Shown in pieces: positions 1 to 64,000 of a stretch of DNA of 64,000 bases. The notes beneath the pieces are model-generated. The model worked only from the letters and a program-made list of their open reading frames with translations. It ran no database searches and was not told the DNA's origin. Every line of letters starts with the position of its first letter. The first letter of the stretch is position 1. Source of the DNA: Candidatus Oxydemutatoraceae bacterium (GTDB lineage: Bacteria > Pseudomonadota > Gammaproteobacteria > Poriferisulfidales > Oxydemutatoraceae); assembly GCA_965219575.1 (NCBI GenBank), contig OZ244779.1, positions 2,220,769 to 2,284,768 on the forward strand, read 5' to 3'. Made by a program: the position numbers and the translations under genes.

Positions 1-314
1 TTAACCAAATACTGTGCAATCAGCGGACGAGCAATAGAAGTTCCCAACAGGTACTCGCCTTCGTAAACCGTATTCGCTCGGAACATCGGAAACACAAAAT
101 CCCGTACGAAAATTTCCCGTAAGTCCTCCACAAAAACATCGGTAGCTCCCAGCATCTTCGCTTTATGCACCGCAGGTTGAAGTTCCTCGCCTTGTCCTAC
201 ATCTGCGATAAAGGCATAAACTTCGGCGCGGTATTCCTCTTGCAACCATTTGAGTATAATCGACGTATCCAGACCACCGGAATAAGCCAATACTATTTTA
301 GATATATCTGCCAT
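1..314 (-). CDS. argG: Argininosuccinate synthase (5' part; runs off the window edge)
   Basis: Manual translation from ATG at 314: [24 protein letters not shown]...[17 protein letters not shown]. Not in the ORF track. Confidence 0.95.
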
Positions 315-393
315 GGATGCTGCTCAAAATTTTTCGTAAAAAGCGACTCGGTTAATTTCAATCGGCATATTATAAGCCGTACTTATATATAAT

Positions 394-1437
394 GTGACTA
401 TGGTCACTCAAAAATTATACGAATTGACGATTTTTCAGCCGGACGATTGGCACTTGCATTTAAGAGACGGTCGCACGATGCAAACGGTTGCGCCGATTAG
501 TGCTACGATATTCAAACGGGCAATTATCATGCCCAATCTGGTGCCCCCCGTCACCACAGTCGCACAATGCCGAGCCTATAGAAATAGAATTATAGAAGCA
601 GTGCCGGAATTCGAGCCTTTGATGACTCTCTATATGACCGAAGACCTGTCGGCACAAACAATTAAGGATGCCGCAACTTGTGATTTTATTCACGGCGTTA
701 AACTATACCCCAGAGGGGTAACAACACATTCCAATCGAGGTGTTACATCGATTGAAGCGATACATCATGTTTTAGAAGCGATGCAACAATTCGATATGCC
801 GTTGTTGGTGCATGGAGAAAGTGCCGATGCATCTTTAGATGTATTTGATCGCGAGAAACATTTTATAGAACACACTTTTATGACTATGAGGAAACAATTC
901 CCCGAATTGAGAATCGTGTTTGAACACATCACAACGAGTGATGCCGTGCAATATGTGGAAGACAACGACGCATACATGGCGGCGACGATTACACCACATC
1001 ACTTGTTATACACGCGTAGCGATCTATTCGAGAGCGGATTACGCCCACATCGTTATTGTTTGCCGCTTCCACAACGCGAGCAACATCGTATAGCCTTAGT
1101 AGACGCTGCGTGTAGCGGTCGGAAGTGCTTTTTCTTAGGTACCGATAGCGCACCGCACGCTCGCTCGGAAAAAGAAAGTAGCTGTGGCTGTGCAGGTGTA
1201 TTCAATGCACCGGTGGCAATGGGGGTCTACGCACGGATATTCGAGGAAAATCAAAAGCTGGATAGACTGGAACAATTCGCTTGCATCAACGGGCCGCGTT
1301 TTTATAAGCTACCGATCAATAAAAAGCAAATTAAACTAGTCAAGAGAACGGCACGCGTCGCAAAAACTATCGGCGACGAAGAGATCGTGCCCATGTTGGC
1401 AGGACAAGAACTTGAATGGAGTATCGAAAATGGATAA
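394..1437 (+). CDS. pyrC: Dihydroorotase, homodimeric type
   Basis: PDDWHLHLRDG, IMPNLVPP, KLYP, FEHITT, FLGTDSAPH, KESSCGCAG motifs. Confidence 0.97.
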   Translation: MTMVTQKLYELTIFQPDDWHLHLRDGRTMQTVAPISATIFKRAIIMPNLVPPVTTVAQCRAYRNRIIEAVPEFEPLMTLYMTEDLSAQTIKDAATCDFIHGVKLYPRGVTTHSNRGVTSIEAIHHVLEAMQQFDMPLLVHGESADASLDVFDREKHFIEHTFMTMRKQFPELRIVFEHITTSDAVQYVEDNDAYMAATITPHHLLYTRSDLFESGLRPHRYCLPLPQREQHRIALVDAACSGRKCFFLGTDSAPHARSEKESSCGCAGVFNAPVAMGVYARIFEENQKLDRLEQFACINGPRFYKLPINKKQIKLVKRTARVAKTIGDEEIVPMLAGQELEWSIENG

Positions 1438-2098
1438 TCCGACTTTGGTGAAGGTGAACATAGACACCAAGCGTATCGAGCAGATAAATTGGATGCAGGA
1501 GAGATTTCGCTCCTTTTTACCGGTGGTGGTTGATATAGAAACCGGTGGATGCAACGAAAAAACCGATGCCTTATTGGAACTTGCAGCGATTGTCATCGGT
1601 GTCGATCAAGACTTTAATCTGTATAAAGAGAAAACTATACATTATCATATAAAACCGTTTGAAGGAGCCAACATAGATAACGAGGCTTTGAAGGTTAACG
1701 GCATTAACCCCTATAGTGCTTTGCGCTTGGCACTCGACGAGCGCGAAGTACTGAATACAACTTTTAGGAAAATACGAGAATCTCTCAAAAATTATCAGTG
1801 TACACGAGCAATTCTCGTCGGACACAATTCTTTCTTCGACCTCAAATTTATGAACGAAGCAATCGGTCGCTGCAAAATTAGAAACAATCCTTTCCATAAA
1901 TTTAGTAGTCTCGATACTGCTACTCTGGGCGCACTCGCATATCAAAATACCGTACTAGCGAGGATTGCCGAAGCGGCCGGTTATGAATGGGACTCCGACT
2001 CGGCACATTCGGCACTCTACGATGCGCAAGTTACGGCAAATATATTTTGTGAGATCTTCAATTCTTACGATACGCTGATGCCACGGGTGTCGGATTGA
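1430..2098 (+). CDS. rnt: Ribonuclease T
   Basis: RFRSFLPVVVDIETGG, LVGHN..FD, PFH.FS.LDTATL, AHSALYD; follows pyrC; ATG at 1430. Confidence 0.95.
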   Translation: MDNPTLVKVNIDTKRIEQINWMQERFRSFLPVVVDIETGGCNEKTDALLELAAIVIGVDQDFNLYKEKTIHYHIKPFEGANIDNEALKVNGINPYSALRLALDEREVLNTTFRKIRESLKNYQCTRAILVGHNSFFDLKFMNEAIGRCKIRNNPFHKFSSLDTATLGALAYQNTVLARIAEAAGYEWDSDSAHSALYDAQVTANIFCEIFNSYDTLMPRVSD

Positions 2099-2141
2099 TT
2101 TCATATCGCTTTCACGGACAAGCAATCAACGCACGAAAACA

Positions 2142-2696
2142 TTGTACAAAAAATTATCGTTTATCGCATATTGCACCTTACTGAGCTCGGTCGCTATGCT
2201 CGGTGCCTCCTTACAATCCGACTTTAAGATAGACAACAGAGCTATATCCGAAAATCAAAACGACAGCCAATTCGAAGACGCAACGATTAACGCATACGAC
2301 GATACAACAAACTTACTCTACCGTCTAAGTAGCCCGATCATATATTACCGCCAAAGCACGGGCTTCGAGTTCGAACAACCTGAGTTTAGCTATCAAACTT
2401 CGGCGAAAGTGCCGTTGCAGCTTTCGGCAAAAAAAGGATCCATGGAAAATAACTCTGCGCTTATTGAACTGCTGGGAGATGTTAATCTGTTCCACATTAA
2501 TCCGGATAACAACATGCCCGAGTATCTATACACCGACGACACGACAGTTGACCTTAATCGAAAGACAGCCTACACCGACAACAAGGCGACTTTCCGCAGA
2601 CATAAAAGAATAACCGAAGGCACCGGAATGATAGTAGACTTAGAGGCGCAAACGATTAAACTCAAATCCAATATCAAGGTGTTAAATGTTCCTTAA
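2142..2696 (+). CDS. lptC: LPS export protein LptC
   Basis: N-terminal hydrophobic anchor, beta-jellyroll-like C-terminus (G.GMIVDL...IKL); upstream of lptA/lptB. Confidence 0.75.
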   Translation: MYKKLSFIAYCTLLSSVAMLGASLQSDFKIDNRAISENQNDSQFEDATINAYDDTTNLLYRLSSPIIYYRQSTGFEFEQPEFSYQTSAKVPLQLSAKKGSMENNSALIELLGDVNLFHINPDNNMPEYLYTDDTTVDLNRKTAYTDNKATFRRHKRITEGTGMIVDLEAQTIKLKSNIKVLNVP

Positions 2697-3195
2697 ATTC
2701 AAAACGGCAATGCGAGGTGGAAAAAATAATATTGTCTTAGCAATGCTATGCTCGGTATTGTTGTCCGTCGGAGATATCAGCCGCGCCGACGACACATTGG
2801 AACTGGAAGCCGATCGCGCGAGCTACGACAACAAAACCGGTGTTGCCATCTATCACGGCAACGTTAGAATCTCTCAAGGGAATATCGTGTTGAAAGGCGA
2901 TGTGGTTGAAGTGCATACTGTCGATGACGAAGTTAGCAAACTGATTGCCACCGCCAACCCGAGCCGATTGATACGCCAAGACGAACAACATGCGATAGAA
3001 GCCGAAGCACAACGGATTGAATATAGAATGGCACAAGGTATCGTCGACTTTTTGGGTAAAGTTAGAATCAAAGAAGCCGGCAAATTATTGACCGGGGATC
3101 ATGCGACCTACGACATACGAAAAAAAACCGTCAATATGGAAAAAAAGGAAAATCGAGTCAAACTCATCATTCAACCCAAAACAAAAACACCTTAG
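2686..3195 (+). CDS. lptA: LPS transport periplasmic protein LptA
   Basis: Signal peptide; EADRASYD..TGVAIYHGNVRISQG; operon position. Confidence 0.9.
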   Translation: MFLKFKTAMRGGKNNIVLAMLCSVLLSVGDISRADDTLELEADRASYDNKTGVAIYHGNVRISQGNIVLKGDVVEVHTVDDEVSKLIATANPSRLIRQDEQHAIEAEAQRIEYRMAQGIVDFLGKVRIKEAGKLLTGDHATYDIRKKTVNMEKKENRVKLIIQPKTKTP

Positions 3196-3214
3196 ACAAA
3201 CACCGTCCCCCGAC

Positions 3215-3958
3215 ATGAATCTCGCAAACGATGCCGACCGACTGGAGTTAATAAATTTAGCTAAGAAATACAAACACCTGCAAGCGGTAAAATCGGTTTC
3301 CTTAGAACTCCGCACCCGAGAAATAGTAGGGCTACTAGGACCTAACGGCTCGGGCAAAACAACTACTTTTCATATCATCGTGGGGTTGCTCAAGGCGGAC
3401 AACGGGCATATTAAATTAAACGGATATGAGATCTCCGAACTGCCGGTACATCGGCGCGCCCGACTGGGTATAGGCTATCTGCCGCAAGCTGCCTCGGTAT
3501 TTAGAAAATTAACCGTAGAAGAGAATATCATGGCAGCTATAGAAATTCAGCCGCATTTAAGTGATCGCGAAAAAGCGCATAGAGTCGAAAAACTGATAGA
3601 CGAATTGCAGCTACACGGGGTACGCAAGCAAGCGGCAATATCGCTATCGGGAGGAGAACGACGACGCGTTGAGATTGCGCGATTGCTTGCGATAGAACCG
3701 ACCTTTATGTTGCTGGACGAACCCTTCGCCGGCATAGACCCGATATCTATCAGCGAAGTACAAAAACTAACCTTGCGATTCAAGGCGCAGGGAATCGGCT
3801 TGTTGATTACCGATCACAATGTGCGCGAAACATTAAAGATTTGCGACCGTGCCTATATCATACACTCCGGCGAAGTGCTAACCCAAGGGGTACCCGAGGA
3901 TATCCTGCGAAACAAAACAGTTCGGGATATTTATTTGGGCTCGGATTTCGAGCAATAA
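3215..3958 (+). CDS. lptB: LPS export ABC ATPase LptB
   Basis: GLLGPNGSGKTT, LSGGERRRVEIAR, LLDEPFAGIDPI, ITDHNVRETL, YLG; likely ATG at 3215. Confidence 0.97.
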   Translation: MNLANDADRLELINLAKKYKHLQAVKSVSLELRTREIVGLLGPNGSGKTTTFHIIVGLLKADNGHIKLNGYEISELPVHRRARLGIGYLPQAASVFRKLTVEENIMAAIEIQPHLSDREKAHRVEKLIDELQLHGVRKQAAISLSGGERRRVEIARLLAIEPTFMLLDEPFAGIDPISISEVQKLTLRFKAQGIGLLITDHNVRETLKICDRAYIIHSGEVLTQGVPEDILRNKTVRDIYLGSDFEQ

Positions 3959-4010
3959 TCCGGTCGTCGTAAACTACGAATCGCAGGGAAGTTTAGTGCT
4001 TGGATCGATA

Positions 4011-4496
4011 CAATCGCTTTGCGCCACCCGATCATGGTTTCCATATATCAAATGGAGGAATGTATAAAATAGTGCTAATATGACGAGGCTGTTGAAAAAG
4101 TATCGTCGGCGTGCAACCGTAACCGCTTGCGCCGTGAATTTATTTATAATAACCACCAAGCCGTAGGGCCAGTGTAAAGCCGCCGATTGAACCGGTAGGT
4201 CAATCGGCAATTCTGATGTCTGCCATTAGGTACCGTTCTGCACGACATCAACCGCTTGCGCCATATGGTTTGGTTTCCATAAATCGGGTGAATGAATGTA
4301 TAAATCATGCCGACCAACGCGTCACGGGCAGAATAGAGCCGCCGATTGAGCCGGTAGGTCAATCGGCAATTCCATTGTAGTCCGCCCCTACGGCGGTTTG
4401 CAAATGTTCACGGCGCAAGCGGTTGGTGTTGTGTAAAAACAATACTTTTTCAACAGCCCCTACGCTGCGCCTGCCACCCCTACAAGGAGGGGAATA
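4011..4496. repeat. Composite palindromic repeat array (MITE/REP-like family)
   Basis: GGCTGTTGAAAAAG (~4087) ... CTTTTTCAACAGCCCC (~4445-4460), AACCGCTTGCGCC, GCCGATTGA..TCAATCGGC hairpins, CCCCT..AGGGG module. Confidence 0.9.
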
Positions 4497-4503
4497 GTTT
4501 CTA

Positions 4504-4588
4504 TGGTGCCGATGGCCGGACTCGAACCGGCACGGCTATTGCCACTGCCCCCTCAAGACAGCGTGTCTACCAGTTCCACCACATCGGC
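4504..4588 (-). tRNA. tRNA-Leu(GAG)
   Basis: Minus strand GCCGATGTGGTGGAACTGGTAGACACGCTGTCTTGAGGGGGCAGTGG...GGTTCGAGTCCGGCCATCGGCACCA; long variable arm; usual position after secG. Confidence 0.96.
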
Positions 4589-4633
4589 ATCGTTTACTTC
4601 ATAGCTAAAAAATACTTAAAGTTTTCTCGAACA

Positions 4634-5131
4634 TTAAGGATTCTCGTTGGTTGGAACATCCGACGGCGGTTCTGTTTCGGCTTCGGTTTCTTGAACGGGT
4701 TCCTCTAGAGTAGGAATATCGGAGGTATCATCCTCAACTTCCGTCCCCATAATCTCGTCGGGTATATCGTCTATCAATTCGTCGACGAATATCTCGTCGT
4801 CTACGGGTAAGTCATCCTCGCCGTCGATAAAAAGATCATCTATGGCCGGATCTTCGGTTTCGGTTACTTCCTGCAATATCACGCTACCGCTTCCGAAATC
4901 ACGGTTGGCAATATAAGCTAGACTGAGGCTATTCAGTATAAATACGAACGAAAGCGACGCAATCAACTTGGTCAAAAAGGATGTAGAACTTCGGGAGCCG
5001 GACATAGTAGCAGAAGTACTACCGGTGAAAACGGCACCCGCTTCGGAGCCTCGCCCGCGATGCAGCAAAATCAATACCACGATGATAATTGAAAGTATGG
5101 TCTCTAATCCGAGTAAAAAATTGTATAGCAT
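4634..5131 (-). CDS. secG: Preprotein translocase SecG with a long acidic tail
   Basis: ILLHRGRGSEAGAVF..S.SFLTKL; two TM segments; tpiA-secG-tRNA-Leu synteny. Confidence 0.9.
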   Translation of the reverse strand: MLYNFLLGLETILSIIIVVLILLHRGRGSEAGAVFTGSTSATMSGSRSSTSFLTKLIASLSFVFILNSLSLAYIANRDFGSGSVILQEVTETEDPAIDDLFIDGEDDLPVDDEIFVDELIDDIPDEIMGTEVEDDTSDIPTLEEPVQETEAETEPPSDVPTNENP

Positions 5132-5139
5132 AAATACAC

Positions 5140-5910
5140 CTAGTCAGTTTGTTCCTTTGTTTCTTCTAAAATTTTGCATATTTGTAAAAAATCTTCGGCT
5201 TTAAGCGACGCACCGCCGACTAATCCTCCGTCTATATCGCACTCGGCAAACAATGCCTCTGCATTACTCGGATTGACACTACCGCCGTATATAACCCTAA
5301 TACCGTCCGCCGCTTCACCCAGGCAATCGGTTAATTGCCTGCGCAAAAAGTTATGCGTTTGCTGTGCCTGTTCGGGTGTGGCATTCTTTCCCGTGCCTAT
5401 CGCCCAAATCGGTTCGTATGCTAACACAAACGACCGGCTTTTGAGAACCGACGCAACAGCCGATAATTGTCGGCTCAACACCGTTTCGGTCTGCGAACGC
5501 TCGCGTTGTTGCAAAGTCTCTCCCACACAAAATATAGGTGTCAAACCACATTCAACAGCCCTTCTCAGCTTTCCGAGAAGCTGTGAATCGTCTTCCGCAT
5601 ACAGAGTGCGTCGTTCGGAATGTCCGATAATAACATATTCACAGCCCAAATCTCTAAGCATTTCTGCCGAAACTTCTCCGGTATAGGCACCGGGTTCATG
5701 GGTGCTTAAGTTTTGCGCACCCACCGCAACTTGCTTCTCTTCACACAGCGCAAGCAGTTGTGGGATGTAGGGGAACGGTGGACAAACGACCGAATGTATG
5801 TTTTCCGGCAACCGACCGGAACAAAACCGCGCTGCCCATATCTTATTTTCCTCGAAGCTACCGTGCGACTTCCAATTAGCGATCGCAATGGGCTTGATCG
5901 CCGATTGCAT
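5140..5910 (-). CDS. tpiA: Triosephosphate isomerase
   Basis: ANWK, GAYTGEVS, IGHSERR, AYEPIWAIGTG, YGGSV, GGLVGGASL. Confidence 0.98.
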   Translation of the reverse strand: MQSAIKPIAIANWKSHGSFEENKIWAARFCSGRLPENIHSVVCPPFPYIPQLLALCEEKQVAVGAQNLSTHEPGAYTGEVSAEMLRDLGCEYVIIGHSERRTLYAEDDSQLLGKLRRAVECGLTPIFCVGETLQQRERSQTETVLSRQLSAVASVLKSRSFVLAYEPIWAIGTGKNATPEQAQQTHNFLRRQLTDCLGEAADGIRVIYGGSVNPSNAEALFAECDIDGGLVGGASLKAEDFLQICKILEETKEQTD

Positions 5911-7271
5911 TAGGGGGTACTTGGCAAATGTCGGCGCGCAGCGTCGGCGATACGATCAGCCCACAATCGGCTGGTATCTTCGGTATGCGATTCAACCATA
6001 ATACGCAACACCGGTTCGGTACCCGACGGTCTAATCAGCACCCGTCCTTCTTTATCCAAGGCTTTGCACGCCTGATCGATAACACGCTCAATTTCCGGAT
6101 CGATTTTCGGCATATCGCCGTTGCGAGGTTTGTCAATTGAGACATTGATCAGTGCTTGCGGATATTTTTCCATAGGTGCGGTTGCATCCGCCAAAGTGCG
6201 GTCGTCCAATATCAATGCTTGCAACACAAGTAACGAGGCAATAATCGCATCACCGGTAGTCATCTTATCCAAACATACGATATGACCCGAGGTCTCTCCG
6301 CCCAATGACCACTGCTTTTGCTTCAGCATCTGCAGCACATGTCGGTCGCCTACCTCGGCGCGCACAAACGGAATGCGACATTCGGCTAGCGTAAGTTCCA
6401 ACCCTAGATTACTCATTTTGGTACCGACCACTCCGCCGTTTAGATAATTCTTTCGGTGTGCGTGATCGGCGAGTACGAACAATAGTTGATCGCCGTCTAT
6501 GAGGTTGCCCGAAGCATCTACCATTAACAAACGGTCGCCGTCGCCGTCAAAGGCGATACCCAAATCGGCTTCATTTTCAATAACCTGACGTTGCAACATT
6601 TGCGGATGCATCGTTCCCACGCCGTCGTTGATGTTGAAACCGTTAGGTTTTGCGCCTATCACTTCTAAATCGGCACCCAACTCGGAATAAACTCTAGGTG
6701 CAATGTGATAGCTTGCACCGTGCGCACAGTCGATTACTATTTTGATTCCGTTCAAGTTCACCCCGGATGTCAGGGCGCGTTTACAAAAATTCACATAAAG
6801 ATTTTCCGCCTCCGAAACACGAAAGGCTTTTCCTAAACTCGATATATCTATATCTTCGAGCGGCTGCTTCAAACAATGTGCTATTTCATATTCCTGAGTG
6901 TCGGAAAGTTTAGTCGCACGATTGGAAAATATTTTAATCCCGTTATCGTGATACGGGTTGTGCGACGCGCTGATGACAATGCCCGCACAGGCTTTCAGTG
7001 CTTGGGTTAAATAGGCGATACCGGGTGTCGGGAAAGGTCCTAGCAGGCCGATATCGGCACCGGCAGACGACAACCCTGCCTCTAACGCCGATTCGAACAT
7101 ATAACCGGAAATGCGGGTGTCCTTGCCTACCAGTACTTTTGCGTTATGTTCGGCACCTAAAGTCTTGCCGATTGCCCAGCCTAATTTAAGTACGGTATTG
7201 GGATCCATCGGTGGTTGACCTACGCGCCCGCGAATGCCATCGGTACCGAAAAACCTAGTTGCCGAAGCCAT
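5910..7271 (-). CDS. glmM: Phosphoglucosamine mutase
   Basis: FGTDGIRG, GKDTRISGY, ISASHNP, FDGDGDR, RPSGTEP. Confidence 0.97.
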   Translation of the reverse strand: MASATRFFGTDGIRGRVGQPPMDPNTVLKLGWAIGKTLGAEHNAKVLVGKDTRISGYMFESALEAGLSSAGADIGLLGPFPTPGIAYLTQALKACAGIVISASHNPYHDNGIKIFSNRATKLSDTQEYEIAHCLKQPLEDIDISSLGKAFRVSEAENLYVNFCKRALTSGVNLNGIKIVIDCAHGASYHIAPRVYSELGADLEVIGAKPNGFNINDGVGTMHPQMLQRQVIENEADLGIAFDGDGDRLLMVDASGNLIDGDQLLFVLADHAHRKNYLNGGVVGTKMSNLGLELTLAECRIPFVRAEVGDRHVLQMLKQKQWSLGGETSGHIVCLDKMTTGDAIIASLLVLQALILDDRTLADATAPMEKYPQALINVSIDKPRNGDMPKIDPEIERVIDQACKALDKEGRVLIRPSGTEPVLRIMVESHTEDTSRLWADRIADAARRHLPSTP

Positions 7272-7327
7272 ACACTTCGCCCATCAACGCATAAACATAT
7301 AAACCTTAGGTGTAAAAACAAGCCGTT

Positions 7328-9256
7328 CTAGTGAGAACTTGCCGGCCCTCCTATTTTACCCTCGCTTCGCCGATTTCTTTGTCTCGCTTTTCTGGGCGGC
7401 GTTCTATCTATATCACCGTCGTCGGACCATCCCGCCGGCGGACGCGGTGCTTTGCCTTCCATAATATCGTCGATTTGATTGCTGTCTATGGTCTCGTATT
7501 TCATGAGTGCTTCCGCCATCAAGTGCAATTTGTCCATATTCTCTTCGAGAATGCTCTTGGTGCGCTCGTAGTTTTCGGAAATGATGCGCGATGTTTCTTC
7601 GTCTATGTTCTTTGCGGTTTGATCCGAGAACATTTTCGGTTGATGCGCCATTCTGTTTCCTAAAAACGGATGCCCTTCTTCCTCGCTGTAGTTTAAGGGT
7701 CCCATACGATCGGATAAACCCCATCTGGTAACCATGTTACGCGCAATGTCGGTTGCCCGTTCTATATCGTTGGAAGCACCCGTGGTCACCGAGTCCGAAC
7801 CGAAAATCAATTCTTCCGCAACCCGACCACCGAACAAGCTGGATATTTGGCTATTGAGACGCTGACGCGTGTGGCTATAGCGATCTTCTTCCGGTAGAAA
7901 CATCGTCACACCTAAGGCTCTACCTCTAGGAATAATCGTTACCTTATATACCGGGTCGTGCGACGGCACCAAGCGACCTACGATGGCATGTCCCGACTCG
8001 TGGTACGCGGTTAATTTCTTTTCCTCTTCGCTCATCACCATAGACTTGCGCTCCGCTCCCATCATAATTTTATCTTTGGCGCGCTCAAAATCTTCCATCT
8101 CTACATATTCCTTGTCATAACGGGCAGCGAACAAGGAGGCTTCGTTGACCAGGTTGGCAAGGTCGGCTCCCGAAAAGCCCGGCGTGCCGCGTGCCAAATA
8201 GTCCGACTTTACATCGTCCGCCAACGGCACCTTGCGCATGTGTACTTTTAGAATCTGCTCTCGGCCGCGTACATCGGGCAGCGGTACTACGACCTGTCTA
8301 TCGAAACGCCCCGGCCTCAGCAAAGCCGGATCCAACACATCAGGACGGTTGGTGGCAGCGATTACGATGATGCCTTCGTTACCTTCAAAACCGTCCATCT
8401 CGACGAGCAACTGATTGAGAGTTTGTTCGCGTTCGTCGTGTCCGCCGCCTAAACCTGTTCCACGATGACGACCGACTGCATCGATCTCGTCTATGAATAT
8501 AATGCAAGGCGATTGTTTCTTCGCCTGCGCAAACATATCTCTAACTCTGGAGGCACCGACACCGACGAACATTTCCACAAAGTCCGAACCCGAGATAGAG
8601 AAATACGGAACCTTAGCTTCTCCGGCGATAGCCCTGGCTAGAAGGGTTTTGCCGGTACCCGGCGACCCCACCATCATCACGCCTCTGGGAATACGACCGC
8701 CCAGCTTCTGGAACTTATCGGGGTCTCTTAAGAAGTCCACCAATTCCAGAACTTCTTCTTTGGCTTCCTCCACACCGGCGACATCCTTGAATGTTACCTT
8801 GATCTGATCCTCTTCCATCAAACGCGCACGGCTTTTGCCGAAAGACATTGCACCACCGCGTCCGATACTGCCTTGCATTTGACGCATAAAGAAAATCCAC
8901 ACTCCGATTAGTAGCAACATCGGGAACCAGCTGATTAAAATATCAACCAACAACGAGGGCTTCTCTATCGGTTTGGTCATAACCTCTACATTGTTTTCCA
9001 GTAATTGGGTTACGAGTTGCGGATCTTGCGGCATATATGTGACAAAGCGTCGGTTGTCTACATAATATCCGGTAATCGTTCGGTTGTCGGGATCGATCTC
9101 TGCGCTACGCACTTGCTGGTTCTCTACATCTGCGATAAACCTCGAGTAAGAGATATCCGACAGCGGCTCTCTTTTAGCAACAAAGGTATTAAAGACCGCC
9201 ATCATAACGGCGGAGATGATAATCCACAAAACTAGGTTTTTTAAAAAGTCACTCAT
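7328..9256 (-). CDS. ftsH: ATP-dependent Zn metalloprotease FtsH
   Basis: Two TMs, [27 protein letters not shown] zinc motif. Confidence 0.99.
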
Positions 9257-9413
9257 TACTCAGCTCTCATATACAATCTTCGGTGGGTTCTAAACTCGTA
9301 AAGTTTATCATATCTAAACCTCAAACAATAAAATAATAATTTATTAAAACAGTTTGCTTAAGCTAACTATACATTCCTTTCGTTTTTGCCGTGAAAAATT
9401 TCCGACGAACGGT

Positions 9414-10229
9414 CTATTTTATCGGATAAAAAAGCTGTTTCCCCTTAACACGAAAAGATGCTATCAGCGCAAGACCTCGCGACGAAAGCAACCAGCGGTA
9501 AAAACGGCGCGCGTCTCGGAAGTTGATTTCCGGCCATCGTTCGGGATTAACCAGTATAACGCTGTAGAAGTTATACAACAACGGGTCGTTTTCTTTGACG
9601 ATTACCAGATTGTCCCTATTGTTGAAGCTAATCCATGTGGAACGATCGGCCAAAGTGTAAGCGGATAACTCGTTTGCGATATTCAATGTCGCCCCCATAC
9701 CGGCACCGACCTCTCGATACCATGCGCCGGGCGCACTGATGTCTACACCCGATAAAGCCCATAGGGACAACTCCTTTTTATGCGTACCGCTGTCGTCGCC
9801 GCGCGAGATAAAAGGTGCGGCGTTGCCGGCGATCATTTGCATTGCTTGTGCGATGCGAGTCGTCTCGCTACGCCTTATTCCTATGGTGTCTTGCTCGGGA
9901 CCCACGAGTATGTAATCGTTGTACATAAAGGTGTGCCGATCTATGCCGTAGCCGGAGTCTACGAGAGCTAGTTCCGACTGTTCGTCGTGCACGATTAGCA
10001 AATCGGCATCGCCTTGTTCGGCGATTTTTAGGGCGCGACCGGTGCCGACCGCAACCACATCCACTTTGATACCGGTCTCGGCGGTAAACTCGGGAAGCAA
10101 ATACTCGTACAAACCGGAATTATCGGTAGATGTCGTGGAAGCCAATACGACGCGACGCACTTCGGCTTGTGCGAAAGTGTTCAGTGCTAAAACAGCGACT
10201 AAAATTCTTGCGATTTGATGAATGTACAT
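9414..10229 (-). CDS. tupA: Tungstate ABC transporter substrate-binding protein
   Basis: ASTTSTDNSGL, AVGTGRAL, SRGDDSGTHKKE signatures. Confidence 0.9.
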   Translation of the reverse strand: MYIHQIARILVAVLALNTFAQAEVRRVVLASTTSTDNSGLYEYLLPEFTAETGIKVDVVAVGTGRALKIAEQGDADLLIVHDEQSELALVDSGYGIDRHTFMYNDYILVGPEQDTIGIRRSETTRIAQAMQMIAGNAAPFISRGDDSGTHKKELSLWALSGVDISAPGAWYREVGAGMGATLNIANELSAYTLADRSTWISFNNRDNLVIVKENDPLLYNFYSVILVNPERWPEINFRDARRFYRWLLSSRGLALIASFRVKGKQLFYPIK

Positions 10230-10900
10230 ATCTTCTGCTCGGTTGCTTTTGCAAAAAAATCATCGTTGCTCAAATGGCACAACAGTTTTCCTTGATCCAT
10301 AAATACGACCTCGTCGCATAATCTTTTTACTTGCGCCAAATTATGCGTTGCAATCATTATTTTTATACCGCTACGCTGCATATTTTTGATAATGCCCTCG
10401 ACCGCAGTTGCCGAATGTATATCGAGATCGGTAGTCGGTTCGTCCATCAGGATCACCGACGGGCGCAATGCCCAGGCGCGGGCGATAGCAAGACGACGCT
10501 GCTGTCCGCCCGATAACACATGCGCCTGACATTCCTTGTATTCGGTCATGCCGACTTGCTCTAGAGCTTCCAGTACGCGTGCAGCGCGCGCCACTTTCGG
10601 TAGACCTTGTAAGTGCAAAGCATGATCTATATTGTGATAAGCACTGCGTCGCAACAAAACCGGTTTTTGGAATACCATCGTGATTGCACCTCGCCAAGCA
10701 CTCGGCGGACGCACATCCCATAACACTTGCCCACCACTCGGGTCGAGCAAGCCGTGGCATAAGTAAAGTAGCAAGGTCTTGCCCGCACCATTCTCACCCA
10801 ATAGAGCGGTGCAGTGTTGCGTAGCACTATGCAGGTCAATCTCGTCGATTAAACGGCGATTACCGATATCGTAGCTGAGGCGGTGCAGTTGAAGTTCCAT
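10199..10900 (-). CDS. tupC: Tungstate ABC transporter ATPase
   Basis: GENGAGKT, VFQKPVLLRRS, LSGGQQ, DEPT; between tupB and tupA. Confidence 0.85.
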   Translation of the reverse strand: MELQLHRLSYDIGNRRLIDEIDLHSATQHCTALLGENGAGKTLLLYLCHGLLDPSGGQVLWDVRPPSAWRGAITMVFQKPVLLRRSAYHNIDHALHLQGLPKVARAARVLEALEQVGMTEYKECQAHVLSGGQQRRLAIARAWALRPSVILMDEPTTDLDIHSATAVEGIIKNMQRSGIKIMIATHNLAQVKRLCDEVVFMDQGKLLCHLSNDDFFAKATEQKICTFIKSQEF

Positions 10901-10915
10901 CGTCTTTATCGGTAA

Positions 10916-11614
10916 TTAACGGTACATCGGTTCAAAACGTTTAACGATCTGTGCAAGCGATGTAATCAACAGTGATAAGGCTATCAAAATTATCCCCAGT
11001 GCCAATGCCAGCGATAAATTACCTTTGCTGGTCTCCAGTGCGATCGTCGTTGTCATGACTCGGGTAGAATGGTTGATATTGCCGCCGACTATCAGTACCG
11101 CGCCGACTTCCGCTATACCACGTCCGAAACCTGCCAGCACCGCCGTTATCAAACTAAAGCGCGCCTCCCATAATAAAGTGCGAATGGACGCTACCGTGGT
11201 GCTGCCCAACGATAGCAATTGATCCCTATAGAGCCTCCACAGATCATCTATGGTTTGACGCACCAACGCAGTGATTATAGGCAATATCAAAAGTGTTTGG
11301 GCAATGATCATCGCAGTCGGCGTATATATCAGTTCCAATACCCCCAATGCGCCGGAACGAGACAATAACAGGTAGACGACCAGACCGACGACAACCGGCG
11401 GAAGCCCCATAAACGCATTTATCAAATTGACCCAAAAGTGTCGCGTCGGGAAACGGGCGACGGCAAGCAGTGCACCCAGCGGACAGCCGATTAACGAGGC
11501 AATCAACACCGAAGTCAGGCTAACACGCAACGACAAGAAAATAATTTCCAGCAGGTCGGGATCGAAACTCACCAAACGCAACAAGGACTCATACAAGGCA
11601 CTACTAAATTCCAT
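10916..11614 (-). CDS. tupB: Tungstate ABC transporter permease
   Basis: MGLPPVVVGL, AGFGRGIAEVGAV.IVGGNI..STRVMTT.IALET. Confidence 0.92.
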   Translation of the reverse strand: MEFSSALYESLLRLVSFDPDLLEIIFLSLRVSLTSVLIASLIGCPLGALLAVARFPTRHFWVNLINAFMGLPPVVVGLVVYLLLSRSGALGVLELIYTPTAMIIAQTLLILPIITALVRQTIDDLWRLYRDQLLSLGSTTVASIRTLLWEARFSLITAVLAGFGRGIAEVGAVLIVGGNINHSTRVMTTTIALETSKGNLSLALALGIILIALSLLITSLAQIVKRFEPMYR

Positions 11615-11750
11615 TTCGTGTGTATAATAGCAGACTATTTATAGAGCCTCCCGCTAATAAAAATACTTTTCCGGCGAGATCATCGGGTTCTGCGAGAGCC
11701 GATATGTATTTGGCATCGCTTAGATTTTTCTAAAAAACAGGAGTTATTCA

Positions 11751-12764
11751 ATGAAGATACTTTCTATCACATTTTTGCTTACTATAGGTGTGGGACAGAT
11801 TGTTTATGCAGACACCCCGGCGCGTCCCGATGACCATGCACCTATCGGGGTCATGGGAGATCACGGACATAAAAAAGGGGAATTGATGTTGTCTTATCGC
11901 TACGGGCGTATGGAAATGGACGGCAATCGCTCGGGATCCAGAAATATAAGCTCCGACGAAGTACGAAGGTCGTTCTTCGTGTCGCCGCTGGAAATGACTA
12001 TGGAAATGCATATGTTCGGTGCGATGTACGGTCTCGGTAATAACCTAACTCTAATGGCCATGCTGCCTTATGTAGATAAATCTATGGATCTGGTAACCCG
12101 TGGCGGCAGAAGGTTCACAACTCGTGCCAGAGGTTTGGGTGATATCAAATTAATGGGAATATACACGCTCTATAATGAAGAGTACGGTGAAGAGTCTTCG
12201 CATAATTTGAACCTAAATTTAGGTTTGAGTTTGCCTACCGGCGATACGAATAAAAAGGACTATACACCGATGAGTGGAGACATGCGTGTACGCTTACCTT
12301 ATCCGATGCAACTCGGCTCCGGCACATACGATCCGATGCTGGGCATAACTTATACCAACCTGCAACCACAATGGTCGTGGGGGTTGCAGTTCAAAACCAT
12401 GCAACGATTGGGCAAGAACAACGAAGGTTATCGTTTGGGAGACGAATACCATGCGAGCACATGGGCGGCATATCGACACTCCGATTATTTGAGTGCTTCG
12501 GTGCGTCTCAACGGAAAGTCTTGGAACAATATATCGGGAAGAGATGAAAGGTTAAATCCGGCAATAGTACCGACTGCGCGCACGGATCTACGCGGCGGCG
12601 AGCGCGCCGAACTCGGCATCGGCATCAACTTTATACAACAGGATGGGATGTTCAAAAATCATCGCCTTGCGGCAGAATTTATACTACCTTTTTACCAGCA
12701 TTTAGACGGACCTCAGCTCGAGGTCGACTATGCTTACACTTTAGGCTGGCAGGCAACTTTTTAA
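11751..12764 (+). CDS. Outer-membrane beta-barrel transporter (Phenol_MetA_deg/SphA-like), His/Met-rich N-terminus
   Basis: Signal peptide, PDDHAPIGVMGDH, GLGDI, LSLPTG, YPMQLGSGT, C-terminal aromatic (WQATF). Confidence 0.75.
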   Translation: MKILSITFLLTIGVGQIVYADTPARPDDHAPIGVMGDHGHKKGELMLSYRYGRMEMDGNRSGSRNISSDEVRRSFFVSPLEMTMEMHMFGAMYGLGNNLTLMAMLPYVDKSMDLVTRGGRRFTTRARGLGDIKLMGIYTLYNEEYGEESSHNLNLNLGLSLPTGDTNKKDYTPMSGDMRVRLPYPMQLGSGTYDPMLGITYTNLQPQWSWGLQFKTMQRLGKNNEGYRLGDEYHASTWAAYRHSDYLSASVRLNGKSWNNISGRDERLNPAIVPTARTDLRGGERAELGIGINFIQQDGMFKNHRLAAEFILPFYQHLDGPQLEVDYAYTLGWQATF

Positions 12765-12798
12765 GGGAGTGCATTTTGTGACTTGCGCAGACACATCA

Positions 12799-13670
12799 CG
12801 CTGTTGAAAAAGTACTGTCTTTGCACAGTTGCAACCGTTTGCGCCGTGAATACTTGTAAACCAACCGTAGGGGCGGACTAAAATTAAATTGCCGATTGAC
12901 CTACCGGTTCAATCGGCGGCCTTATCCTGCCCGTAACGCGCTGGTTGGCACGATTTATACATTCATTCACCCGATTTATGGAAACCAAAACCATACGGCG
13001 TAAGCGGTTGCGGTTATTCCGGACGGTACTTAAGGGCAGACATCAGAGTTGCCGATTGACCTACCGGTTCAATCGGCGGCTTTATTCAGCCTTACGGGGT
13101 GGTTGCATCTTGACGCTGTTGAAAAAGTATCGTCAGCGTGCAACCGTAATCGCTTGCGCCATGAATACTTGTAAACCAACCGTAGGGGCGGACTTGCATG
13201 TCCGCCCGTAACGCGCTGGTTGGCACGATTTATACATTCATTCACCCGATTTATGGAAACCAAAACCATACGGCGCAAGCGGTTGCGGTTATTCCGGACG
13301 GTACTTAAGGGCAGACATCAGAGTTGCCGATTGACCTACCGGTTCAATCGGCGGCCTTATCCTGCCCGTAACGCGTTGCACCTGCACAATCAATACATTC
13401 ATCCATTTGATCTATGGAAACCATAATCGGGTGGCGCAAAGCGGTTAGGTTTGTGCATGACGTCAGTTAAGGGCAGACACACAGGTCTGCCCCTACGGCT
13501 TGGTGGTTATTGTAAATTTACGGCGCAAGCGGTTACGATTGTGCAACGATATTTTTTCAACAGCCCCATCATATCCGTACAATTTATAAATTGCACCCAG
13601 TTTATGGAAACCAAAACCATACGGCGCAAGCGGTTGCAATTGTACAAGAGCAGTACTTTTTCAACAGCCC
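12799..13670. repeat. Composite palindromic repeat array with an internal 275-bp tandem duplication
   Basis: Same modules as the 4011 array; near-identical segments begin at 12945 and 13220. Confidence 0.92.
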
Positions 13671-13680
13671 TAGTGCTATA

Positions 13681-13717
13681 TGTAACAAGCCCTGACTTAA
13701 CATCAGGGCTTGTTACA
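13681..13717. terminator. Perfect 15-bp hairpin, likely terminator of the histone-like gene
   Basis: TGTAACAAGCCCTGA-cttaaca-TCAGGGCTTGTTACA, about 10 bp past the stop at 13727. Confidence 0.6.
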
Positions 13718-13726
13718 AAAGAGACA

Positions 13727-14062
13727 TTATTTTCTCTTTTTGGTCGTAGACTTCTTCTTAGGAGCAGCCTTCTTCTTGGTCGTAGACTTCTTCTTAGGAG
13801 CAGCCTTCTTCTTAGTCGTGGCTTTCTTCTTAGGAGCAGCCTTCTTCTTGGTCGTAGACTTCTTCTTGGGAGCAGCCTTCTTCTTGGTCGTAGACTTCTT
13901 CTTAGGAGCAGCCTTCTTCTTAGTCGTGGCCTTCTTCTTAGGAGCAGCCTTCTTCTTCAAAGCGGCACTTGCCGCTTTACGTTTGGCTAGTACCGACCGC
14001 TTTTTAGTAGCACCCGACTTTTTCTTTACCAGCCTTTTTATAGTTCTACGTTTGGTAGCCAT
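13727..14062 (-). CDS. Histone H1-like Lys/Ala-rich nucleoid protein
   Basis: 111 aa; alternating KKKAAPK / KK(A/S)TTK units (42-bp period); AGGGG RBS upstream. Confidence 0.85.
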   Translation of the reverse strand: MATKRRTIKRLVKKKSGATKKRSVLAKRKAASAALKKKAAPKKKATTKKKAAPKKKSTTKKKAAPKKKSTTKKKAAPKKKATTKKKAAPKKKSTTKKKAAPKKKSTTKKRK

Positions 14063-14170
14063 TGTCTATCCCCTTTCAGGTTATGTAGAATATTAATCGG
14101 CTAAGCCGCCCTGCCGAATATTTTTTAATATACGACACGACCGCCGTCGCCGTTCTTAGTGGACGAGACA

Positions 14171-14348
14171 CCCCCGACAATGCCGTTTTCACCCGGAATC
14201 CTAGTCCCTTAGGTATAGGAGTGGTGCTGCATCTAATGCCTTTAGGCTTCTCACTAGTTTGAGCATGCACACCGGCATCACCGCAACACACCTTAAATGT
14301 AAAATACGGTAAAGGATTATGTGGATGATTAACGCACATCACAGGGAT
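14171..14348 (-). ncRNA. ssrS: 6S RNA
   Basis: Directly after zapA; ~180 nt; 5' CCCTGTGATGTGCGTT pairs with 3' AACGGCATTGTCGGGG; internal GTG.GCATGCTC...GAGAAGCCT resembles the enterobacterial 6S core. Confidence 0.8.
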
Positions 14349-14689
14349 ATCTCAGAAATCTTATGCATCGCATCGTCGGCATCCGATTGCGCAAAACTGC
14401 TTTTGATTCGCTCAATCAGCTTTTCAGCCTCCACTGCTCTGCCGGAAACCGTCGTATTCAGCTTTATGAGCTCATAGCTTAGATTCAAAGCGATAACCGC
14501 CAATAGATTGTCTCGGTTCCATACCACTTCCAAGGATTTCGTGCCTTGCGTTCTATGCTTGAGCACCTCTACTTGATTGTTTAGAAATGAAACCGCTTCT
14601 TTCAGATCTTCTTGTTGCTGCCGAGGACATAAGACGGAATAAAGTTTGCCCATAATACTGACTTCGACTTTCTGCTTATCGTCATTCAT
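14339..14689 (-). CDS. zapA: Cell division protein ZapA
   Basis: VSIMGKLYSVLCP...L..AV.FLN, AVIALNLSYEL; synteny with ssrS and pepP. Confidence 0.88.
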   Translation of the reverse strand: MNDDKQKVEVSIMGKLYSVLCPRQQQEDLKEAVSFLNNQVEVLKHRTQGTKSLEVVWNRDNLLAVIALNLSYELIKLNTTVSGRAVEAEKLIERIKSSFAQSDADDAMHKISEISL

Positions 14690-14924
14690 AAGAAACTTTT
14701 CCTTCCATATTCTTAAGACGATCTAAAAGTGATTCTATTTTGCTTTTTACTTGTCTGCTTTTTTCCGCTAATGCCGAGTTCTCGGAAACTAGGGCTTGGT
14801 TTTGTTGATGAAGTAATTTGTTTTCTTCTTTTAGTTTGTCATGACTATCTAGCAATTTCGAAACTTGCGCTTCAAGTTCCGATATAGAATTCAAACTACC
14901 CTCGTTAGAAATTAACTCATCCAT
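14682..14924 (-). CDS. Small coiled-coil protein (TIGR02449/ZapB-like)
   Basis: 80-aa coiled coil upstream of zapA: LEAQVSKLL...LKEEN..L. Confidence 0.75.
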   Translation of the reverse strand: MDELISNEGSLNSISELEAQVSKLLDSHDKLKEENKLLHQQNQALVSENSALAEKSRQVKSKIESLLDRLKNMEGKVSYE

Positions 14925-15250
14925 ATTAGGTATTGATAATATAACTTTTTTTTTCTACGTCAAGTTTTTTTTCTGTTTTGCATAGACGATTATTTTTGAT
15001 ATCGAAGTATAAAAGTACGGTTTTAATACGAGTACGATTCGAAAAAATTATAAAATGCTCGGTGGCACGACGAATGTATCGGCATGTATAAACAAAAGAA
15101 AAACGGCGAAATAAGGCTGTTTATCAGTGACTTAAGCGCGCCGTTGCCGGCAATACAAAGTCTTTATACGATATACAAAAGTGGTGCAGTATTTTATCTA
15201 AACACTATAATAGATGTTTGGAGTTGGAACAATTTTGTGAGTAAAGAAAG

Positions 15251-16573
15251 TTGACTAAAAAAAATATTTTTCAAAAAGAATTGGAGAGTCGTCGAAAACG
15301 TATTCTGAAATCGGCAGGCTACGATGCCGTCGTGTGCATGTTCGCCACGGAACAAAAGAACTATTCAAACGATGTTTATTATCCGTATCGCCAAGATAGT
15401 AACTTTTACTACTTGAACGGTAGTGTCGAAGATCGAATGATTATGGTGTTGGCACCGGGGCATTCTTTCGGTGATTATATTTTGTTCTGCACTCCGAACG
15501 ACGAACATACTATTGTATGGGAAGGTGCGCGTATCGGTCTTAGCCGTGCAAAACGCACGCTCGGTGCAGACAAAGTTTTTCCTATAGATAAATTCGACGA
15601 AATCTTTCCTCTACTAATCAACAACAGACAGTATCTGTACTGCGATACCTTTGACATCGATAAATTCTCACAGCTCGCAACACTATGCCGACAAATCCGC
15701 CGTAAGCAGCGAAACCACGCCATACCTAGCTATTATGCCGATATCAGCGTATTGCTCGGCGAGCTACGCCTCAAAAAATCCAAGCTGGAAATTGAAACGA
15801 TGCAAAAGGCTGTTGCTATCACTAACATCGCTCATCGACGGATGATGCAAATGTGTCGTCCGGGACTATACGAGTACGAAGTCGATGCGGAGATTATGAG
15901 TGTATTTCACCAACATCACGCACGCCCCGCCTATCCCTCGATAGTAGCCGGTGGAGCCAACGCGTGTGTACTACACTATACAGACAATAAAAGCCGACTG
16001 AAATCCGGAGACTTGCTACTCGTAGATGCCGGGGCCGAATACCGAATGTATGCCAGCGATATAACCCGCACTATCCCTGTTAGTAAGCGTTTTAATAGTC
16101 ATCAAAAAGAACTCTACGAAGTCGTCTTGGAAGCACAACTAAAAGCGATTGCCAAAGTGCAAATCGGCAACAACTGGCTCGATGTCAACAACGCCGCAGT
16201 GCGCGCTTTAACCCGAGGCTTGATCGACACAGGCTTATTAAAGGGTTCTTTGTCCGCTTTGCTTAAACGCGCTGCTTACAGAGATTTTTATATGCACGGG
16301 ATCGGACACTGGCTGGGATTGGATGTGCACGACACGGTGGGTCATAACAAAGACAAATCGGGTAAACCACGATGTTTTGAAGCAGGCATGGTGCTAACCG
16401 TAGAACCGGGGTTGTATATAAGCAATAAAAGTAATATCGCTAAGCAATTCCGCAATACGGGAATTCGTATAGAAGACGATGTGCTGGTAACAACCCGAGG
16501 TCCCGAAGTGCTCAGCAAACATTTAGTGAAAAATGTAGACGACATTGAATCTGCGATGTCCGAAGCGGAATAA
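15251..16573 (+). CDS. pepP: Xaa-Pro aminopeptidase
   Basis: YRQDSNFYYL, LVDAGAEY..YASDITRT, HGIGHWLGLDVHD, TVEPGLY, GIRIEDD. Confidence 0.96.
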   Translation: MTKKNIFQKELESRRKRILKSAGYDAVVCMFATEQKNYSNDVYYPYRQDSNFYYLNGSVEDRMIMVLAPGHSFGDYILFCTPNDEHTIVWEGARIGLSRAKRTLGADKVFPIDKFDEIFPLLINNRQYLYCDTFDIDKFSQLATLCRQIRRKQRNHAIPSYYADISVLLGELRLKKSKLEIETMQKAVAITNIAHRRMMQMCRPGLYEYEVDAEIMSVFHQHHARPAYPSIVAGGANACVLHYTDNKSRLKSGDLLLVDAGAEYRMYASDITRTIPVSKRFNSHQKELYEVVLEAQLKAIAKVQIGNNWLDVNNAAVRALTRGLIDTGLLKGSLSALLKRAAYRDFYMHGIGHWLGLDVHDTVGHNKDKSGKPRCFEAGMVLTVEPGLYISNKSNIAKQFRNTGIRIEDDVLVTTRGPEVLSKHLVKNVDDIESAMSEAE

Positions 16574-16576
16574 ATA

Positions 16577-17803
16577 GTGCAATACGATATCGCTATTATA
16601 GGGGCGGGACTCACCGGTGCTACGGCGGCGATCGCATTGCAAAACTGCGCAAGGTCTATCGTCATCATAGATGCACACGATATTAAGAATGCCGCAAACA
16701 AAATACCGCTACGCGGAATTGCACTTTCCGACGGTAGCCGCAGGATATTGCAAAATATCGATGTATGGAACACTATCAAGGACGATACTTGTGCGGTGCG
16801 GGAGATTAGGGTGTCGCGCAAGAATGCTTTCGGCACAACTCGCATCCGTGCCGAAGACGAGGGCATAGACGCTTTGGGTTGTGTTATTCGTGCTGCGGAT
16901 TTATTGACCGGCTTGCATCGAACGCTACTTAAATTGGACAATCTAAAGGTATATTCGTCAACTCTGGTGGAAGCTGCAAAGGATCACGGCACATACATAT
17001 CGTTGTCGCTCAAACAAAAGGGCGAATTACACACTATTAAAACACGGCTGTTGATATTAGCATCCGGACGACAAAATAATATCAGCGAGGCATTGGGGTT
17101 CTCTTTTAGGTATAAAAACTACCGGCAGTCGGCTGTCGTCGCCCGTATACATAGCGAGTCACTCGAACAACATGTTGCGCACGAACGATTTACCGAGGAT
17201 GGGTTAATCGCAGTATTACCTCATCAACCCGCCGGAGTGCGTATCATCGGCAGAGTTTATGTAGGCGAGACGGGAGAACGAGCAATGACTCTATCCGACA
17301 CCGACTTTTTAGAACGACTGCAACAAGATTTAGGACAACGTATCGGCAAGATACGCGAAATAGGAAAACGGGATATCTACCCGTTGATTTTATGCTACGC
17401 CCGACGCATCGCCATAGGAAGGACGGTATTACTCGGCGACAGCGCACAAACTATTCATCCCGTCGGTGGTCAAGGGTTGAACCTTGCGTTGCGAGATATC
17501 GCCTTTTTGGTGGAACATCTGCACGGCGCACTACCCGACGCAAGTGTATCGGATTTGCTCCAAAGCTATAGCCGAGAAAGGGCAAGCGATGTACGCAAAG
17601 TGATGTATTTTACTCATTCGCTAGCCAAACTCTGTGTCGGATTAAAGCAACCTCTCGCACCTTTGTTGGGAGCCAGTTTAACCATGCTGGATATGCTACC
17701 GTTCGTACGGCGTATTTTAGTTCGCAAAACCCTAGGCTTGTCGCCGCCCTGGCCTCGCCTCGCAAGTGGAACAACGCTTAGTTCGGGCAATGCAGAAATT
17801 TGA
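16577..17803 (+). CDS. ubiH: 2-octaprenyl-6-methoxyphenol hydroxylase
   Basis: GAGLTG FAD motif, HERFT, GDSAQTIHPVGGQGLNL.LRD; after pepP. Confidence 0.85.
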   Translation: MQYDIAIIGAGLTGATAAIALQNCARSIVIIDAHDIKNAANKIPLRGIALSDGSRRILQNIDVWNTIKDDTCAVREIRVSRKNAFGTTRIRAEDEGIDALGCVIRAADLLTGLHRTLLKLDNLKVYSSTLVEAAKDHGTYISLSLKQKGELHTIKTRLLILASGRQNNISEALGFSFRYKNYRQSAVVARIHSESLEQHVAHERFTEDGLIAVLPHQPAGVRIIGRVYVGETGERAMTLSDTDFLERLQQDLGQRIGKIREIGKRDIYPLILCYARRIAIGRTVLLGDSAQTIHPVGGQGLNLALRDIAFLVEHLHGALPDASVSDLLQSYSRERASDVRKVMYFTHSLAKLCVGLKQPLAPLLGASLTMLDMLPFVRRILVRKTLGLSPPWPRLASGTTLSSGNAEI

Positions 17804-18959
17804 TCTACCCGTTGCCGTAGTGGGCGGCGGTGCTATCGGTTTAAGCTGTGCCGTCTGCTTAGCACAACGCAATATAAAAGTACGGCTATTTGCCGAGCAC
17901 CCCGAAGAACTCGACTTGGATACACGGCATTACGACGCGCGTACTTATGCGCTGAGTCAAGCCTCGGTTGCGCTTTTGGAAGATGCACAAGTGATGCCGC
18001 TGATTACACGCTACTCGAATTTTGAAGCCTTAAAGGTGTGGGATGCCGGCGGCGGGCATATACATTTTGATGCCAGCGATATCGGCGCGCCACGCTTGGG
18101 CATCATCGTCGAGCATAAATACTTGATAAATGCCTTGTGGCAACGCATAGAGCAACTACACGCTATCCAATACGACAATATGCAGATAGTATCGACATAT
18201 ATATCAAAAGACGGTGTTTTGAATGCGAAACTAGACAGCAGTGATGAACAGCGGCAGTTTTCATTGATTATCGGTGCCGACGGGGTGCGGTCGCAAATCC
18301 GCCGATTGATGAACGTCCGATGGTCGGTACGGGATTATCGCCAAACCGCTTTCGCTTATATAGTGCAGACCACCGAAAATCATCAATTTACCGGATGGCA
18401 GCGTTTCTCGGGCAACGGAGTGTTGGCATTTCTACCGCTGGCGGATCGCGTTTGCGCCGTCGTATGGTCGTGTCCGAATGCATTGGCACACCGAATTGCA
18501 AAACTAGATACGGAGGAGTTGATCGACAGAACGAGCCAAGAAATAGAGGGTCGCTTCGGAAAACTATCGGTAATGAGCGAAGTTTGTGCTTTTGAACTTC
18601 AAGGGGGTCATGTCGATCGGTATGTTGTGCCGGGTATGTTATTGATGGGAGATGCAGCGCATAACATCCACCCTTTAGCGGGCCAAGGCGCAAACTTAGG
18701 CTTTGCCGACTTGGGTGTGCTGTTGGATTTAATGGACAGCAATCCTTCTATGAGGCTGAACTATCCTTTGTTGCGTCGTTATCAACGCAGGATCAAAGGC
18801 CGTAATCAGTGTATGAAAGTCGGGTTGGAAAACTTGCTGTGGCTATTTTCCAATCGTTCGTCTTTATGCACCTATGCGAGAACAGGCGGATTACGATTGA
18901 TTAACCGAATGCCGACATTAAAGAATTTTTTCATACGCCGAGCGGGGAGTACCGGCTGA
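17790..18959 (+). CDS. ubiI: UbiI/UbiF-family FAD-dependent hydroxylase
   Basis: GGGAIG, GADG.RS, GDAAHNIHPLAGQGANLG; pepP-ubiH-ubiI order. Confidence 0.75.
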   Translation: MQKFDLPVAVVGGGAIGLSCAVCLAQRNIKVRLFAEHPEELDLDTRHYDARTYALSQASVALLEDAQVMPLITRYSNFEALKVWDAGGGHIHFDASDIGAPRLGIIVEHKYLINALWQRIEQLHAIQYDNMQIVSTYISKDGVLNAKLDSSDEQRQFSLIIGADGVRSQIRRLMNVRWSVRDYRQTAFAYIVQTTENHQFTGWQRFSGNGVLAFLPLADRVCAVVWSCPNALAHRIAKLDTEELIDRTSQEIEGRFGKLSVMSEVCAFELQGGHVDRYVVPGMLLMGDAAHNIHPLAGQGANLGFADLGVLLDLMDSNPSMRLNYPLLRRYQRRIKGRNQCMKVGLENLLWLFSNRSSLCTYARTGGLRLINRMPTLKNFFIRRAGSTG

Positions 18960-18994
18960 CGCTTAAACAACCCCAATGCAACCGACATGCGTTA

Positions 18995-19343
18995 GGCAGA
19001 CCATTCCCCTCCTGTGTAGGGGGGATAGGCGAAGCCTGACGGGGTGGTCGCGAAGGGTTGGCACAAATATAATGCCGGTACATTCCCCTCCTGTGGAGGG
19101 GTGGCAGGCGCAGCCTGACGGGGTGGTCGCATCGTGGGACTGTTGAAAAAGTGCGGCATCGTACGAATCCAATCACTTGCGCCATTTGGTTTTGGTTTCC
19201 ATAATTTGGATGGATGAATGTATAAATCGTGTAGGCACAACGCGTTACGGGCGGACATGTTAGTCCGCCCCTACGGGTGGTTTGAAAATATTCACGGCGC
19301 AAGCGGTTACGATTGCGCCGTGACGATACTTTTTCAAAAGCCC
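18995..19343. repeat. Composite palindromic repeat array
   Basis: Two CCCCTCC..GGAGGGG modules, then a full TIR-bounded unit with a GTAG-REP hairpin. Confidence 0.9.
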
Positions 19344-19357
19344 TGAATAGTCTCTTT

Positions 19358-19867
19358 CTATGAGTCTTCTTTAAGAGCCTTTAATGCTTTATCGTAGTCA
19401 GGTTCATCGCTGATTTCACTCACTAATTCTGCATGTTTGACTACATCCGCTTTATCCAGAACCACGATTGCTCTCGCCGTGATTCCTGCGAGTGGTCCGT
19501 CTTCTATTAGAACGCCGTAATCTTTGGCAAAATTTCTGGAGCGCATCATAGAAAGCGGTATGACATTCTTTTGCGATTCGGCATCGCAAAAACGCGACAT
19601 CGCAAAAGGCAAGTCGGCAGATACGATTATGCAAATACTGTCTTCCAGTGCACCCACCGCTTCGTTAAATTTTTTGGTCGATGTAGCACAGACCGGCGTA
19701 TCCAAGCTAGGAACTATAGATATCAATTTTTTCTTGCCCTTGAAGTTGGAAAGAGAAATATCTTCTAAATCCTTATTCACCAGCAAAAAATCCGGTGCTT
19801 GCGTGCCGATAGCGGGTATCTTACCGTTGGTATGTATTTCGTTACCTTGTAGAGATATAGTAGCCAT
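19358..19867 (-). CDS. tpx: Thiol peroxidase (atypical 2-Cys peroxiredoxin)
   Basis: VPSLDTPVC, SADLPFA..RFC, GPLAG.TARA, EPDYD.AL. Confidence 0.95.
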   Translation of the reverse strand: MATISLQGNEIHTNGKIPAIGTQAPDFLLVNKDLEDISLSNFKGKKKLISIVPSLDTPVCATSTKKFNEAVGALEDSICIIVSADLPFAMSRFCDAESQKNVIPLSMMRSRNFAKDYGVLIEDGPLAGITARAIVVLDKADVVKHAELVSEISDEPDYDKALKALKEDS

Positions 19868-20006
19868 TATCAAGTCCTCCTTAATAGGTCATGAGAGGGT
19901 ATTATACCCGTTTTGTAGTCAAAAGGCTTGCATATTGAACGATAAGGTTTTAGAAGATTTACGCTAAAAAAAAGAATAGCTAAAAATGCTTGTAATTCAT
20001 TCATTT

Positions 20007-20615
20007 TCACGCATTAAGTCGTAAACTGCTCAATGTCCGAATTATGGATTGATATATCATAGCGCGGTGAAAAATTATTAGTGCGCCGAGCACACCTACG
20101 AAAGCACCGATTAAATGGACTTCCGAAACAACTTGTATATTCAGATATTCGGCTGTAGACGATCCCCTATCGGAAAAGTTTTCTACGAATATCTTTACGA
20201 TTAACAATAGCAGAATAATCCATGCAAATTTCTGTCGGTCTTTAATCCATGCTATTAAGATATAAGCAAAATATCCATGTAAGACACCCGACAATCCACC
20301 GTAATATACAACTTCGGGAATAAATAAATATAAGCCTGCGGAGATTGATAATGTTAGTACGAACAATAAGATTACCCACTTTGTGGGTGATAGATAACTA
20401 ATGCCTAGAAAGAATATAATAATCCACGCAATCAAGTTGATTACCAAATGCTTGTTGTTTAGATGCACAAAATGACCGCTGAATAAACGCCATAACTCTC
20501 CTTGTTCTAGTGCTTGTCTCTGGTATATAAAAAGTTCCTGATAATACGTGCAGATAAGCGCGGTGAGGATAACCAAGACGGCATAATAGCAGTTGTAAAG
20601 TTTAGAAAAAGACAT
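20007..20615 (-). CDS. rrtA: Rhombosortase (rhomboid protease for GlyGly-CTERM proteins)
   Basis: GELWRLFSGHFVHL...HL..N, YGGLSGVLHG (catalytic Ser), H..GA..G; adjacent to a GlyGly-CTERM gene. Confidence 0.88.
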   Translation of the reverse strand: MSFSKLYNCYYAVLVILTALICTYYQELFIYQRQALEQGELWRLFSGHFVHLNNKHLVINLIAWIIIFFLGISYLSPTKWVILLFVLTLSISAGLYLFIPEVVYYGGLSGVLHGYFAYILIAWIKDRQKFAWIILLLLIVKIFVENFSDRGSSTAEYLNIQVVSEVHLIGAFVGVLGALIIFHRAMIYQSIIRTLSSLRLNA

Positions 20616-20665
20616 CGAAGGTATAAAAACACATTATAAGTCATCTAGGGCTGCCTATTGAACTT

Positions 20666-20780
20666 GTAGGGGCGGACTTGCATGTCCGCCCGATAGGTTA
20701 ATCGGCAATTCAATGATGCCCCGTCTAACATGCCTGTTACAATGCAAATGCAGTAGGGCGGATATATAATCCGCCCTATA
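20666..20780. repeat. GTAG-REP hairpins
   Basis: GTAGGGGCGGACTTGCATGTCCGCCC and GTAGGGCGGATATATAATCCGCCCTA. Confidence 0.8.
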
Positions 20781-20799
20781 CAGCATTTTCAAGAAATTA

Positions 20800-23700
20800 C
20801 TATGAATTGTGTAATGTTCTACGACGACGACTAGCTGTCCCGATTAGTAGCAGTACCAATGCCCCTACCAGAAGCAGCGCATCGCTAGTGCCGATAGCAC
20901 CACCGCCACCTCCTCGGGTTCGCATACTAGTAAACATATAATCAGACCTTCTTGCAAAACCATACCAACCAGGAGAGGAAGTTCTTAGAACTTCTCCCGG
21001 AGAGGATAACATTGGGTTGTCTGATATGCCAATCGGGTCAATTATTATACCGTCCTGACCACTTGCATCGTAGATACTATCATCGGCGATAACCAGCATA
21101 ATACAATTATCTGCACTCGCCTCAAAGCCCATACCGTCATTCCCAGCAGGTTGATGATTATTTATATAGAATTGTAAATCCGTTGGGCATGCCTGATCAA
21201 TCTCTGTACGTTTTATTGCGTACCAAGTATTACCTGCCGCAGAATCTCCTACGGAGCGATCGTCTCTACTACCATATTTGGCGATATATAAGGTTGGACC
21301 TATGTCCATTATATCATCTGTCGTTATTGGGAATGTCACATAGACCACACCTCCGGTTATCTCAATTTGGTCATTATCGTCAGTTTCAAAGCCATACTCT
21401 ACATTAGAAACTCCGAATGTTGCAAATGATCGTATACCTGCTTCTTCACTTCCTGTAATTTCGGTAAGCCTAAGTACCCTTTCTCTGCTTTCACCGATAG
21501 CTATATTGGCTGCTGAATAATCAATCACACTTCTGCCACCTTCATTATCTGCATTTATAAGTCCTATATGGGTAAAAAATACCGGTAGTGGGGCTTGCTC
21601 ATTACCAGCATGAGCTCTTAAAACGTCTACATTTCGTGGTCCGCGTCCAGTATCAACGGGTAATGTTGTTTCAGTGAAGTTATCTCTAGTAAATAATGAA
21701 TCACTAGCATCCACTATATTATAGGTATTTGGCTCCGTAGGTGATACCAGATAAATTGCTCGAATGTTCGATATATTACCAATTTCGCTCCAGCCAGCAG
21801 TGATTGTGCCGGTAGTCGCTTCACTATTTACCATTATTTCTATAGCTTCTTGATGCTCTCCTGTAAAACTTAGACTGCTTGTTCTCATAGTCAATTGAGT
21901 AGCCGAAGTTTCACTAATAGTATAGCCAGAAACCAGCATTGGATTAGCTACTATCCTATTTCGCGGTATTCCATTTTCTATATTCGTATCGTAATCGGCT
22001 ATCACATAGTAACTTCTACCTGCGATTACAGAACTCACTATCTTTGATTCATCAATATCGTATAGCACTATCTGGCGTATCCTTGTGATTTCCGGATCAT
22101 CCGAACCAGCCACTCTTACATCTATATTGTTATTAGGACCTATTGCATAGTTGAAACTTGAAAGATTACGTCCACCTTCCATTAGTGATATAGTGGCACT
22201 GGTTGGAACCCATATATTAGCTTCTTGTCCTGCTTGTAACCAGTGAACTATGGTTTCTCCCGGCATCGGACTATTAGGAGAGGCTATAGTGTATTGATTA
22301 TTAACTATTTCATTTTGAAATATCACCCTTTGAGGATCATCACTTTCTAGTACTGTCAGTGTCAGATCCGTTTGACCTCCGCTATTATTCGGGTTAGAAG
22401 ATCGAGTTCTCACCCTTACCATAGGATTCGCTGTTTCATCGCCAAGAAACGCTGAAATAAAGACAGTTGCAGTAGTGGCTTCCGCAAATATATATGATGA
22501 TTGTCCCGAGAAGTTTATTTCCGGCAATACACTCAAGTTATAACCAAAGTAACCTGATTCTGTGGTTATTTCTGTAGATGTTGTGGATACTTGCAGTATT
22601 TCGTCTACGACGGTTACCCAAATATATTCTTGATTAGAGCGAGGTGATTCGTTAGCAAAACTAAACACCCTATTATCTTGACAAAACTCATCTATTTTGA
22701 CTTTGTTCAAATTATATTCTAAAGCTTCATCTAATACCATCTCACATTCACCTTTAGAAGGCCCATATCTGAATATTTGAGTGTCATCATTGGTATTTAT
22801 GCCAAAATATTCATCCGAACTAATCCTTTCAAATGTCTGCTTGCCGGAAAAATCAGGGTCTACAAAAGTAAACTCTCCTTCTCCGATCAGGCTACGTATT
22901 ACCGTCTCCCGACTGAAATGTCCATCTCTTCGTGAAGGGGTAAATGCTCTGTCGGCTCCCCCGGTTGTCTCCGGATTCAGAGTAGCAACGGCTACATTAA
23001 ATGGCGAACTGTCGACTATATCCGGCACACCATCTTGATCCATATCCCTTCTTAGTTCCGCCATACATGTTGCCTCATTCCTTACACCGTCAGACGTAGT
23101 ATAAACAGCCGTAATGTCTCGATCTGATGTAATCTCTCCATCTGGATCATTATCTCCGAATATATCTACGGAAAAGTTTCGAGATATACTGGGGTTTTCT
23201 ATCTCCAAGCCGCCTATCGTCAGTGTACCCTCAAAGTCATTCTCGTCTAATTCAAAGTATAGCGTTCGCTGACCTATGTTCGGATAGAACGATGCACAGC
23301 TCAAAGACGACAGCGTTCTTTGAACTGAGGCAAAAAATGGATCATTCATACCTAAGTCTCGCAGTTGCCCTGGGACGATATTTAGCGTATAGCTCCTTAT
23401 ATCACTAACGCTTCGATCTCCAAGATCAACTGTATAGACAACCCTCACTTGCGTTGTGCCTGTACCTGTTAGTGGTGTCACGCTGGTTGGAGTTGTTATG
23501 GCATTTATACCCATTACATTAATATTGTAAGACGCTCTGTTAACTAGATTTGGAACAGGTTCATCGGACTCAACATCAAATGTTATAGTAAAAGAAGCTG
23601 CCTCCATATCATCTCTTGTGTCCCTTACATTGCTGATTTCTATCTCAGCACCAATTGCATCAGGTATCACTAATGCATCTCTCAGTTCGGTTTGGTAATC

Positions 23701-25224
23701 TTCTACCACTCTAAAGGTTTCACCAAAGACGGCATTACGCCTAAATTCTATGGACCGTCTTTCTCCACCTCTCTTAAATGGTGAATTTAATTCATTCGTA
23801 TCAGGTATATCTTCAAATGCAAATGTCAGTTGAGTCGATGTCGTGATTGCCACTTGAGTTGATGCCGTGATAGTAATAGGTATTGTAGGTAGCGGATCAT
23901 CGTCGTCTTCTTGCACTGGCACACATAATCCATTCTCTTCGGTTACACATAGATAATCATTAGCATTGCCAGCTGGTGGAACTCTAATCGGAATACGAAA
24001 AGATATAGTATGCTCATTCCTACTCCTACTAGACACAACGTTAGTGGCTGTAGGTGCTCCCGTATCGTGAAACAGCGATGCTACAAAATTACCGGGAGCC
24101 AATGTTTCACCTTCTGCGTCTCTAATCACACTTGATATGTTTGTATTCTCGCTTATTGTAATCGTAGTTTGGGTGGTAATTCTTAAAACATCAAATGGGT
24201 TTTGTCCTGGTACATTATTTTTTTTGCCATCCACCGCTTGAGTAAATTCAACATTAGCATAACGGCTTCCTGATGTATGAATCACATTGTCTATTATACT
24301 ATCATCGTTTACATCAAGGCTAAAATGGCCTTTTTGTAGTTCAGTAAGAATAGGTTTAGAAAATTTAAGCCGCACTCCTTTTCCATCCCCATATCTCGTA
24401 TAATCTTCAACCCAAGTTTTACCATCCAGTCTGAAGCCTTGATAATCATTATTCGCCAATGCTAGTGCTGTTCTAATATCTGCGGTTCTAGCACCAACCG
24501 GAAAATCACGAAATTCTGATGATGAAATAACAAACACCAACCCTGCATCATTATCTTTATTATCTTTTCCTGTTACTACTGGCTCTGGTGGAATCATACA
24601 GCTTAACGTTATGAGGTCCTGCCACCTATTAGTTATTTGGCTAAATCCACTGGCTGGAGCGGATGAAACACCACCAGTGATTTCATTGGCATTCGCCAAC
24701 TCTAAAATAAGTTCATCTGGAGGACCACCATTATCGAAAAAGGTGGCATAGTTATCAAAGCCCTCTGTTGTTTGCCCTGTAATAAGGTCACCACGGGTGA
24801 CACGGCATTGGGCTTCTGAATTAGGTGTTCCAGAATTGTATTGTCTTTGGACAACATTCAAAAACAAAGGTGGCGTATCTAAATTACTACCTAATGCAGA
24901 ATTATTGAATTGCAAATTAAAACGCGCAGTATTTAAATAGCGAACACTATCACCTGTTTTTTTGAATTGTATTGTAAACTGAAATCTATTGCCTTCGTCC
25001 GTAAGGGCTATGGAATTAGGCTCGGCTATGGAATTAGGCTTGAATCGCATAAGAAGTAATCCAGCCTCTGCTGGCTGGCATGCGGTAAAACCTGAACCCC
25101 CACATGAAACACCGTCTGTTTCCGTAAAACGGCTTTGAACATAACTTACTGTTTGAGCTTGAGTATTCAAACCATATAGCATCATGAATACAAATACTAT
25201 TATAGTAAAACTTTTTTTCATCAT
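20800..25224 (-). CDS. Large secreted surface protein: cohesin-like N-domain, TSP3-like Ca motif, choice-of-anchor-U-like domain, GlyGly-CTERM anchor
   Basis: AAGGAG RBS then MMKKSF signal peptide; DMDQDGVPDIVD; CIMLVIADDSIYDASGQDGIIIDP; C-terminus GGGGGAIG + hydrophobic helix + RRRR. Confidence 0.85.
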   Translation of the reverse strand: MMKKSFTIIVFVFMMLYGLNTQAQTVSYVQSRFTETDGVSCGGSGFTACQPAEAGLLLMRFKPNSIAEPNSIALTDEGNRFQFTIQFKKTGDSVRYLNTARFNLQFNNSALGSNLDTPPLFLNVVQRQYNSGTPNSEAQCRVTRGDLITGQTTEGFDNYATFFDNGGPPDELILELANANEITGGVSSAPASGFSQITNRWQDLITLSCMIPPEPVVTGKDNKDNDAGLVFVISSSEFRDFPVGARTADIRTALALANNDYQGFRLDGKTWVEDYTRYGDGKGVRLKFSKPILTELQKGHFSLDVNDDSIIDNVIHTSGSRYANVEFTQAVDGKKNNVPGQNPFDVLRITTQTTITISENTNISSVIRDAEGETLAPGNFVASLFHDTGAPTATNVVSSRSRNEHTISFRIPIRVPPAGNANDYLCVTEENGLCVPVQEDDDDPLPTIPITITASTQVAITTSTQLTFAFEDIPDTNELNSPFKRGGERRSIEFRRNAVFGETFRVVEDYQTELRDALVIPDAIGAEIEISNVRDTRDDMEAASFTITFDVESDEPVPNLVNRASYNINVMGINAITTPTSVTPLTGTGTTQVRVVYTVDLGDRSVSDIRSYTLNIVPGQLRDLGMNDPFFASVQRTLSSLSCASFYPNIGQRTLYFELDENDFEGTLTIGGLEIENPSISRNFSVDIFGDNDPDGEITSDRDITAVYTTSDGVRNEATCMAELRRDMDQDGVPDIVDSSPFNVAVATLNPETTGGADRAFTPSRRDGHFSRETVIRSLIGEGEFTFVDPDFSGKQTFERISSDEYFGINTNDDTQIFRYGPSKGECEMVLDEALEYNLNKVKIDEFCQDNRVFSFANESPRSNQEYIWVTVVDEILQVSTTSTEITTESGYFGYNLSVLPEINFSGQSSYIFAEATTATVFISAFLGDETANPMVRVRTRSSNPNNSGGQTDLTLTVLESDDPQRVIFQNEIVNNQYTIASPNSPMPGETIVHWLQAGQEANIWVPTSATISLMEGGRNLSSFNYAIGPNNNIDVRVAGSDDPEITRIRQIVLYDIDESKIVSSVIAGRSYYVIADYDTNIENGIPRNRIVANPMLVSGYTISETSATQLTMRTSSLSFTGEHQEAIEIMVNSEATTGTITAGWSEIGNISNIRAIYLVSPTEPNTYNIVDASDSLFTRDNFTETTLPVDTGRGPRNVDVLRAHAGNEQAPLPVFFTHIGLINADNEGGRSVIDYSAANIAIGESRERVLRLTEITGSEEAGIRSFATFGVSNVEYGFETDDNDQIEITGGVVYVTFPITTDDIMDIGPTLYIAKYGSRDDRSVGDSAAGNTWYAIKRTEIDQACPTDLQFYINNHQPAGNDGMGFEASADNCIMLVIADDSIYDASGQDGIIIDPIGISDNPMLSSPGEVLRTSSPGWYGFARRSDYMFTSMRTRGGGGGAIGTSDALLLVGALVLLLIGTASRRRRTLHNS

Positions 25225-25287
25225 TACTCCTTGATTATTTGAAATTGATAGCATTATTCATAAAAAAACACAACAATTGTTTCCTAC

Positions 25288-26157
25288 TTACCTTAATATA
25301 GCAGTAGGTCTCTGACCTGAATTAGGCTGTATTTTAGAGAAAAATTCTGTGGCACCTTCTACCAAGCCATTTAAATTAGTATCACCACGACTATACCCCG
25401 GCTGATTGGGGAAAGGTTGAACTCCGTCAAAATAGTCTGCCGTGCTAACTAGACCGCCCAAACCGCTGGCGGCATCGCCAGACCGCATCACATGAATTGT
25501 CTCGCCACTAATAGTTAACTCTTTAGTTCCACCATCGAAAGTTCTGTCTCCTCTATCACTGAAGTCATATACATACTTGCCATCATTTTCTGATAGCATC
25601 TCATCTGAAATGATGTCTATATGATTTCTATGACGAATCGCCAAATATAATTGATCATCACCGATTAGATCATCAAAGCTAGCTTGATCAAAGACAACAT
25701 CAGGGCAATTACCCGTACCTGTGACAGCATCATCAGTATTGTCGTCGCCACTCACTGTTGAAGCAGTACAATTCCCTGTATATGCTTCTGCATCCACAAC
25801 GCGGCCGTTTTGTAACAGAAATGCAGGCTTACGGGCAATAACTGTTGTAGCATTATTAGCATCTCCGCTTGTTGCAGTCCGTAACTCAACCAACACCCAA
25901 TCTATCACTCCAGTTGGAATTTGCGACAGAGGATTCGCAGGAACACGAGTGCATAGCCTTGATCTATCTGCCGATGCCCCTTCATTTACACTACTAGTGT
26001 GGTAATTGCCATCGCAATATACATCTTGTAGTGGTATTGTAGAAGAGAAGCGAGCTGGAACATTCATTAGAACTTGAGCATTGCTCATGCTTGGTAGCAT
26101 TAAAACTACAACCAATAAGAAATATTGTTTAATAATTAACCTGATTCTATTTTTCAT
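25288..26157 (-). CDS. Secreted protein with a Bacteroidota-type 'DWVLVELR/HRNH' domain and a dockerin-like C-terminus
   Basis: Signal peptide; VIDWVLVELR, KPAFLLQNGRVVD, LYLAIRHRNH, YDFS, MRSGDA..G.V...DY, GYSRGDTNLNGLV. Confidence 0.75.
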   Translation of the reverse strand: MKNRIRLIIKQYFLLVVVLMLPSMSNAQVLMNVPARFSSTIPLQDVYCDGNYHTSSVNEGASADRSRLCTRVPANPLSQIPTGVIDWVLVELRTATSGDANNATTVIARKPAFLLQNGRVVDAEAYTGNCTASTVSGDDNTDDAVTGTGNCPDVVFDQASFDDLIGDDQLYLAIRHRNHIDIISDEMLSENDGKYVYDFSDRGDRTFDGGTKELTISGETIHVMRSGDAASGLGGLVSTADYFDGVQPFPNQPGYSRGDTNLNGLVEGATEFFSKIQPNSGQRPTAILR

Positions 26158-26396
26158 TTTATACCTCTATATATGCTTTTAGATTAACATTATTATAACT
26201 ATGTAACCTTTTTCATATCGTTATTATATCCCTATTCATGCAATAATCAATATATAAAAATGGCTTTTTTATTACTATCAACGGCAATAATACCACTATG
26301 CTTCGGCACTGTCAATAAAAACACCATTTGTTACGGCAGGGCAAATGGTATCACGCTTATGCAAAATCTCGGCATAGTTTATACCTCGCATATCTC

Positions 26397-26807
26397 TTAT
26401 AACTCGGGAATGTCTGCATCCTGGATTGTTTCTCCGCCGGCATTCAACCATGCATTCAATCCGCCGTTGAGATAGCAGACATTATCAAAGCCCATTTGCT
26501 TGAGCCGCCATGCCGCCAATGCCGAGCGAGGTCCCTTTGCACAATATAGAACCAAGCGTTTGTTTTGGTCAAAGGCTTGGTTATAGTACGGGCTGTCGGG
26601 GTCTGCCATAAACTCAAGCATGCCTCTTGATGCACCCACTGCATTTTTTATCATTCCCGTACTTGTCCACTCGTTCGAATCGCGCACATCAATGAATTGT
26701 GCATCACCCTCTGCAACGATTTTTTTTGCATCGTCTATTTCCAACGCCACAACATTGTTCATAGCTTCTTCCAAAAAATCTTTGACGCTTTTTTGCAGTG
26801 TAGGCAT
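26397..26807 (-). CDS. Single-domain rhodanese-like protein
   Basis: FIDVRD..EW..G.I..A, YCAKGPRS, L.GGLNAW. Confidence 0.9.
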   Translation of the reverse strand: MPTLQKSVKDFLEEAMNNVVALEIDDAKKIVAEGDAQFIDVRDSNEWTSTGMIKNAVGASRGMLEFMADPDSPYYNQAFDQNKRLVLYCAKGPRSALAAWRLKQMGFDNVCYLNGGLNAWLNAGGETIQDADIPEL

Positions 26808-26889
26808 TTAACTATTCCTTAAAATTGGTAATTTAACTTAGGGTGTAAGTATATCATTTTTGAGGATGTTGTGTACGGTTGGTTTGCGT

Positions 26890-27060
26890 GAGTTGAATGG
26901 ATGAATATATTAATTGTGCGGACGTGTAAGGTTATTGAAAAAGTATTTTATGAAATTGTACACCAGTTAATTCATGGAAACCAAAACCATATGGCGCAAG
27001 CGGTTGAGTTTATGCAAACATGATACATGTTCGGGCGGACATGCAAGTCCGCCCCTACAA
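26890..27060. repeat. Degenerate composite repeat
   Basis: ATGGAAACCAAAACCATATGGCGCAAGCGGTT and GGGCGGAC..GTCCGCCCCTAC. Confidence 0.85.
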
Positions 27061-27080
27061 GGGAAGGAATGGTGGTGGTT

Positions 27081-28553
27081 CTATTCTAGGGTGACGGCGA
27101 TGACTTCGTCCAGGGTGGTCTCGCCTTTGAGGGCGTATTCGCAACCGATGATGCGGAGGTCTTTGTTGTTTTCATAGACATGGCGTTTCATTTCTATCTC
27201 GCTTGCGCCGTCGTGCACCATTTGTTTGAGCATATCGTCTATGGTGACCAAATCGAACAATCCGAAGCGACCGGTGTATCCGGTATGGTTGCATGCTTCG
27301 CAACCTTTAGGTCTGTAGACGGTTTTGCCTTCAAATAGTTCCGGGTTCAATCCCGAGAAACGAAGTTCTTCGGCATCGGGTGTATAGGGTTCTTTGCAAT
27401 GCGGGCACAGGCGGCGGACTAGGCGTTGTGCAAGTATGCCTTGCAGGGTGGCGGTGAGTAGAAACGGTTCCACACCCATATCACCCAAGCGGGTGACTGC
27501 GCCGATGGCGGTGTTGGTGTGTAGCGTCGACAACACAAGGTGTCCGGTCAGGCTTGCTTGGGTTGCGATGGTTGCGGTTTCGCTGTCTCTGATTTCCCCG
27601 ATTAGCACGACATCCGGGTCTTGTCTAAGAATTGCCCGCAGGCCGCGAGCGAAAGTCATATCGGCTTTGGTGTTGACTTGGGTCTGGCTAATTCCCTCAA
27701 AGTTGTATTCAATGGGGTCTTCTATGGTCATGATGTTGCGCTGGTGGCGATCGACTTCGGCGAGGGCTGCGTATAGGGTTGTGGTTTTCCCGGAACCCGT
27801 AGGTCCGGTGACCAGAACGATTCCGTGCGGTCGGTTGATTAAACTCTTGAAATAGGCTTTGAGGTCTTTCTCCATGCCGAGTTCGTCCAAGCCGATATGC
27901 TCGCTTTGTTTGTCCAATACACGCAAGACCACCCGTTCACCGTAGCTGGACGGCAATGTAGATACTCGCAGGTCGACATTACGCCCACCCAAGCGCACGG
28001 TGATGCGTCCGTCTTGTGGCAGGCGTTTTTCGGCAATGTCCAGACGCGCCAGCACTTTGATGCGCGAGACCAACAACGGCGCAAGTTTGGCCGATGAGGT
28101 CAGTATGGTTCGCAACACGCCGTTCAAGCGAAAGCGGATATGGAGTTCTCGCTCGTAGGGTTCTATATGTATATCGGAGGCTTTCTCGCGGATCGCCTCG
28201 AAGAAAATCGCATTGAGCATTTTGATTACCGGGGCATCGTCTTCGGTACTCAATAGGTCTTCGGGTTCTTCAAACGCTGCGGCAACTTCGTCCATGCCCA
28301 TCACGCTCTCCTGCACATCGTCCATAATGGACAGGCTACCGGATTGATTGGCATAGTTTTTTTGTAATTGTTGGTCAAACTCGCCGGTTTCTAAAATTCG
28401 TATAGAAAATTCGCGTTTGTATAGTCGGCGTGCTTCTTGTAGTGCTTGCGGTTGGGTATCGGCTCTGCAATAGAGTACGATTTCTTGGTCGCTCGTCGGA
28501 CCGACGAATATGCCGTGTCGTTGGGCAAATGAGAAAGGTAGTCGTGCGTCCAT
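27081..28553 (-). CDS. gspE: Type II secretion ATPase
   Basis: ASDIHIEP, LDIAEKRLPQDGR, GPTGSGKTTT, LRQDPDV, CPHC..GCEAC Zn motif, N-terminal LPFSFA. Confidence 0.95.
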   Translation of the reverse strand: MDARLPFSFAQRHGIFVGPTSDQEIVLYCRADTQPQALQEARRLYKREFSIRILETGEFDQQLQKNYANQSGSLSIMDDVQESVMGMDEVAAAFEEPEDLLSTEDDAPVIKMLNAIFFEAIREKASDIHIEPYERELHIRFRLNGVLRTILTSSAKLAPLLVSRIKVLARLDIAEKRLPQDGRITVRLGGRNVDLRVSTLPSSYGERVVLRVLDKQSEHIGLDELGMEKDLKAYFKSLINRPHGIVLVTGPTGSGKTTTLYAALAEVDRHQRNIMTIEDPIEYNFEGISQTQVNTKADMTFARGLRAILRQDPDVVLIGEIRDSETATIATQASLTGHLVLSTLHTNTAIGAVTRLGDMGVEPFLLTATLQGILAQRLVRRLCPHCKEPYTPDAEELRFSGLNPELFEGKTVYRPKGCEACNHTGYTGRFGLFDLVTIDDMLKQMVHDGASEIEMKRHVYENNKDLRIIGCEYALKGETTLDEVIAVTLE

Positions 28554-28566
28554 TTAATGTATCAAT

Positions 28567-28788
28567 TTACAGATATTTAATTATCCCTACGGCAATGCCT
28601 ACCACCACCACAATCAGCCATCGCATATACTTTAACTCCGTCTTTACCTCTGCAATAGCACTCTCTACCCTCACTATATCCATTTTAGTTGCCACATCCT
28701 TTGAATTTACAATATCGGTTACAACCTCCTTAGCCTCGTCATCGGATAAGTCGGGTATTTTCTTTAGTGCCTCATACAGGGCTATCAT
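28567..28788 (-). CDS. Small membrane-anchored coiled-coil protein (DUF1640/CCDC90-like)
   Basis: LYEAL...EAKE, VATKMDI, heptads, C-terminal TM; GAGG RBS. Confidence 0.7.
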   Translation of the reverse strand: MIALYEALKKIPDLSDDEAKEVVTDIVNSKDVATKMDIVRVESAIAEVKTELKYMRWLIVVVVGIAVGIIKYL

Positions 28789-28899
28789 AATAGTTCCTCA
28801 ATTAGTTATAATATGTCATCAGATTATAGCGTAGGTTGAAGCAATTTAGCATCCTCTGCCATAAATTATTAAAATTATTTTGTGCGACCGAAGCATGGA

Positions 28900-28946
28900 A
28901 ACCACCTCGTCAGGCGAAGCCTGCTACCCCTCCACAGGAAGGGAAC
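28900..28946. repeat. CCCCTCC/GGAGGGG hairpin module
   Basis: AACCACCTCGTCAGGCGAAGCCTGCTACCCCTCCACAGGAAGGGAA. Confidence 0.8.
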
Positions 28947-28972
28947 AATTTGGTTTCTACAGGTGGTCTCTG

Positions 28973-29208
28973 CTATAGATACTGTATCGCTAAAGTAGCG
29001 ATTGCGTTTAGTAAACCAACACCGGCTATTATTATCCCGGTAACTACATACAACTGCTTAAATATCTCTGCTTTGAAGTTTGCCAAATCGGTCTTAGTTG
29101 CCACTTCCTTTGAACTTGCAATATCAGTAACTGCTTCCTTTGCTTTTTGAGGAGGTAACACTATCTATCTATCTTTCTTAATGTTTCATATAAGGCAATT
29201 TCTGACAT
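28973..29208 (-). pseudogene. Frameshifted paralogue of 28567-28788
   Basis: AAGGAG RBS, ATG at 29208: MSEIALYETLRKID, interrupted at an (ATAG)3 tract (29161-29172); continues in another frame LPPQKAKEAVTDIASSKEVATKTD...TM. Confidence 0.75.
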
Positions 29209-29274
29209 TGTTTAGTACTCCTTAATTAAAAATTCTATTATCTCATAACTTCAAGTATTCCTTGTTTTTTCTTT

Positions 29275-29470
29275 AGACTTTTTTCAATAGCGCACGGTGG
29301 TTGGGTTTGTGCAGACACTTGAGACTGTTGAAAAAGTGCCGTTCTGCACGAACTCAACCGCTTGCGCCAAATGGTTTTGGTTTCATGAATTGGATGGCGT
29401 ACGATTTTATTTGTGCTAACACGGCGCAAGCGGTTGAAATTGTCCGGAAATAGTACTTCCCAACAGCCTC
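29275..29470. repeat. Composite repeat unit
   Basis: GACTGTTGAAAAAG..AACCGCTTGCGCC..GGCGCAAGCGGTT..CAACAGCC. Confidence 0.85.
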
Positions 29471-29510
29471 TTGTGCCGACACAATGCATAAGGACAGCTA
29501 CTTCGCAGTG

Positions 29511-30464
29511 TTATCCGAGCCGTTTAATCTCCTCAGCGGATAAACCCGTCACTTCGGAAATTGCCAAAACCTTATAGCCCTTTTGCAACATATTCAAGGC
29601 GATATTTCGAGCTTTTTTAACCTCACCTTTTTCAATGCCTTGTTCAATGCCCTGTTCAATGCCTTCCTCTATCAGTCCTTCCCTTTCCAAGTTGTATTCC
29701 AGCTTGTATCTGTCGTGGGCTATAGAATCCCACAGTTCTATCTCCTCTTCCGATACTTTCTCTAAATGCTCTAATGCCATCTTTATCTCTCCGTCTTGTG
29801 ATAAATGCGCTACCTGCTCGGGTGTCAAGTCCTTTGCGTGTTTCATAATATAGCACCACCTATCGGCCATATCAACTAGCTCTAAGTGGCTCTTGTTAAA
29901 TTTGTTTAGTTCCACTATCATTATCGTTAAATCCATCTTGAGTTTCTTATTCAGATGCTTAATCGATTTGATTTCTAGTTGGTCTATATGTTCGTCTGTG
30001 TCGCCAAATACCGTGAAGTCGGTGAATGCCAGCAAGTAGGTCGGACTAATCTTGCTATACTTTTGTCCACGGTTTACGACATGGGTATGCAACTGTGCCC
30101 AATAGAGCAACATTCTACCCAGAAAGTGTTTCTCACGATAGACCTGCATTTCTATGCTAACATTCTCGCCACTATTCAATTTGACATTGAGGTCTAGTAC
30201 GACTTGCTTGCCGTCCGGCGTGTTCGGTGGGATGACGCTGTCTTCCAGATGCAACTTATCGTCCGATTGACTCTGTGGTTGCTTTGCAGACTCGGACTCT
30301 GTGTTGTTTTTTCCAGGGTTCAGTATCACCATATCCGAGGCATTATCGGAGATCGGCAGGAAGCTCTTGATCAGCGAGAGCAGTACTTGTTTATTAGTTG
30401 AGAAGTATCTTTTGAAGACGCGGTCTTTAGTCAGTGGTAAATATTTTCTCTGTTCTTTGTTCAT
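29511..30464 (-). CDS. Rpn family PD-(D/E)XK nuclease / putative transposase
   Basis: D.VFKRYF, LDL.VKL..G..V.IEMQ, W.Y, C-terminal EEGIEQGIEQGIEKG..IA.NML..G...I..VTGLS.EEI. Confidence 0.9.
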   Translation of the reverse strand: MNKEQRKYLPLTKDRVFKRYFSTNKQVLLSLIKSFLPISDNASDMVILNPGKNNTESESAKQPQSQSDDKLHLEDSVIPPNTPDGKQVVLDLNVKLNSGENVSIEMQVYREKHFLGRMLLYWAQLHTHVVNRGQKYSKISPTYLLAFTDFTVFGDTDEHIDQLEIKSIKHLNKKLKMDLTIMIVELNKFNKSHLELVDMADRWCYIMKHAKDLTPEQVAHLSQDGEIKMALEHLEKVSEEEIELWDSIAHDRYKLEYNLEREGLIEEGIEQGIEQGIEKGEVKKARNIALNMLQKGYKVLAISEVTGLSAEEIKRLG

Positions 30465-30584
30465 GAAACCTCCTATAAGTTTTGGTTAAAACTCATAGGG
30501 TGAACGAATATTTAGGGTGTGGGGAGACATTCCGATGAACGGTAGCAGATATTAGATAAACGGTAAGATGTTGTGCAGATACAC

Positions 30585-31268
30585 GGGGCTGTTGAAAAAG
30601 TGTCGTTGTGTATGAACTCAACCGCTTGCGCCGGATGGTTTTGGTTTCTATAAATTGGATGAATAAATGTATAAATTGTACAGGTGCAACGAGTTACGGG
30701 TAGAACAGAGCCGCCGATTGAGCCAGTAGGTGAATCGGCGTGACATTGTGCAAGACCCCAGCGACCACCCCGTCAGGCTGCGCCTGCCACCCCTCCACAG
30801 GAGGGGAATGTACCGACATTATAATCGTGCAGATACGACGGGGCTGTTGAAAAAGTGCGGCATCGTACGAATCCAATCACTTGCGCCATTTGGTTTTGGT
30901 TTCCATAAATTGGATGGATGAATGTATAAATCGTGCAGACACAACGCGTTACGGGCGGACATGTTAGTCCGCCCCTACGGGTGGTTTGCAAATATTCACG
31001 GCGCAAGCGGTTACGGTTGCACGCTGAAGGTACTTTTTCAACAACCCCACGAAACAACCACCCCGTCAGGCTGAATAGAACCGCCGATTGAACCAGTAGG
31101 TCAGTCGGCGTGACTTTGTTCAGAACCTCAACATGACTGCTAAACGCATGCATTGCAAAATGCATAGGCCACCCCTCCACAGGAGGGGAATGTACCAACA
31201 TTATAATCATGCAGATATGAAACAACCACCTCGTCAGGCGAAACCTGCCACCTCTACAAGGAGAGGGA
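30585..31268. repeat. Large composite palindromic repeat array
   Basis: Nested TIR units, REP hairpin, GCCGATTGA hairpins, several CCCCTCC/GGAGGGG modules. Confidence 0.92.
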
Positions 31269-31272
31269 CGGT

Positions 31273-32040
31273 CTAGTTGAATATGTTGGTCTTGTTGAGT
31301 AGGAAGAGGGTGCCTTGGTAATCCATTATGACGCCGTCGGAGTTGATTTGGTGCACCGAGAGGTCGTCGCTGAGTCTTTGCCCTTCGCGTAGTGCGACAC
31401 CGTTAATGATGACTTTGCGGGCTTGCGGGCGTAGATCCGAATGGATATGTGCCGATAGTTGAATATTGGGGATACGTTGCCTTAACCCACTCGGTAGATT
31501 TTCGTAATCGACGATACCTACCGGCAGGGGTTCCCACTCGGGTGCGTCAACTGGATTTTGATATAGATTCGGCGATACCGGTGGTGTATAGGTCGGCGAT
31601 TGCGCGGCAAAATTATTATTCGGAGTTTGCGGTTGAGGTGGATAGTAAGCGGGTGTCGGGTTATTGGGAGCAACATAAGGTACGGCGGGCGGCACGGTGT
31701 TGGACGGCACTACAGCGGTGGGGACAACACTCGTTTGCGGTGGTGGCGAGGTTTGCATTACTTGCGGTTGCGATACCGCACCGTCAATCACCGGGGTCGT
31801 AATCACAACCGATTGTATCTTCTGGTCGGTAGGACTTTGTTCGGTTAGTGGTTTATAAAACCAGAATGCCGCAAAAATTGCCACCGAAACGATACCGGCG
31901 ATCGATAACATGGTTCCGAAACGCTGCCGGCGGTTATCCAGATTTTCAAAACTCTGCACCTGTATAGACGAAATTTCCGGCACCGAACCTAAGTTGCGCT
32001 TGTTTTCTACTTTTTTGAGTGCCGATAAAATGAACGACAT
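31273..32040 (-). CDS. gspB: Type II secretion protein B (ExeB/GspB)
   Basis: MSFILSALKK.E, TM, Pro-rich linker, P..QLSAHIHS...R.VIING...EG. Confidence 0.85.
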   Translation of the reverse strand: MSFILSALKKVENKRNLGSVPEISSIQVQSFENLDNRRQRFGTMLSIAGIVSVAIFAAFWFYKPLTEQSPTDQKIQSVVITTPVIDGAVSQPQVMQTSPPPQTSVVPTAVVPSNTVPPAVPYVAPNNPTPAYYPPQPQTPNNNFAAQSPTYTPPVSPNLYQNPVDAPEWEPLPVGIVDYENLPSGLRQRIPNIQLSAHIHSDLRPQARKVIINGVALREGQRLSDDLSVHQINSDGVIMDYQGTLFLLNKTNIFN

Positions 32041-33900
32041 TTAGCTAACTCCCGAACAGCCTTCGCTTTGTTGTAATTTGGGCGGCTTCCCGGTCAAGGT
32101 ATTAATTTTTATCAATGTTTCCCTCCCGACCAAGCCATCGACAAAGATTCCACAACGTTTCTGCAATAGCCTGATGTGGTTCTCCATATCGTAGTCGTAA
32201 GACAAGGATTCTTTTATGGGCGGGCCATAATCGGTCAGGCTCGCCAGTTGTTCGCTCAACCAACCAACCGTTTGATCGGTGTCGCCGGGATAAATCGTAT
32301 CTCGGTAGTTTTCGGGTCGCTTCCACAATAAGGTATATTCACCCGTCCATACATCATCCAGCTTGTCTTCGGTGAGGTCAATGGTTTGATCCGCCGCAAC
32401 GAGGCGTAGACGGTCGGACTTGTCTATGGCTTTCAGCACGGCATAAAAAAGTTGTCCTTCGGTTGAGATCATTTTTAGCAATGCAGGACGGTTCATGCGT
32501 TTGATGCTATTGATGCCACCACGGCGATGCCAGCAATCCAGCTGGTGACCCAACGCATACTCACAGGGCGATTGCTCCAACACTTCCGGTAGCTCGATGC
32601 CCCAAAGTCCGAACAGTGTGTGGTACGGGTCCCGCTTGCGCGATGCCACCGCTAGACGGTCTTGCCAAAGCGAGGCCACGGGTTCAACTTCTTGCGGTGT
32701 TGCATCGGTATTGCTCGTGTCTCGGTATGTTAGGGCGGATAAGTAATCTATCCTCTCGGGGTTGTCGGCAATTTCGTCATCGTTTATATCTTCTTGTGTG
32801 TCTCCTTGCGCTAGGGTGGATAGGTGATCCATCCCTATGCTGTTGCCGGCAATTTCGCTATCATTTGTCTCTGCCACATTCAAAGTGTGCTCAGCCGTAT
32901 TGCTCGACAGGTTGTTGTCGTTAAACAGTATCGGCAAATGCGGTGGTGCCAAGTTGATCGCAACGGTAACTGCCACTAGCGTTGCCGTTGCCGCCGCAAA
33001 CCAAGCAACGGGGCGAGTATAGTTTCTGCGATTATCGGTTTGCTTAGAACTCGGCATGGCAACGGACAATGCGTTTTTTCGTTTTGAGAACCGGTGTGTG
33101 CCGAATACCTCGCGTGCGGCGCGAGAGACAATGCGAGTATCGACATAACCGCGTTCTTCGGAAAAACATCCGAGCAATGCACGGTCGCATATCAGATTGA
33201 TGAGACGCGGAATACCCTGGCTGTATTTAGCCAACTTGCGCACCGCAGAGTCGGAGAATAGACGCGACGGCGCGCCCACCACCGACAAGCGATGATGAAC
33301 ATAAGCACGCACATCGTTCAGGTTAAAAGGTTTCAGGTGAAAGTGGGCAATGATTCGTTGACGTAATTGACGCAGTCGGGAGTCTGCCAATTTTTCCAGC
33401 AATTCGGGTTGCCCTATCAAGATAATTTGTAGTAGCTTGCTTTCGTTCGTCTCCAGGTTGGTCAGCAGGCGTAGTTGTTCAAGCACTTCGGTGTCGAGGT
33501 TTTGTGCCTCTTCGACGATGACTATGGTACGACGACGACGGGCATAGGTTTCTAATAGGTGTCGGTTTAATACATCGCTTAGCTGCTTGATACCGCTGTT
33601 CTGTTCGTAGACGATGCCCAATTCATCGCATATCGTCTCTAACAATTCGGTTTCGTTGATGCGCGGGTTCAGCACGATGGCAAGGTCTACATCGGTCGGC
33701 AGGTTCTCAACCAAACATCGCCACGCAGTCGTTTTGCCGGTGCCGACCTCGCCGGTGAGTAATATGAAACCACCGTTTTCGTTCAAGCCGTATTGCAGAT
33801 GGGCAAGTGCTTCGCGATGTTGTTCGCTCAGATAGAAATAACGCGGGTTCGGCGCAATCGTGAACGGGTTTTCGCTGAAATTGAAATAGCGTTCGTACAT
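32041..33900 (-). CDS. gspA: ExeA/GspA AAA ATPase with a peptidoglycan-binding C-terminus
   Basis: MY..YF.F.ENPF.I.PNPR, TGEVGTGKTT, EQLRLLTNLET, GIPRLIN..CDRAL, DGLVG.ET. Confidence 0.93.
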   Translation of the reverse strand: MYERYFNFSENPFTIAPNPRYFYLSEQHREALAHLQYGLNENGGFILLTGEVGTGKTTAWRCLVENLPTDVDLAIVLNPRINETELLETICDELGIVYEQNSGIKQLSDVLNRHLLETYARRRRTIVIVEEAQNLDTEVLEQLRLLTNLETNESKLLQIILIGQPELLEKLADSRLRQLRQRIIAHFHLKPFNLNDVRAYVHHRLSVVGAPSRLFSDSAVRKLAKYSQGIPRLINLICDRALLGCFSEERGYVDTRIVSRAAREVFGTHRFSKRKNALSVAMPSSKQTDNRRNYTRPVAWFAAATATLVAVTVAINLAPPHLPILFNDNNLSSNTAEHTLNVAETNDSEIAGNSIGMDHLSTLAQGDTQEDINDDEIADNPERIDYLSALTYRDTSNTDATPQEVEPVASLWQDRLAVASRKRDPYHTLFGLWGIELPEVLEQSPCEYALGHQLDCWHRRGGINSIKRMNRPALLKMISTEGQLFYAVLKAIDKSDRLRLVAADQTIDLTEDKLDDVWTGEYTLLWKRPENYRDTIYPGDTDQTVGWLSEQLASLTDYGPPIKESLSYDYDMENHIRLLQKRCGIFVDGLVGRETLIKINTLTGKPPKLQQSEGCSGVS

Positions 33901-33926
33901 TATGTATAGGGTGCTATTGCGATGAC

Positions 33927-36047
33927 TTAAGTACGCCCGTCGGAAGTGCGAGAACGGGAACTCGGGCTAGGACTAGACCTAGGCGATGATGTCGGGCGTT
34001 TTCTAACGGTCGGGGGTTGGCGTTCCGTTTCCAGCCGCGGCAACAGCATCGTTTCAGTCTCGTCATCTAATAGCGTATCGGTTCTTTTTAGATGTTCCAG
34101 TTGTTCCAAGCGTAGTTGCACATAACGATTGGATGCTTCTTGATATGCGTCTTCGGTAGTCCGAAAAATAGTCGGGCGAATGAAAACCATCAGATTGGTT
34201 TTGTCGTTATTGCTATCGCGTCCTTTGAATAGATTACCTAAAACCGGCAGGTTGCTTAATAACGGAACTCGATTTTTAGAATCTTGTCGTCGCTCTTCAA
34301 CCAAACCACCCAAAACCACGATTTTACCGTCGTCCACAACAACATGGGTTTGGATTTCTCTATCGGAAGTGACCGGACGGGGAGTATCAGCACCGCTAGT
34401 TACCCGTTTTACTTTCTGTTTTATTTTAAGACTTACTGCATCACCTTTGGTTATTTGCGGTGTTACCTCTAGCTCGGTATCTACATCCAAGCGTTCTATG
34501 TTTCGCTCAACGGTGCCCTCTACGCCAACAGCACCCGCATCAATGCTCCTTTCTTCACCGACTTTGATTAACGCTTTCTCGTTGTTTAGCGTCATTACCG
34601 ACGGGGTGGCAAGAATATTCGTATTTCGATCCGTGTTAAGTGCTTGTATAAACAAGCCTAAGTTGAGATCGCCCGACCGACCTCCGGCAAAAACATTAAA
34701 AGACGGGGTATCGGCAGTAAGGTTAAAAGCGGCAAACAAACCGCGCAAGCTGGTTACCGGATTTCTGTTTCTTGGACTAGTTCCTCCTCCCGGTAAGTCG
34801 GTACCATCTTTGCTACCACTCAGTCGAGTGCTTATGTTTGCCGAACGATTTAAGGATAGCTCGGCGATAATCGCTTCTATCAGAACCTGTGGGCGCGGCA
34901 CATCCAGTCGTTCAACGACATCGGCAATCGCCTGCACCAGATTAGCTGCCCCACTGACAATTAATACATTGGTATCGGAATCGGATTGCACGGTATAACC
35001 GCTACCGCTTAAAGTCTCGCCTTTTTTCTCGTCCTTTTTGTCGTCGTCCTTTTTGTCGTCATCCTTTTTATCGTCGTCTTTTTTGTCGTCGTCCTTTTTG
35101 TCGTCGGCTTTCGGTGCTTGCCGATCATCCATAATGTCGCCTTCGCTGGCTAATTCCAAAAATTGCTTGGTCAATAAGCCTTTGAGTATGCTTTTCATGT
35201 CGTCGGCGTTGGCGTAGCTCAGCGGTATCACGCGCACCACGCCGCGTTGATCCGAGGTCGTCGGACGCGTATCCAATTCGGCAATTAGCGCGCGCAACGG
35301 CAGGCGATCTTGCGGTTCGCCGGTCAAGATGATGCGGTCGTTCTTTTGGTCGGTGACGATTTTAGCCAACTGTTTGAGGGCGGGGTTGCGCGCTTTTTCT
35401 ATGATCCTTGCTATGTCGTCGGCTTTCAAATGTTTGAGTTCGATAATCTCATAGTCGTCTAGGGACTTTCTGTCAACCGCCTTGATGATTTCTTTGATAC
35501 GCTCTATGTTGGTCTTGAGTTCGGTGACGATCAGCGAGTTAAGACGTTTGAAAGGAACGACTTGCGCCTCACCGGTCATCAACGGCCGGATAATCGGAAT
35601 AACGGCACCCACATCTAAATGTCTGACGGGGATAATTTCGGTTTGCAGGGAACTTGCCACATCCAGCGGTGAATAGCGCGGTGCGAGGTTGGCAGGCACG
35701 ATGCTCGTCAAACCGTTTGCCACGTCCACCGCTCTGAAACCTTGCATCGCCAATACCGTCAGCATAATATCGTAAAGCGCGTCGTCCGGTACTTCGGAAT
35801 TGGCTATAATCGTCGTTTTACCTCTGACCCTGGCATCCATTAAAAAGTTACGCCCGGTTAATTCGGACATACTTTCGATGAACTGCCTGATCTCGACATC
35901 TCTGAAGTTGATTGTTGCCGCCGTCGATAAAGACGGGACTACCAACATCAGTCCCAGCATGATAGCGCATAGCTTTTTAGAGAATAGATTGCCGTTTATT
36001 TCGGCAGAGCGAATAGATACTTTTTCAGTGGCTTTGCGTTGCCACAT
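33927..36047 (-). CDS. gspD: Type II secretion secretin
   Basis: INFRDVEIRQFI, RPQVLIEAIIAE, NILATPS..TLNNE.A, VPLLS.LP.LG.LF; likely start 36047 (the ORF-track start overlaps gspC). Confidence 0.93.
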   Translation of the reverse strand: MWQRKATEKVSIRSAEINGNLFSKKLCAIMLGLMLVVPSLSTAATINFRDVEIRQFIESMSELTGRNFLMDARVRGKTTIIANSEVPDDALYDIMLTVLAMQGFRAVDVANGLTSIVPANLAPRYSPLDVASSLQTEIIPVRHLDVGAVIPIIRPLMTGEAQVVPFKRLNSLIVTELKTNIERIKEIIKAVDRKSLDDYEIIELKHLKADDIARIIEKARNPALKQLAKIVTDQKNDRIILTGEPQDRLPLRALIAELDTRPTTSDQRGVVRVIPLSYANADDMKSILKGLLTKQFLELASEGDIMDDRQAPKADDKKDDDKKDDDKKDDDKKDDDKKDEKKGETLSGSGYTVQSDSDTNVLIVSGAANLVQAIADVVERLDVPRPQVLIEAIIAELSLNRSANISTRLSGSKDGTDLPGGGTSPRNRNPVTSLRGLFAAFNLTADTPSFNVFAGGRSGDLNLGLFIQALNTDRNTNILATPSVMTLNNEKALIKVGEERSIDAGAVGVEGTVERNIERLDVDTELEVTPQITKGDAVSLKIKQKVKRVTSGADTPRPVTSDREIQTHVVVDDGKIVVLGGLVEERRQDSKNRVPLLSNLPVLGNLFKGRDSNNDKTNLMVFIRPTIFRTTEDAYQEASNRYVQLRLEQLEHLKRTDTLLDDETETMLLPRLETERQPPTVRKRPTSSPRSSPSPSSRSRTSDGRT
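35031..35106 (-). repeat. In-frame 15-bp tandem repeat encoding (DDKKD)n within gspD
   Basis: ADDKKDDDKKDDDKKDDDKKDDDKKDEKK. Confidence 0.9.
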
Positions 36048-36057
36048 AGATAATTTA

Positions 36058-36966
36058 TTAATTGATTTTAACAACGGTACTCTCCAGTTTTCCCTCTCTG
36101 ATATACTGAATTCTAACTTCTTTTTCATTTATTATATTTCTGAGAGACGACGGGTTTTCCATAATATCGGTAATCCGCTGCTTGGCAATCCCCAACACGA
36201 TATCTCCCGGGTTCAGGTCGAGCTGGGTAAATAAATCGTATTCGGAACTCATTCCCGGTTCGATTTTAACGCCTTCACCGTAGCGTCCGGTATTAACTCT
36301 CTCAAATTTAACCATCTCCCCTATTTTAAGCGGATTTTCCTTGATGACCGCAATAACATTATCGTTGCGCCTTGCGGGCGGTGGAGCTTCTGTCGATGCC
36401 GATGCCGCCGCTTGTGCTTGCGGTGCCGGGTCGGTGAACAAATTATTTGCTTTCTTGATTGCTAATTTTTCCTCGGTCTCACCTCTTAACAATATAACAT
36501 GATCATTTCCCAACCGAGATAGGAATACACCCTCTTTGATCTCGTCACCGATTGCATAAATTTTAGGACCTCTGTTTTCGACATTAATCATTGCCGTACC
36601 GGTCTCACCAACACCGACAATACCGATTAACGTGGCCTGGATGCGGGCAATCTGAACCGGCTTGGGCTTGGGTGGTTGGCGTAACTTAAACCATTCCCAT
36701 GATGTTGAGGCATTGCCGGCTTGACCGCGGACTGCCAACTGCTTTCCGATATCGCCGCTCTGCTCCAAAGATATCGTATCGGGATAATAAATCTTCCAAA
36801 AAATATCCGATAATAAAAAAGTGCATACCGGCACCAAAATCCACGCAATAACACGACCCAGAACCTTACTAATGCTTGCTGCCGGCAAACTCAATCCCGA
36901 CGACGATATTACGAAACTACTCATAATCGCTCCCCTTGCAATAACCTTAGATGCAAGATAAACCAT
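36058..36966 (-). CDS. gspC: Type II secretion protein C
   Basis: TM, L.GIV..G..AMI, Y.IGDEI, D.VIL.R.G..E.L, PDZ-like tail; upstream of gspD. Confidence 0.85.
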   Translation of the reverse strand: MVYLASKVIARGAIMSSFVISSSGLSLPAASISKVLGRVIAWILVPVCTFLLSDIFWKIYYPDTISLEQSGDIGKQLAVRGQAGNASTSWEWFKLRQPPKPKPVQIARIQATLIGIVGVGETGTAMINVENRGPKIYAIGDEIKEGVFLSRLGNDHVILLRGETEEKLAIKKANNLFTDPAPQAQAAASASTEAPPPARRNDNVIAVIKENPLKIGEMVKFERVNTGRYGEGVKIEPGMSSEYDLFTQLDLNPGDIVLGIAKQRITDIMENPSSLRNIINEKEVRIQYIREGKLESTVVKIN

Positions 36967-37083
36967 TCTACCACATTATAGATAAATATAGATTTTCGGT
37001 GTGATCGGCAGTCGGCGAAGCCTGTGTAAAAACTGAAAATTACACAATCTATCTGCGTTATAATTCAACTCAAGAGGTTAAAA

Positions 37084-37320
37084 ATGGAAAATATAGAACT
37101 AAGACTAAGCAAAGTTGAAGCCGACATCATAGACATGAAAACCGATATGGCAATCGTGAAAACCGACATTGTGAATATACAAGCCGACATAGCGGTTATG
37201 AGAGCAGAACACTCTAAATTCAGGGATGATAACTATAAATGAAGCCTCATTGCGCTAGCTTTCGGCATCGTTGTTTCGATAAGTGCTATTGTCAGTGCAG
37301 TCGTGATTTTTGTGAACTGA
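37084..37320 (+). pseudogene. Coiled-coil/TM paralogue with an in-frame TGA
   Basis: GAGG RBS; MENIELRLSKVEADIIDMKTDMAIVKTDI...NYK*SLIALAFGIVVSISAIVSAVVIFVN*; TGA at 37240-37242 where paralogues have Trp. Confidence 0.75.
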
Positions 37321-37332
37321 TGTCTAAAAACG

Positions 37333-37636
37333 TGGGGCTGTTGGAAAAGTATTTCATGCAATGTAAGGGCAGAACAGAGCCACCGATTGAGCCAGTGGGT
37401 CAATCGGCAATTTAATAATGTCTGCCCTAAAGTATCGTTCAGAATAGCCACAACCGCTTGCGCCATTTGATTTTGGTTTCCATAAATTGGATGAATGAAT
37501 GTATAAATTGTACAGACGCAACGCGTTACGGGCGGACATGTTAGTCCGCCCCTACGGTTCGTGGATATTTTTCAACAGTCCCATAACACAACCACCCCGT
37601 CAGGCTGCGCCTGCCACCCCTCCAGAGGAGGGGAAT
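37333..37636. repeat. Composite palindromic repeat array
   Basis: TIR-bounded unit plus CCCCTCC-AGA-GGAGGGG module. Confidence 0.9.
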
Positions 37637-37642
37637 TAACTA

Positions 37643-38785
37643 GTGCAGACCCGTTACAATTACAAGGTCGGAAGTTTCTGGACGGCGAGACAACGACAGG
37701 GACATAGCCTTCACGAAATTAGCTATAGAGCTTGTTTTAAGCCGCAGTTGCCGTCTTACTTTATAGATAAATATACATCGGTCGGCGATATCGTCCTCGA
37801 TCCTTTTATGGGCAGAGGCACCACCGCATTGCAAGCATCTTTAACGGAACGCATCGCTTACGGTAGCGATATCAATCCGTTGTCCACCATTCTTGTTGCG
37901 CCTAGATTAAATCCCCCCAATTTATGCGATGTAGAAAAAACACTCAGAGCGATGCCACAGAACGCAGACATACTCGACGAATACCGAGAGTTACTAACTT
38001 TTTTTCATCCGCAAACCCTAAGCCACTTAATAGCGATAAGGAATTGGTTTACAGAAAAAGAAACGAACAACACGATGACGAGTGCAGATCACTGGATACG
38101 AATGGTCATATTGAATAGGCTCAGCGGACATTCATCGGGGTTTTTATCGGTAAAAACCATGCCACCTAATCAAGCGGTCTCCGTAGAGAAACAGGCACAG
38201 ATAAACAAGCAATATAACCGCACACCGGAGCCTAAAGATTTAATCGCTATCGTGATGAAAAAAAGCAGAACCTTATTAAGGTCCGGATATCCATCGGCAT
38301 TAAAGTTCGGATATCCGCCGGTGGACGATAAACATAAATTGAGGTGTTGCCGTGCCGACGCGTTGGACTATATCAAAACCGGTGAGGTTAAACTGGTGGT
38401 GACATCGCCGCCGTTCCTGGACATAGTGGATTATGCCAAGGATAACTGGTTGCGGTGTTGGTTCGCCGATATAGACCCCGATAAAGTGAGCATCGATTGC
38501 CATAGCACCGTAGAAAAGTGGCGAGGGTTTGTGCGGCGAGTCTTCACCGAGTTTGCAAGGGTGGTGATGCCCGGCGGCTATGTCGCTTTTGAAGTGGGAG
38601 AGGTGCGCAACGGGAAAGTGCTATTGGACGAGGAGGTATTGAAATCAATAACAGACCTGCCTTTTGAACTCGTAGAGGTGCTCATCAATCAACAAGAATT
38701 TACTAAAACTTCTAATTGCTGGGGAATTAGCAACAATAAATCGGGGACTTTGACAAATAGAATAGTCGTTGTCCAAAAGAAATGA
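37643..38785 (+). CDS. Orphan amino-DNA methyltransferase (N4-C/N6-A)
   Basis: VLDPFMGRGTT (motif I) precedes VVTSPPF (motif IV); no adjacent endonuclease. Confidence 0.85.
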   Translation: MQTRYNYKVGSFWTARQRQGHSLHEISYRACFKPQLPSYFIDKYTSVGDIVLDPFMGRGTTALQASLTERIAYGSDINPLSTILVAPRLNPPNLCDVEKTLRAMPQNADILDEYRELLTFFHPQTLSHLIAIRNWFTEKETNNTMTSADHWIRMVILNRLSGHSSGFLSVKTMPPNQAVSVEKQAQINKQYNRTPEPKDLIAIVMKKSRTLLRSGYPSALKFGYPPVDDKHKLRCCRADALDYIKTGEVKLVVTSPPFLDIVDYAKDNWLRCWFADIDPDKVSIDCHSTVEKWRGFVRRVFTEFARVVMPGGYVAFEVGEVRNGKVLLDEEVLKSITDLPFELVEVLINQQEFTKTSNCWGISNNKSGTLTNRIVVVQKK

Positions 38786-39246
38786 AGCTGTTGAAAAAGT
38801 ACTCCCTCTCCCAAGCCATAGGGTGGTTTGCAGATATTCAATGGTGCAAGCGGTTGGGTTCGTGCAAACATGACGCGTGTTCGGGTGGACATGCAAGTCC
38901 GCCCCTACGACTCGGTGGTTTGCATAAATTCATGGCGCAAGCGGCTACGACGGAAATGAAGCTGTTGAAAAAGTACTCCCTCTCCCAAGCCATAGGGTGG
39001 TTTGCAGATATTCAATGGCGCAAGCGGTTGGGTTCGTGCAAACATGACGCGTGTTCGGGCGGACATGCAAGTCCGCCCCTACGACTCAGTGGTTTGCAGA
39101 TATTCAATGGTGCAAGCGGTTGGGTTCGTGCAAACATGACGCGTGTTCGGGTGGACATGCAAGTCCGCCCCTAAGACTCGGTGGTTTGCATAAATTCATG
39201 GCGCAAGCGGCTACGGTTGTACAACGATACTTTTTCAACAGTCCCG
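38781..39246. repeat. Composite repeat array with 174-bp and 92-bp tandem duplications
   Basis: AATGAAGCTGTTGAAAAAG at 38781 and 38955; GTGGTTTGCAGATATTCAATGG at 38823, 38997, 39089. Confidence 0.92.
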
Positions 39247-39338
39247 AAATAGCCGAGGACGCAGGTGATAGTACGACGAAAAAATGCTAACATACACATT
39301 TATAAACTAATCGTCTATTTCTCAACAGGACTATCCAG

Positions 39339-39617
39339 ATGAAGCTAATCTCTTTATTATCTGCGGTTGCCGCTTGGTCGCTTGCCGTCGTATTGGTTAT
39401 GCAGTTGTTGTCCGGTAACTTTGACACCCGCACTTGCCAAACGGATTGCGTGCAGAACATCTTTTGGTTATCTTTAGGTGTGTGCGTGCTCGGCTTGATA
39501 GTCGGTTGGGGTTTCGTTAAAAAACCCAAGCCCGGTTCGGTTATGTTTGCCAACATCGCGCTGTCGTTATTGCTTCTCATCTACTTGACCACGATAGGAA
39601 TCGGTACCTTTGGCTAA
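39339..39617 (+). CDS. Small membrane protein of unknown function
   Basis: Three hydrophobic segments, CQTDC motif, AGGA upstream. Confidence 0.65.
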   Translation: MKLISLLSAVAAWSLAVVLVMQLLSGNFDTRTCQTDCVQNIFWLSLGVCVLGLIVGWGFVKKPKPGSVMFANIALSLLLLIYLTTIGIGTFG

Positions 39618-39633
39618 CAAGCATGGATAAATT

Positions 39634-40355
<722 letters not shown>

Positions 40356-40375
40356 TGCATGATGGGAGACACGCT

Positions 40376-42046
40376 ATGTTTAGATTGATTGCTTTGATTG
40401 TTATTTATGCCGTAGCTACGACGGTGTCGGCGGATGTACGGCCGGGTGCGGCGGCGGTCGCCACCGCGCATCCTTTAGCGACCGCTGCGGCGCAGGAAAT
40501 ACTGGAGCAAGGCGGCAATGCTTACGATGCCGCAGTGGCGGCTGCCGCAATGCTGGCAGTCGTCGAGCCTTACTCTTCGGGCTTGGGCGGTGGTGGTTTT
40601 TGGCTACTACAACAAAGCGATGGCAAAGCACTGATGATAGATGCCAGAGAAAAAGCACCGTTGGCAGCACATGCAAAACTTTACTTGGACGATCAGGGAC
40701 AGTTGATTGAAAACGCATCTATCAACGGACCTTTGGCGGCAGGTATTCCGGGAGAACCTGCCGGACTCGCTTATATCTCGGAGCATTACGGTCGCCTCGA
40801 ACTTTCGCAGTCGTTGGCAGCGGCGATCAAAGTCGCACGAGACGGATTCGCGGTTGACGAAATATATCAAAACATGACAAAACTACGGTTGGATGCCCTG
40901 CGAGCATCGTCGGCAGCTGCGGACATTTTCTTAAAGGACAATCAAGTTCCGGATTTAGGACACCTAATTATACAAAACGATCTTGCGGAAACTTTGGAAC
41001 TCTTGGCACAACAAGGAGCTCGCGGCTTCTACGAAGGGGCTATGGCGGACAAATTAGTCGAAGGTGTGCTGGACAACGGCGGGATATGGAGTAAAGCAGA
41101 CCTCGCACAATATCAAATCGTAGAGAGAAAGCCTATACGATTCAATTATCGCGGTGCGCAAATCATCAGCGCGGCACCGCCCTCCTCGGGTGGCATCGTG
41201 CTAGGCATCATTTTCAATACGCTAACAAAGTTGGGTAGCCGAGAAACCGACTCGCTAACAAAGATTCACTATGCGGTAGAAGCAATGCGACGCGCTTACC
41301 ACGACCGTGCCCTTTATCTCGGTGATACGGATTTCGTCGATGTGCCGATTGACCGCTTGTTAAGTATTTCCTATGCGCGCCAATTGGCTCGGACTATCTC
41401 AGCCTCGAAAGCAACGCCTAGCGCAGAGTTATCGAATACCGATCGGGGTGTTTTAGAATCCGATAACACAACACACTATTCGATCATAGACGCCGACGGC
41501 AATCGTGTTGCCGCAACGCTTTCTATTAATTACGCTTTCGGTTCGGGATTCGTAGTGCCGAATACGGGTATCTTGTTGAACGACGAAATGGACGATTTCG
41601 TCGCAAAACCGGGGGTGCCCAATCTATACGGCTTGGTCGGTTCCGAAGCGAACGAAATAGCTCCCGGCAAGCGTATGCTGTCGAGCATGTCACCGACCTT
41701 CGTAGACGACGGCAGAAGACTTGCAATTATAGGCACGCCCGGCGGTAGCCGTATTATCACGATGGTGATGTCGGCAATTATGAATTTTTTAGAAAACGAT
41801 AGTGCTTCGGAAATCGTATCCGCCCCCCGTTATCATCACCAATATTTACCCGACGAGGTGAGCTTTGAGAACGGTGCCTTCTCCATTGACACACAACGTG
41901 CCTTGACCTCTTTAGGTCATCGTCTGAAACCCTACGACGGCACTTACGGCAATATGCAGGTTGTGATTTGGGATTACCTGCAAAATAAGCTGGACGCAGC
42001 TTCCGACCCCAGAGGAATAGGCAAAGCATGGATCGGCAGCCGATAG
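40376..42046 (+). CDS. ggt: Gamma-glutamyltransferase
   Basis: GGNAYDAAVA, PPSSGG, TTHYS, LLNDEMDDF, PGKRMLSSMSPT, GTPGGSRI, SDPR. Confidence 0.96.
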   Translation: MFRLIALIVIYAVATTVSADVRPGAAAVATAHPLATAAAQEILEQGGNAYDAAVAAAAMLAVVEPYSSGLGGGGFWLLQQSDGKALMIDAREKAPLAAHAKLYLDDQGQLIENASINGPLAAGIPGEPAGLAYISEHYGRLELSQSLAAAIKVARDGFAVDEIYQNMTKLRLDALRASSAAADIFLKDNQVPDLGHLIIQNDLAETLELLAQQGARGFYEGAMADKLVEGVLDNGGIWSKADLAQYQIVERKPIRFNYRGAQIISAAPPSSGGIVLGIIFNTLTKLGSRETDSLTKIHYAVEAMRRAYHDRALYLGDTDFVDVPIDRLLSISYARQLARTISASKATPSAELSNTDRGVLESDNTTHYSIIDADGNRVAATLSINYAFGSGFVVPNTGILLNDEMDDFVAKPGVPNLYGLVGSEANEIAPGKRMLSSMSPTFVDDGRRLAIIGTPGGSRIITMVMSAIMNFLENDSASEIVSAPRYHHQYLPDEVSFENGAFSIDTQRALTSLGHRLKPYDGTYGNMQVVIWDYLQNKLDAASDPRGIGKAWIGSR

Positions 42047-42071
42047 TCATGGAAAGTGCAGACACTTCTGC

Positions 42072-42445
42072 GACTGTTGAAAAAGTATCCACGAACTGTA
42101 GGGCCGGTACATTCCCCTCCTTTGGAGGGGTGGCAGGCGCAGCCTGACGAGGTGGTCGCTAGGGTCTTGCACAATGTCACGCCGATTGAGCCAGTAGGTC
42201 AATCGGCGGCTCTGTTCTGCCCGTAACGCGCTGGTTGGCACGATTTATACATTCATTCACCCGATTTATGGAAACCAAAACCAAATGGCGCAAGCGGTTA
42301 CGGCTGTGCAGAACGGCACTTAAGGGCAGACATATAAGTCTGCCCCTACGACTCGGTGGTTATCGTAAATTCAATGGCGCAAGCGGTTACAGTTGCACGC
42401 TGACGATACTTTCTCAACAGCCCCACGATGCGACCAGCCCTACAA
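42072..42445. repeat. Composite repeat array at the left flank of the T3SS cluster
   Basis: GACTGTTGAAAAAG...CTTTCTCAACAGCCCC enclosing all module types. Confidence 0.9.
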
Positions 42446-42459
42446 GGTCAATCAGCGGT

Positions 42460-43824
42460 TCACGGTCTGTTGAAATAATAGCGTCCCAATTCGCCGTCTT
42501 TCGAGAGCAAGATAAACTCTCGGTTGATTTCTTTTATGGTATAACCTTCGCCTAAGGTAGCTCCGATTGTATAACGTTTGCCGTCCTGCGTCTCTAAATA
42601 GACTGCCTCACCGAAGCTAACCGATTGTAAATTTATACCGGGGTCAAATTCATTTATCTGAGATTTTCCTTGATCTATGTCTGCCAGAAGCGGTCGGTTG
42701 TCGAATTTTTTTCTGAAATTCTCGGCCAGTGTCTCGAGTTGCTGCAGTTCGGTATCGCTTAATGTTTGCCAGATTAAATAAATTGTATGCTTATCTACAT
42801 TGATGCCGACCTTATCCGAGAGGCCTTGAGCTACCAGCATTTGATTAAGTTCATTCACGGCATCATCCATAGTGCGCACTTGGTTGTCGTAGCCTTGCAA
42901 ACCTTGCACATCATCCTTGATCACATCCAATGCGCGCGCCCATACCTCACTCTTCTCAACATAACCGGATAGCCTCACTTTGCCGGGAAAACCCGGTACA
43001 CCGCTCACTTCAACCTTATCGGTTGCGGGATTTAAGATTTGACCCAATATAACCGATGTTGCGAGTTTCAATCGTTGTGCAGAGTATAATTGTGTTTGCG
43101 CGGTGATTTTGGCTTTACCCAATGCTTCCATAAACGCGTCGCGTCGTTCGTCGGTGTCGGTATAGCCTTGTATATATAGCATTTCTCTACCGTCTCTGGA
43201 CACGGTACGCACCGTCGCATCGATGACATATTCCTCTATAATCTGATCGATTTCTACGCTTTGTGTCTCTAAGTTTTCTCCGGGAATGTCCGTCGTCGTG
43301 AAAACGACGAGTAGTAAACTCAACCCGATGCCGATTAAGGCGATGCCCACCGATAAGTAGATGCGATTTGCAGGACGGTCGCTGCGCCACAGCTGCTGCC
43401 ACAATGACGGGGACGGCTGTGGGCTATCGTCTTTCGGTGTTTCTGCCGCTGCCTGGTCTTCGACTTGCTTGAAGCCTTGTCCCGCACCCAGCAATTCTAC
43501 GGGCGGCCATGCTTCTTGCGCAGCACCCAACGCAAAGAAAAAAGTGCCTGTGGAAACAACTTGATAGGGTTTGATTTCAACCGTATCCGAATCTATCTTT
43601 TCGCCGTCCAAATAGCAGGGATGCTCTTTGGAAAGAATGCTTAAACCGACCTTGCCCTCGTTTATAATTATTTGGAAATGTTGCTCCGCCAAGCTGGTGT
43701 CGTGCAGGATGATATCGCAATGCTCATCTCTACCTAATAGATAAACACCGGAAGACAATATCGCCTCCGAACCTATATGGGGGCCGGTTAAAATCTTCAA
43801 AATCCAGTCATTACCTTTATCCAT
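42460..43824 (-). CDS. sctD: T3SS inner-membrane ring protein (YscD family)
   Basis: FHA-like LKILTGPH.GSE...CDIIL.D, single TM, periplasmic ring domains, C-terminal G...YL.T.DG.RY..GA.L..G. Confidence 0.88.
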   Translation of the reverse strand: MDKGNDWILKILTGPHIGSEAILSSGVYLLGRDEHCDIILHDTSLAEQHFQIIINEGKVGLSILSKEHPCYLDGEKIDSDTVEIKPYQVVSTGTFFFALGAAQEAWPPVELLGAGQGFKQVEDQAAAETPKDDSPQPSPSLWQQLWRSDRPANRIYLSVGIALIGIGLSLLLVVFTTTDIPGENLETQSVEIDQIIEEYVIDATVRTVSRDGREMLYIQGYTDTDERRDAFMEALGKAKITAQTQLYSAQRLKLATSVILGQILNPATDKVEVSGVPGFPGKVRLSGYVEKSEVWARALDVIKDDVQGLQGYDNQVRTMDDAVNELNQMLVAQGLSDKVGINVDKHTIYLIWQTLSDTELQQLETLAENFRKKFDNRPLLADIDQGKSQINEFDPGINLQSVSFGEAVYLETQDGKRYTIGATLGEGYTIKEINREFILLSKDGELGRYYFNRP

Positions 43825-43852
43825 CTCTAAGCCGTCTGTTATCAAAAAAAGG

Positions 43853-45610
43853 TCAGGGCGGTCCGGAATGGGTGCGCTTGGGCATATTCGGGTTTTGCGT
43901 CAACTGATTTCTCGGACGAGCCGTTTTTTGCTGCTTGGGCTTCGCCCTCGGATAATATCTATCTTCATAACTTTCATCGTCGCGCTTTAATATCTCCGCT
44001 TCGTCGACATCGGATTCAAAGACTACTTCGGATTCGACCAACTTGGGGCTGATTAAAAAGTAACGGCGAGTATCCAAATTGACCGTGTTTTGAACTCTGA
44101 ATAATAATCCGACAACGGGTAAATAACCCAATATCGGCACGCCTCTGTAACCCCTCGACTCCTGATTAACCTTATAGCCGCCGATGAGCAGGCTTTTCCC
44201 GTTGCTGACCATCGCTTGCGTTTTAACCGTGCTGTTCGTAATAGCCGGCACACCGTCGACCCTTTGATCGGCGGGAGATTGTCTCCCGTCTTGTATATCC
44301 AGAGTTAAAAGTATTTGGTGCGGGTCCTTATCATGATAAATCACATGCGGCTTAACTTTGAGCGTAGCCCCGTAGGTAATTGGCACCAAATCGACCGCTT
44401 CGCTCTCCGCATTCTGTGCGCCCAATCTCACATAAAAAGTCTGTTGATTAGAAAACTCCGCCTCGTGGTTATCTAGAGTCAACACCGAGGGGCGTGCGGA
44501 TATGTTCGCTCGCCCTTGTGTCTGCAGAGCCTCCAGCCTGATCCTGAATTGGCGACTTTGTGCGGCACTCATCTCGGTGATAGACAGTGCTGCTTGGGAA
44601 AACTCGAAATCTCCCGATTCGTAATTCCATTCTATGCCCAGACTTTCCGTTGCGTCGTCGTTGATATCTAAGATTAAAACTTCTATCTCTATTTGATCGA
44701 GTGGTTTATCGAGTTGATTTATCAGGGCTTCGTATAAGGGGATGCGCTCGGCTTTATCTCGTACGATGACCATATTCAATCGAGTATCTACAATGATATA
44801 GGCATCATCGGACCTTGCGGTTTGCTCGGGCGGACTTTCGGACTCGGGTGCGGGTTGTGCCGCATCGTCTTTAGCCTGTTCACCGTAGCTGGGAGACAAA
44901 CCGGTGCCCAGCAGTTTCTCGACCTCTTGCGGTTTTTTAACCGCACTATCACCACCTTCGGTCACGAAATAACCTACATTCATGATACGACCGAGTAACT
45001 GGGCAATATCCACCGTTTTCTGTTGACTATCGCTCGATGCATAGATGTATTTGAGTTTGAATATCTTCACTATATGATCGTCCAACGGTGGCAAAGTGCT
45101 AATTATCTTCGGCGGCTTATCGTCGGTGGAGTCCATCATCGTTTTCACCAGTTCTATAAATCTAGGCGGACCGGACAGTTCCATGCTATCACGGTTAGGA
45201 ATAAGCCTCCAGTGGTAGTGCGTTCCTATCACATTGAGCTCTTTGAGTGCGGCTTCGAGGTCGGTCGTGTCATCGGTAGTCGACGGGATAATCTCCTCTC
45301 CGATCTCGCCGGTGTTGTAGATGTACAGAACGGTGCCGTCGTAGAACCACATTAAGCGATAGATGCGCGACAGCATGGACAAAAAGTCCACCGCTTTCAT
45401 CGTCGGAAAATCACCGTTGACTATGCCTGCCACGGCAGGGCTGATCATCACCGGTAATTTTAATTCCGCAGCAAAATCGGAAATGACTTCTTTAATATCT
45501 TTGTCTTGTGCAAAATACCCGTAGCGATAGTCAATCCAAAGAGGCTGGGAAGATTGAGGATGCGTGGGGCTTATGACCATAAGCAAAAGCACAAATATAA
45601 ATATCCTCAT
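43853..45610 (-). CDS. sctC: T3SS secretin (YscC family)
   Basis: W....Y.Y.A, L.WFYDG.VLYIY, SGPPRFIELV, IF.LKY..A.D, RPSVLTLDN.EA, GKSLLIGG. Confidence 0.93.
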   Translation of the reverse strand: MRIFIFVLLLMVISPTHPQSSQPLWIDYRYGYFAQDKDIKEVISDFAAELKLPVMISPAVAGIVNGDFPTMKAVDFLSMLSRIYRLMWFYDGTVLYIYNTGEIGEEIIPSTTDDTTDLEAALKELNVIGTHYHWRLIPNRDSMELSGPPRFIELVKTMMDSTDDKPPKIISTLPPLDDHIVKIFKLKYIYASSDSQQKTVDIAQLLGRIMNVGYFVTEGGDSAVKKPQEVEKLLGTGLSPSYGEQAKDDAAQPAPESESPPEQTARSDDAYIIVDTRLNMVIVRDKAERIPLYEALINQLDKPLDQIEIEVLILDINDDATESLGIEWNYESGDFEFSQAALSITEMSAAQSRQFRIRLEALQTQGRANISARPSVLTLDNHEAEFSNQQTFYVRLGAQNAESEAVDLVPITYGATLKVKPHVIYHDKDPHQILLTLDIQDGRQSPADQRVDGVPAITNSTVKTQAMVSNGKSLLIGGYKVNQESRGYRGVPILGYLPVVGLLFRVQNTVNLDTRRYFLISPKLVESEVVFESDVDEAEILKRDDESYEDRYYPRAKPKQQKTARPRNQLTQNPNMPKRTHSGPP

Positions 45611-45630
45611 GGCATATCAATTTCCTTCCC

Positions 45631-47757
45631 TCACTCTTTTTCTTCGTACAGGCCATAATGATAAGTAAGATTTGTAATTTCAGGTACGGGAAATTTATCT
45701 CTAGTAGCACTAAATTGCTCGGGCTTTAATAGAAATTCCATATCTAATCCGAATTCACTGGCATCGCTATCCAACATTACGTCATAACTTGGATTCTTGA
45801 CGGAAGTATCGACATAAACCGGCGTAAATAATTTCGGTTTATTTTTCTCAAATTTTATTTTTACCGAAACCGAACCATCTTCATGTTTATTAAAATGATA
45901 TTGAAGTGGATCTTCACCGGAACCTACAAAAAAGCCATGAACCGGTGCCAGTTGTTCCCTCTTGAAAACTTGAAACACGGCCCCGACCGAACCTTGATGA
46001 AACTGCGAGATAGCGAACAGCATGTCTTTGTTTAACTCTCCGTCGGTAGTACAAAATTCTTTAAGCTGCTCTATTACTTCCGCTTCTGCCTTCGCAGCCG
46101 GTGATTCGTTAAAATAAGCGGTTGCGCGAACACCAATATCCTTTAAAAATTGTTTGGAAATACCATCTTCCTGCAAGCTATCTACCTTGCCACTGGACAG
46201 TTCCTTTTCTACATATTTAACTGCTGCATCGGAAAAAGTTCCACCTCCGCTCTGCCCCATGCGATCCGGAGTCGGTATTTTAATGCCGGTGTTTCGCATC
46301 AAATGAAGCGTTCTATCCTCTATCTCGGAAGCCGATTCCAGCGGTGCGCTTTGAGCCACGATTTCCGCTTCTCCCCCCGACTTGTTCAACATCGCCGCAG
46401 AGGCAAAGCCCAACGATTCCATCCATGTAGAAAATGTGTCGGCTGTTCGCAAACCGGATCTATAAAAATCGGGCAACGATGCTTCCTGCTTCTTATAGGC
46501 ATCGCTACCGGGAAAGGATAGCCGGTAATGGTTCGTTGCTCTGATATAAGAATTCAAAGCACCCGGTGTGGTGATCTGTCGGTGCATTTTATCCATCGTT
46601 GCGCGCCAATCTCCACCCTGTGCCATCATCATCAGTGTGCTGCGTTGTTCGCGAAGTTCACCGCTTAAATCTTTAATATCGTCTTTGGACTGTAAATCGG
46701 AAACCGCATTAGTGTATTCGTTGATTGCTTTTTCTAGTTGCGCTTCGGTTGAATTCGCATCGGCCATTGTTTGCAGATGAGGCTGTATCTGGCCCCCTGT
46801 CTCCCATGCCGTCTTGACTTGAGATACGGATAGCCCGCTCTTTATCACAAAATCCGTAACTTCGGTTTTTAATTTATCGTCGGAGATATTGAGAGATGCA
46901 ACAGCACTCTCGCCTGTTGATATTCGACTTCGGATATTCTCGGCTATTTCGGCAACACGTGCTTGACTCGGAAATTTAGGATTTTTGTCGCCTTCTTTAT
47001 ATATTTCTGCAGTAAGATCGGCTTCCATCTTTTCGTTCAGATAGTCGACGGTTTCTTGACTCATAGACGAAGCATGCCCCTTGATAATATAGTGCTTATT
47101 CACAACAAGTGCTGTATACGCCTGTACAGCCTCGGTTTGGAAAGCTTGCTTGGCAATAGTGTCCGCTGTCTTTTGGGAGACCTTGGTTTTACCGTTATCG
47201 CCTTTCTCCAGTATCTTGCTTTTTATTTGCTCGCCGGTGGCGGTAATATCTATAAAATCGCGTACTTCTGCCACATCGTCTTCGGACGAGTTATTCGGAA
47301 ACATCTCGGCTAAAGTGTTCGACAGTCCCGATTCTAAGTGATCCGTAGATTTCGGTTGAATTTCGGAGTCTCCTACCTGCACGACACCGTAACGAGAAGC
47401 AAGTTGATTATTTTTTTCCTGATTTGCTGCCTGTAAGTTATCAACCACCTGAAACGTTATAAAAACTTCACGCATATTCAGAGGTTTTTTTGAACTTTGA
47501 CTCAAACCGCCCGTACTAATCGCCTGAGATGTTATGCCCTCACCGTAGTGCGCACTCAAAGCATTGATAAAATGATTTCGGGTTTCGATATGCTGCTGAG
47601 ATCTATAGCCCTTGAACCAAGATACTATCCTTCCGAAAAAACGACCACCGCCTATTACCAAATTTCCCGATTTTGATAGATGTACGGTCGGGGCGTTGGT
47701 TCTTAAAGTGCCACTTTGACTAGAAAGGTCTCTATACGAATTAATATCAACCGGCAT
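45631..47757 (-). CDS. Candidate T3SS effector (708 aa)
   Basis: No Sec signal; Ser/Thr-rich N-terminus, then GRIVSWFK...R..F..AL...YG chaperone-binding-like segment; within the T3SS cluster near a CesT-type chaperone. Confidence 0.6.
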   Translation of the reverse strand: MPVDINSYRDLSSQSGTLRTNAPTVHLSKSGNLVIGGGRFFGRIVSWFKGYRSQQHIETRNHFINALSAHYGEGITSQAISTGGLSQSSKKPLNMREVFITFQVVDNLQAANQEKNNQLASRYGVVQVGDSEIQPKSTDHLESGLSNTLAEMFPNNSSEDDVAEVRDFIDITATGEQIKSKILEKGDNGKTKVSQKTADTIAKQAFQTEAVQAYTALVVNKHYIIKGHASSMSQETVDYLNEKMEADLTAEIYKEGDKNPKFPSQARVAEIAENIRSRISTGESAVASLNISDDKLKTEVTDFVIKSGLSVSQVKTAWETGGQIQPHLQTMADANSTEAQLEKAINEYTNAVSDLQSKDDIKDLSGELREQRSTLMMMAQGGDWRATMDKMHRQITTPGALNSYIRATNHYRLSFPGSDAYKKQEASLPDFYRSGLRTADTFSTWMESLGFASAAMLNKSGGEAEIVAQSAPLESASEIEDRTLHLMRNTGIKIPTPDRMGQSGGGTFSDAAVKYVEKELSSGKVDSLQEDGISKQFLKDIGVRATAYFNESPAAKAEAEVIEQLKEFCTTDGELNKDMLFAISQFHQGSVGAVFQVFKREQLAPVHGFFVGSGEDPLQYHFNKHEDGSVSVKIKFEKNKPKLFTPVYVDTSVKNPSYDVMLDSDASEFGLDMEFLLKPEQFSATRDKFPVPEITNLTYHYGLYEEKE

Positions 47758-47795
47758 TTTTCACTCTTTCTTTTCTGGTGAACATCCATGGCGAC

Positions 47796-48029
47796 TTAAG
47801 CCTTATGAAGGTGATGCCAGACCTTCTCAAGCACCAAAAGTGCGCTTTGCAAGCCTATTCTAACTTGATTGAGTGAAGCGTATTCTTCCGGAGCAACACC
47901 GTTGCTCAGAATTTTATCTATCTTCGAAATCTGATCGTTTAATCGGGCTTTTATTTTTTCCTTCAACTCTCCTTTATCATCGGTTTTGAGTTTTTCTTCC
48001 AAAGAAAATTCTAATTTTTCATCCGCCAT
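47796..48029 (-). CDS. YscE/EscE/SsaE-family needle co-chaperone
   Basis: 77 aa; LEEKL..D..G, G..PEEY..L......AL.V. Confidence 0.7.
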   Translation of the reverse strand: MADEKLEFSLEEKLKTDDKGELKEKIKARLNDQISKIDKILSNGVAPEEYASLNQVRIGLQSALLVLEKVWHHLHKA

Positions 48030-48071
48030 AAGTCTCTCTTTTCATTACTTAATGCCCAACCGTGATGAAGG

Positions 48072-48530
48072 CTAAACTTTCATCACGGTTGAATCTACAT
48101 CTTGATCGGCTACTTTGCCGCTTTGCGAGTGAGAAGCATTGAGATTCTTCATCCAATATTCCGCCACATTGATAAAATTCTCTAAAGATTGTTCAAAGTC
48201 CGACAAGTCCATTCCCTTGATTCTCTCGCTACAAATCAATGCAACCTTTCTCGAGATATTCTGGATTCCCAAAGTACATCTCTCGGTTTCTCCGTATATG
48301 TAATTAGCCTCCAGTAATTTATTCTCTACGCTCTCGGAACCGGCTACCGGCACATCGCCTAAATAAGAATACATATAAACGTATTGCTCATTGGGACTGA
48401 CCTCTATACTCACCGGGACTTCATCGAAGAAAAGATTGCATCGGCTATCCTCGTCCAAGCTCAGATCCGGCAAATTAATACCGGAACCGAAGTGCTTGAG
48501 TATGTTCTTAAAATCTTCTCTGTATGACAT
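48072..48530 (-). CDS. CesT/SycE-like class I T3SS chaperone
   Basis: Acidic 152 aa; L.LDE...C.L.FD, LLEAN, FE..LENFIN.AEYW. Confidence 0.85.
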   Translation of the reverse strand: MSYREDFKNILKHFGSGINLPDLSLDEDSRCNLFFDEVPVSIEVSPNEQYVYMYSYLGDVPVAGSESVENKLLEANYIYGETERCTLGIQNISRKVALICSERIKGMDLSDFEQSLENFINVAEYWMKNLNASHSQSGKVADQDVDSTVMKV

Positions 48531-48532
48531 AA

Positions 48533-49057
48533 TTATACCTCCTTTTGTTGATTACTAACTAACTCTTTAAGATTAACTGCGCGTTCGGCATAAGCTGCGT
48601 GTTCATTTTCTCCTTCGGCAATGGTTAACACCGTTTCCAGAGATTTTTTCGCGTTATCCCAATCCTTCATCGCAATATAACATTCGGCTGCATGGAAAGG
48701 TCCGTCGGGTTGCCCTACATCGAGCATCGTCGCAACACTATATGCCTTGATTGCAGGATCGTACTTCTTAAGTTTTTGCAAGCACGCAGCCCAACCCATC
48801 CAAAAGCGCCTATCGGTGTGTTCGTGTATAGAAAAGTATTGAAATAGTTTCACTGCTTCGTCAAAACGCCTTTGCTGATAAAGACTGTGTGCCAAGTGAT
48901 AGGCAGCTTCTACCTCATCTACCGTGAAACCTTTAATTGTACCGAGCGATACACCCTCTTCAAATAGATTTGTCGCTAAATCCTCTATTTTCTGCCACTT
49001 GGCATCGCTCTCCGGCAATGCCGATATTTCCGCAAGCCTGGCATGCAAATTCTCCAT
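48533..49057 (-). CDS. SycD/LcrH-family translocator chaperone (TPR)
   Basis: E..Y.LAH.LYQ..RF.EA..LF, RFWMG.AAC.Q, PFHAAEC. Confidence 0.9.
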   Translation of the reverse strand: MENLHARLAEISALPESDAKWQKIEDLATNLFEEGVSLGTIKGFTVDEVEAAYHLAHSLYQQRRFDEAVKLFQYFSIHEHTDRRFWMGWAACLQKLKKYDPAIKAYSVATMLDVGQPDGPFHAAECYIAMKDWDNAKKSLETVLTIAEGENEHAAYAERAVNLKELVSNQQKEV

Positions 49058-49081
49058 CCTATACCCCTACTTATAAAATAA

Positions 49082-50392
49082 TCAAGCAGAAGAACCTTTG
49101 GTTATCTCTTCGGTTACTTTGTTAGACGATGAAGCGATAGAAAATATGACACTTGCGTTGTCTTGCATATCTTGCAATATCTTTTTTAGCTTTCTAATTG
49201 TATTAGATTGCAATGCTTGTATTTGTTCTATAAAGGCTTTTTGATCGGCTGCATCGGCATCGGCCATCGAGGCATCGTGGTCGGCTTCCGCCGTTTGAAT
49301 GCCCTCGACACCTCCGGCAATTCCGGTGCCTGCCGATGAAACATTAACCAAATTACCGATACGCGCCGCAACTCTTTGAGTTCTGGTTGCAGATTTTTCC
49401 GTGATTTGTTCTGCCTCATTAGTATCGGAAGCTTCGTCGCTTGCCTCGCTCGCTTCCGAACTAGCCTCGCTTACCTCGGACTCGGCTTCGGTTCCGCTGA
49501 AACTTGTTTCCTCCACCGCATCACCGGCATCGGAAGCCGACGATGCAATATCTCCGATATCGGCACTCATCTCAATGCTTTCCGAAACACCTTCGGTCGT
49601 TTCGGCACTAATGTCTGCTGCGGCACTCGCGGTTTCCGCAGTTGCTGCCGCCATGTCTGCAGCGCTGGCACCTATTTCGGCACCGGCCGAGGTCGCCCGC
49701 GACACCGCACTCGCAATCGAAGTCACCATGCTCACGGCAGCACTACCACCGCTCGCCACAACGCCTACTAAACTCACTACTAAAATCGCCGCAGTTAAGC
49801 CGATCATCAAACCCATTGCGCCTTTCTGACCGAGATGCATAGCCTTCGCAAGTTTAGTTATACCTCCCGTTTCTTGCGCAACCATCAACCCGGTCATCAA
49901 CACGGCAGCCGCAAATACGGGTGCTGCTGCAGCACCCCCCGTAGCCACGGTTACAACCGCCGCCGCAACATAAGTGAGCGCAACACCGATCCATCCGAAT
50001 ATCTTTCCTAACAGACCATGATGTTTGGCTTTCTCTCTCGCTTTTATTGCTTTTTTTATGTCGTCTATTTGTTTTTTGTCCTTGGCCTGCGCATCGGCAG
50101 TCTGTGCTTTTACCTGCTCTTTTGCATCTTTTATACGCTCCGAAGATACTTTCTGCTCCACCGACATCAACAGCACAGTCATCACACTCGTTGCTATAAC
50201 TTTAGGTAAACTAAGGACAGGCCCGTCATTAGTCGTTTGACCGCCGTAAACTTGACCGCTGCCGGTATTACCTGCATCTACCCGCGGACCTTTGGGGTGC
50301 GATGTTGAAGATATCACCGCATCGGCCGGCGGCGGAGTGCCTTGCACCGAAGGTGCAGTGGATGTATTCAAGCCGATATCATCATTTGCCAT
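49082..50392 (-). CDS. sctE: Major hydrophobic translocator (YopB/SseC-like)
   Basis: Coiled coil, then GLLGKIFGWIG..AAVVTVATGGAAA hydrophobic region; flanked by two SycD chaperones. Confidence 0.85.
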   Translation of the reverse strand: MANDDIGLNTSTAPSVQGTPPPADAVISSTSHPKGPRVDAGNTGSGQVYGGQTTNDGPVLSLPKVIATSVMTVLLMSVEQKVSSERIKDAKEQVKAQTADAQAKDKKQIDDIKKAIKAREKAKHHGLLGKIFGWIGVALTYVAAAVVTVATGGAAAAPVFAAAVLMTGLMVAQETGGITKLAKAMHLGQKGAMGLMIGLTAAILVVSLVGVVASGGSAAVSMVTSIASAVSRATSAGAEIGASAADMAAATAETASAAADISAETTEGVSESIEMSADIGDIASSASDAGDAVEETSFSGTEAESEVSEASSEASEASDEASDTNEAEQITEKSATRTQRVAARIGNLVNVSSAGTGIAGGVEGIQTAEADHDASMADADAADQKAFIEQIQALQSNTIRKLKKILQDMQDNASVIFSIASSSNKVTEEITKGSSA

Positions 50393-50415
50393 AATTGTAT
50401 CCTCCTAATAGTCGT

Positions 50416-50892
50416 TCAATTACCGTGAACCGCCTCTATCAACACGCCGGCGTGATCCTTTATAGATTGATCATTGCTTTTCATTGCTTCGGTGGCGTAT
50501 TCCTCGGCTTCTTCGTTTCTACCCAACAAACTGCAACATTCGGCAAGTTGTAGATAAACTTCGTAAGTTTTATCGCTGTCGTCAAGGAAAGCCAATATAA
50601 AACTCAAGGTAGTCATCGCATCTCTGTATTCTTTCAACATTTTCTGACTATATCCCAAACCAATCCAATAATGAACATTATTATGGTCGTAAAAGCACAA
50701 TTGACGAAAAATCCTCATCGCATCTTGATATTTCCCATTTTCGTAAAAACGTTGCGCAACCATATACATGCTATCCATCGATTGCCGATCTATGCCTCTG
50801 GCTTCATGAACGGTCTCCTTGCCCTGCAGAACTTTGTCGGCATAATCGGACATCATTTGTGTTATTGATTCTACGATTTTAGAACTGTTCAC
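50416..50892 (-). CDS. Second SycD/LcrH-family chaperone
   Basis: MY..A..FY.NGKY.DA..IF..LC.YDH....YW.GLG. Confidence 0.85.
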   Translation of the reverse strand: MNSSKIVESITQMMSDYADKVLQGKETVHEARGIDRQSMDSMYMVAQRFYENGKYQDAMRIFRQLCFYDHNNVHYWIGLGYSQKMLKEYRDAMTTLSFILAFLDDSDKTYEVYLQLAECCSLLGRNEEAEEYATEAMKSNDQSIKDHAGVLIEAVHGN

Positions 50893-50922
50893 AAAAATAT
50901 CCCTCCGAGCACCTTAGAATGT

Positions 50923-51462
50923 TTATCTGCCGAGGTTCTGAATGATGGCTTGGATCATCTCGGAATACTTGGAAAATTCGGTAGAAACTTCCCGCAATGC
51001 ATTGTTGCCGTCCTCCACACATTGGTTCAACTCCAACATCTGCGTTTTATTCTGACCGCTTATCTTCTGCATATACGAATCAAGATACTGCATGTTGATG
51101 TCCCACTCATCTTTGTCATGAATGTGGTCGTTACCGGTGTGATCCCACTGAATACCTCGAGCGTCTAGAAAATCTACCATGTCTTGCGGCATCTCCGAAG
51201 TGCCACCACCAGCCTTATTCTTCAGCTCTTTCATACGACTATACATGTCACGACACGCACTCATCTCGGCTAAGGTCGCTTTGACCTCGTCCAATTTATC
51301 TTGCGTGCGTAGGTTCATGAAGTCGTTGTATTGTAGAAACACCATCTGCACCGCAAGATCGGTATTCATTTGGTGATCGTCTTTGTTCTCATTTATAGGT
51401 ACATTGTATTTATTTATATCCGCTACTTGCTGACTTTGTCCCGATACATTTTGTGTTGCCAT
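50923..51462 (-). CDS. T3SS tip/filament protein, EspA/SseB/Bsp22-like, copy 2
   Basis: MPQDMVDFL..RGI (EspA/SseB-like) and C-terminal QMLELNQ...IQAIIQNL (Bsp22-like); own AGGAGG RBS. Confidence 0.65.
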   Translation of the reverse strand: MATQNVSGQSQQVADINKYNVPINENKDDHQMNTDLAVQMVFLQYNDFMNLRTQDKLDEVKATLAEMSACRDMYSRMKELKNKAGGGTSEMPQDMVDFLDARGIQWDHTGNDHIHDKDEWDINMQYLDSYMQKISGQNKTQMLELNQCVEDGNNALREVSTEFSKYSEMIQAIIQNLGR

Positions 51463-51499
51463 ATCTCCTCCTTTGTTTAATTACTAAGTCTACTAATGT

Positions 51500-52039
51500 T
51501 TATCTGCCTAGATTCTGAATGATGGCTTGGATCATCTCGGAATACTTGGAAAATTCGGTAGAGACTTCCCGCAGTGCATTGTTGCCGTCCTCCACACATT
51601 GGTTCAACTCCAACATCTGTGTTTTATTCTGACCGCTTATCTTCTGCATATACGAATCAAGATACTGCATGTTTATGTCCCACTCATCTTTGTTATGATT
51701 ATGGTCGTTACCGGTGTGATCCCACTGAATACCTCGAGCGTCTAGAAAATCTACCATGTCTTGCGGCATCTCCGAAGTACCGCCGCCGGCCTTATTCTTC
51801 AACTCTTTCATACGACTATACATATCACGACACGCACTCATCTCGGCTAAGGTCGCTTTGACCTCGTCCAATTTATCTTGTGTGCGTAGATTCATAAAGT
51901 CGTTGTATTGTAGAAACACCATCTGCACCGCAAGATCGGTATTCATTTGGTGGTCGTCTTTGTTTTCCTTTATATTTACATTGTATTTGTTTATATCCGC
52001 CACTTGCTGACTTTGTCCCGATACATTTTGTGTTGCCAT
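51500..52039 (-). CDS. T3SS tip/filament protein, copy 1
   Basis: 175/179 aa identical to 50923-51462. Confidence 0.65.
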   Translation of the reverse strand: MATQNVSGQSQQVADINKYNVNIKENKDDHQMNTDLAVQMVFLQYNDFMNLRTQDKLDEVKATLAEMSACRDMYSRMKELKNKAGGGTSEMPQDMVDFLDARGIQWDHTGNDHNHNKDEWDINMQYLDSYMQKISGQNKTQMLELNQCVEDGNNALREVSTEFSKYSEMIQAIIQNLGR

Positions 52040-52071
52040 ATCTCCTCCTTGTTTGATAAATGATTGTAAGT

Positions 52072-52362
52072 CTATATTTTAGTAACGCCACTGCGAGAAG
52101 CAATTGTACTGCTCCCGGCTTGACTATTCTGTTTGCTTTGTGCTTCTACCTTAGACATCGCTTTGTCGTGCTCTTCTTTGACCTTATCCTTAAACTCGGC
52201 ATCAAAAGAATCGCTAGCTAGAATGTCATCAACGATATTACTCATATCTCCGCTTATACCGGCCCTTTCATAAAAGGACTTGTTGTCTGCCACTAATTTT
52301 TCGGCTTTTGCAACTAGGTTTTCTGCGTCTTTAATTTGATCGTTTAACTCTTGTTCGTTCAT
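52072..52362 (-). CDS. Small T3SS-cluster protein (possible chaperone or regulator)
   Basis: First gene of the operon; GGAGG RBS; helical, acidic, 96 aa. Confidence 0.55.
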   Translation of the reverse strand: MNEQELNDQIKDAENLVAKAEKLVADNKSFYERAGISGDMSNIVDDILASDSFDAEFKDKVKEEHDKAMSKVEAQSKQNSQAGSSTIASRSGVTKI

Positions 52363-52471
52363 CTCCCCTCCGTTTGTTGACTGGTTAACAATAATGTTTG
52401 TTTTTTTAGTTTACATATTTCCAACCATAAGTCAATAACCTGTGCAGGCTGTGTAAGCGCAAAGTAGTAAT

Positions 52472-52860
52472 GTGGGGCTGTTGAAAAAGTGCGGACATCA
52501 CACAAACAGAACCTCCATTTGGTCTTGGTTTCCATAAATTGGACGGATGAATGTATAAACATAGTACAGATACGACGGGACTGTTGAAAAAGTATCGTCA
52601 GCTTGCAACCGTAACCGCTTGCGCCATGAATTTATGCAAACCACCGAGTCGTAGGGGCGGACTGGCATGTCCGCCCGAACACGCGTCATGTTTGCACGAA
52701 CCCAACCGCTTGCGCCATTTGGTTTTGGTTTCCATAAATTGGATGAATGTATAAACTGTGCTGATACGCAGCAACCACCCCGTCAGGCTGCGCCTGCCAC
52801 CCCTCCACAGGAGGGGAATGTACCGTTCCCATAGTTTGTGGATACTTTTTCAACAGCCCC
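52472..52860. repeat. Composite repeat array at the right flank of the T3SS cluster
   Basis: GGGGCTGTTGAAAAAG...CTTTTTCAACAGCCCC with REP and CCCCTCC modules. Confidence 0.9.
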
Positions 52861-52958
52861 ATGGCACGGCCACCCCATGGAAAGGTTTTACATTTTGTAC
52901 TATATATCAAGGTTCCGCGACTTATAGGCTAGAATAGGTTCCTCGTGTATACCCGATT

Positions 52959-53825
52959 ATGAAGAAAATACTAATTTACTTAGATACCAATCCAATCGCC
53001 AGTGCCTTTGACACCGTCGTCGCCTACGATGCCGGTGTCGATAATGTAATCTCTTATGCCGACATGACAGCCGATAAATGTTCTGCGGTCGTAGAGGGTG
53101 CCATCTATACGCGCCCGCCCAAGCATAAGCATAACACTGCGATTATGATCGGCGGTAGCGATTTGGATAAAGGCGAAACCTTAAAGGAAGCCGTGTGCGC
53201 GCAATTCTTCGATCGATTCCGAGTTTCTATCATGCTGGATAGCTGCGGTTGCAATACTACTGCGGCAGCCGGTGTTGCATTGCTAGCCAAGCATCATACG
53301 CTTTCGGGAAAAATTGTAGCCGTGTTGGCAGGTACCGGGCCGGTCGGACAACGCGCCGCAATCATGCTGGCTCAAGCGGGTGCCGAAACGGTGCGGCTTA
53401 CTTCGCGTAGACTCACTCGCGCCGAACAAGCCTGCAAACTTGCCGACAAACAGTATCGTGTTGAATTGCAGCCATGCGAGTGTAACGATACGCAAAGTAC
53501 CGATGCCGTGCTGGACGGTGCGCATATTGCATTTTGTGCCGGCAAAACCGGGATACAACTGCTGGCAACAGCACAGTGGCAAAACCACCCGACTTTAGAG
53601 GCAATGGTGGATGTCAATACGCAACCCCCGTTGGGTATAGAGGGAATAAACATGATGGATTCTAATGTGCTATACCACAACCGTTGCGTTATCTTCGGTG
53701 GGCTTGCGGTCGGCGCATTGAAGCTCAAACTACAGCGCACTTGTGTGGCGGCTTTGTTTGAACACAACGAATTGGTTCTGGATAGCGAAGAGATCTACAG
53801 CCGTGCGAGAACACTTCTCGGGTAG
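52959..53825 (+). CDS. mtdA: NADP-dependent methylene-H4MPT/methylene-H4F dehydrogenase
   Basis: S.FD.VVAYD.G.D, GAIYTR, FF..FRVS.MLDS.G.NTTAAAGV, LAGTGPVG, N.QPPLGI.GI, LKLKL.R.C...LFE. Confidence 0.9.
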   Translation: MKKILIYLDTNPIASAFDTVVAYDAGVDNVISYADMTADKCSAVVEGAIYTRPPKHKHNTAIMIGGSDLDKGETLKEAVCAQFFDRFRVSIMLDSCGCNTTAAAGVALLAKHHTLSGKIVAVLAGTGPVGQRAAIMLAQAGAETVRLTSRRLTRAEQACKLADKQYRVELQPCECNDTQSTDAVLDGAHIAFCAGKTGIQLLATAQWQNHPTLEAMVDVNTQPPLGIEGINMMDSNVLYHNRCVIFGGLAVGALKLKLQRTCVAALFEHNELVLDSEEIYSRARTLLG

Positions 53826-53826
53826 A

Positions 53827-54555
53827 TTAACGACGGCTGTTCAGTTCTTGTTCTATGCGCTCGAGTTCTCGGTTTAGATGGCGTATCGTATTGAGTTCAT
53901 CTATATCGTCGCTTGCTTTTTCCACTTCGGCATACGCAACATCGAGTTGTTTGATATACGCACCGATAGCGGTGCTTTCGTCTTCCATGTCGGCGTGTAG
54001 ATGTCGGTATAGATCGGCCTGCTCTTGTAGAGATGCCATCATCGACATATATGCCATCCCCATACGAAAATCGTAAGAGCGATAATCGTCTAATGTTTTG
54101 AGCTTCCCTTGATACTGCCGGTCCAAGTTTTCAAAAGTTTTTGCATAACGGAGCAACGATTCGCTGAAAGGTGATTGTATATCGTAGTTTTCAATCAAAA
54201 TCGGAATGATTTCTATGATGCGCAACCGTTCTCGGTCGTAGGCGATGAGCTTATCGATTAGATATTGGTCGTCCTTGTGTGTCTGCGTAACGATGTTGTT
54301 CAAAGTTTTTACTTCCGCCGCATAGTCGTCTCTAAGTTTTAGCAGTTGCTCGAGCGTCATCTCGGAGAGTCGCTCGGACCTCGTATAACCCGGCACCGGC
54401 TTATCGATAATGGGATGAGATTGAGGTTGCTCGGCAACAAGACTCTGCTGCATTAAAAGTAATACCAATAACGAAAGTAGACAAAGTTTCGGACTATTTG
54501 CGGAGTTATCCGAAAACTTAAAGGGTCTAAAATACCAAGTGCTAGTACCGCTCAT
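53827..54555 (-). CDS. Hypothetical exported helical/coiled-coil protein
   Basis: Hydrophobic N-terminal segment; heptad-rich body. Confidence 0.6.
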   Translation of the reverse strand: MSGTSTWYFRPFKFSDNSANSPKLCLLSLLVLLLMQQSLVAEQPQSHPIIDKPVPGYTRSERLSEMTLEQLLKLRDDYAAEVKTLNNIVTQTHKDDQYLIDKLIAYDRERLRIIEIIPILIENYDIQSPFSESLLRYAKTFENLDRQYQGKLKTLDDYRSYDFRMGMAYMSMMASLQEQADLYRHLHADMEDESTAIGAYIKQLDVAYAEVEKASDDIDELNTIRHLNRELERIEQELNSRR

Positions 54556-54573
54556 TGTGTGTTCCTAAATATA

Positions 54574-55419
54574 TTATGCTTGAGATTCTTTACGATATAA
54601 ATGCTTGCGAGGCATGCCACTTAACTTTGCGGCAACCGTAGCGACTTTACCGGGCGATAAATGCTCCGATAAGATGCGCACTAAATCATCGACTTTTATG
54701 GTAATCTGCGCTTCAGGCATCGATACACAAGCATCTAATAGTATAACAAACTCGCCTTTGCTTTGTTTTGGGGACTCGGACAGCCGGCATCCGATGTCGG
54801 ACAGAGTGCCGCGAATGATATGCTCGTGAATTTTGCTAAGCTCTTTAGCCAAACACGCAGTGCGCGCTTTACCGAAAACCTCTATCATATCGGTGATTGT
54901 AGCAATAATCCGATGCGGTGCTTCAAAAAAAACCATAATGCGACTTTCCCCTTTCAGATGTTGCAAGTGTTTGACACGCGCAACACGCCGCGACGGCAAA
55001 AAACCCTCGAAGACAAAGCGATTACACTCAAAACCTGCGCACGATAATGCAGTAGCAACCGCATTCGCACCCGGGATAGGCACCACCGAGATATGCTCAC
55101 GATGGCAAGCGGAGACAAGCAGATGTCCGGCATCGCTAAACAACGGGGTGCCGGCATCGCTGATCATAGCAAACCGCTGTCCTTGTTTTAGCCTTTTAAT
55201 CAGAGCATGACACCGTCGGACTTCGTTGTGCGTATGCAAACTCAATTTCGGGGTGTCGATTTGATAATGCGCCAATAAAACCGAACTGGTACGGGTATCT
55301 TCGCACAGCACACAATCAACTTCACGCAACACCTCCACAGCCCTAAAACTAAGGTCGGCTAAATTGCCTATGGGCGTTGCGACGATATACAATGCGCCTT
55401 CGCTGTCTACGGCTGTCAT
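54574..55419 (-). CDS. rsmI: 16S rRNA C1402 2'-O-methyltransferase
   Basis: LYIVATPIGNL.D, CEDTR, ISDAGTP, FEGFLP, KGEFV; divergent from lpoA. Confidence 0.95.
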   Translation of the reverse strand: MTAVDSEGALYIVATPIGNLADLSFRAVEVLREVDCVLCEDTRTSSVLLAHYQIDTPKLSLHTHNEVRRCHALIKRLKQGQRFAMISDAGTPLFSDAGHLLVSACHREHISVVPIPGANAVATALSCAGFECNRFVFEGFLPSRRVARVKHLQHLKGESRIMVFFEAPHRIIATITDMIEVFGKARTACLAKELSKIHEHIIRGTLSDIGCRLSESPKQSKGEFVILLDACVSMPEAQITIKVDDLVRILSEHLSPGKVATVAAKLSGMPRKHLYRKESQA

Positions 55420-55481
55420 GTGTAGTAGAATAACAGCAATCGGTAAAAATAAATTCTCTTTCACCGAGTAATTATATACAG

Positions 55482-57341
55482 ATGCAATATAAGAAACACT
55501 TTGTCATTATTTCGATCGGACTGCTGTTGAGCGGTTGCGCCGGTATCCAGTTACACGGCCTAAATCCTATAGATGAAATTAAGGTAAATTATGCCTATGT
55601 TCAAGCAAATAATTTGGCAAACGAAGCTCGCTATCTACAAGCGGCAGAGGTGTTGTGGGAGGCTGCAGCGAACCTGCCTTCACCGCCTAAAGAGAAAATG
55701 CAACTGGAGAGTTCCCGAATGTTGATCAAAGGACAATATCTATTGAATGCCCACAAACAATTAATCGCAATAAACGAAGAAGCACTCGAACCTAAAGCCA
55801 TGCTCGATAAAAGAATTCTGACCGCTACTTTCTATAGACAAATCAAACAACCCGAGAAGGTGGTCTCACTATTGCCCGAAGCGTTAATAGACGAGGGCGA
55901 CGATGCACTTAAAAAAGAAGCGTTGATGTTGCGCGCCGACGGCTTAAAAAGTACTCGCAGATATATAGAGAGTTTAGTTGCTTATGCCGAGCTCAAGGAA
56001 TTCTTGAATGAAGACGAATACTCGCGTAATACCGAAAAAATCTGGCAAGCCGTAGTTTCTATAAATCCCGAAGATGCCCGTGAACGACTAGCAAGCGAGG
56101 AAGCAAACCAAGAACTCGGGGCATGGCTTGAACTTGCGCTGCTGGCAACTCCGATACAAATAGACACAACCCGACTGGAAGAGGATTATCAAAGCTGGTT
56201 GAACAGATACAGCTTCTTGGATGTGCCGGATTACGCCTTTGATGAGCTACTCTCACGCTGGGCCTATTTTGATTTTCATCCCGAAAAAATTACCCTGATC
56301 TTGCCTTTGACCGGCGGGTATGCAAACATCGGCAGAACAATCAAAGATGGTTTTCTGGATGCACAGAAAGAGGCTCAAAACACTACGCCGACCGTCTCGC
56401 AAAAGGAAATGCAAATCGATATCTACGATTCAAACCAAAATCGGAGTATCGTCGAACTTTACCAAGAAGCGACCCGTGAAGGGACGGATATGGTCATCGG
56501 ACCGTTGCTCAAAAAGAATGTTGATGCATTGTTAAAGCATAGCCCGCTACCGACACCCGCTATCACACTCAATTATGCGAGCGATGCCGAAAACATTGCG
56601 AAAGGCGAAGTTTTTCAATTCGGGCTTTATCCGGAAGACGAAGCCGAGCAAATTGCCAGAAAATTACTGGACAAGGAATATAATTCGGTCGTGGTCATGG
56701 CTGCCGATAACGAATGGGGGGAGCGCATGGTGCGCCGATTTTCCGAAGTATACCTTCGGCTGGAAAGCACGATACAAGAGATCTATTACTACGACACCGA
56801 GTTTGAAGATTATGCGCCTAGCGTACAATCGCTATTCCACTTAAGTCAAAGCATACAACGGTATGCCGATATAGAACAGGTGGTAGGAAGAGAAATGGAT
56901 TTCAAGCCGCGTATCCGAGACGATATTAACGCCGCAGTGTTATTCGCCAACTATCAAAACGCAATTCTTATCTATCCTTTGATGAAGTTTTACTACGCCG
57001 ACGAACTTCCGGTTTATGCGTCGTCGCACGCCTACGAGCCGGGCAAGGAAAAATTGCTACGCGAACTCGACGGCTTAGTCTATAACGATATTCCCTTTAT
57101 CGTTGACCCTGTGCGCTATCCGAATAGCGAGCAGGTCAAAGAATTTCCTAGGTTATATGCACTAGGTAAAGATGCATACCGTTTGATCAACTCAATAAGA
57201 CGAATCTCGATTAGTAGTACCGAACTCAGTGGTGCGACCGGCTATATTTCGGTAGACGAAAATCGCCGTCTGCACAGACGCTTGAACTGGGCTAGATTTA
57301 ATAAAGGAAAACCCGTTGCGCTGGTTCACGAGCAATACTAA
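55482..57341 (+). CDS. lpoA: Penicillin-binding protein activator LpoA
   Basis: Lipobox LSGC, LPLTG, IGPLLK, FGL.PEDEA, RLYALG.DAY, GATG. Confidence 0.9.
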   Translation: MQYKKHFVIISIGLLLSGCAGIQLHGLNPIDEIKVNYAYVQANNLANEARYLQAAEVLWEAAANLPSPPKEKMQLESSRMLIKGQYLLNAHKQLIAINEEALEPKAMLDKRILTATFYRQIKQPEKVVSLLPEALIDEGDDALKKEALMLRADGLKSTRRYIESLVAYAELKEFLNEDEYSRNTEKIWQAVVSINPEDARERLASEEANQELGAWLELALLATPIQIDTTRLEEDYQSWLNRYSFLDVPDYAFDELLSRWAYFDFHPEKITLILPLTGGYANIGRTIKDGFLDAQKEAQNTTPTVSQKEMQIDIYDSNQNRSIVELYQEATREGTDMVIGPLLKKNVDALLKHSPLPTPAITLNYASDAENIAKGEVFQFGLYPEDEAEQIARKLLDKEYNSVVVMAADNEWGERMVRRFSEVYLRLESTIQEIYYYDTEFEDYAPSVQSLFHLSQSIQRYADIEQVVGREMDFKPRIRDDINAAVLFANYQNAILIYPLMKFYYADELPVYASSHAYEPGKEKLLRELDGLVYNDIPFIVDPVRYPNSEQVKEFPRLYALGKDAYRLINSIRRISISSTELSGATGYISVDENRRLHRRLNWARFNKGKPVALVHEQY

Positions 57342-57693
57342 GACCAACGAACGACGGCACTATTCCGAAGATCTTGCACTCAAGTACTTAAAACGATGCG
57401 GACTTAAACTCGTTGTGCGTAATTATTACTCCCGGCACGGCGAAATAGATTTGATTATGCAGGATAAAGATACTCTGGTATTCGTCGAAGTGCGCTATCG
57501 CAAACACAACGATTACGGGGGTGCCGCAGAAAGCGTTGATCATCATAAACAAGCTCGCATTGCGAATACCGCCGAGCGTTATTTGCAAGCACATTCGTGG
57601 GACGGTCCGTGTCGCTTTGATATCGTTGCCATCGAAGGCAAAGCAAAGCCACAATGGATTGTCGGAGCATTCGACATGCCTCGGGAGACCTAG
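57316..57693 (+). CDS. yraN: YraN family protein (UPF0102)
   Basis: RNY....GEIDLIM, LVFVEVRYR, YGGAAESV, CRFDIV. Confidence 0.92.
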   Translation: MRWFTSNTKTNERRHYSEDLALKYLKRCGLKLVVRNYYSRHGEIDLIMQDKDTLVFVEVRYRKHNDYGGAAESVDHHKQARIANTAERYLQAHSWDGPCRFDIVAIEGKAKPQWIVGAFDMPRET

Positions 57694-57795
57694 AATACGC
57701 CGTCATCCCGTTCGTCGGTTTTTAGCTACCATTCGTTGGGTTGCCGAGTCGGGTTATCGAAGATCGAATCATAATGTTTTCTCTGTAGCAACACC

Positions 57796-57823
57796 TTGCT
57801 TTAGCAAGATGTTTATTTATAAT
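57796..57823 (+). promoter_or_regulatory. Putative sigma70 promoter overlapped by a palindrome
   Basis: TTGCTT-16 nt-TATAAT; CTTGCT-TT-AGCAAG inverted repeat over the -35; AGGAG RBS downstream. Confidence 0.4.
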
Positions 57824-57843
57824 CTAACAATAGGAGAAAAGAT

Positions 57844-58140
57844 ATGAATATAACCAACGAAAAACTATACGAAATGATAGTTGAAATAAAATCCGATATA
57901 TCGGATTTCAAGGCCGAAGTAAAATCCGACATATCGGATTTTAAGGCCGAGATAAGGTCCGATATGGCAAACTTCAAGGCCGAAGTGACATCCGAGATAG
58001 CGGAAATAAAAGCTGCCCAATCGGAACTTCGTGCAGACATTAGTAAGTGGGGCGTTGCATTATTCATCGGGAGCATCGTCGCTATGACCTCAATCATCGG
58101 CATCTTCTTGGCAAGCGTCGTTCTGACGGTTGCGCAGTAG
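57844..58140 (+). CDS. Membrane-anchored coiled-coil protein with 11-aa repeats
   Basis: KSDISDFKAEV-type 33-bp repeats, then KW + TM; AGGAG RBS. Confidence 0.75.
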   Translation: MNITNEKLYEMIVEIKSDISDFKAEVKSDISDFKAEIRSDMANFKAEVTSEIAEIKAAQSELRADISKWGVALFIGSIVAMTSIIGIFLASVVLTVAQ

Positions 58141-58162
58141 GAACTCGGGGTTGTTAAAGAAG

Positions 58163-58240
58163 TATCCACAAACCGTAGGGGCGGACTTATATGTCCGCCC
58201 GTAACGCGTTAGTCTGCACGATTTATACACTATGGAAAAT
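58163..58240. repeat. Truncated repeat unit with a GTAG-REP
   Basis: GTAGGGGCGGACTTATATGTCCGCCCGTAACGCG...TTTATACA. Confidence 0.8.
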
Positions 58241-59641
58241 CAAATACAACCCGACTCTATTGTCGCTTTAGACGATCAACATATATCACAATTAGAGGCA
58301 ATCTGCCGGCAACACGGGCAGGTACTTCACAAGGCCGCCGATTGTCTGCCTTATGGATGTGACAACAGCAAACAGTACGCACAACCGGCAGCGGTGGTAT
58401 TGCCGCAAACACACGATGAAGTTGTTGAAATTGTCCGCTTGTGCAGAGCGCATCGTTTGCCTATCACGCCGCGCGGTCGCGGCACGAATACGACGGGTGC
58501 TACGGTACCTATTTACGGCGGTGTCGTAGTGTGCATGGAGCGTATGAACCACATTTTAGAAATAGACACCGTCAATCGTACCTTACACGCACAAACCGGT
58601 GTTAGTAATCAGGCGATACAGGATTATTGCGCAACCGAACAATTATTCTGGCCACCGGATCCGAGCAGTGCCGAGTTCTGCACACTGGGCGGGAACTTGG
58701 CTTGCAATGCAGCGGGACCCAAAGCGGTGAAATACGGTACGACACGCGAAAACACTCTGAAACTTAAAGCGGTCACGGGTGCCGGGGAGACTTTGTGGAC
58801 CGGTTCCGTCACCAGCAAAAGCGTCGTCGGACTTGACCTAACCAGGTTACTCATCGGTTCCGAAGGCACGCTTGCGATTATCACCGAGGCAATCTTAAAG
58901 CTAAGCAAGTTAGCTCCGCATAAACATTGCATGCGCCTAGATTATCGCTCGGTGGAAACCGCACTGCAGGCGGTATGCGACATCATGGCACAACACGAAA
59001 CGCCATGCGCACTGGAATTAATGGATCATAAATGCTTGGAGTTACTAAAAAATCATACCGACCTTGATATTGCAACCGAGGTACAAGCGATGTTGATCGT
59101 TGAAGCCGACGGCGGCGAAGCCACCGTAGAACACGCAATCGCAACCATACACAAAGCGGCGGCGAACGAAGGGTTACATGCCACTTTGCACGCAAGCAAT
59201 CCCCGACAAAGTGAAACCCTATGGGAAACCAGAAAAAAATTATCGCCGGTGTTGAGGAACTATAAACCGTGCAAAATCAACGAGGACATCGTGGTGCCGA
59301 TATCCGCACTGCCCGACTTGGTGCGCGGATTGGATATGATCGCCGAGCAAAACCGCATAGACATCGTCAATTTCGGGCACGCCGGCAACGGCAATCTACA
59401 TGTCAATATCCTCTACGACACCGAACAAGAAAAAAACGCACAACAGGCACTCGCCGAACTATTTGAACTGACACTAAAACTCGACGGCAGCTTGTCCGGC
59501 GAACACGGCATCGGTTTGAGCAAACGCGACCTAATCAAGCAGGAACTAGATCCCCACACCATAGAATTGATGCGACAACTCGGCACCGTACTAGACCCCG
59601 ACGATATATTAAATCGCGGCAAAGGATTACCGACTCCATAA
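58232..59641 (+). CDS. FAD-linked oxidase, GlcD/D-lactate dehydrogenase family
   Basis: PRG.GT, PPDPSS, TLGGN.A.NA.G...VKYG, IGSEGTL, FGHAG.GNLH, SGEHGIG. Confidence 0.9.
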   Translation: MENQIQPDSIVALDDQHISQLEAICRQHGQVLHKAADCLPYGCDNSKQYAQPAAVVLPQTHDEVVEIVRLCRAHRLPITPRGRGTNTTGATVPIYGGVVVCMERMNHILEIDTVNRTLHAQTGVSNQAIQDYCATEQLFWPPDPSSAEFCTLGGNLACNAAGPKAVKYGTTRENTLKLKAVTGAGETLWTGSVTSKSVVGLDLTRLLIGSEGTLAIITEAILKLSKLAPHKHCMRLDYRSVETALQAVCDIMAQHETPCALELMDHKCLELLKNHTDLDIATEVQAMLIVEADGGEATVEHAIATIHKAAANEGLHATLHASNPRQSETLWETRKKLSPVLRNYKPCKINEDIVVPISALPDLVRGLDMIAEQNRIDIVNFGHAGNGNLHVNILYDTEQEKNAQQALAELFELTLKLDGSLSGEHGIGLSKRDLIKQELDPHTIELMRQLGTVLDPDDILNRGKGLPTP

Positions 59642-60059
59642 GCGCAATAGAGTGATTGGTATTTGAGTATTAGATATAAGCAACGGTGAAATATAATGTT
59701 TGCAAAACCACGATGTAAACTACGAAATGTAGGGGTAGACTACATTGAGATTCTGGACAACAAATTTTAGGTGTGTTTAATTCATTTTTCAGTATAATGA
59801 TAAACGCTTAGGTAGACTTAATTGCACCTAGGAAGTCGGAGGAGACACGCTGCAGACAACTTGGGCATTAAAGCCCGCGTATCATATTAGGTTTAAAGCA
59901 CCAGAATTTATGATACATATATTTAGCACTCCTCCGGCGTTTCTTACTGCCCGGATTCAATTTGTATTAGTACGGTACTTACTCGTCGCAAAATAGGATA
60001 CAATACACGCCATAGTAAAATTATTAAAGAAACTATATTAAAGAATTAGGAGAGATTGT

Positions 60060-60137
60060 ATGACTTTATATCGTGTAGTAGCAGCGGTTGTCGGCTTGGC
60101 TTTGATGATAGCTGCCTATCTTTTAGCACAGCAATAA
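60060..60137 (+). CDS. Putative 25-aa single-TM peptide
   Basis: AGGAG RBS; MTLYRVVAAVVGLALMIAAYLLAQQ*. Confidence 0.5.
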   Translation: MTLYRVVAAVVGLALMIAAYLLAQQ

Positions 60138-60167
60138 TTCTTACACTATTAAAGATAAAGCGAAGAC

Positions 60168-60812
60168 GTGTGGTTAATTATCAAACACCCACGGTGCTTA
60201 TTGCTATGTGTACTGCTCATTCTGGTTAGAGTTTCAGGTGCGCAGTCTGTTATTGTCTCGGAGCAGGCAAAGGTTCAAAACGACACTATGGAGGTGCTTT
60301 TCGTAGCGAAGGTGCTCAGTGGTTCGCCCGAGGCGGCGATGTCGGATGTAATGACGCTAGCGGATTGGGCACTTTCTTATCAGAGTAGCTATCCCGAAGT
60401 AGCCATATTGCAAGCGACACCGCAAAGGGCGCAGTACTACGACTCCAAGAAGCGGCTACAGGAATGGTCGGCATCGCAAGAAATTAAACTCAAGAGTGAA
60501 AACTTAGAGGAGATACATGCACTGACAGGCGAGTTGCTGGGTAGACTGGATCCGGTGAGAGTGCAGTTTCTTTTATCCGAGCGGGAGCGTGCAAAGACAG
60601 AGAGGATATTGCTGGCTAAGGTTTTGCAACGCTACGAGGATAAATCCGTCTCGCTTTCGGTTAAGCCGCAACACTATATCAGAATTACCGCAAACAATCT
60701 CGCAAATGAGACCAGCCGTTCGTTGTCCAAGACTCTTTTAGAGGCGAGGTCTTTGGATGCGAGCTTTCAACCGGGGTTCAGTATTATCAAAGTAGAACTG
60801 GTCGGTATCTAA
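60168..60812 (+). CDS. Exported protein, SIMPL/DUF541-like (divergent)
   Basis: Signal peptide; V.ND.M.V, W...Q.I.L.S, F.LS...R pattern. Confidence 0.5.
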   Translation: MWLIIKHPRCLLLCVLLILVRVSGAQSVIVSEQAKVQNDTMEVLFVAKVLSGSPEAAMSDVMTLADWALSYQSSYPEVAILQATPQRAQYYDSKKRLQEWSASQEIKLKSENLEEIHALTGELLGRLDPVRVQFLLSERERAKTERILLAKVLQRYEDKSVSLSVKPQHYIRITANNLANETSRSLSKTLLEARSLDASFQPGFSIIKVELVGI

Positions 60813-60897
60813 GTTTTTTAATCGTTCGTCGGTTATATAGGTCGTTTGGTACCGAATGTGTTGCCATATGTAACCGACAGATTAAACTTGGATCGCT

Positions 60898-61821
60898 ATG
60901 AAAGCGATAGAACGACAAACCGCAACGCGTGGATTCACATTAATAGAACTATTGCTGACATTGGCACTCGGTGCCTTTGTCGTTGCAACCTCCATCGCGT
61001 TATATCAATACATCAAAGATGCCTATATAGACAGCGGCAAACGACTATCGGCAACCGAAAAGCTGATTGTATCGCAACGTATATTCAAGGAGGCCTTAGC
61101 GGGTTCTATTGAAAGTTGCAACACCGCACCGGTTCGGCAGAGCTTGGTTAATAGTTCGCAAGTCTGGCTACAAGCGAGAAAATCGGTAGCGGAAGTGTAC
61201 CCTGCACACAGCACTATCGGAGGCTTAAAAAAGATCGGCAATCGCATCGGCGAACGCGAAGCCACCGGCGATGTATTGTTATTGCGCCCTGCGGTATTAC
61301 CCGCTACTCCGATTGTGCAACACGATGTAGAAAACGATAAATTTGTTGTCCGCAACAGTATCGGTTTGACCCGCGGCGGGCTGGCGGTTGTTTGTGATGA
61401 CAACGCTACCGTCATTTTTCAAGTCGCTTATACCACCGGTCGCCACATACACTATGCAGGGAGCGGCATTGCTCCCGGCAACTGTTCGGGTGCATTCACC
61501 TCCGAGCAATGCGGTGGCAATTATCGCTTTAATAAGAATGCGTTGTTGGCACACTACGCACCGTCGCTCTTTTATGTTGCGCAAGGTCACGCAGGGTTGG
61601 CACTGTATCAACAAAAGCCGATCATTTTTCGCCAAAATCATAATCGTCGTTTATCAATCCGCGCACGGGAACTCGTCTCGGGTGTCGTACAACTGCAAGC
61701 CACAACGAACCGTACGGATGCCGGCAACAGTAGCGAACTGGTTGTGCAACTCACGGTTGTAGGCGATGCCAATACAAACCACCGATATCATGAGAAACAC
61801 CTATATACCCTACCGCTTTAG
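60898..61821 (+). CDS. Type IV minor pilin, PilW-like
   Basis: RGFTLIELL prepilin site; C-terminal ELVSGV. Confidence 0.75.
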   Translation: MKAIERQTATRGFTLIELLLTLALGAFVVATSIALYQYIKDAYIDSGKRLSATEKLIVSQRIFKEALAGSIESCNTAPVRQSLVNSSQVWLQARKSVAEVYPAHSTIGGLKKIGNRIGEREATGDVLLLRPAVLPATPIVQHDVENDKFVVRNSIGLTRGGLAVVCDDNATVIFQVAYTTGRHIHYAGSGIAPGNCSGAFTSEQCGGNYRFNKNALLAHYAPSLFYVAQGHAGLALYQQKPIIFRQNHNRRLSIRARELVSGVVQLQATTNRTDAGNSSELVVQLTVVGDANTNHRYHEKHLYTLPL

Positions 61822-62380
61822 AAGACAAAACCGCGGTGCGATCTTAGTGCTGATGTTGGTGTTGGCAGGGCTAATCGGTTTGTTGGCAACGGGTAATCTT
61901 GAGCGTAGCAAACAACGCACCCTGCTAAACGATGCGATGGCAATCCGCGCCCGAGCCGACGCGGTGTTGATGCACACCCTGCAACAAGGGCTTGTCCATA
62001 TAAACGAGCGACTAAGAAGAGAAGATTTTAATGCTACACAACGCGGCTTGTACGAAACCGTGATGCCCGAGCGGTTTGAAAGCGATTATCGCCGCTTTGC
62101 CCGTCCGCTACCGAGTCCAATTTCGGGTATGGATACCGGTTATTGGATAGAGTTATTTTCCGAAGGTGCTTTCGTTCAAACTGCGCCGAGTAAATTCTAT
62201 TTAAGTTGCAGGCTGTTGATTAGTACTTATGCACAAAGCCCCGATATGCCTGCGTTATTTTCACAAGCACTCGTTGAAACTACGCTACCCACTTTAAGTG
62301 TGCCGACGACCGATACGAATGTAATAACACTGGGCACTTTGCCCGAGACCAAAGTCATTGCAACTAGAACCTTCAATTAA
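61790..62380 (+). CDS. Type IV minor pilin, PilX-like
   Basis: QNRGAILVLML: class III signal lacking E5, typical of PilX/GspK. Confidence 0.7.
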   Translation: MRNTYIPYRFRRQNRGAILVLMLVLAGLIGLLATGNLERSKQRTLLNDAMAIRARADAVLMHTLQQGLVHINERLRREDFNATQRGLYETVMPERFESDYRRFARPLPSPISGMDTGYWIELFSEGAFVQTAPSKFYLSCRLLISTYAQSPDMPALFSQALVETTLPTLSVPTTDTNVITLGTLPETKVIATRTFN

Positions 62381-62390
62381 AGTGGTCGGC

Positions 62391-62771
62391 ATGATGCAAA
62401 GAGGATTTACCCTATTAGAGCTCATCGTGGCAATTGCGATTGTCGGGTTGTTGCTTACGATTGCACTGCCCAACTATCATCGTCACGGTGAGAAACTTGC
62501 CATGATCGATGCCAAACATAAGCTATTGGAGATAATGCACTTGGAAAATAGATATTTCTCCGAACACACCACCTACACCGTCGGCATCACATCGGACTTG
62601 GGTGTGGGAAGCCTCGTCTCCGACAGAGGGGATTATCGAATTGTTGCAAATGCCTGCGGTGTCGGGATACATCGATGCGTAGAACTCAGAGCCATTGCGA
62701 TAAAGGGAGACAAGCCGGAGTTGGTGATAGACTCTTTAGGCAACAAACACCCGAAGGCTTTATGGAAATAA
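62391..62771 (+). CDS. Type IV minor pilin, PilE-like
   Basis: QRGFTLLELIVAIAIVG, ALPNY, E.RYF....TY, L.IDS.G. Confidence 0.85.
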   Translation: MMQRGFTLLELIVAIAIVGLLLTIALPNYHRHGEKLAMIDAKHKLLEIMHLENRYFSEHTTYTVGITSDLGVGSLVSDRGDYRIVANACGVGIHRCVELRAIAIKGDKPELVIDSLGNKHPKALWK

Positions 62772-62820
62772 CGATATTAACTTCGGCGGGACTTATGATT
62801 TATTTCGATAAGTATAGAAG

Positions 62821-63028
62821 GGGGGGCTGTTGAAAAAGTACGGGCGTTGCTCAAACCCAATCGCTGTGCGCCATGAACATTTACCGCCGTAGGGGCGGAC
62901 TTGCATGTCCGCCCGTAACGCGTTATGCATGAACTATTTATACATTCATTCACGCGATTTATGGAAACCAAAACCATACGGCACAAGCGGTTGCAATTTT
63001 GCAAAAACAGTACTTTTTCAACAGCCCC
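62821..63028. mobile_element. Single ~205-bp MITE-like unit (cleanest copy of the family)
   Basis: GGGGCTGTTGAAAAAGTAC...GTACTTTTTCAACAGCCCC perfect TIR; sub-terminal IRs; central GTAG-REP. Confidence 0.75.
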
Positions 63029-63133
63029 CGTAAGTGTCTGCACAAGTGTGGTATTGGTCTATTCTATCTCTACAGCAGGGAAATGTTGCTCCATGCTGAT
63101 ATAATGGTGGACTATATTAAAAATTATGGTGCG

Positions 63134-63658
63134 ATGAAATACTTGAGACACTATCTAATCCATGCCGGTTTGTGTTTACTGCTCGTTTGCTCGGCGAATG
63201 TGACCTCTGCACAAGTTATAGCTAGCCTAGAAAAAGGATCAATCACTGATACCCCAACGACCCGTACAATAACTTTCAACATCAACTTAAGCGAGCAACT
63301 TAAGGTTAACGAAGCAGCCTTCGTTCAAATTCGACTTGACAATGTTCTTGAAGGTGAAATCGCTAGTGCAAGTGCTGAAAGTTATATGGTCACTGGCTGT
63401 GTACGTTTTTCGTTTAGCTTTCCCAGATACAATTTATGCATGGATGACGGTGAAAAAAATGTGACCCTACAATTAATATTGAATAATTCTTTTGATAGGC
63501 GTAAAACTATAACAGTTTCTCTCGAGACTTTTTCTCCTTTCGGCAATAGGCCGATTGCCGAAGGCGTCCGACGGGATCCTATCAACTCTGTTTTACGTTA
63601 CCCCGGCACGGCTATTTTCATCCGTAGCAAGGTTTTTCTGGAGGGTCCGCTCCAATAG
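63134..63658 (+). CDS. Secreted beta-rich protein ending in KVFLEGPLQ
   Basis: Signal peptide MKYLRHYLIHAGLCLLLVCSANVTSA; C-terminus IFIRSKVFLEGPLQ*. Confidence 0.75.
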   Translation: MKYLRHYLIHAGLCLLLVCSANVTSAQVIASLEKGSITDTPTTRTITFNINLSEQLKVNEAAFVQIRLDNVLEGEIASASAESYMVTGCVRFSFSFPRYNLCMDDGEKNVTLQLILNNSFDRRKTITVSLETFSPFGNRPIAEGVRRDPINSVLRYPGTAIFIRSKVFLEGPLQ

Positions 63659-63671
63659 AACCGCCGAACTG

Positions 63672-64000
63672 TTAAATTGTGCGTTTTGTGACAAATCGGC
63701 TCAGCATAACGAGCGAGTCTTTATAAGGAGATGGGGATATCGATTCTAGGTTTCGGTAGGCTTGTTCGGCATAATGTTGTGCTTGATTTTGGACATATGC
63801 GAGTGCGCCGATTGTCTCGAGTAATTCGCGCACTTCTGCAACCGCCTCGCCGTTGCACAGGGTTGATTCGAAAAACCTGATTTGAGAGGCATTGCCGTTT
63901 TCAAATGCGTATATCAACGGCAGTGTGAGTTTTCCTTCGGCTAAATCCTGTCCCCAGTTTTTATTGTTATCTTGGTTATAGTCTATGAGATCGTCCACCA
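63672..64000 (-). CDS. ispB: Polyprenyl (octaprenyl) diphosphate synthase, 3' part
   Basis: DDLIDY, DLAEGKLTLPLI, A...L..I..SPYK.SL..L..F...R. Confidence 0.85.
   Translation of the reverse strand, partial: VDDLIDYNQDNNKNWGQDLAEGKLTLPLIYAFENGNASQIRFFESTLCNGEAVAEVRELLETIGALAYVQNQAQHYAEQAYRNLESISPSPYKDSLVMLSRFVTKRTI

Follow-up and report, generated by a model that had tools for sequence, protein, structure and literature searches.

The window (the 64,000-nt stretch of DNA analyzed here, from a genome of 2.37 Mb; all coordinates are positions within the window) probably encodes the core of a three-part surface-display system that is built on a split protein domain. Tagged client proteins, an adaptor, and a cell-anchored scaffold make up the three parts. 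The adaptor would be exported via its own signal peptide, and the C-terminal tail of a client would insert into the open sandwich of the adaptor, completing its fold noncovalently by strand complementation in trans. The dockerin of the adaptor would then bind the cohesin-like domain at the start of the next protein downstream, and this anchor, probably exported by the adjacent type II secretion system (T2SS), would be processed by the neighboring rhombosortase and kept on the cell surface. Binding of the tag to the adaptor is predicted by a complex model; we only infer dockerin-cohesin binding, its Ca dependence, the export route, the surface location, and the order of assembly. An initial annotation of the window had proposed this arrangement, and its interpretation was supported overall. 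These results suggest an undescribed way of plugging proteins onto the bacterial cell surface, and no description of the system was found in the literature searched (by motif, and for dockerin together with donor-strand or rhombosortase). The features are listed in Table 1.

Table 1. Features of the display locus and of the small client in the window
Feature	Position	Strand	Evidence or remark
Rhombosortase gene, directly downstream of the anchor	20007..20615	-	TIGR03902, 144.2 bits, cut-off 84
Anchor (scaffold) protein, 1484 aa, directly downstream of the adaptor	20800..25254	-	
GlyGly-CTERM-like tail of the anchor: GGGGGAIG, hydrophobic stretch, RRRR	20803..20919	-	Read by eye
Cohesin-like domain of the anchor, residues ~64-279	24418..25065	-	AF2 model, fold searches
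Adaptor gene, coding for 289 aa with a signal peptide, an Ig-like module that is incomplete, and a dockerin-like C-terminus	25288..26157	-	
Dockerin-like segment of the adaptor, two Ca-loop-like repeats, residues ~226-285	25303..25482	-	Weak profile matches
Ig-like module of the adaptor, first strand missing, residues 28-225; predicted tag groove	25483..26076	-	Alignment, complex model
Putative signal peptide of the adaptor, residues 1-27	26077..26157	-	Cleavage after SNA inferred from the A-x-A rule, by reading the sequence
Rhodanese-like gene, 136 aa, upstream of the adaptor	26397..26807	-	The same gene precedes the adaptor in several relatives (L002, L003, L005, L008)
T2SS ATPase GspE	27081..28553	-	TIGR02533, 663.6 bits, cut-off 630.25
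GspB match, weak	31273..32040		Beside GspD
T2SS secretin GspD	33927..36128	-	TIGR02517, 447.9 bits, cut-off 351.35
GspC match, weak	36058..36966		Beside GspD
Small client, 174 aa from ATG at 63134	63134..63658	+	Ends in the tag; one of 37
C-terminal strand tag AIFIRSKVFLEGPLQ	63611..63655	+	Conserved tails; complex model

The adaptor corresponds to a contiguous module without its first strand

The N-terminus of the adaptor reads MKNRIRLIIKQYFLLVVVLMLPSMSNA, which is signal-peptide-like, followed by QVLMNVPARFSSTIPLQDVY (read from the sequence), and the protein contains DWVLVELR, AFLLQNGRVVD, YLAIRHRNH, YDFS, SGDAASGLGGLVSTADY, and GDTNLNGLV. KVFLEG is absent from the whole 289-aa translation, which confirmed the annotated combination of a signal peptide and these motifs without that strand. 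A sequence search returned 45 homologues at E ≤ 0.001, and Pfam and NCBIfam scans (E ≤ 1) returned no family for the adaptor.

Contiguous homologues carry the same elements in one chain, which reads K[VI]FLEGP[YF]..M..IP..QPY..DWVLVELR..RHRNH..dockerin. Among 174 homologues with a DWVLVEL-like core, 90 have a [VA][FY]LEG[PA]-type strand upstream, at a distance of 41-68 residues (median, 50), showing that the contiguous module cited in the initial annotation is real; in 80 of these 90 the module lies at the C-terminal end. A further class (57/174) consists of stand-alone proteins of 250-400 aa with a hydrophobic N-terminus and without the strand. When aligned with the contiguous homologues, the mature adaptor begins at the M..IP..Y part, its first aligned residue being the one that immediately follows their K[IV]FLEGP strand, and the clients stop 2 residues past FLEGP, complementary to the adaptor start. 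The module is thus split at its first beta-strand, as had been claimed. In the unsplit form a single chain at the cargo terminus holds both the strand and the remainder, whereas here they are encoded by separate genes: the whole-genome search found two adaptor genes and no contiguous module. By alignment the fold lacks one strand, and the supply of that strand in trans is predicted by the complex model described below. Module matches in the protein library amounted to 12,524 representatives at E ≤ 0.001, homologous along the whole adaptor, and no model of the unsplit C-terminal module was found in Pfam or NCBIfam.

The AF2 model of the adaptor on its own was confident even without the strand (pLDDT 77.9, pTM 0.80), which counts neither for nor against an incomplete fold and does not bear on strand-free stability. 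Its best structural matches were X-module-dockerin dyads, namely 3kcp_A (Z 7.4, rmsd 3.5, 136 residues aligned) and 5g5d_B (Z 6.9, rmsd 4.1, 139 of 156 aligned), with the row after these at Z 3.4; this likeness came from the wider structural aligner alone, and a Z below 8 can mean merely a common arrangement. Foldseek with the same model returned nothing at E ≤ 0.001. With the family profile, 15 PDB sequences were matched at E values from 0.0059 to 0.97 (cut-off E ≤ 1), all weakly and all on the dockerin-like segment; 13 were cellulosomal dockerin-bearing chains, and 2 were named serine protease. Two D-x-[DN]-x-[DN]G-like loops were seen by eye in this segment, and a precomputed PF00404 match was present on one adaptor homologue, Pfam being silent on the window adaptor itself.

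A strand tag closes 37 open reading frames

The secreted protein at 63134-63658 had been described as ending exactly in the strand. Its ORF does close with IRSKVFLEGPLQ-stop, the longest frame opening with TTG at 62999, and Pfam/NCBIfam scans (E ≤ 1) gave just chance-level matches far under the cut-off. A six-frame scan of the whole genome with [VIL]F[LM][EQ]G[PA] yielded 42 matches, and 37 of them stand just before a stop, 36 at a distance of 2 residues and one at 6 residues. The DNA pattern VFLEG[PA]xx-stop occurred 33 times in the genome, and the reversed control pattern did not occur at all. C-terminal placement of the tag is therefore far more frequent than chance would give. The motif is not confined to one truncated protein, and the many clients and few adaptors that the annotation had foreseen were found (37 tagged ORFs and 2 adaptor genes).

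Together, the 37 tagged ORFs comprise 104,343 aa, or 13.2% of genome bases, the largest being 16,068 aa. They are signal-peptide proteins that include proteases, cadherin-like, GLUG, and Calx-beta adhesins, and giants of 13,000-16,000 aa. In three proteins the strand motif lies near the N-terminus or internally, with >1,300 aa after it, so a free C-terminus is not universal.

The tag consensus, [IV]R[IL]RxK[VL]FLEG[PA]L[QR]-COOH, makes up the final 13-15 residues of the clients, and K32, F34, L35, E36, G37, and L39 (40-aa tail numbering) are invariant across 34 aligned tails. The exact ending KVFLEGPLQ is found in 32 of the 37 tails. Its coding DNA takes 29 different forms of 30 nt, each position being written with 2-5 synonymous codons, and all three stop codons occur. 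Since the peptide is constant while codons and stops vary, the sequences indicate that purifying selection is acting on the tag peptide and not on its DNA. A DNA repeat or mobile element that writes the tag was ruled out by the same variable codons and stops around a constant peptide.

The tag is predicted to dock in the adaptor

A complex of the adaptor with a 40-aa client tail was modeled, and the prediction gave an ipSAE of 0.89 (runs 0.90, 0.89, and 0.89), compared with 0.43 for the best of three controls, an unrelated one. Of 80 solved complexes, 58 pass the ipSAE mark used, as do 2 of 110 mismatched pairs. The runs shared ≥75% of their contacts, and the partner pLDDT was at least 54, values near 55 being due to the 24 of 40 tail residues that are unstructured. 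On the tail side only residues 25-40 form the interface, that is, the 16 tag residues, which matches the annotated expectation that the last 16 aa of the client would dock. On the adaptor side the interface comprises residues 29-33, 85-92, 114-120, 153-158, 170-179, 193-200, and 221-226, with the tail contacting strands 118-120, 195-199, and 221-226. The model may place the strand because the pair resembles the large contiguous family; the two halves of a split gene tend to pass such predictions. Among the 16 adaptors compared, those of one genus (g5) differ at several interface positions, and no clear or interpretable compensating pair was found between lineage-specific tags and adaptor interface residues.

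The neighboring anchor carries a cohesin-like domain

The initial annotation had placed a cohesin-like domain in the neighboring protein, and the fold searches bore this out. The AF2 model of the anchor N-terminus was of low confidence (pLDDT 59.3, pTM 0.66), and with this model the best 20 rows of the fold search were all cohesins (Z 10.4-7.1, ~130-150 residues aligned), led by 4ums_A (Z 10.4, rmsd 3.1, 142 aligned). Foldseek likewise returned cohesins (E 7.6e-5, probability 1.00). Pfam and NCBIfam matches of the anchor (E ≤ 1) were at chance level, far under the cut-off.

This neighbor had further been described as rhombosortase-anchored. The rhombosortase gene scores well above its cut-off (Table 1); the anchor tail, which reads GGGGGAIGTSDALLLVGALVLLLIGTASRRRR, was recognized by eye, and the GlyGly-CTERM HMM of NCBIfam gave no match on the last 60 aa (E ≤ 0.1). 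Four regex matches to such tails were obtained in the genome, and two of them, including that of the anchor, look convincing. Because the GlyGly-CTERM-like tail adjoins its own rhombosortase gene, the anchor would be processed and held on the surface. T2SS genes lie upstream of the adaptor, as annotated, GspE being nearer than GspD. The genome contains three cohesin-like domains, proteins of 4,598 and 7,908 aa having them in addition to the anchor, and two tagged giants carry such domains, so clients could be daisy-chained.

RNA contigs of one metatranscriptome run (X1) cover the anchor at 20948-25101 and the adaptor at 25345-26213, which places both in an RNA library, short of proof of transcription. 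The flanking genes (19000-20947 and 26214-28505) had no contig in this run, and two of three RNA runs were blank, neither of which is evidence of absence.

Tag, adaptor, and cohesin-like gene co-occur across relatives

Of 18 other genomes of the family, 16 have the adaptor, and no adaptor was found in the 22 genomes from three sister families. Tag, adaptor, and cohesin-like partner were found together in six genera of one family and in none of the sister-family genomes, so the expected co-occurrence across genomes was observed. The strict tag pattern occurred in 2-33 copies in 10 genomes, each with an adaptor match, and in one copy in total among 24 genomes without the adaptor, where the reversed control likewise gave one in total. 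Variant tags (RVFLEGAVIP, KVFLEGPYEYR, KVYLGGAVR, and RVFLQGALQ) close the frame in 14 of 16 loci of four further genomes, and in a fifth (G008) the ORF that precedes the adaptor finishes in KVFLGGMVR.

In one genus (g1), the gene directly downstream of the adaptor match begins with a cohesin-like domain in 15 of 15 cases, and other genera show the same order, except for one of two copies in G015. The second adaptor of the window genome is directly upstream of a 4,598-aa protein that begins with a cohesin-like domain and closes with the tag. Gene adjacency, 15/15 in genus g1, is the evidence from which we infer dockerin-cohesin binding. A relative, G005, has the module in fused form: 23 matches were detected, all inside open frames of 687-17,496 aa, and four of five loci read encode proteins that finish with the complete module, strand included. 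Despite the fused dockerin-bearing module on 23 proteins, G005 gave no match to the cohesin-like profile, so the cohesin-like domain is no more than a candidate partner of the adaptor dockerin.

Alternative roles of the tag and the adaptor

The adaptor could bind the tag and nonetheless be a periplasmic chaperone, pilot, or secretion escort rather than a surface anchor, handing clients to the T2SS or another exporter, while its dockerin-like end has some other partner. The T2SS genes are adjacent, G005 has no cohesin-like match, and the stoichiometry of the display model is awkward, with two adaptor genes and three cohesin-like domains for 37 clients; two adaptors for that many clients would be more in keeping with a factor that is recycled than with an anchor needed in stoichiometric amounts. 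We nevertheless regard such a role as unlikely, given that the module is a permanent C-terminal part of thousands of homologues, an ill fit to recycling, that the adaptor adjoins a cohesin-like gene in nearly every copy, and that it resembles the X-module-dockerin dyad, which is a scaffold-docking unit.

It is a shade less likely again that the tag is a sorting or secretion signal recognized by different machinery (a secretion system, for instance, or an outer-membrane receptor) and resembles the missing strand through common descent, with no complementation in trans. Short conserved C-terminal signals are common among bacterial surface proteins, and the evidence for tag-adaptor binding is the complex model. 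A signal of this kind leaves unexplained why adaptors without exactly that strand co-occur with the tag in six genera and why a fused form replaces both tag and adaptor in G005. The tag also differs from sortase-type signals in having no hydrophobic helix and no basic tail, and no hydrophobic stretch follows it as in the tripartite signals of that type (LPXTG, PEP-CTERM).

That the tags are functionless stubs left by deletion of the C-terminal module, and the adaptors unrelated stand-alone survivors, is very unlikely: a few tagged ORFs are short and resemble gene remnants (28, 54, 93, 100, and 120 aa), but the strand stands at the very end in 37 of 37, its peptide is invariant over varying codons with no neutral drift seen, and the arrangement is kept with lineage-specific endings across six genera.

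Under the display model, the tag may represent a new sorting principle that works by fold completion and not by an enzyme, a broader reading to which we give an even chance. The 15-residue C-terminal strand would be a universal plug for a shared dockerin-bearing adaptor, and one cohesin-bearing, rhombosortase-anchored scaffold would display or daisy-chain more than one-tenth of the coding capacity, including 16,000-aa adhesins. The system would have arisen by fission of a widespread C-terminal module and would be interchangeable with the fused form within one family. If true, the locus encodes the machinery for a tag that marks 13% of the genome, and the very large, unnamed C-terminal module family gains a testable function.

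Relation to known systems

In the type II X-module-dockerin dyads of clostridial cellulosomes (3KCP, 5G5D), an Ig-like module is packed on a dockerin, which docks to the cohesin of a cell-anchored scaffold, an arrangement that the adaptor and its neighbor may share. Sequence likeness to these dyads is marginal, with E 0.0059 at best and in the dockerin part alone. In contrast to the clostridial systems, the window host has T2SS and rhombosortase genes, and its anchor ends in a GlyGly-CTERM-like tail, not in SLH or a sortase signal. The clients are adhesin-like proteins and a protease rather than cellulases, and they have no dockerin of their own, just one strand of the X-like module. If true, the display model carries cohesin-dockerin assemblies beyond cellulases, to adhesins, and into a bacterium that has a T2SS and a rhombosortase.

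Retention of T2SS substrates at the surface by GlyGly-CTERM and rhombosortase is described for VesB of Vibrio cholerae in two reports (PMC6219818, PMC3237569). The window is alike in having a rhombosortase gene beside that of a protein whose tail, by eye, is Gly-rich, hydrophobic, and basic, with T2SS genes near. It differs in that the scaffold alone is proposed to be processed here, and many clients would be surface-bound indirectly through the adaptor.

In chaperone-usher pili (donor-strand complementation and exchange) and in type V pili, an Ig-like fold is completed by a strand of another polypeptide. Here, unlike in pili, a single shared adaptor holds the incomplete fold and many unrelated proteins donate the strand as a short tail, and the proposed outcome is docking to a scaffold, not polymerization of like subunits. 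No pilin was among the listed structural matches of the adaptor from Foldseek and the wider aligner, which does not imply exclusion.

Engineered split-domain tags such as SpyTag/SpyCatcher also use a short peptide that completes a split beta-sandwich partner, whereas the window system is natural and presumably noncovalent. Other genera and contiguous forms have Arg, Thr, or Gly in place of the tag lysine, so no Lys/Asp pair is invariant; a lysine isopeptide is unlikely for this reason, and covalent docking of that kind was rejected. If true, the system is a natural counterpart of these engineered tags, in which a short encodable peptide docks any cargo on a small adaptor and then on a cell-anchored cohesin.

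A strand-less adaptor apparently derived from a contiguous module

The adaptor, whose ORF starts with a signal-peptide-like segment, contains every motif listed for it in the initial annotation and lacks KVFLEG. No Pfam or NCBIfam family matched it at E ≤ 1, and a homologue search recovered 45 proteins at E ≤ 0.001. Among 28 aligned homologues, 24 were stand-alone proteins (266-396 aa, as predicted) with a signal-peptide-like N-terminus and no strand. The other four were longer and carried K[IV]FLEGP[FY], TVFMEGPY or KVFLQGAL just ahead of the point at which the mature adaptor begins, which bore out the claim that its first strand is missing. Cysteines C48, C69 and C151 (mature C21, C42 and C124) were invariant among the stand-alone adaptors, and the four contiguous forms had no cysteine at the first two positions; these residues may form disulfides that stabilize the incomplete fold ahead of client binding.

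Searching 1.84 billion representatives with a profile, we matched 12,524 proteins at E ≤ 0.001 (5,183 at 1e-10 and 289 at 1e-30); a DWVLVEL-like core was present in 174 of the 184 proteins examined. The strand motif lay 41-68 residues (median 50) upstream of the core in 90 of the 174, of which 80 had the module at their C-terminal end. In a further 57, all stand-alone and 250-400 aa long, the N-terminus was hydrophobic and the strand absent; the other 27 were fragments or longer proteins in which the strand was not matched by regular expression. These strand counts indicate that the module is usually contiguous and that stand-alone adaptors are a rare derived form. Only two adaptor genes were present in the host genome, where a search found no contiguous module; the second encodes 296 aa, and the gene immediately following it encodes a 4,598-aa tagged protein.

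The adaptor alone was modelled with a pLDDT of 77.9 and a pTM of 0.80. Foldseek returned no match to this model at E ≤ 0.001, and a wider structural aligner placed it closest to the X-module-dockerin (XDoc) dyads of clostridial cellulosomes (3kcp_A, Z 7.4; 5g5d_B, Z 6.9; next match, Z 3.4). The adaptor-family profile gave weak matches to dockerins in the PDB over the last ~55 residues, and for the Ig-like part no relative of known structure was found by sequence search.

Coordinates of the features discussed in the text
Feature	Location	Strand	Details
Adaptor ORF	window 25288..26157	-	289 aa
Anchor	window 20800..25254	-	1,484 aa
Rpn-family recombination-promoting nuclease or putative transposase	window 29511-30464	-	112 bits, cut-off 52
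Type III secretion SctD and SctC	window 42460-45610	-	150.6 bits, cut-off 86; 354.4 bits, cut-off 238
Client ORF	window, ending at 63658		ends in IRSKVFLEGPLQ-stop
Short tagged ORFs	host genome 100184-100270, 625694-625858, 40074-40355, 76410-76712, 1560553-1560915		28-120 aa, no signal peptide
Non-terminal (K/R)VFLEGAL, L071	host genome 1309204	+	LRR/fn3 protein
Non-terminal (K/R)VFLEGAL, L072	host genome 1800381	-	
Non-terminal (K/R)VFLEGAL, L073	host genome 1922565	-	
Hairpin-like element, examples	host genome 1597329, 511405		AACCGCCGATTGAGCCGGTAGGTCAATCGGCG-like
Cohesin-like domain fused to adaptor module, L010 / L019	G012:C1 about 652500-654100		649 aa
Cohesin-like domain downstream of adaptor	G009:C1:928229 onward		opens 19,552-aa frame
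Complete module behind signal peptide, L013	G005:C1:892000-896000		556 further residues

Predicted secreted proteins with a common C-terminal tag

The client in the window closes with the annotated tag. A six-frame scan of the host genome (one contig, 2,369,097 bases) found 42 strand motifs, of which 37 close an ORF; these 37 tagged ORFs against two adaptor genes agree with the expectation of many clients and few adaptors. The tagged ORFs span 28 to 16,068 aa and sum to 104,343 aa, or 13.2% of the genome, and 29 of the 32 with at least 150 aa have a hydrophobic run within the first 70 residues. Pfam searches of 16 clients identified Peptidase_S8 with P-domain, Cadherin-like, GLUG, Calx-beta, Big_2 and Big_9 domains, with no match in five.

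KVFLEGPLQ ended 32 of the 37 tagged ORFs and was encoded by 29 distinct 30-nt strings, with 2-5 synonymous codons per position and all three stop codons. Because one peptide is written by 29 DNA strings, selection acts on the tag peptide; a DNA repeat is ruled out, since the peptide is constant while codons and stop codons vary. Alignment of 34 tails showed the tag residues K, F, L, E, G and L to be invariant, with a strand-like alternation of hydrophobic and basic residues ahead of this core.

Five short tagged ORFs probably derive from larger clients, as remnants or as frameshifted ends. Three proteins carried the motif away from the end, followed each time by a Gly-rich linker: in a 1,370-aa FGE-sulfatase/HYR protein it comes straight after the signal peptide, and in two paralogues, one of them (L071) an LRR/fn3 protein, it occurs ~296 aa into the chain. 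The tag may thus also function N-terminally or internally. A hairpin-like element recurred 3' of the stop codon in many tagged genes and may be either a REP-like repeat or a terminator common to them.

Predicted docking of the tag and a putative surface anchor

A complex between adaptor residues 28-289 (28-row alignment) and a client tail of 40 aa (34-row alignment) was modelled. The ipSAE was 0.89 (runs 0.90, 0.89 and 0.89), against 0.43 for the best of three controls and 0.01 for the others; the score mark was reached by 58/80 solved complexes and 2/110 mismatched pairs, counts that are approximate since our own alignments were used. The runs shared at least 75% of contacts, with partner pLDDT of at least 54. 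The interface was limited to tail residues 25-40, the tag itself, which contacted adaptor residues 118-120, 153-158, 195-200 and 221-226 and the DWVLVEL and RHRNH stretches. The prediction supports binding of the tag to the adaptor, as had been proposed, and the placement of the strand may reflect likeness to the contiguous family.

The initial annotation gave the protein next to the adaptor a cohesin-like domain. The N-terminal 267 residues of the anchor, modelled using 12 neighbours encoded in other genomes, gave a modest model (pLDDT 59.3, pTM 0.66), whose top 20 structural matches were all cohesins (Z 10.4-7.1); Foldseek also returned cohesins (E 7.6e-5). At its C-terminus the anchor has a run of Gly followed by a hydrophobic stretch and RRRR. 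A genome regex scan found four such Gly/hydrophobic/basic tails, two of which, the anchor and one other, were convincing by eye. A rhombosortase gene lies directly after the anchor (144 bits, cut-off 84). The GlyGly-CTERM model did not match the anchor tail. The anchor and the adaptor are each covered by contigs from one metatranscriptome run.

Upstream of the adaptor are GspE, GspD and weak GspC and GspB matches, consistent with the annotated proximity of a T2SS, and a rhodanese-like gene whose position is kept in several relatives. A published study (PMC6219818) describes rhombosortase substrates as T2SS cargo kept on the surface. The Rpn-family gene is placed between the GspC/D/A/B genes and GspE, and SctD and SctC are also encoded in the window.

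The evidence is best explained by a split-domain docking system, which is considered probable. A tagged client would dock on the strand-accepting, XDoc-like adaptor, which would then dock on a cohesin-bearing scaffold anchored via rhombosortase; the chain could be lengthened by tagged giants that have a cohesin themselves. The predicted binding would equally be kept if the adaptor were an export escort, which we consider unlikely. Slightly less likely still is that the tag, without binding, is a signal for other machinery. The parts of the docking system are of known kinds (cohesin-dockerin pairing, strand complementation and rhombosortase); its new element would be a one-strand C-terminal tail used as a general docking tag, of which we found no description in the literature searched.

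Distribution among related genomes

Forty-one genomes from the host's order were compared. Of the 18 others in the host's family, 16 had the adaptor, against none of 22 from three sister families; these counts are not independent, since the genomes are kin. The cohesin-like profile matched 17 of the 18 and none of the 22, with no match in G005. All 15 adaptor matches in one genus (g1) lay directly upstream of a cohesin-like domain, as did those in other genera save one of two copies in G015. The host genome itself had three matches to this profile: one in the anchor, one opening the 4,598-aa tagged protein and one internal to a 7,908-aa tagged protein. The cohesin-bearing neighbour is itself giant in several relatives, and the 649-aa protein of G012, in which a cohesin-like N-domain precedes a strand-less module with dockerin, represents a natural cohesin-adaptor fusion.

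The strict VFLEG[PA]xx-stop DNA pattern occurred 33 times in the host genome, 13, 16, 13 and 9 times in the rest of its genus, 26 times in G006 and 6, 2, 26 and 14 times in genus g4. It occurred once across 24 genomes without an adaptor match, and a reversed control pattern once in all genomes together; the expected co-occurrence of tag and adaptor was thus seen in the family. In genomes with an adaptor and no strict match, variant tags (RVFLEGAVIP, KVFLEGPYEYR, KVYLGGAVR and RVFLQGALQ) terminated the reading frame at 14 of the 16 loci read, and in G008 the ORF preceding the adaptor ended in KVFLGGMVR.

All 23 module matches in G005 fell within open frames of 687-17,496 aa, and the full module including the strand ended a giant protein in four of five loci read. 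Because G005 carries the fused module and other members the split form, the two forms substitute for each other within one family. At locus L013 of G005 the complete module is followed by further residues, indicating that it is not always C-terminal.
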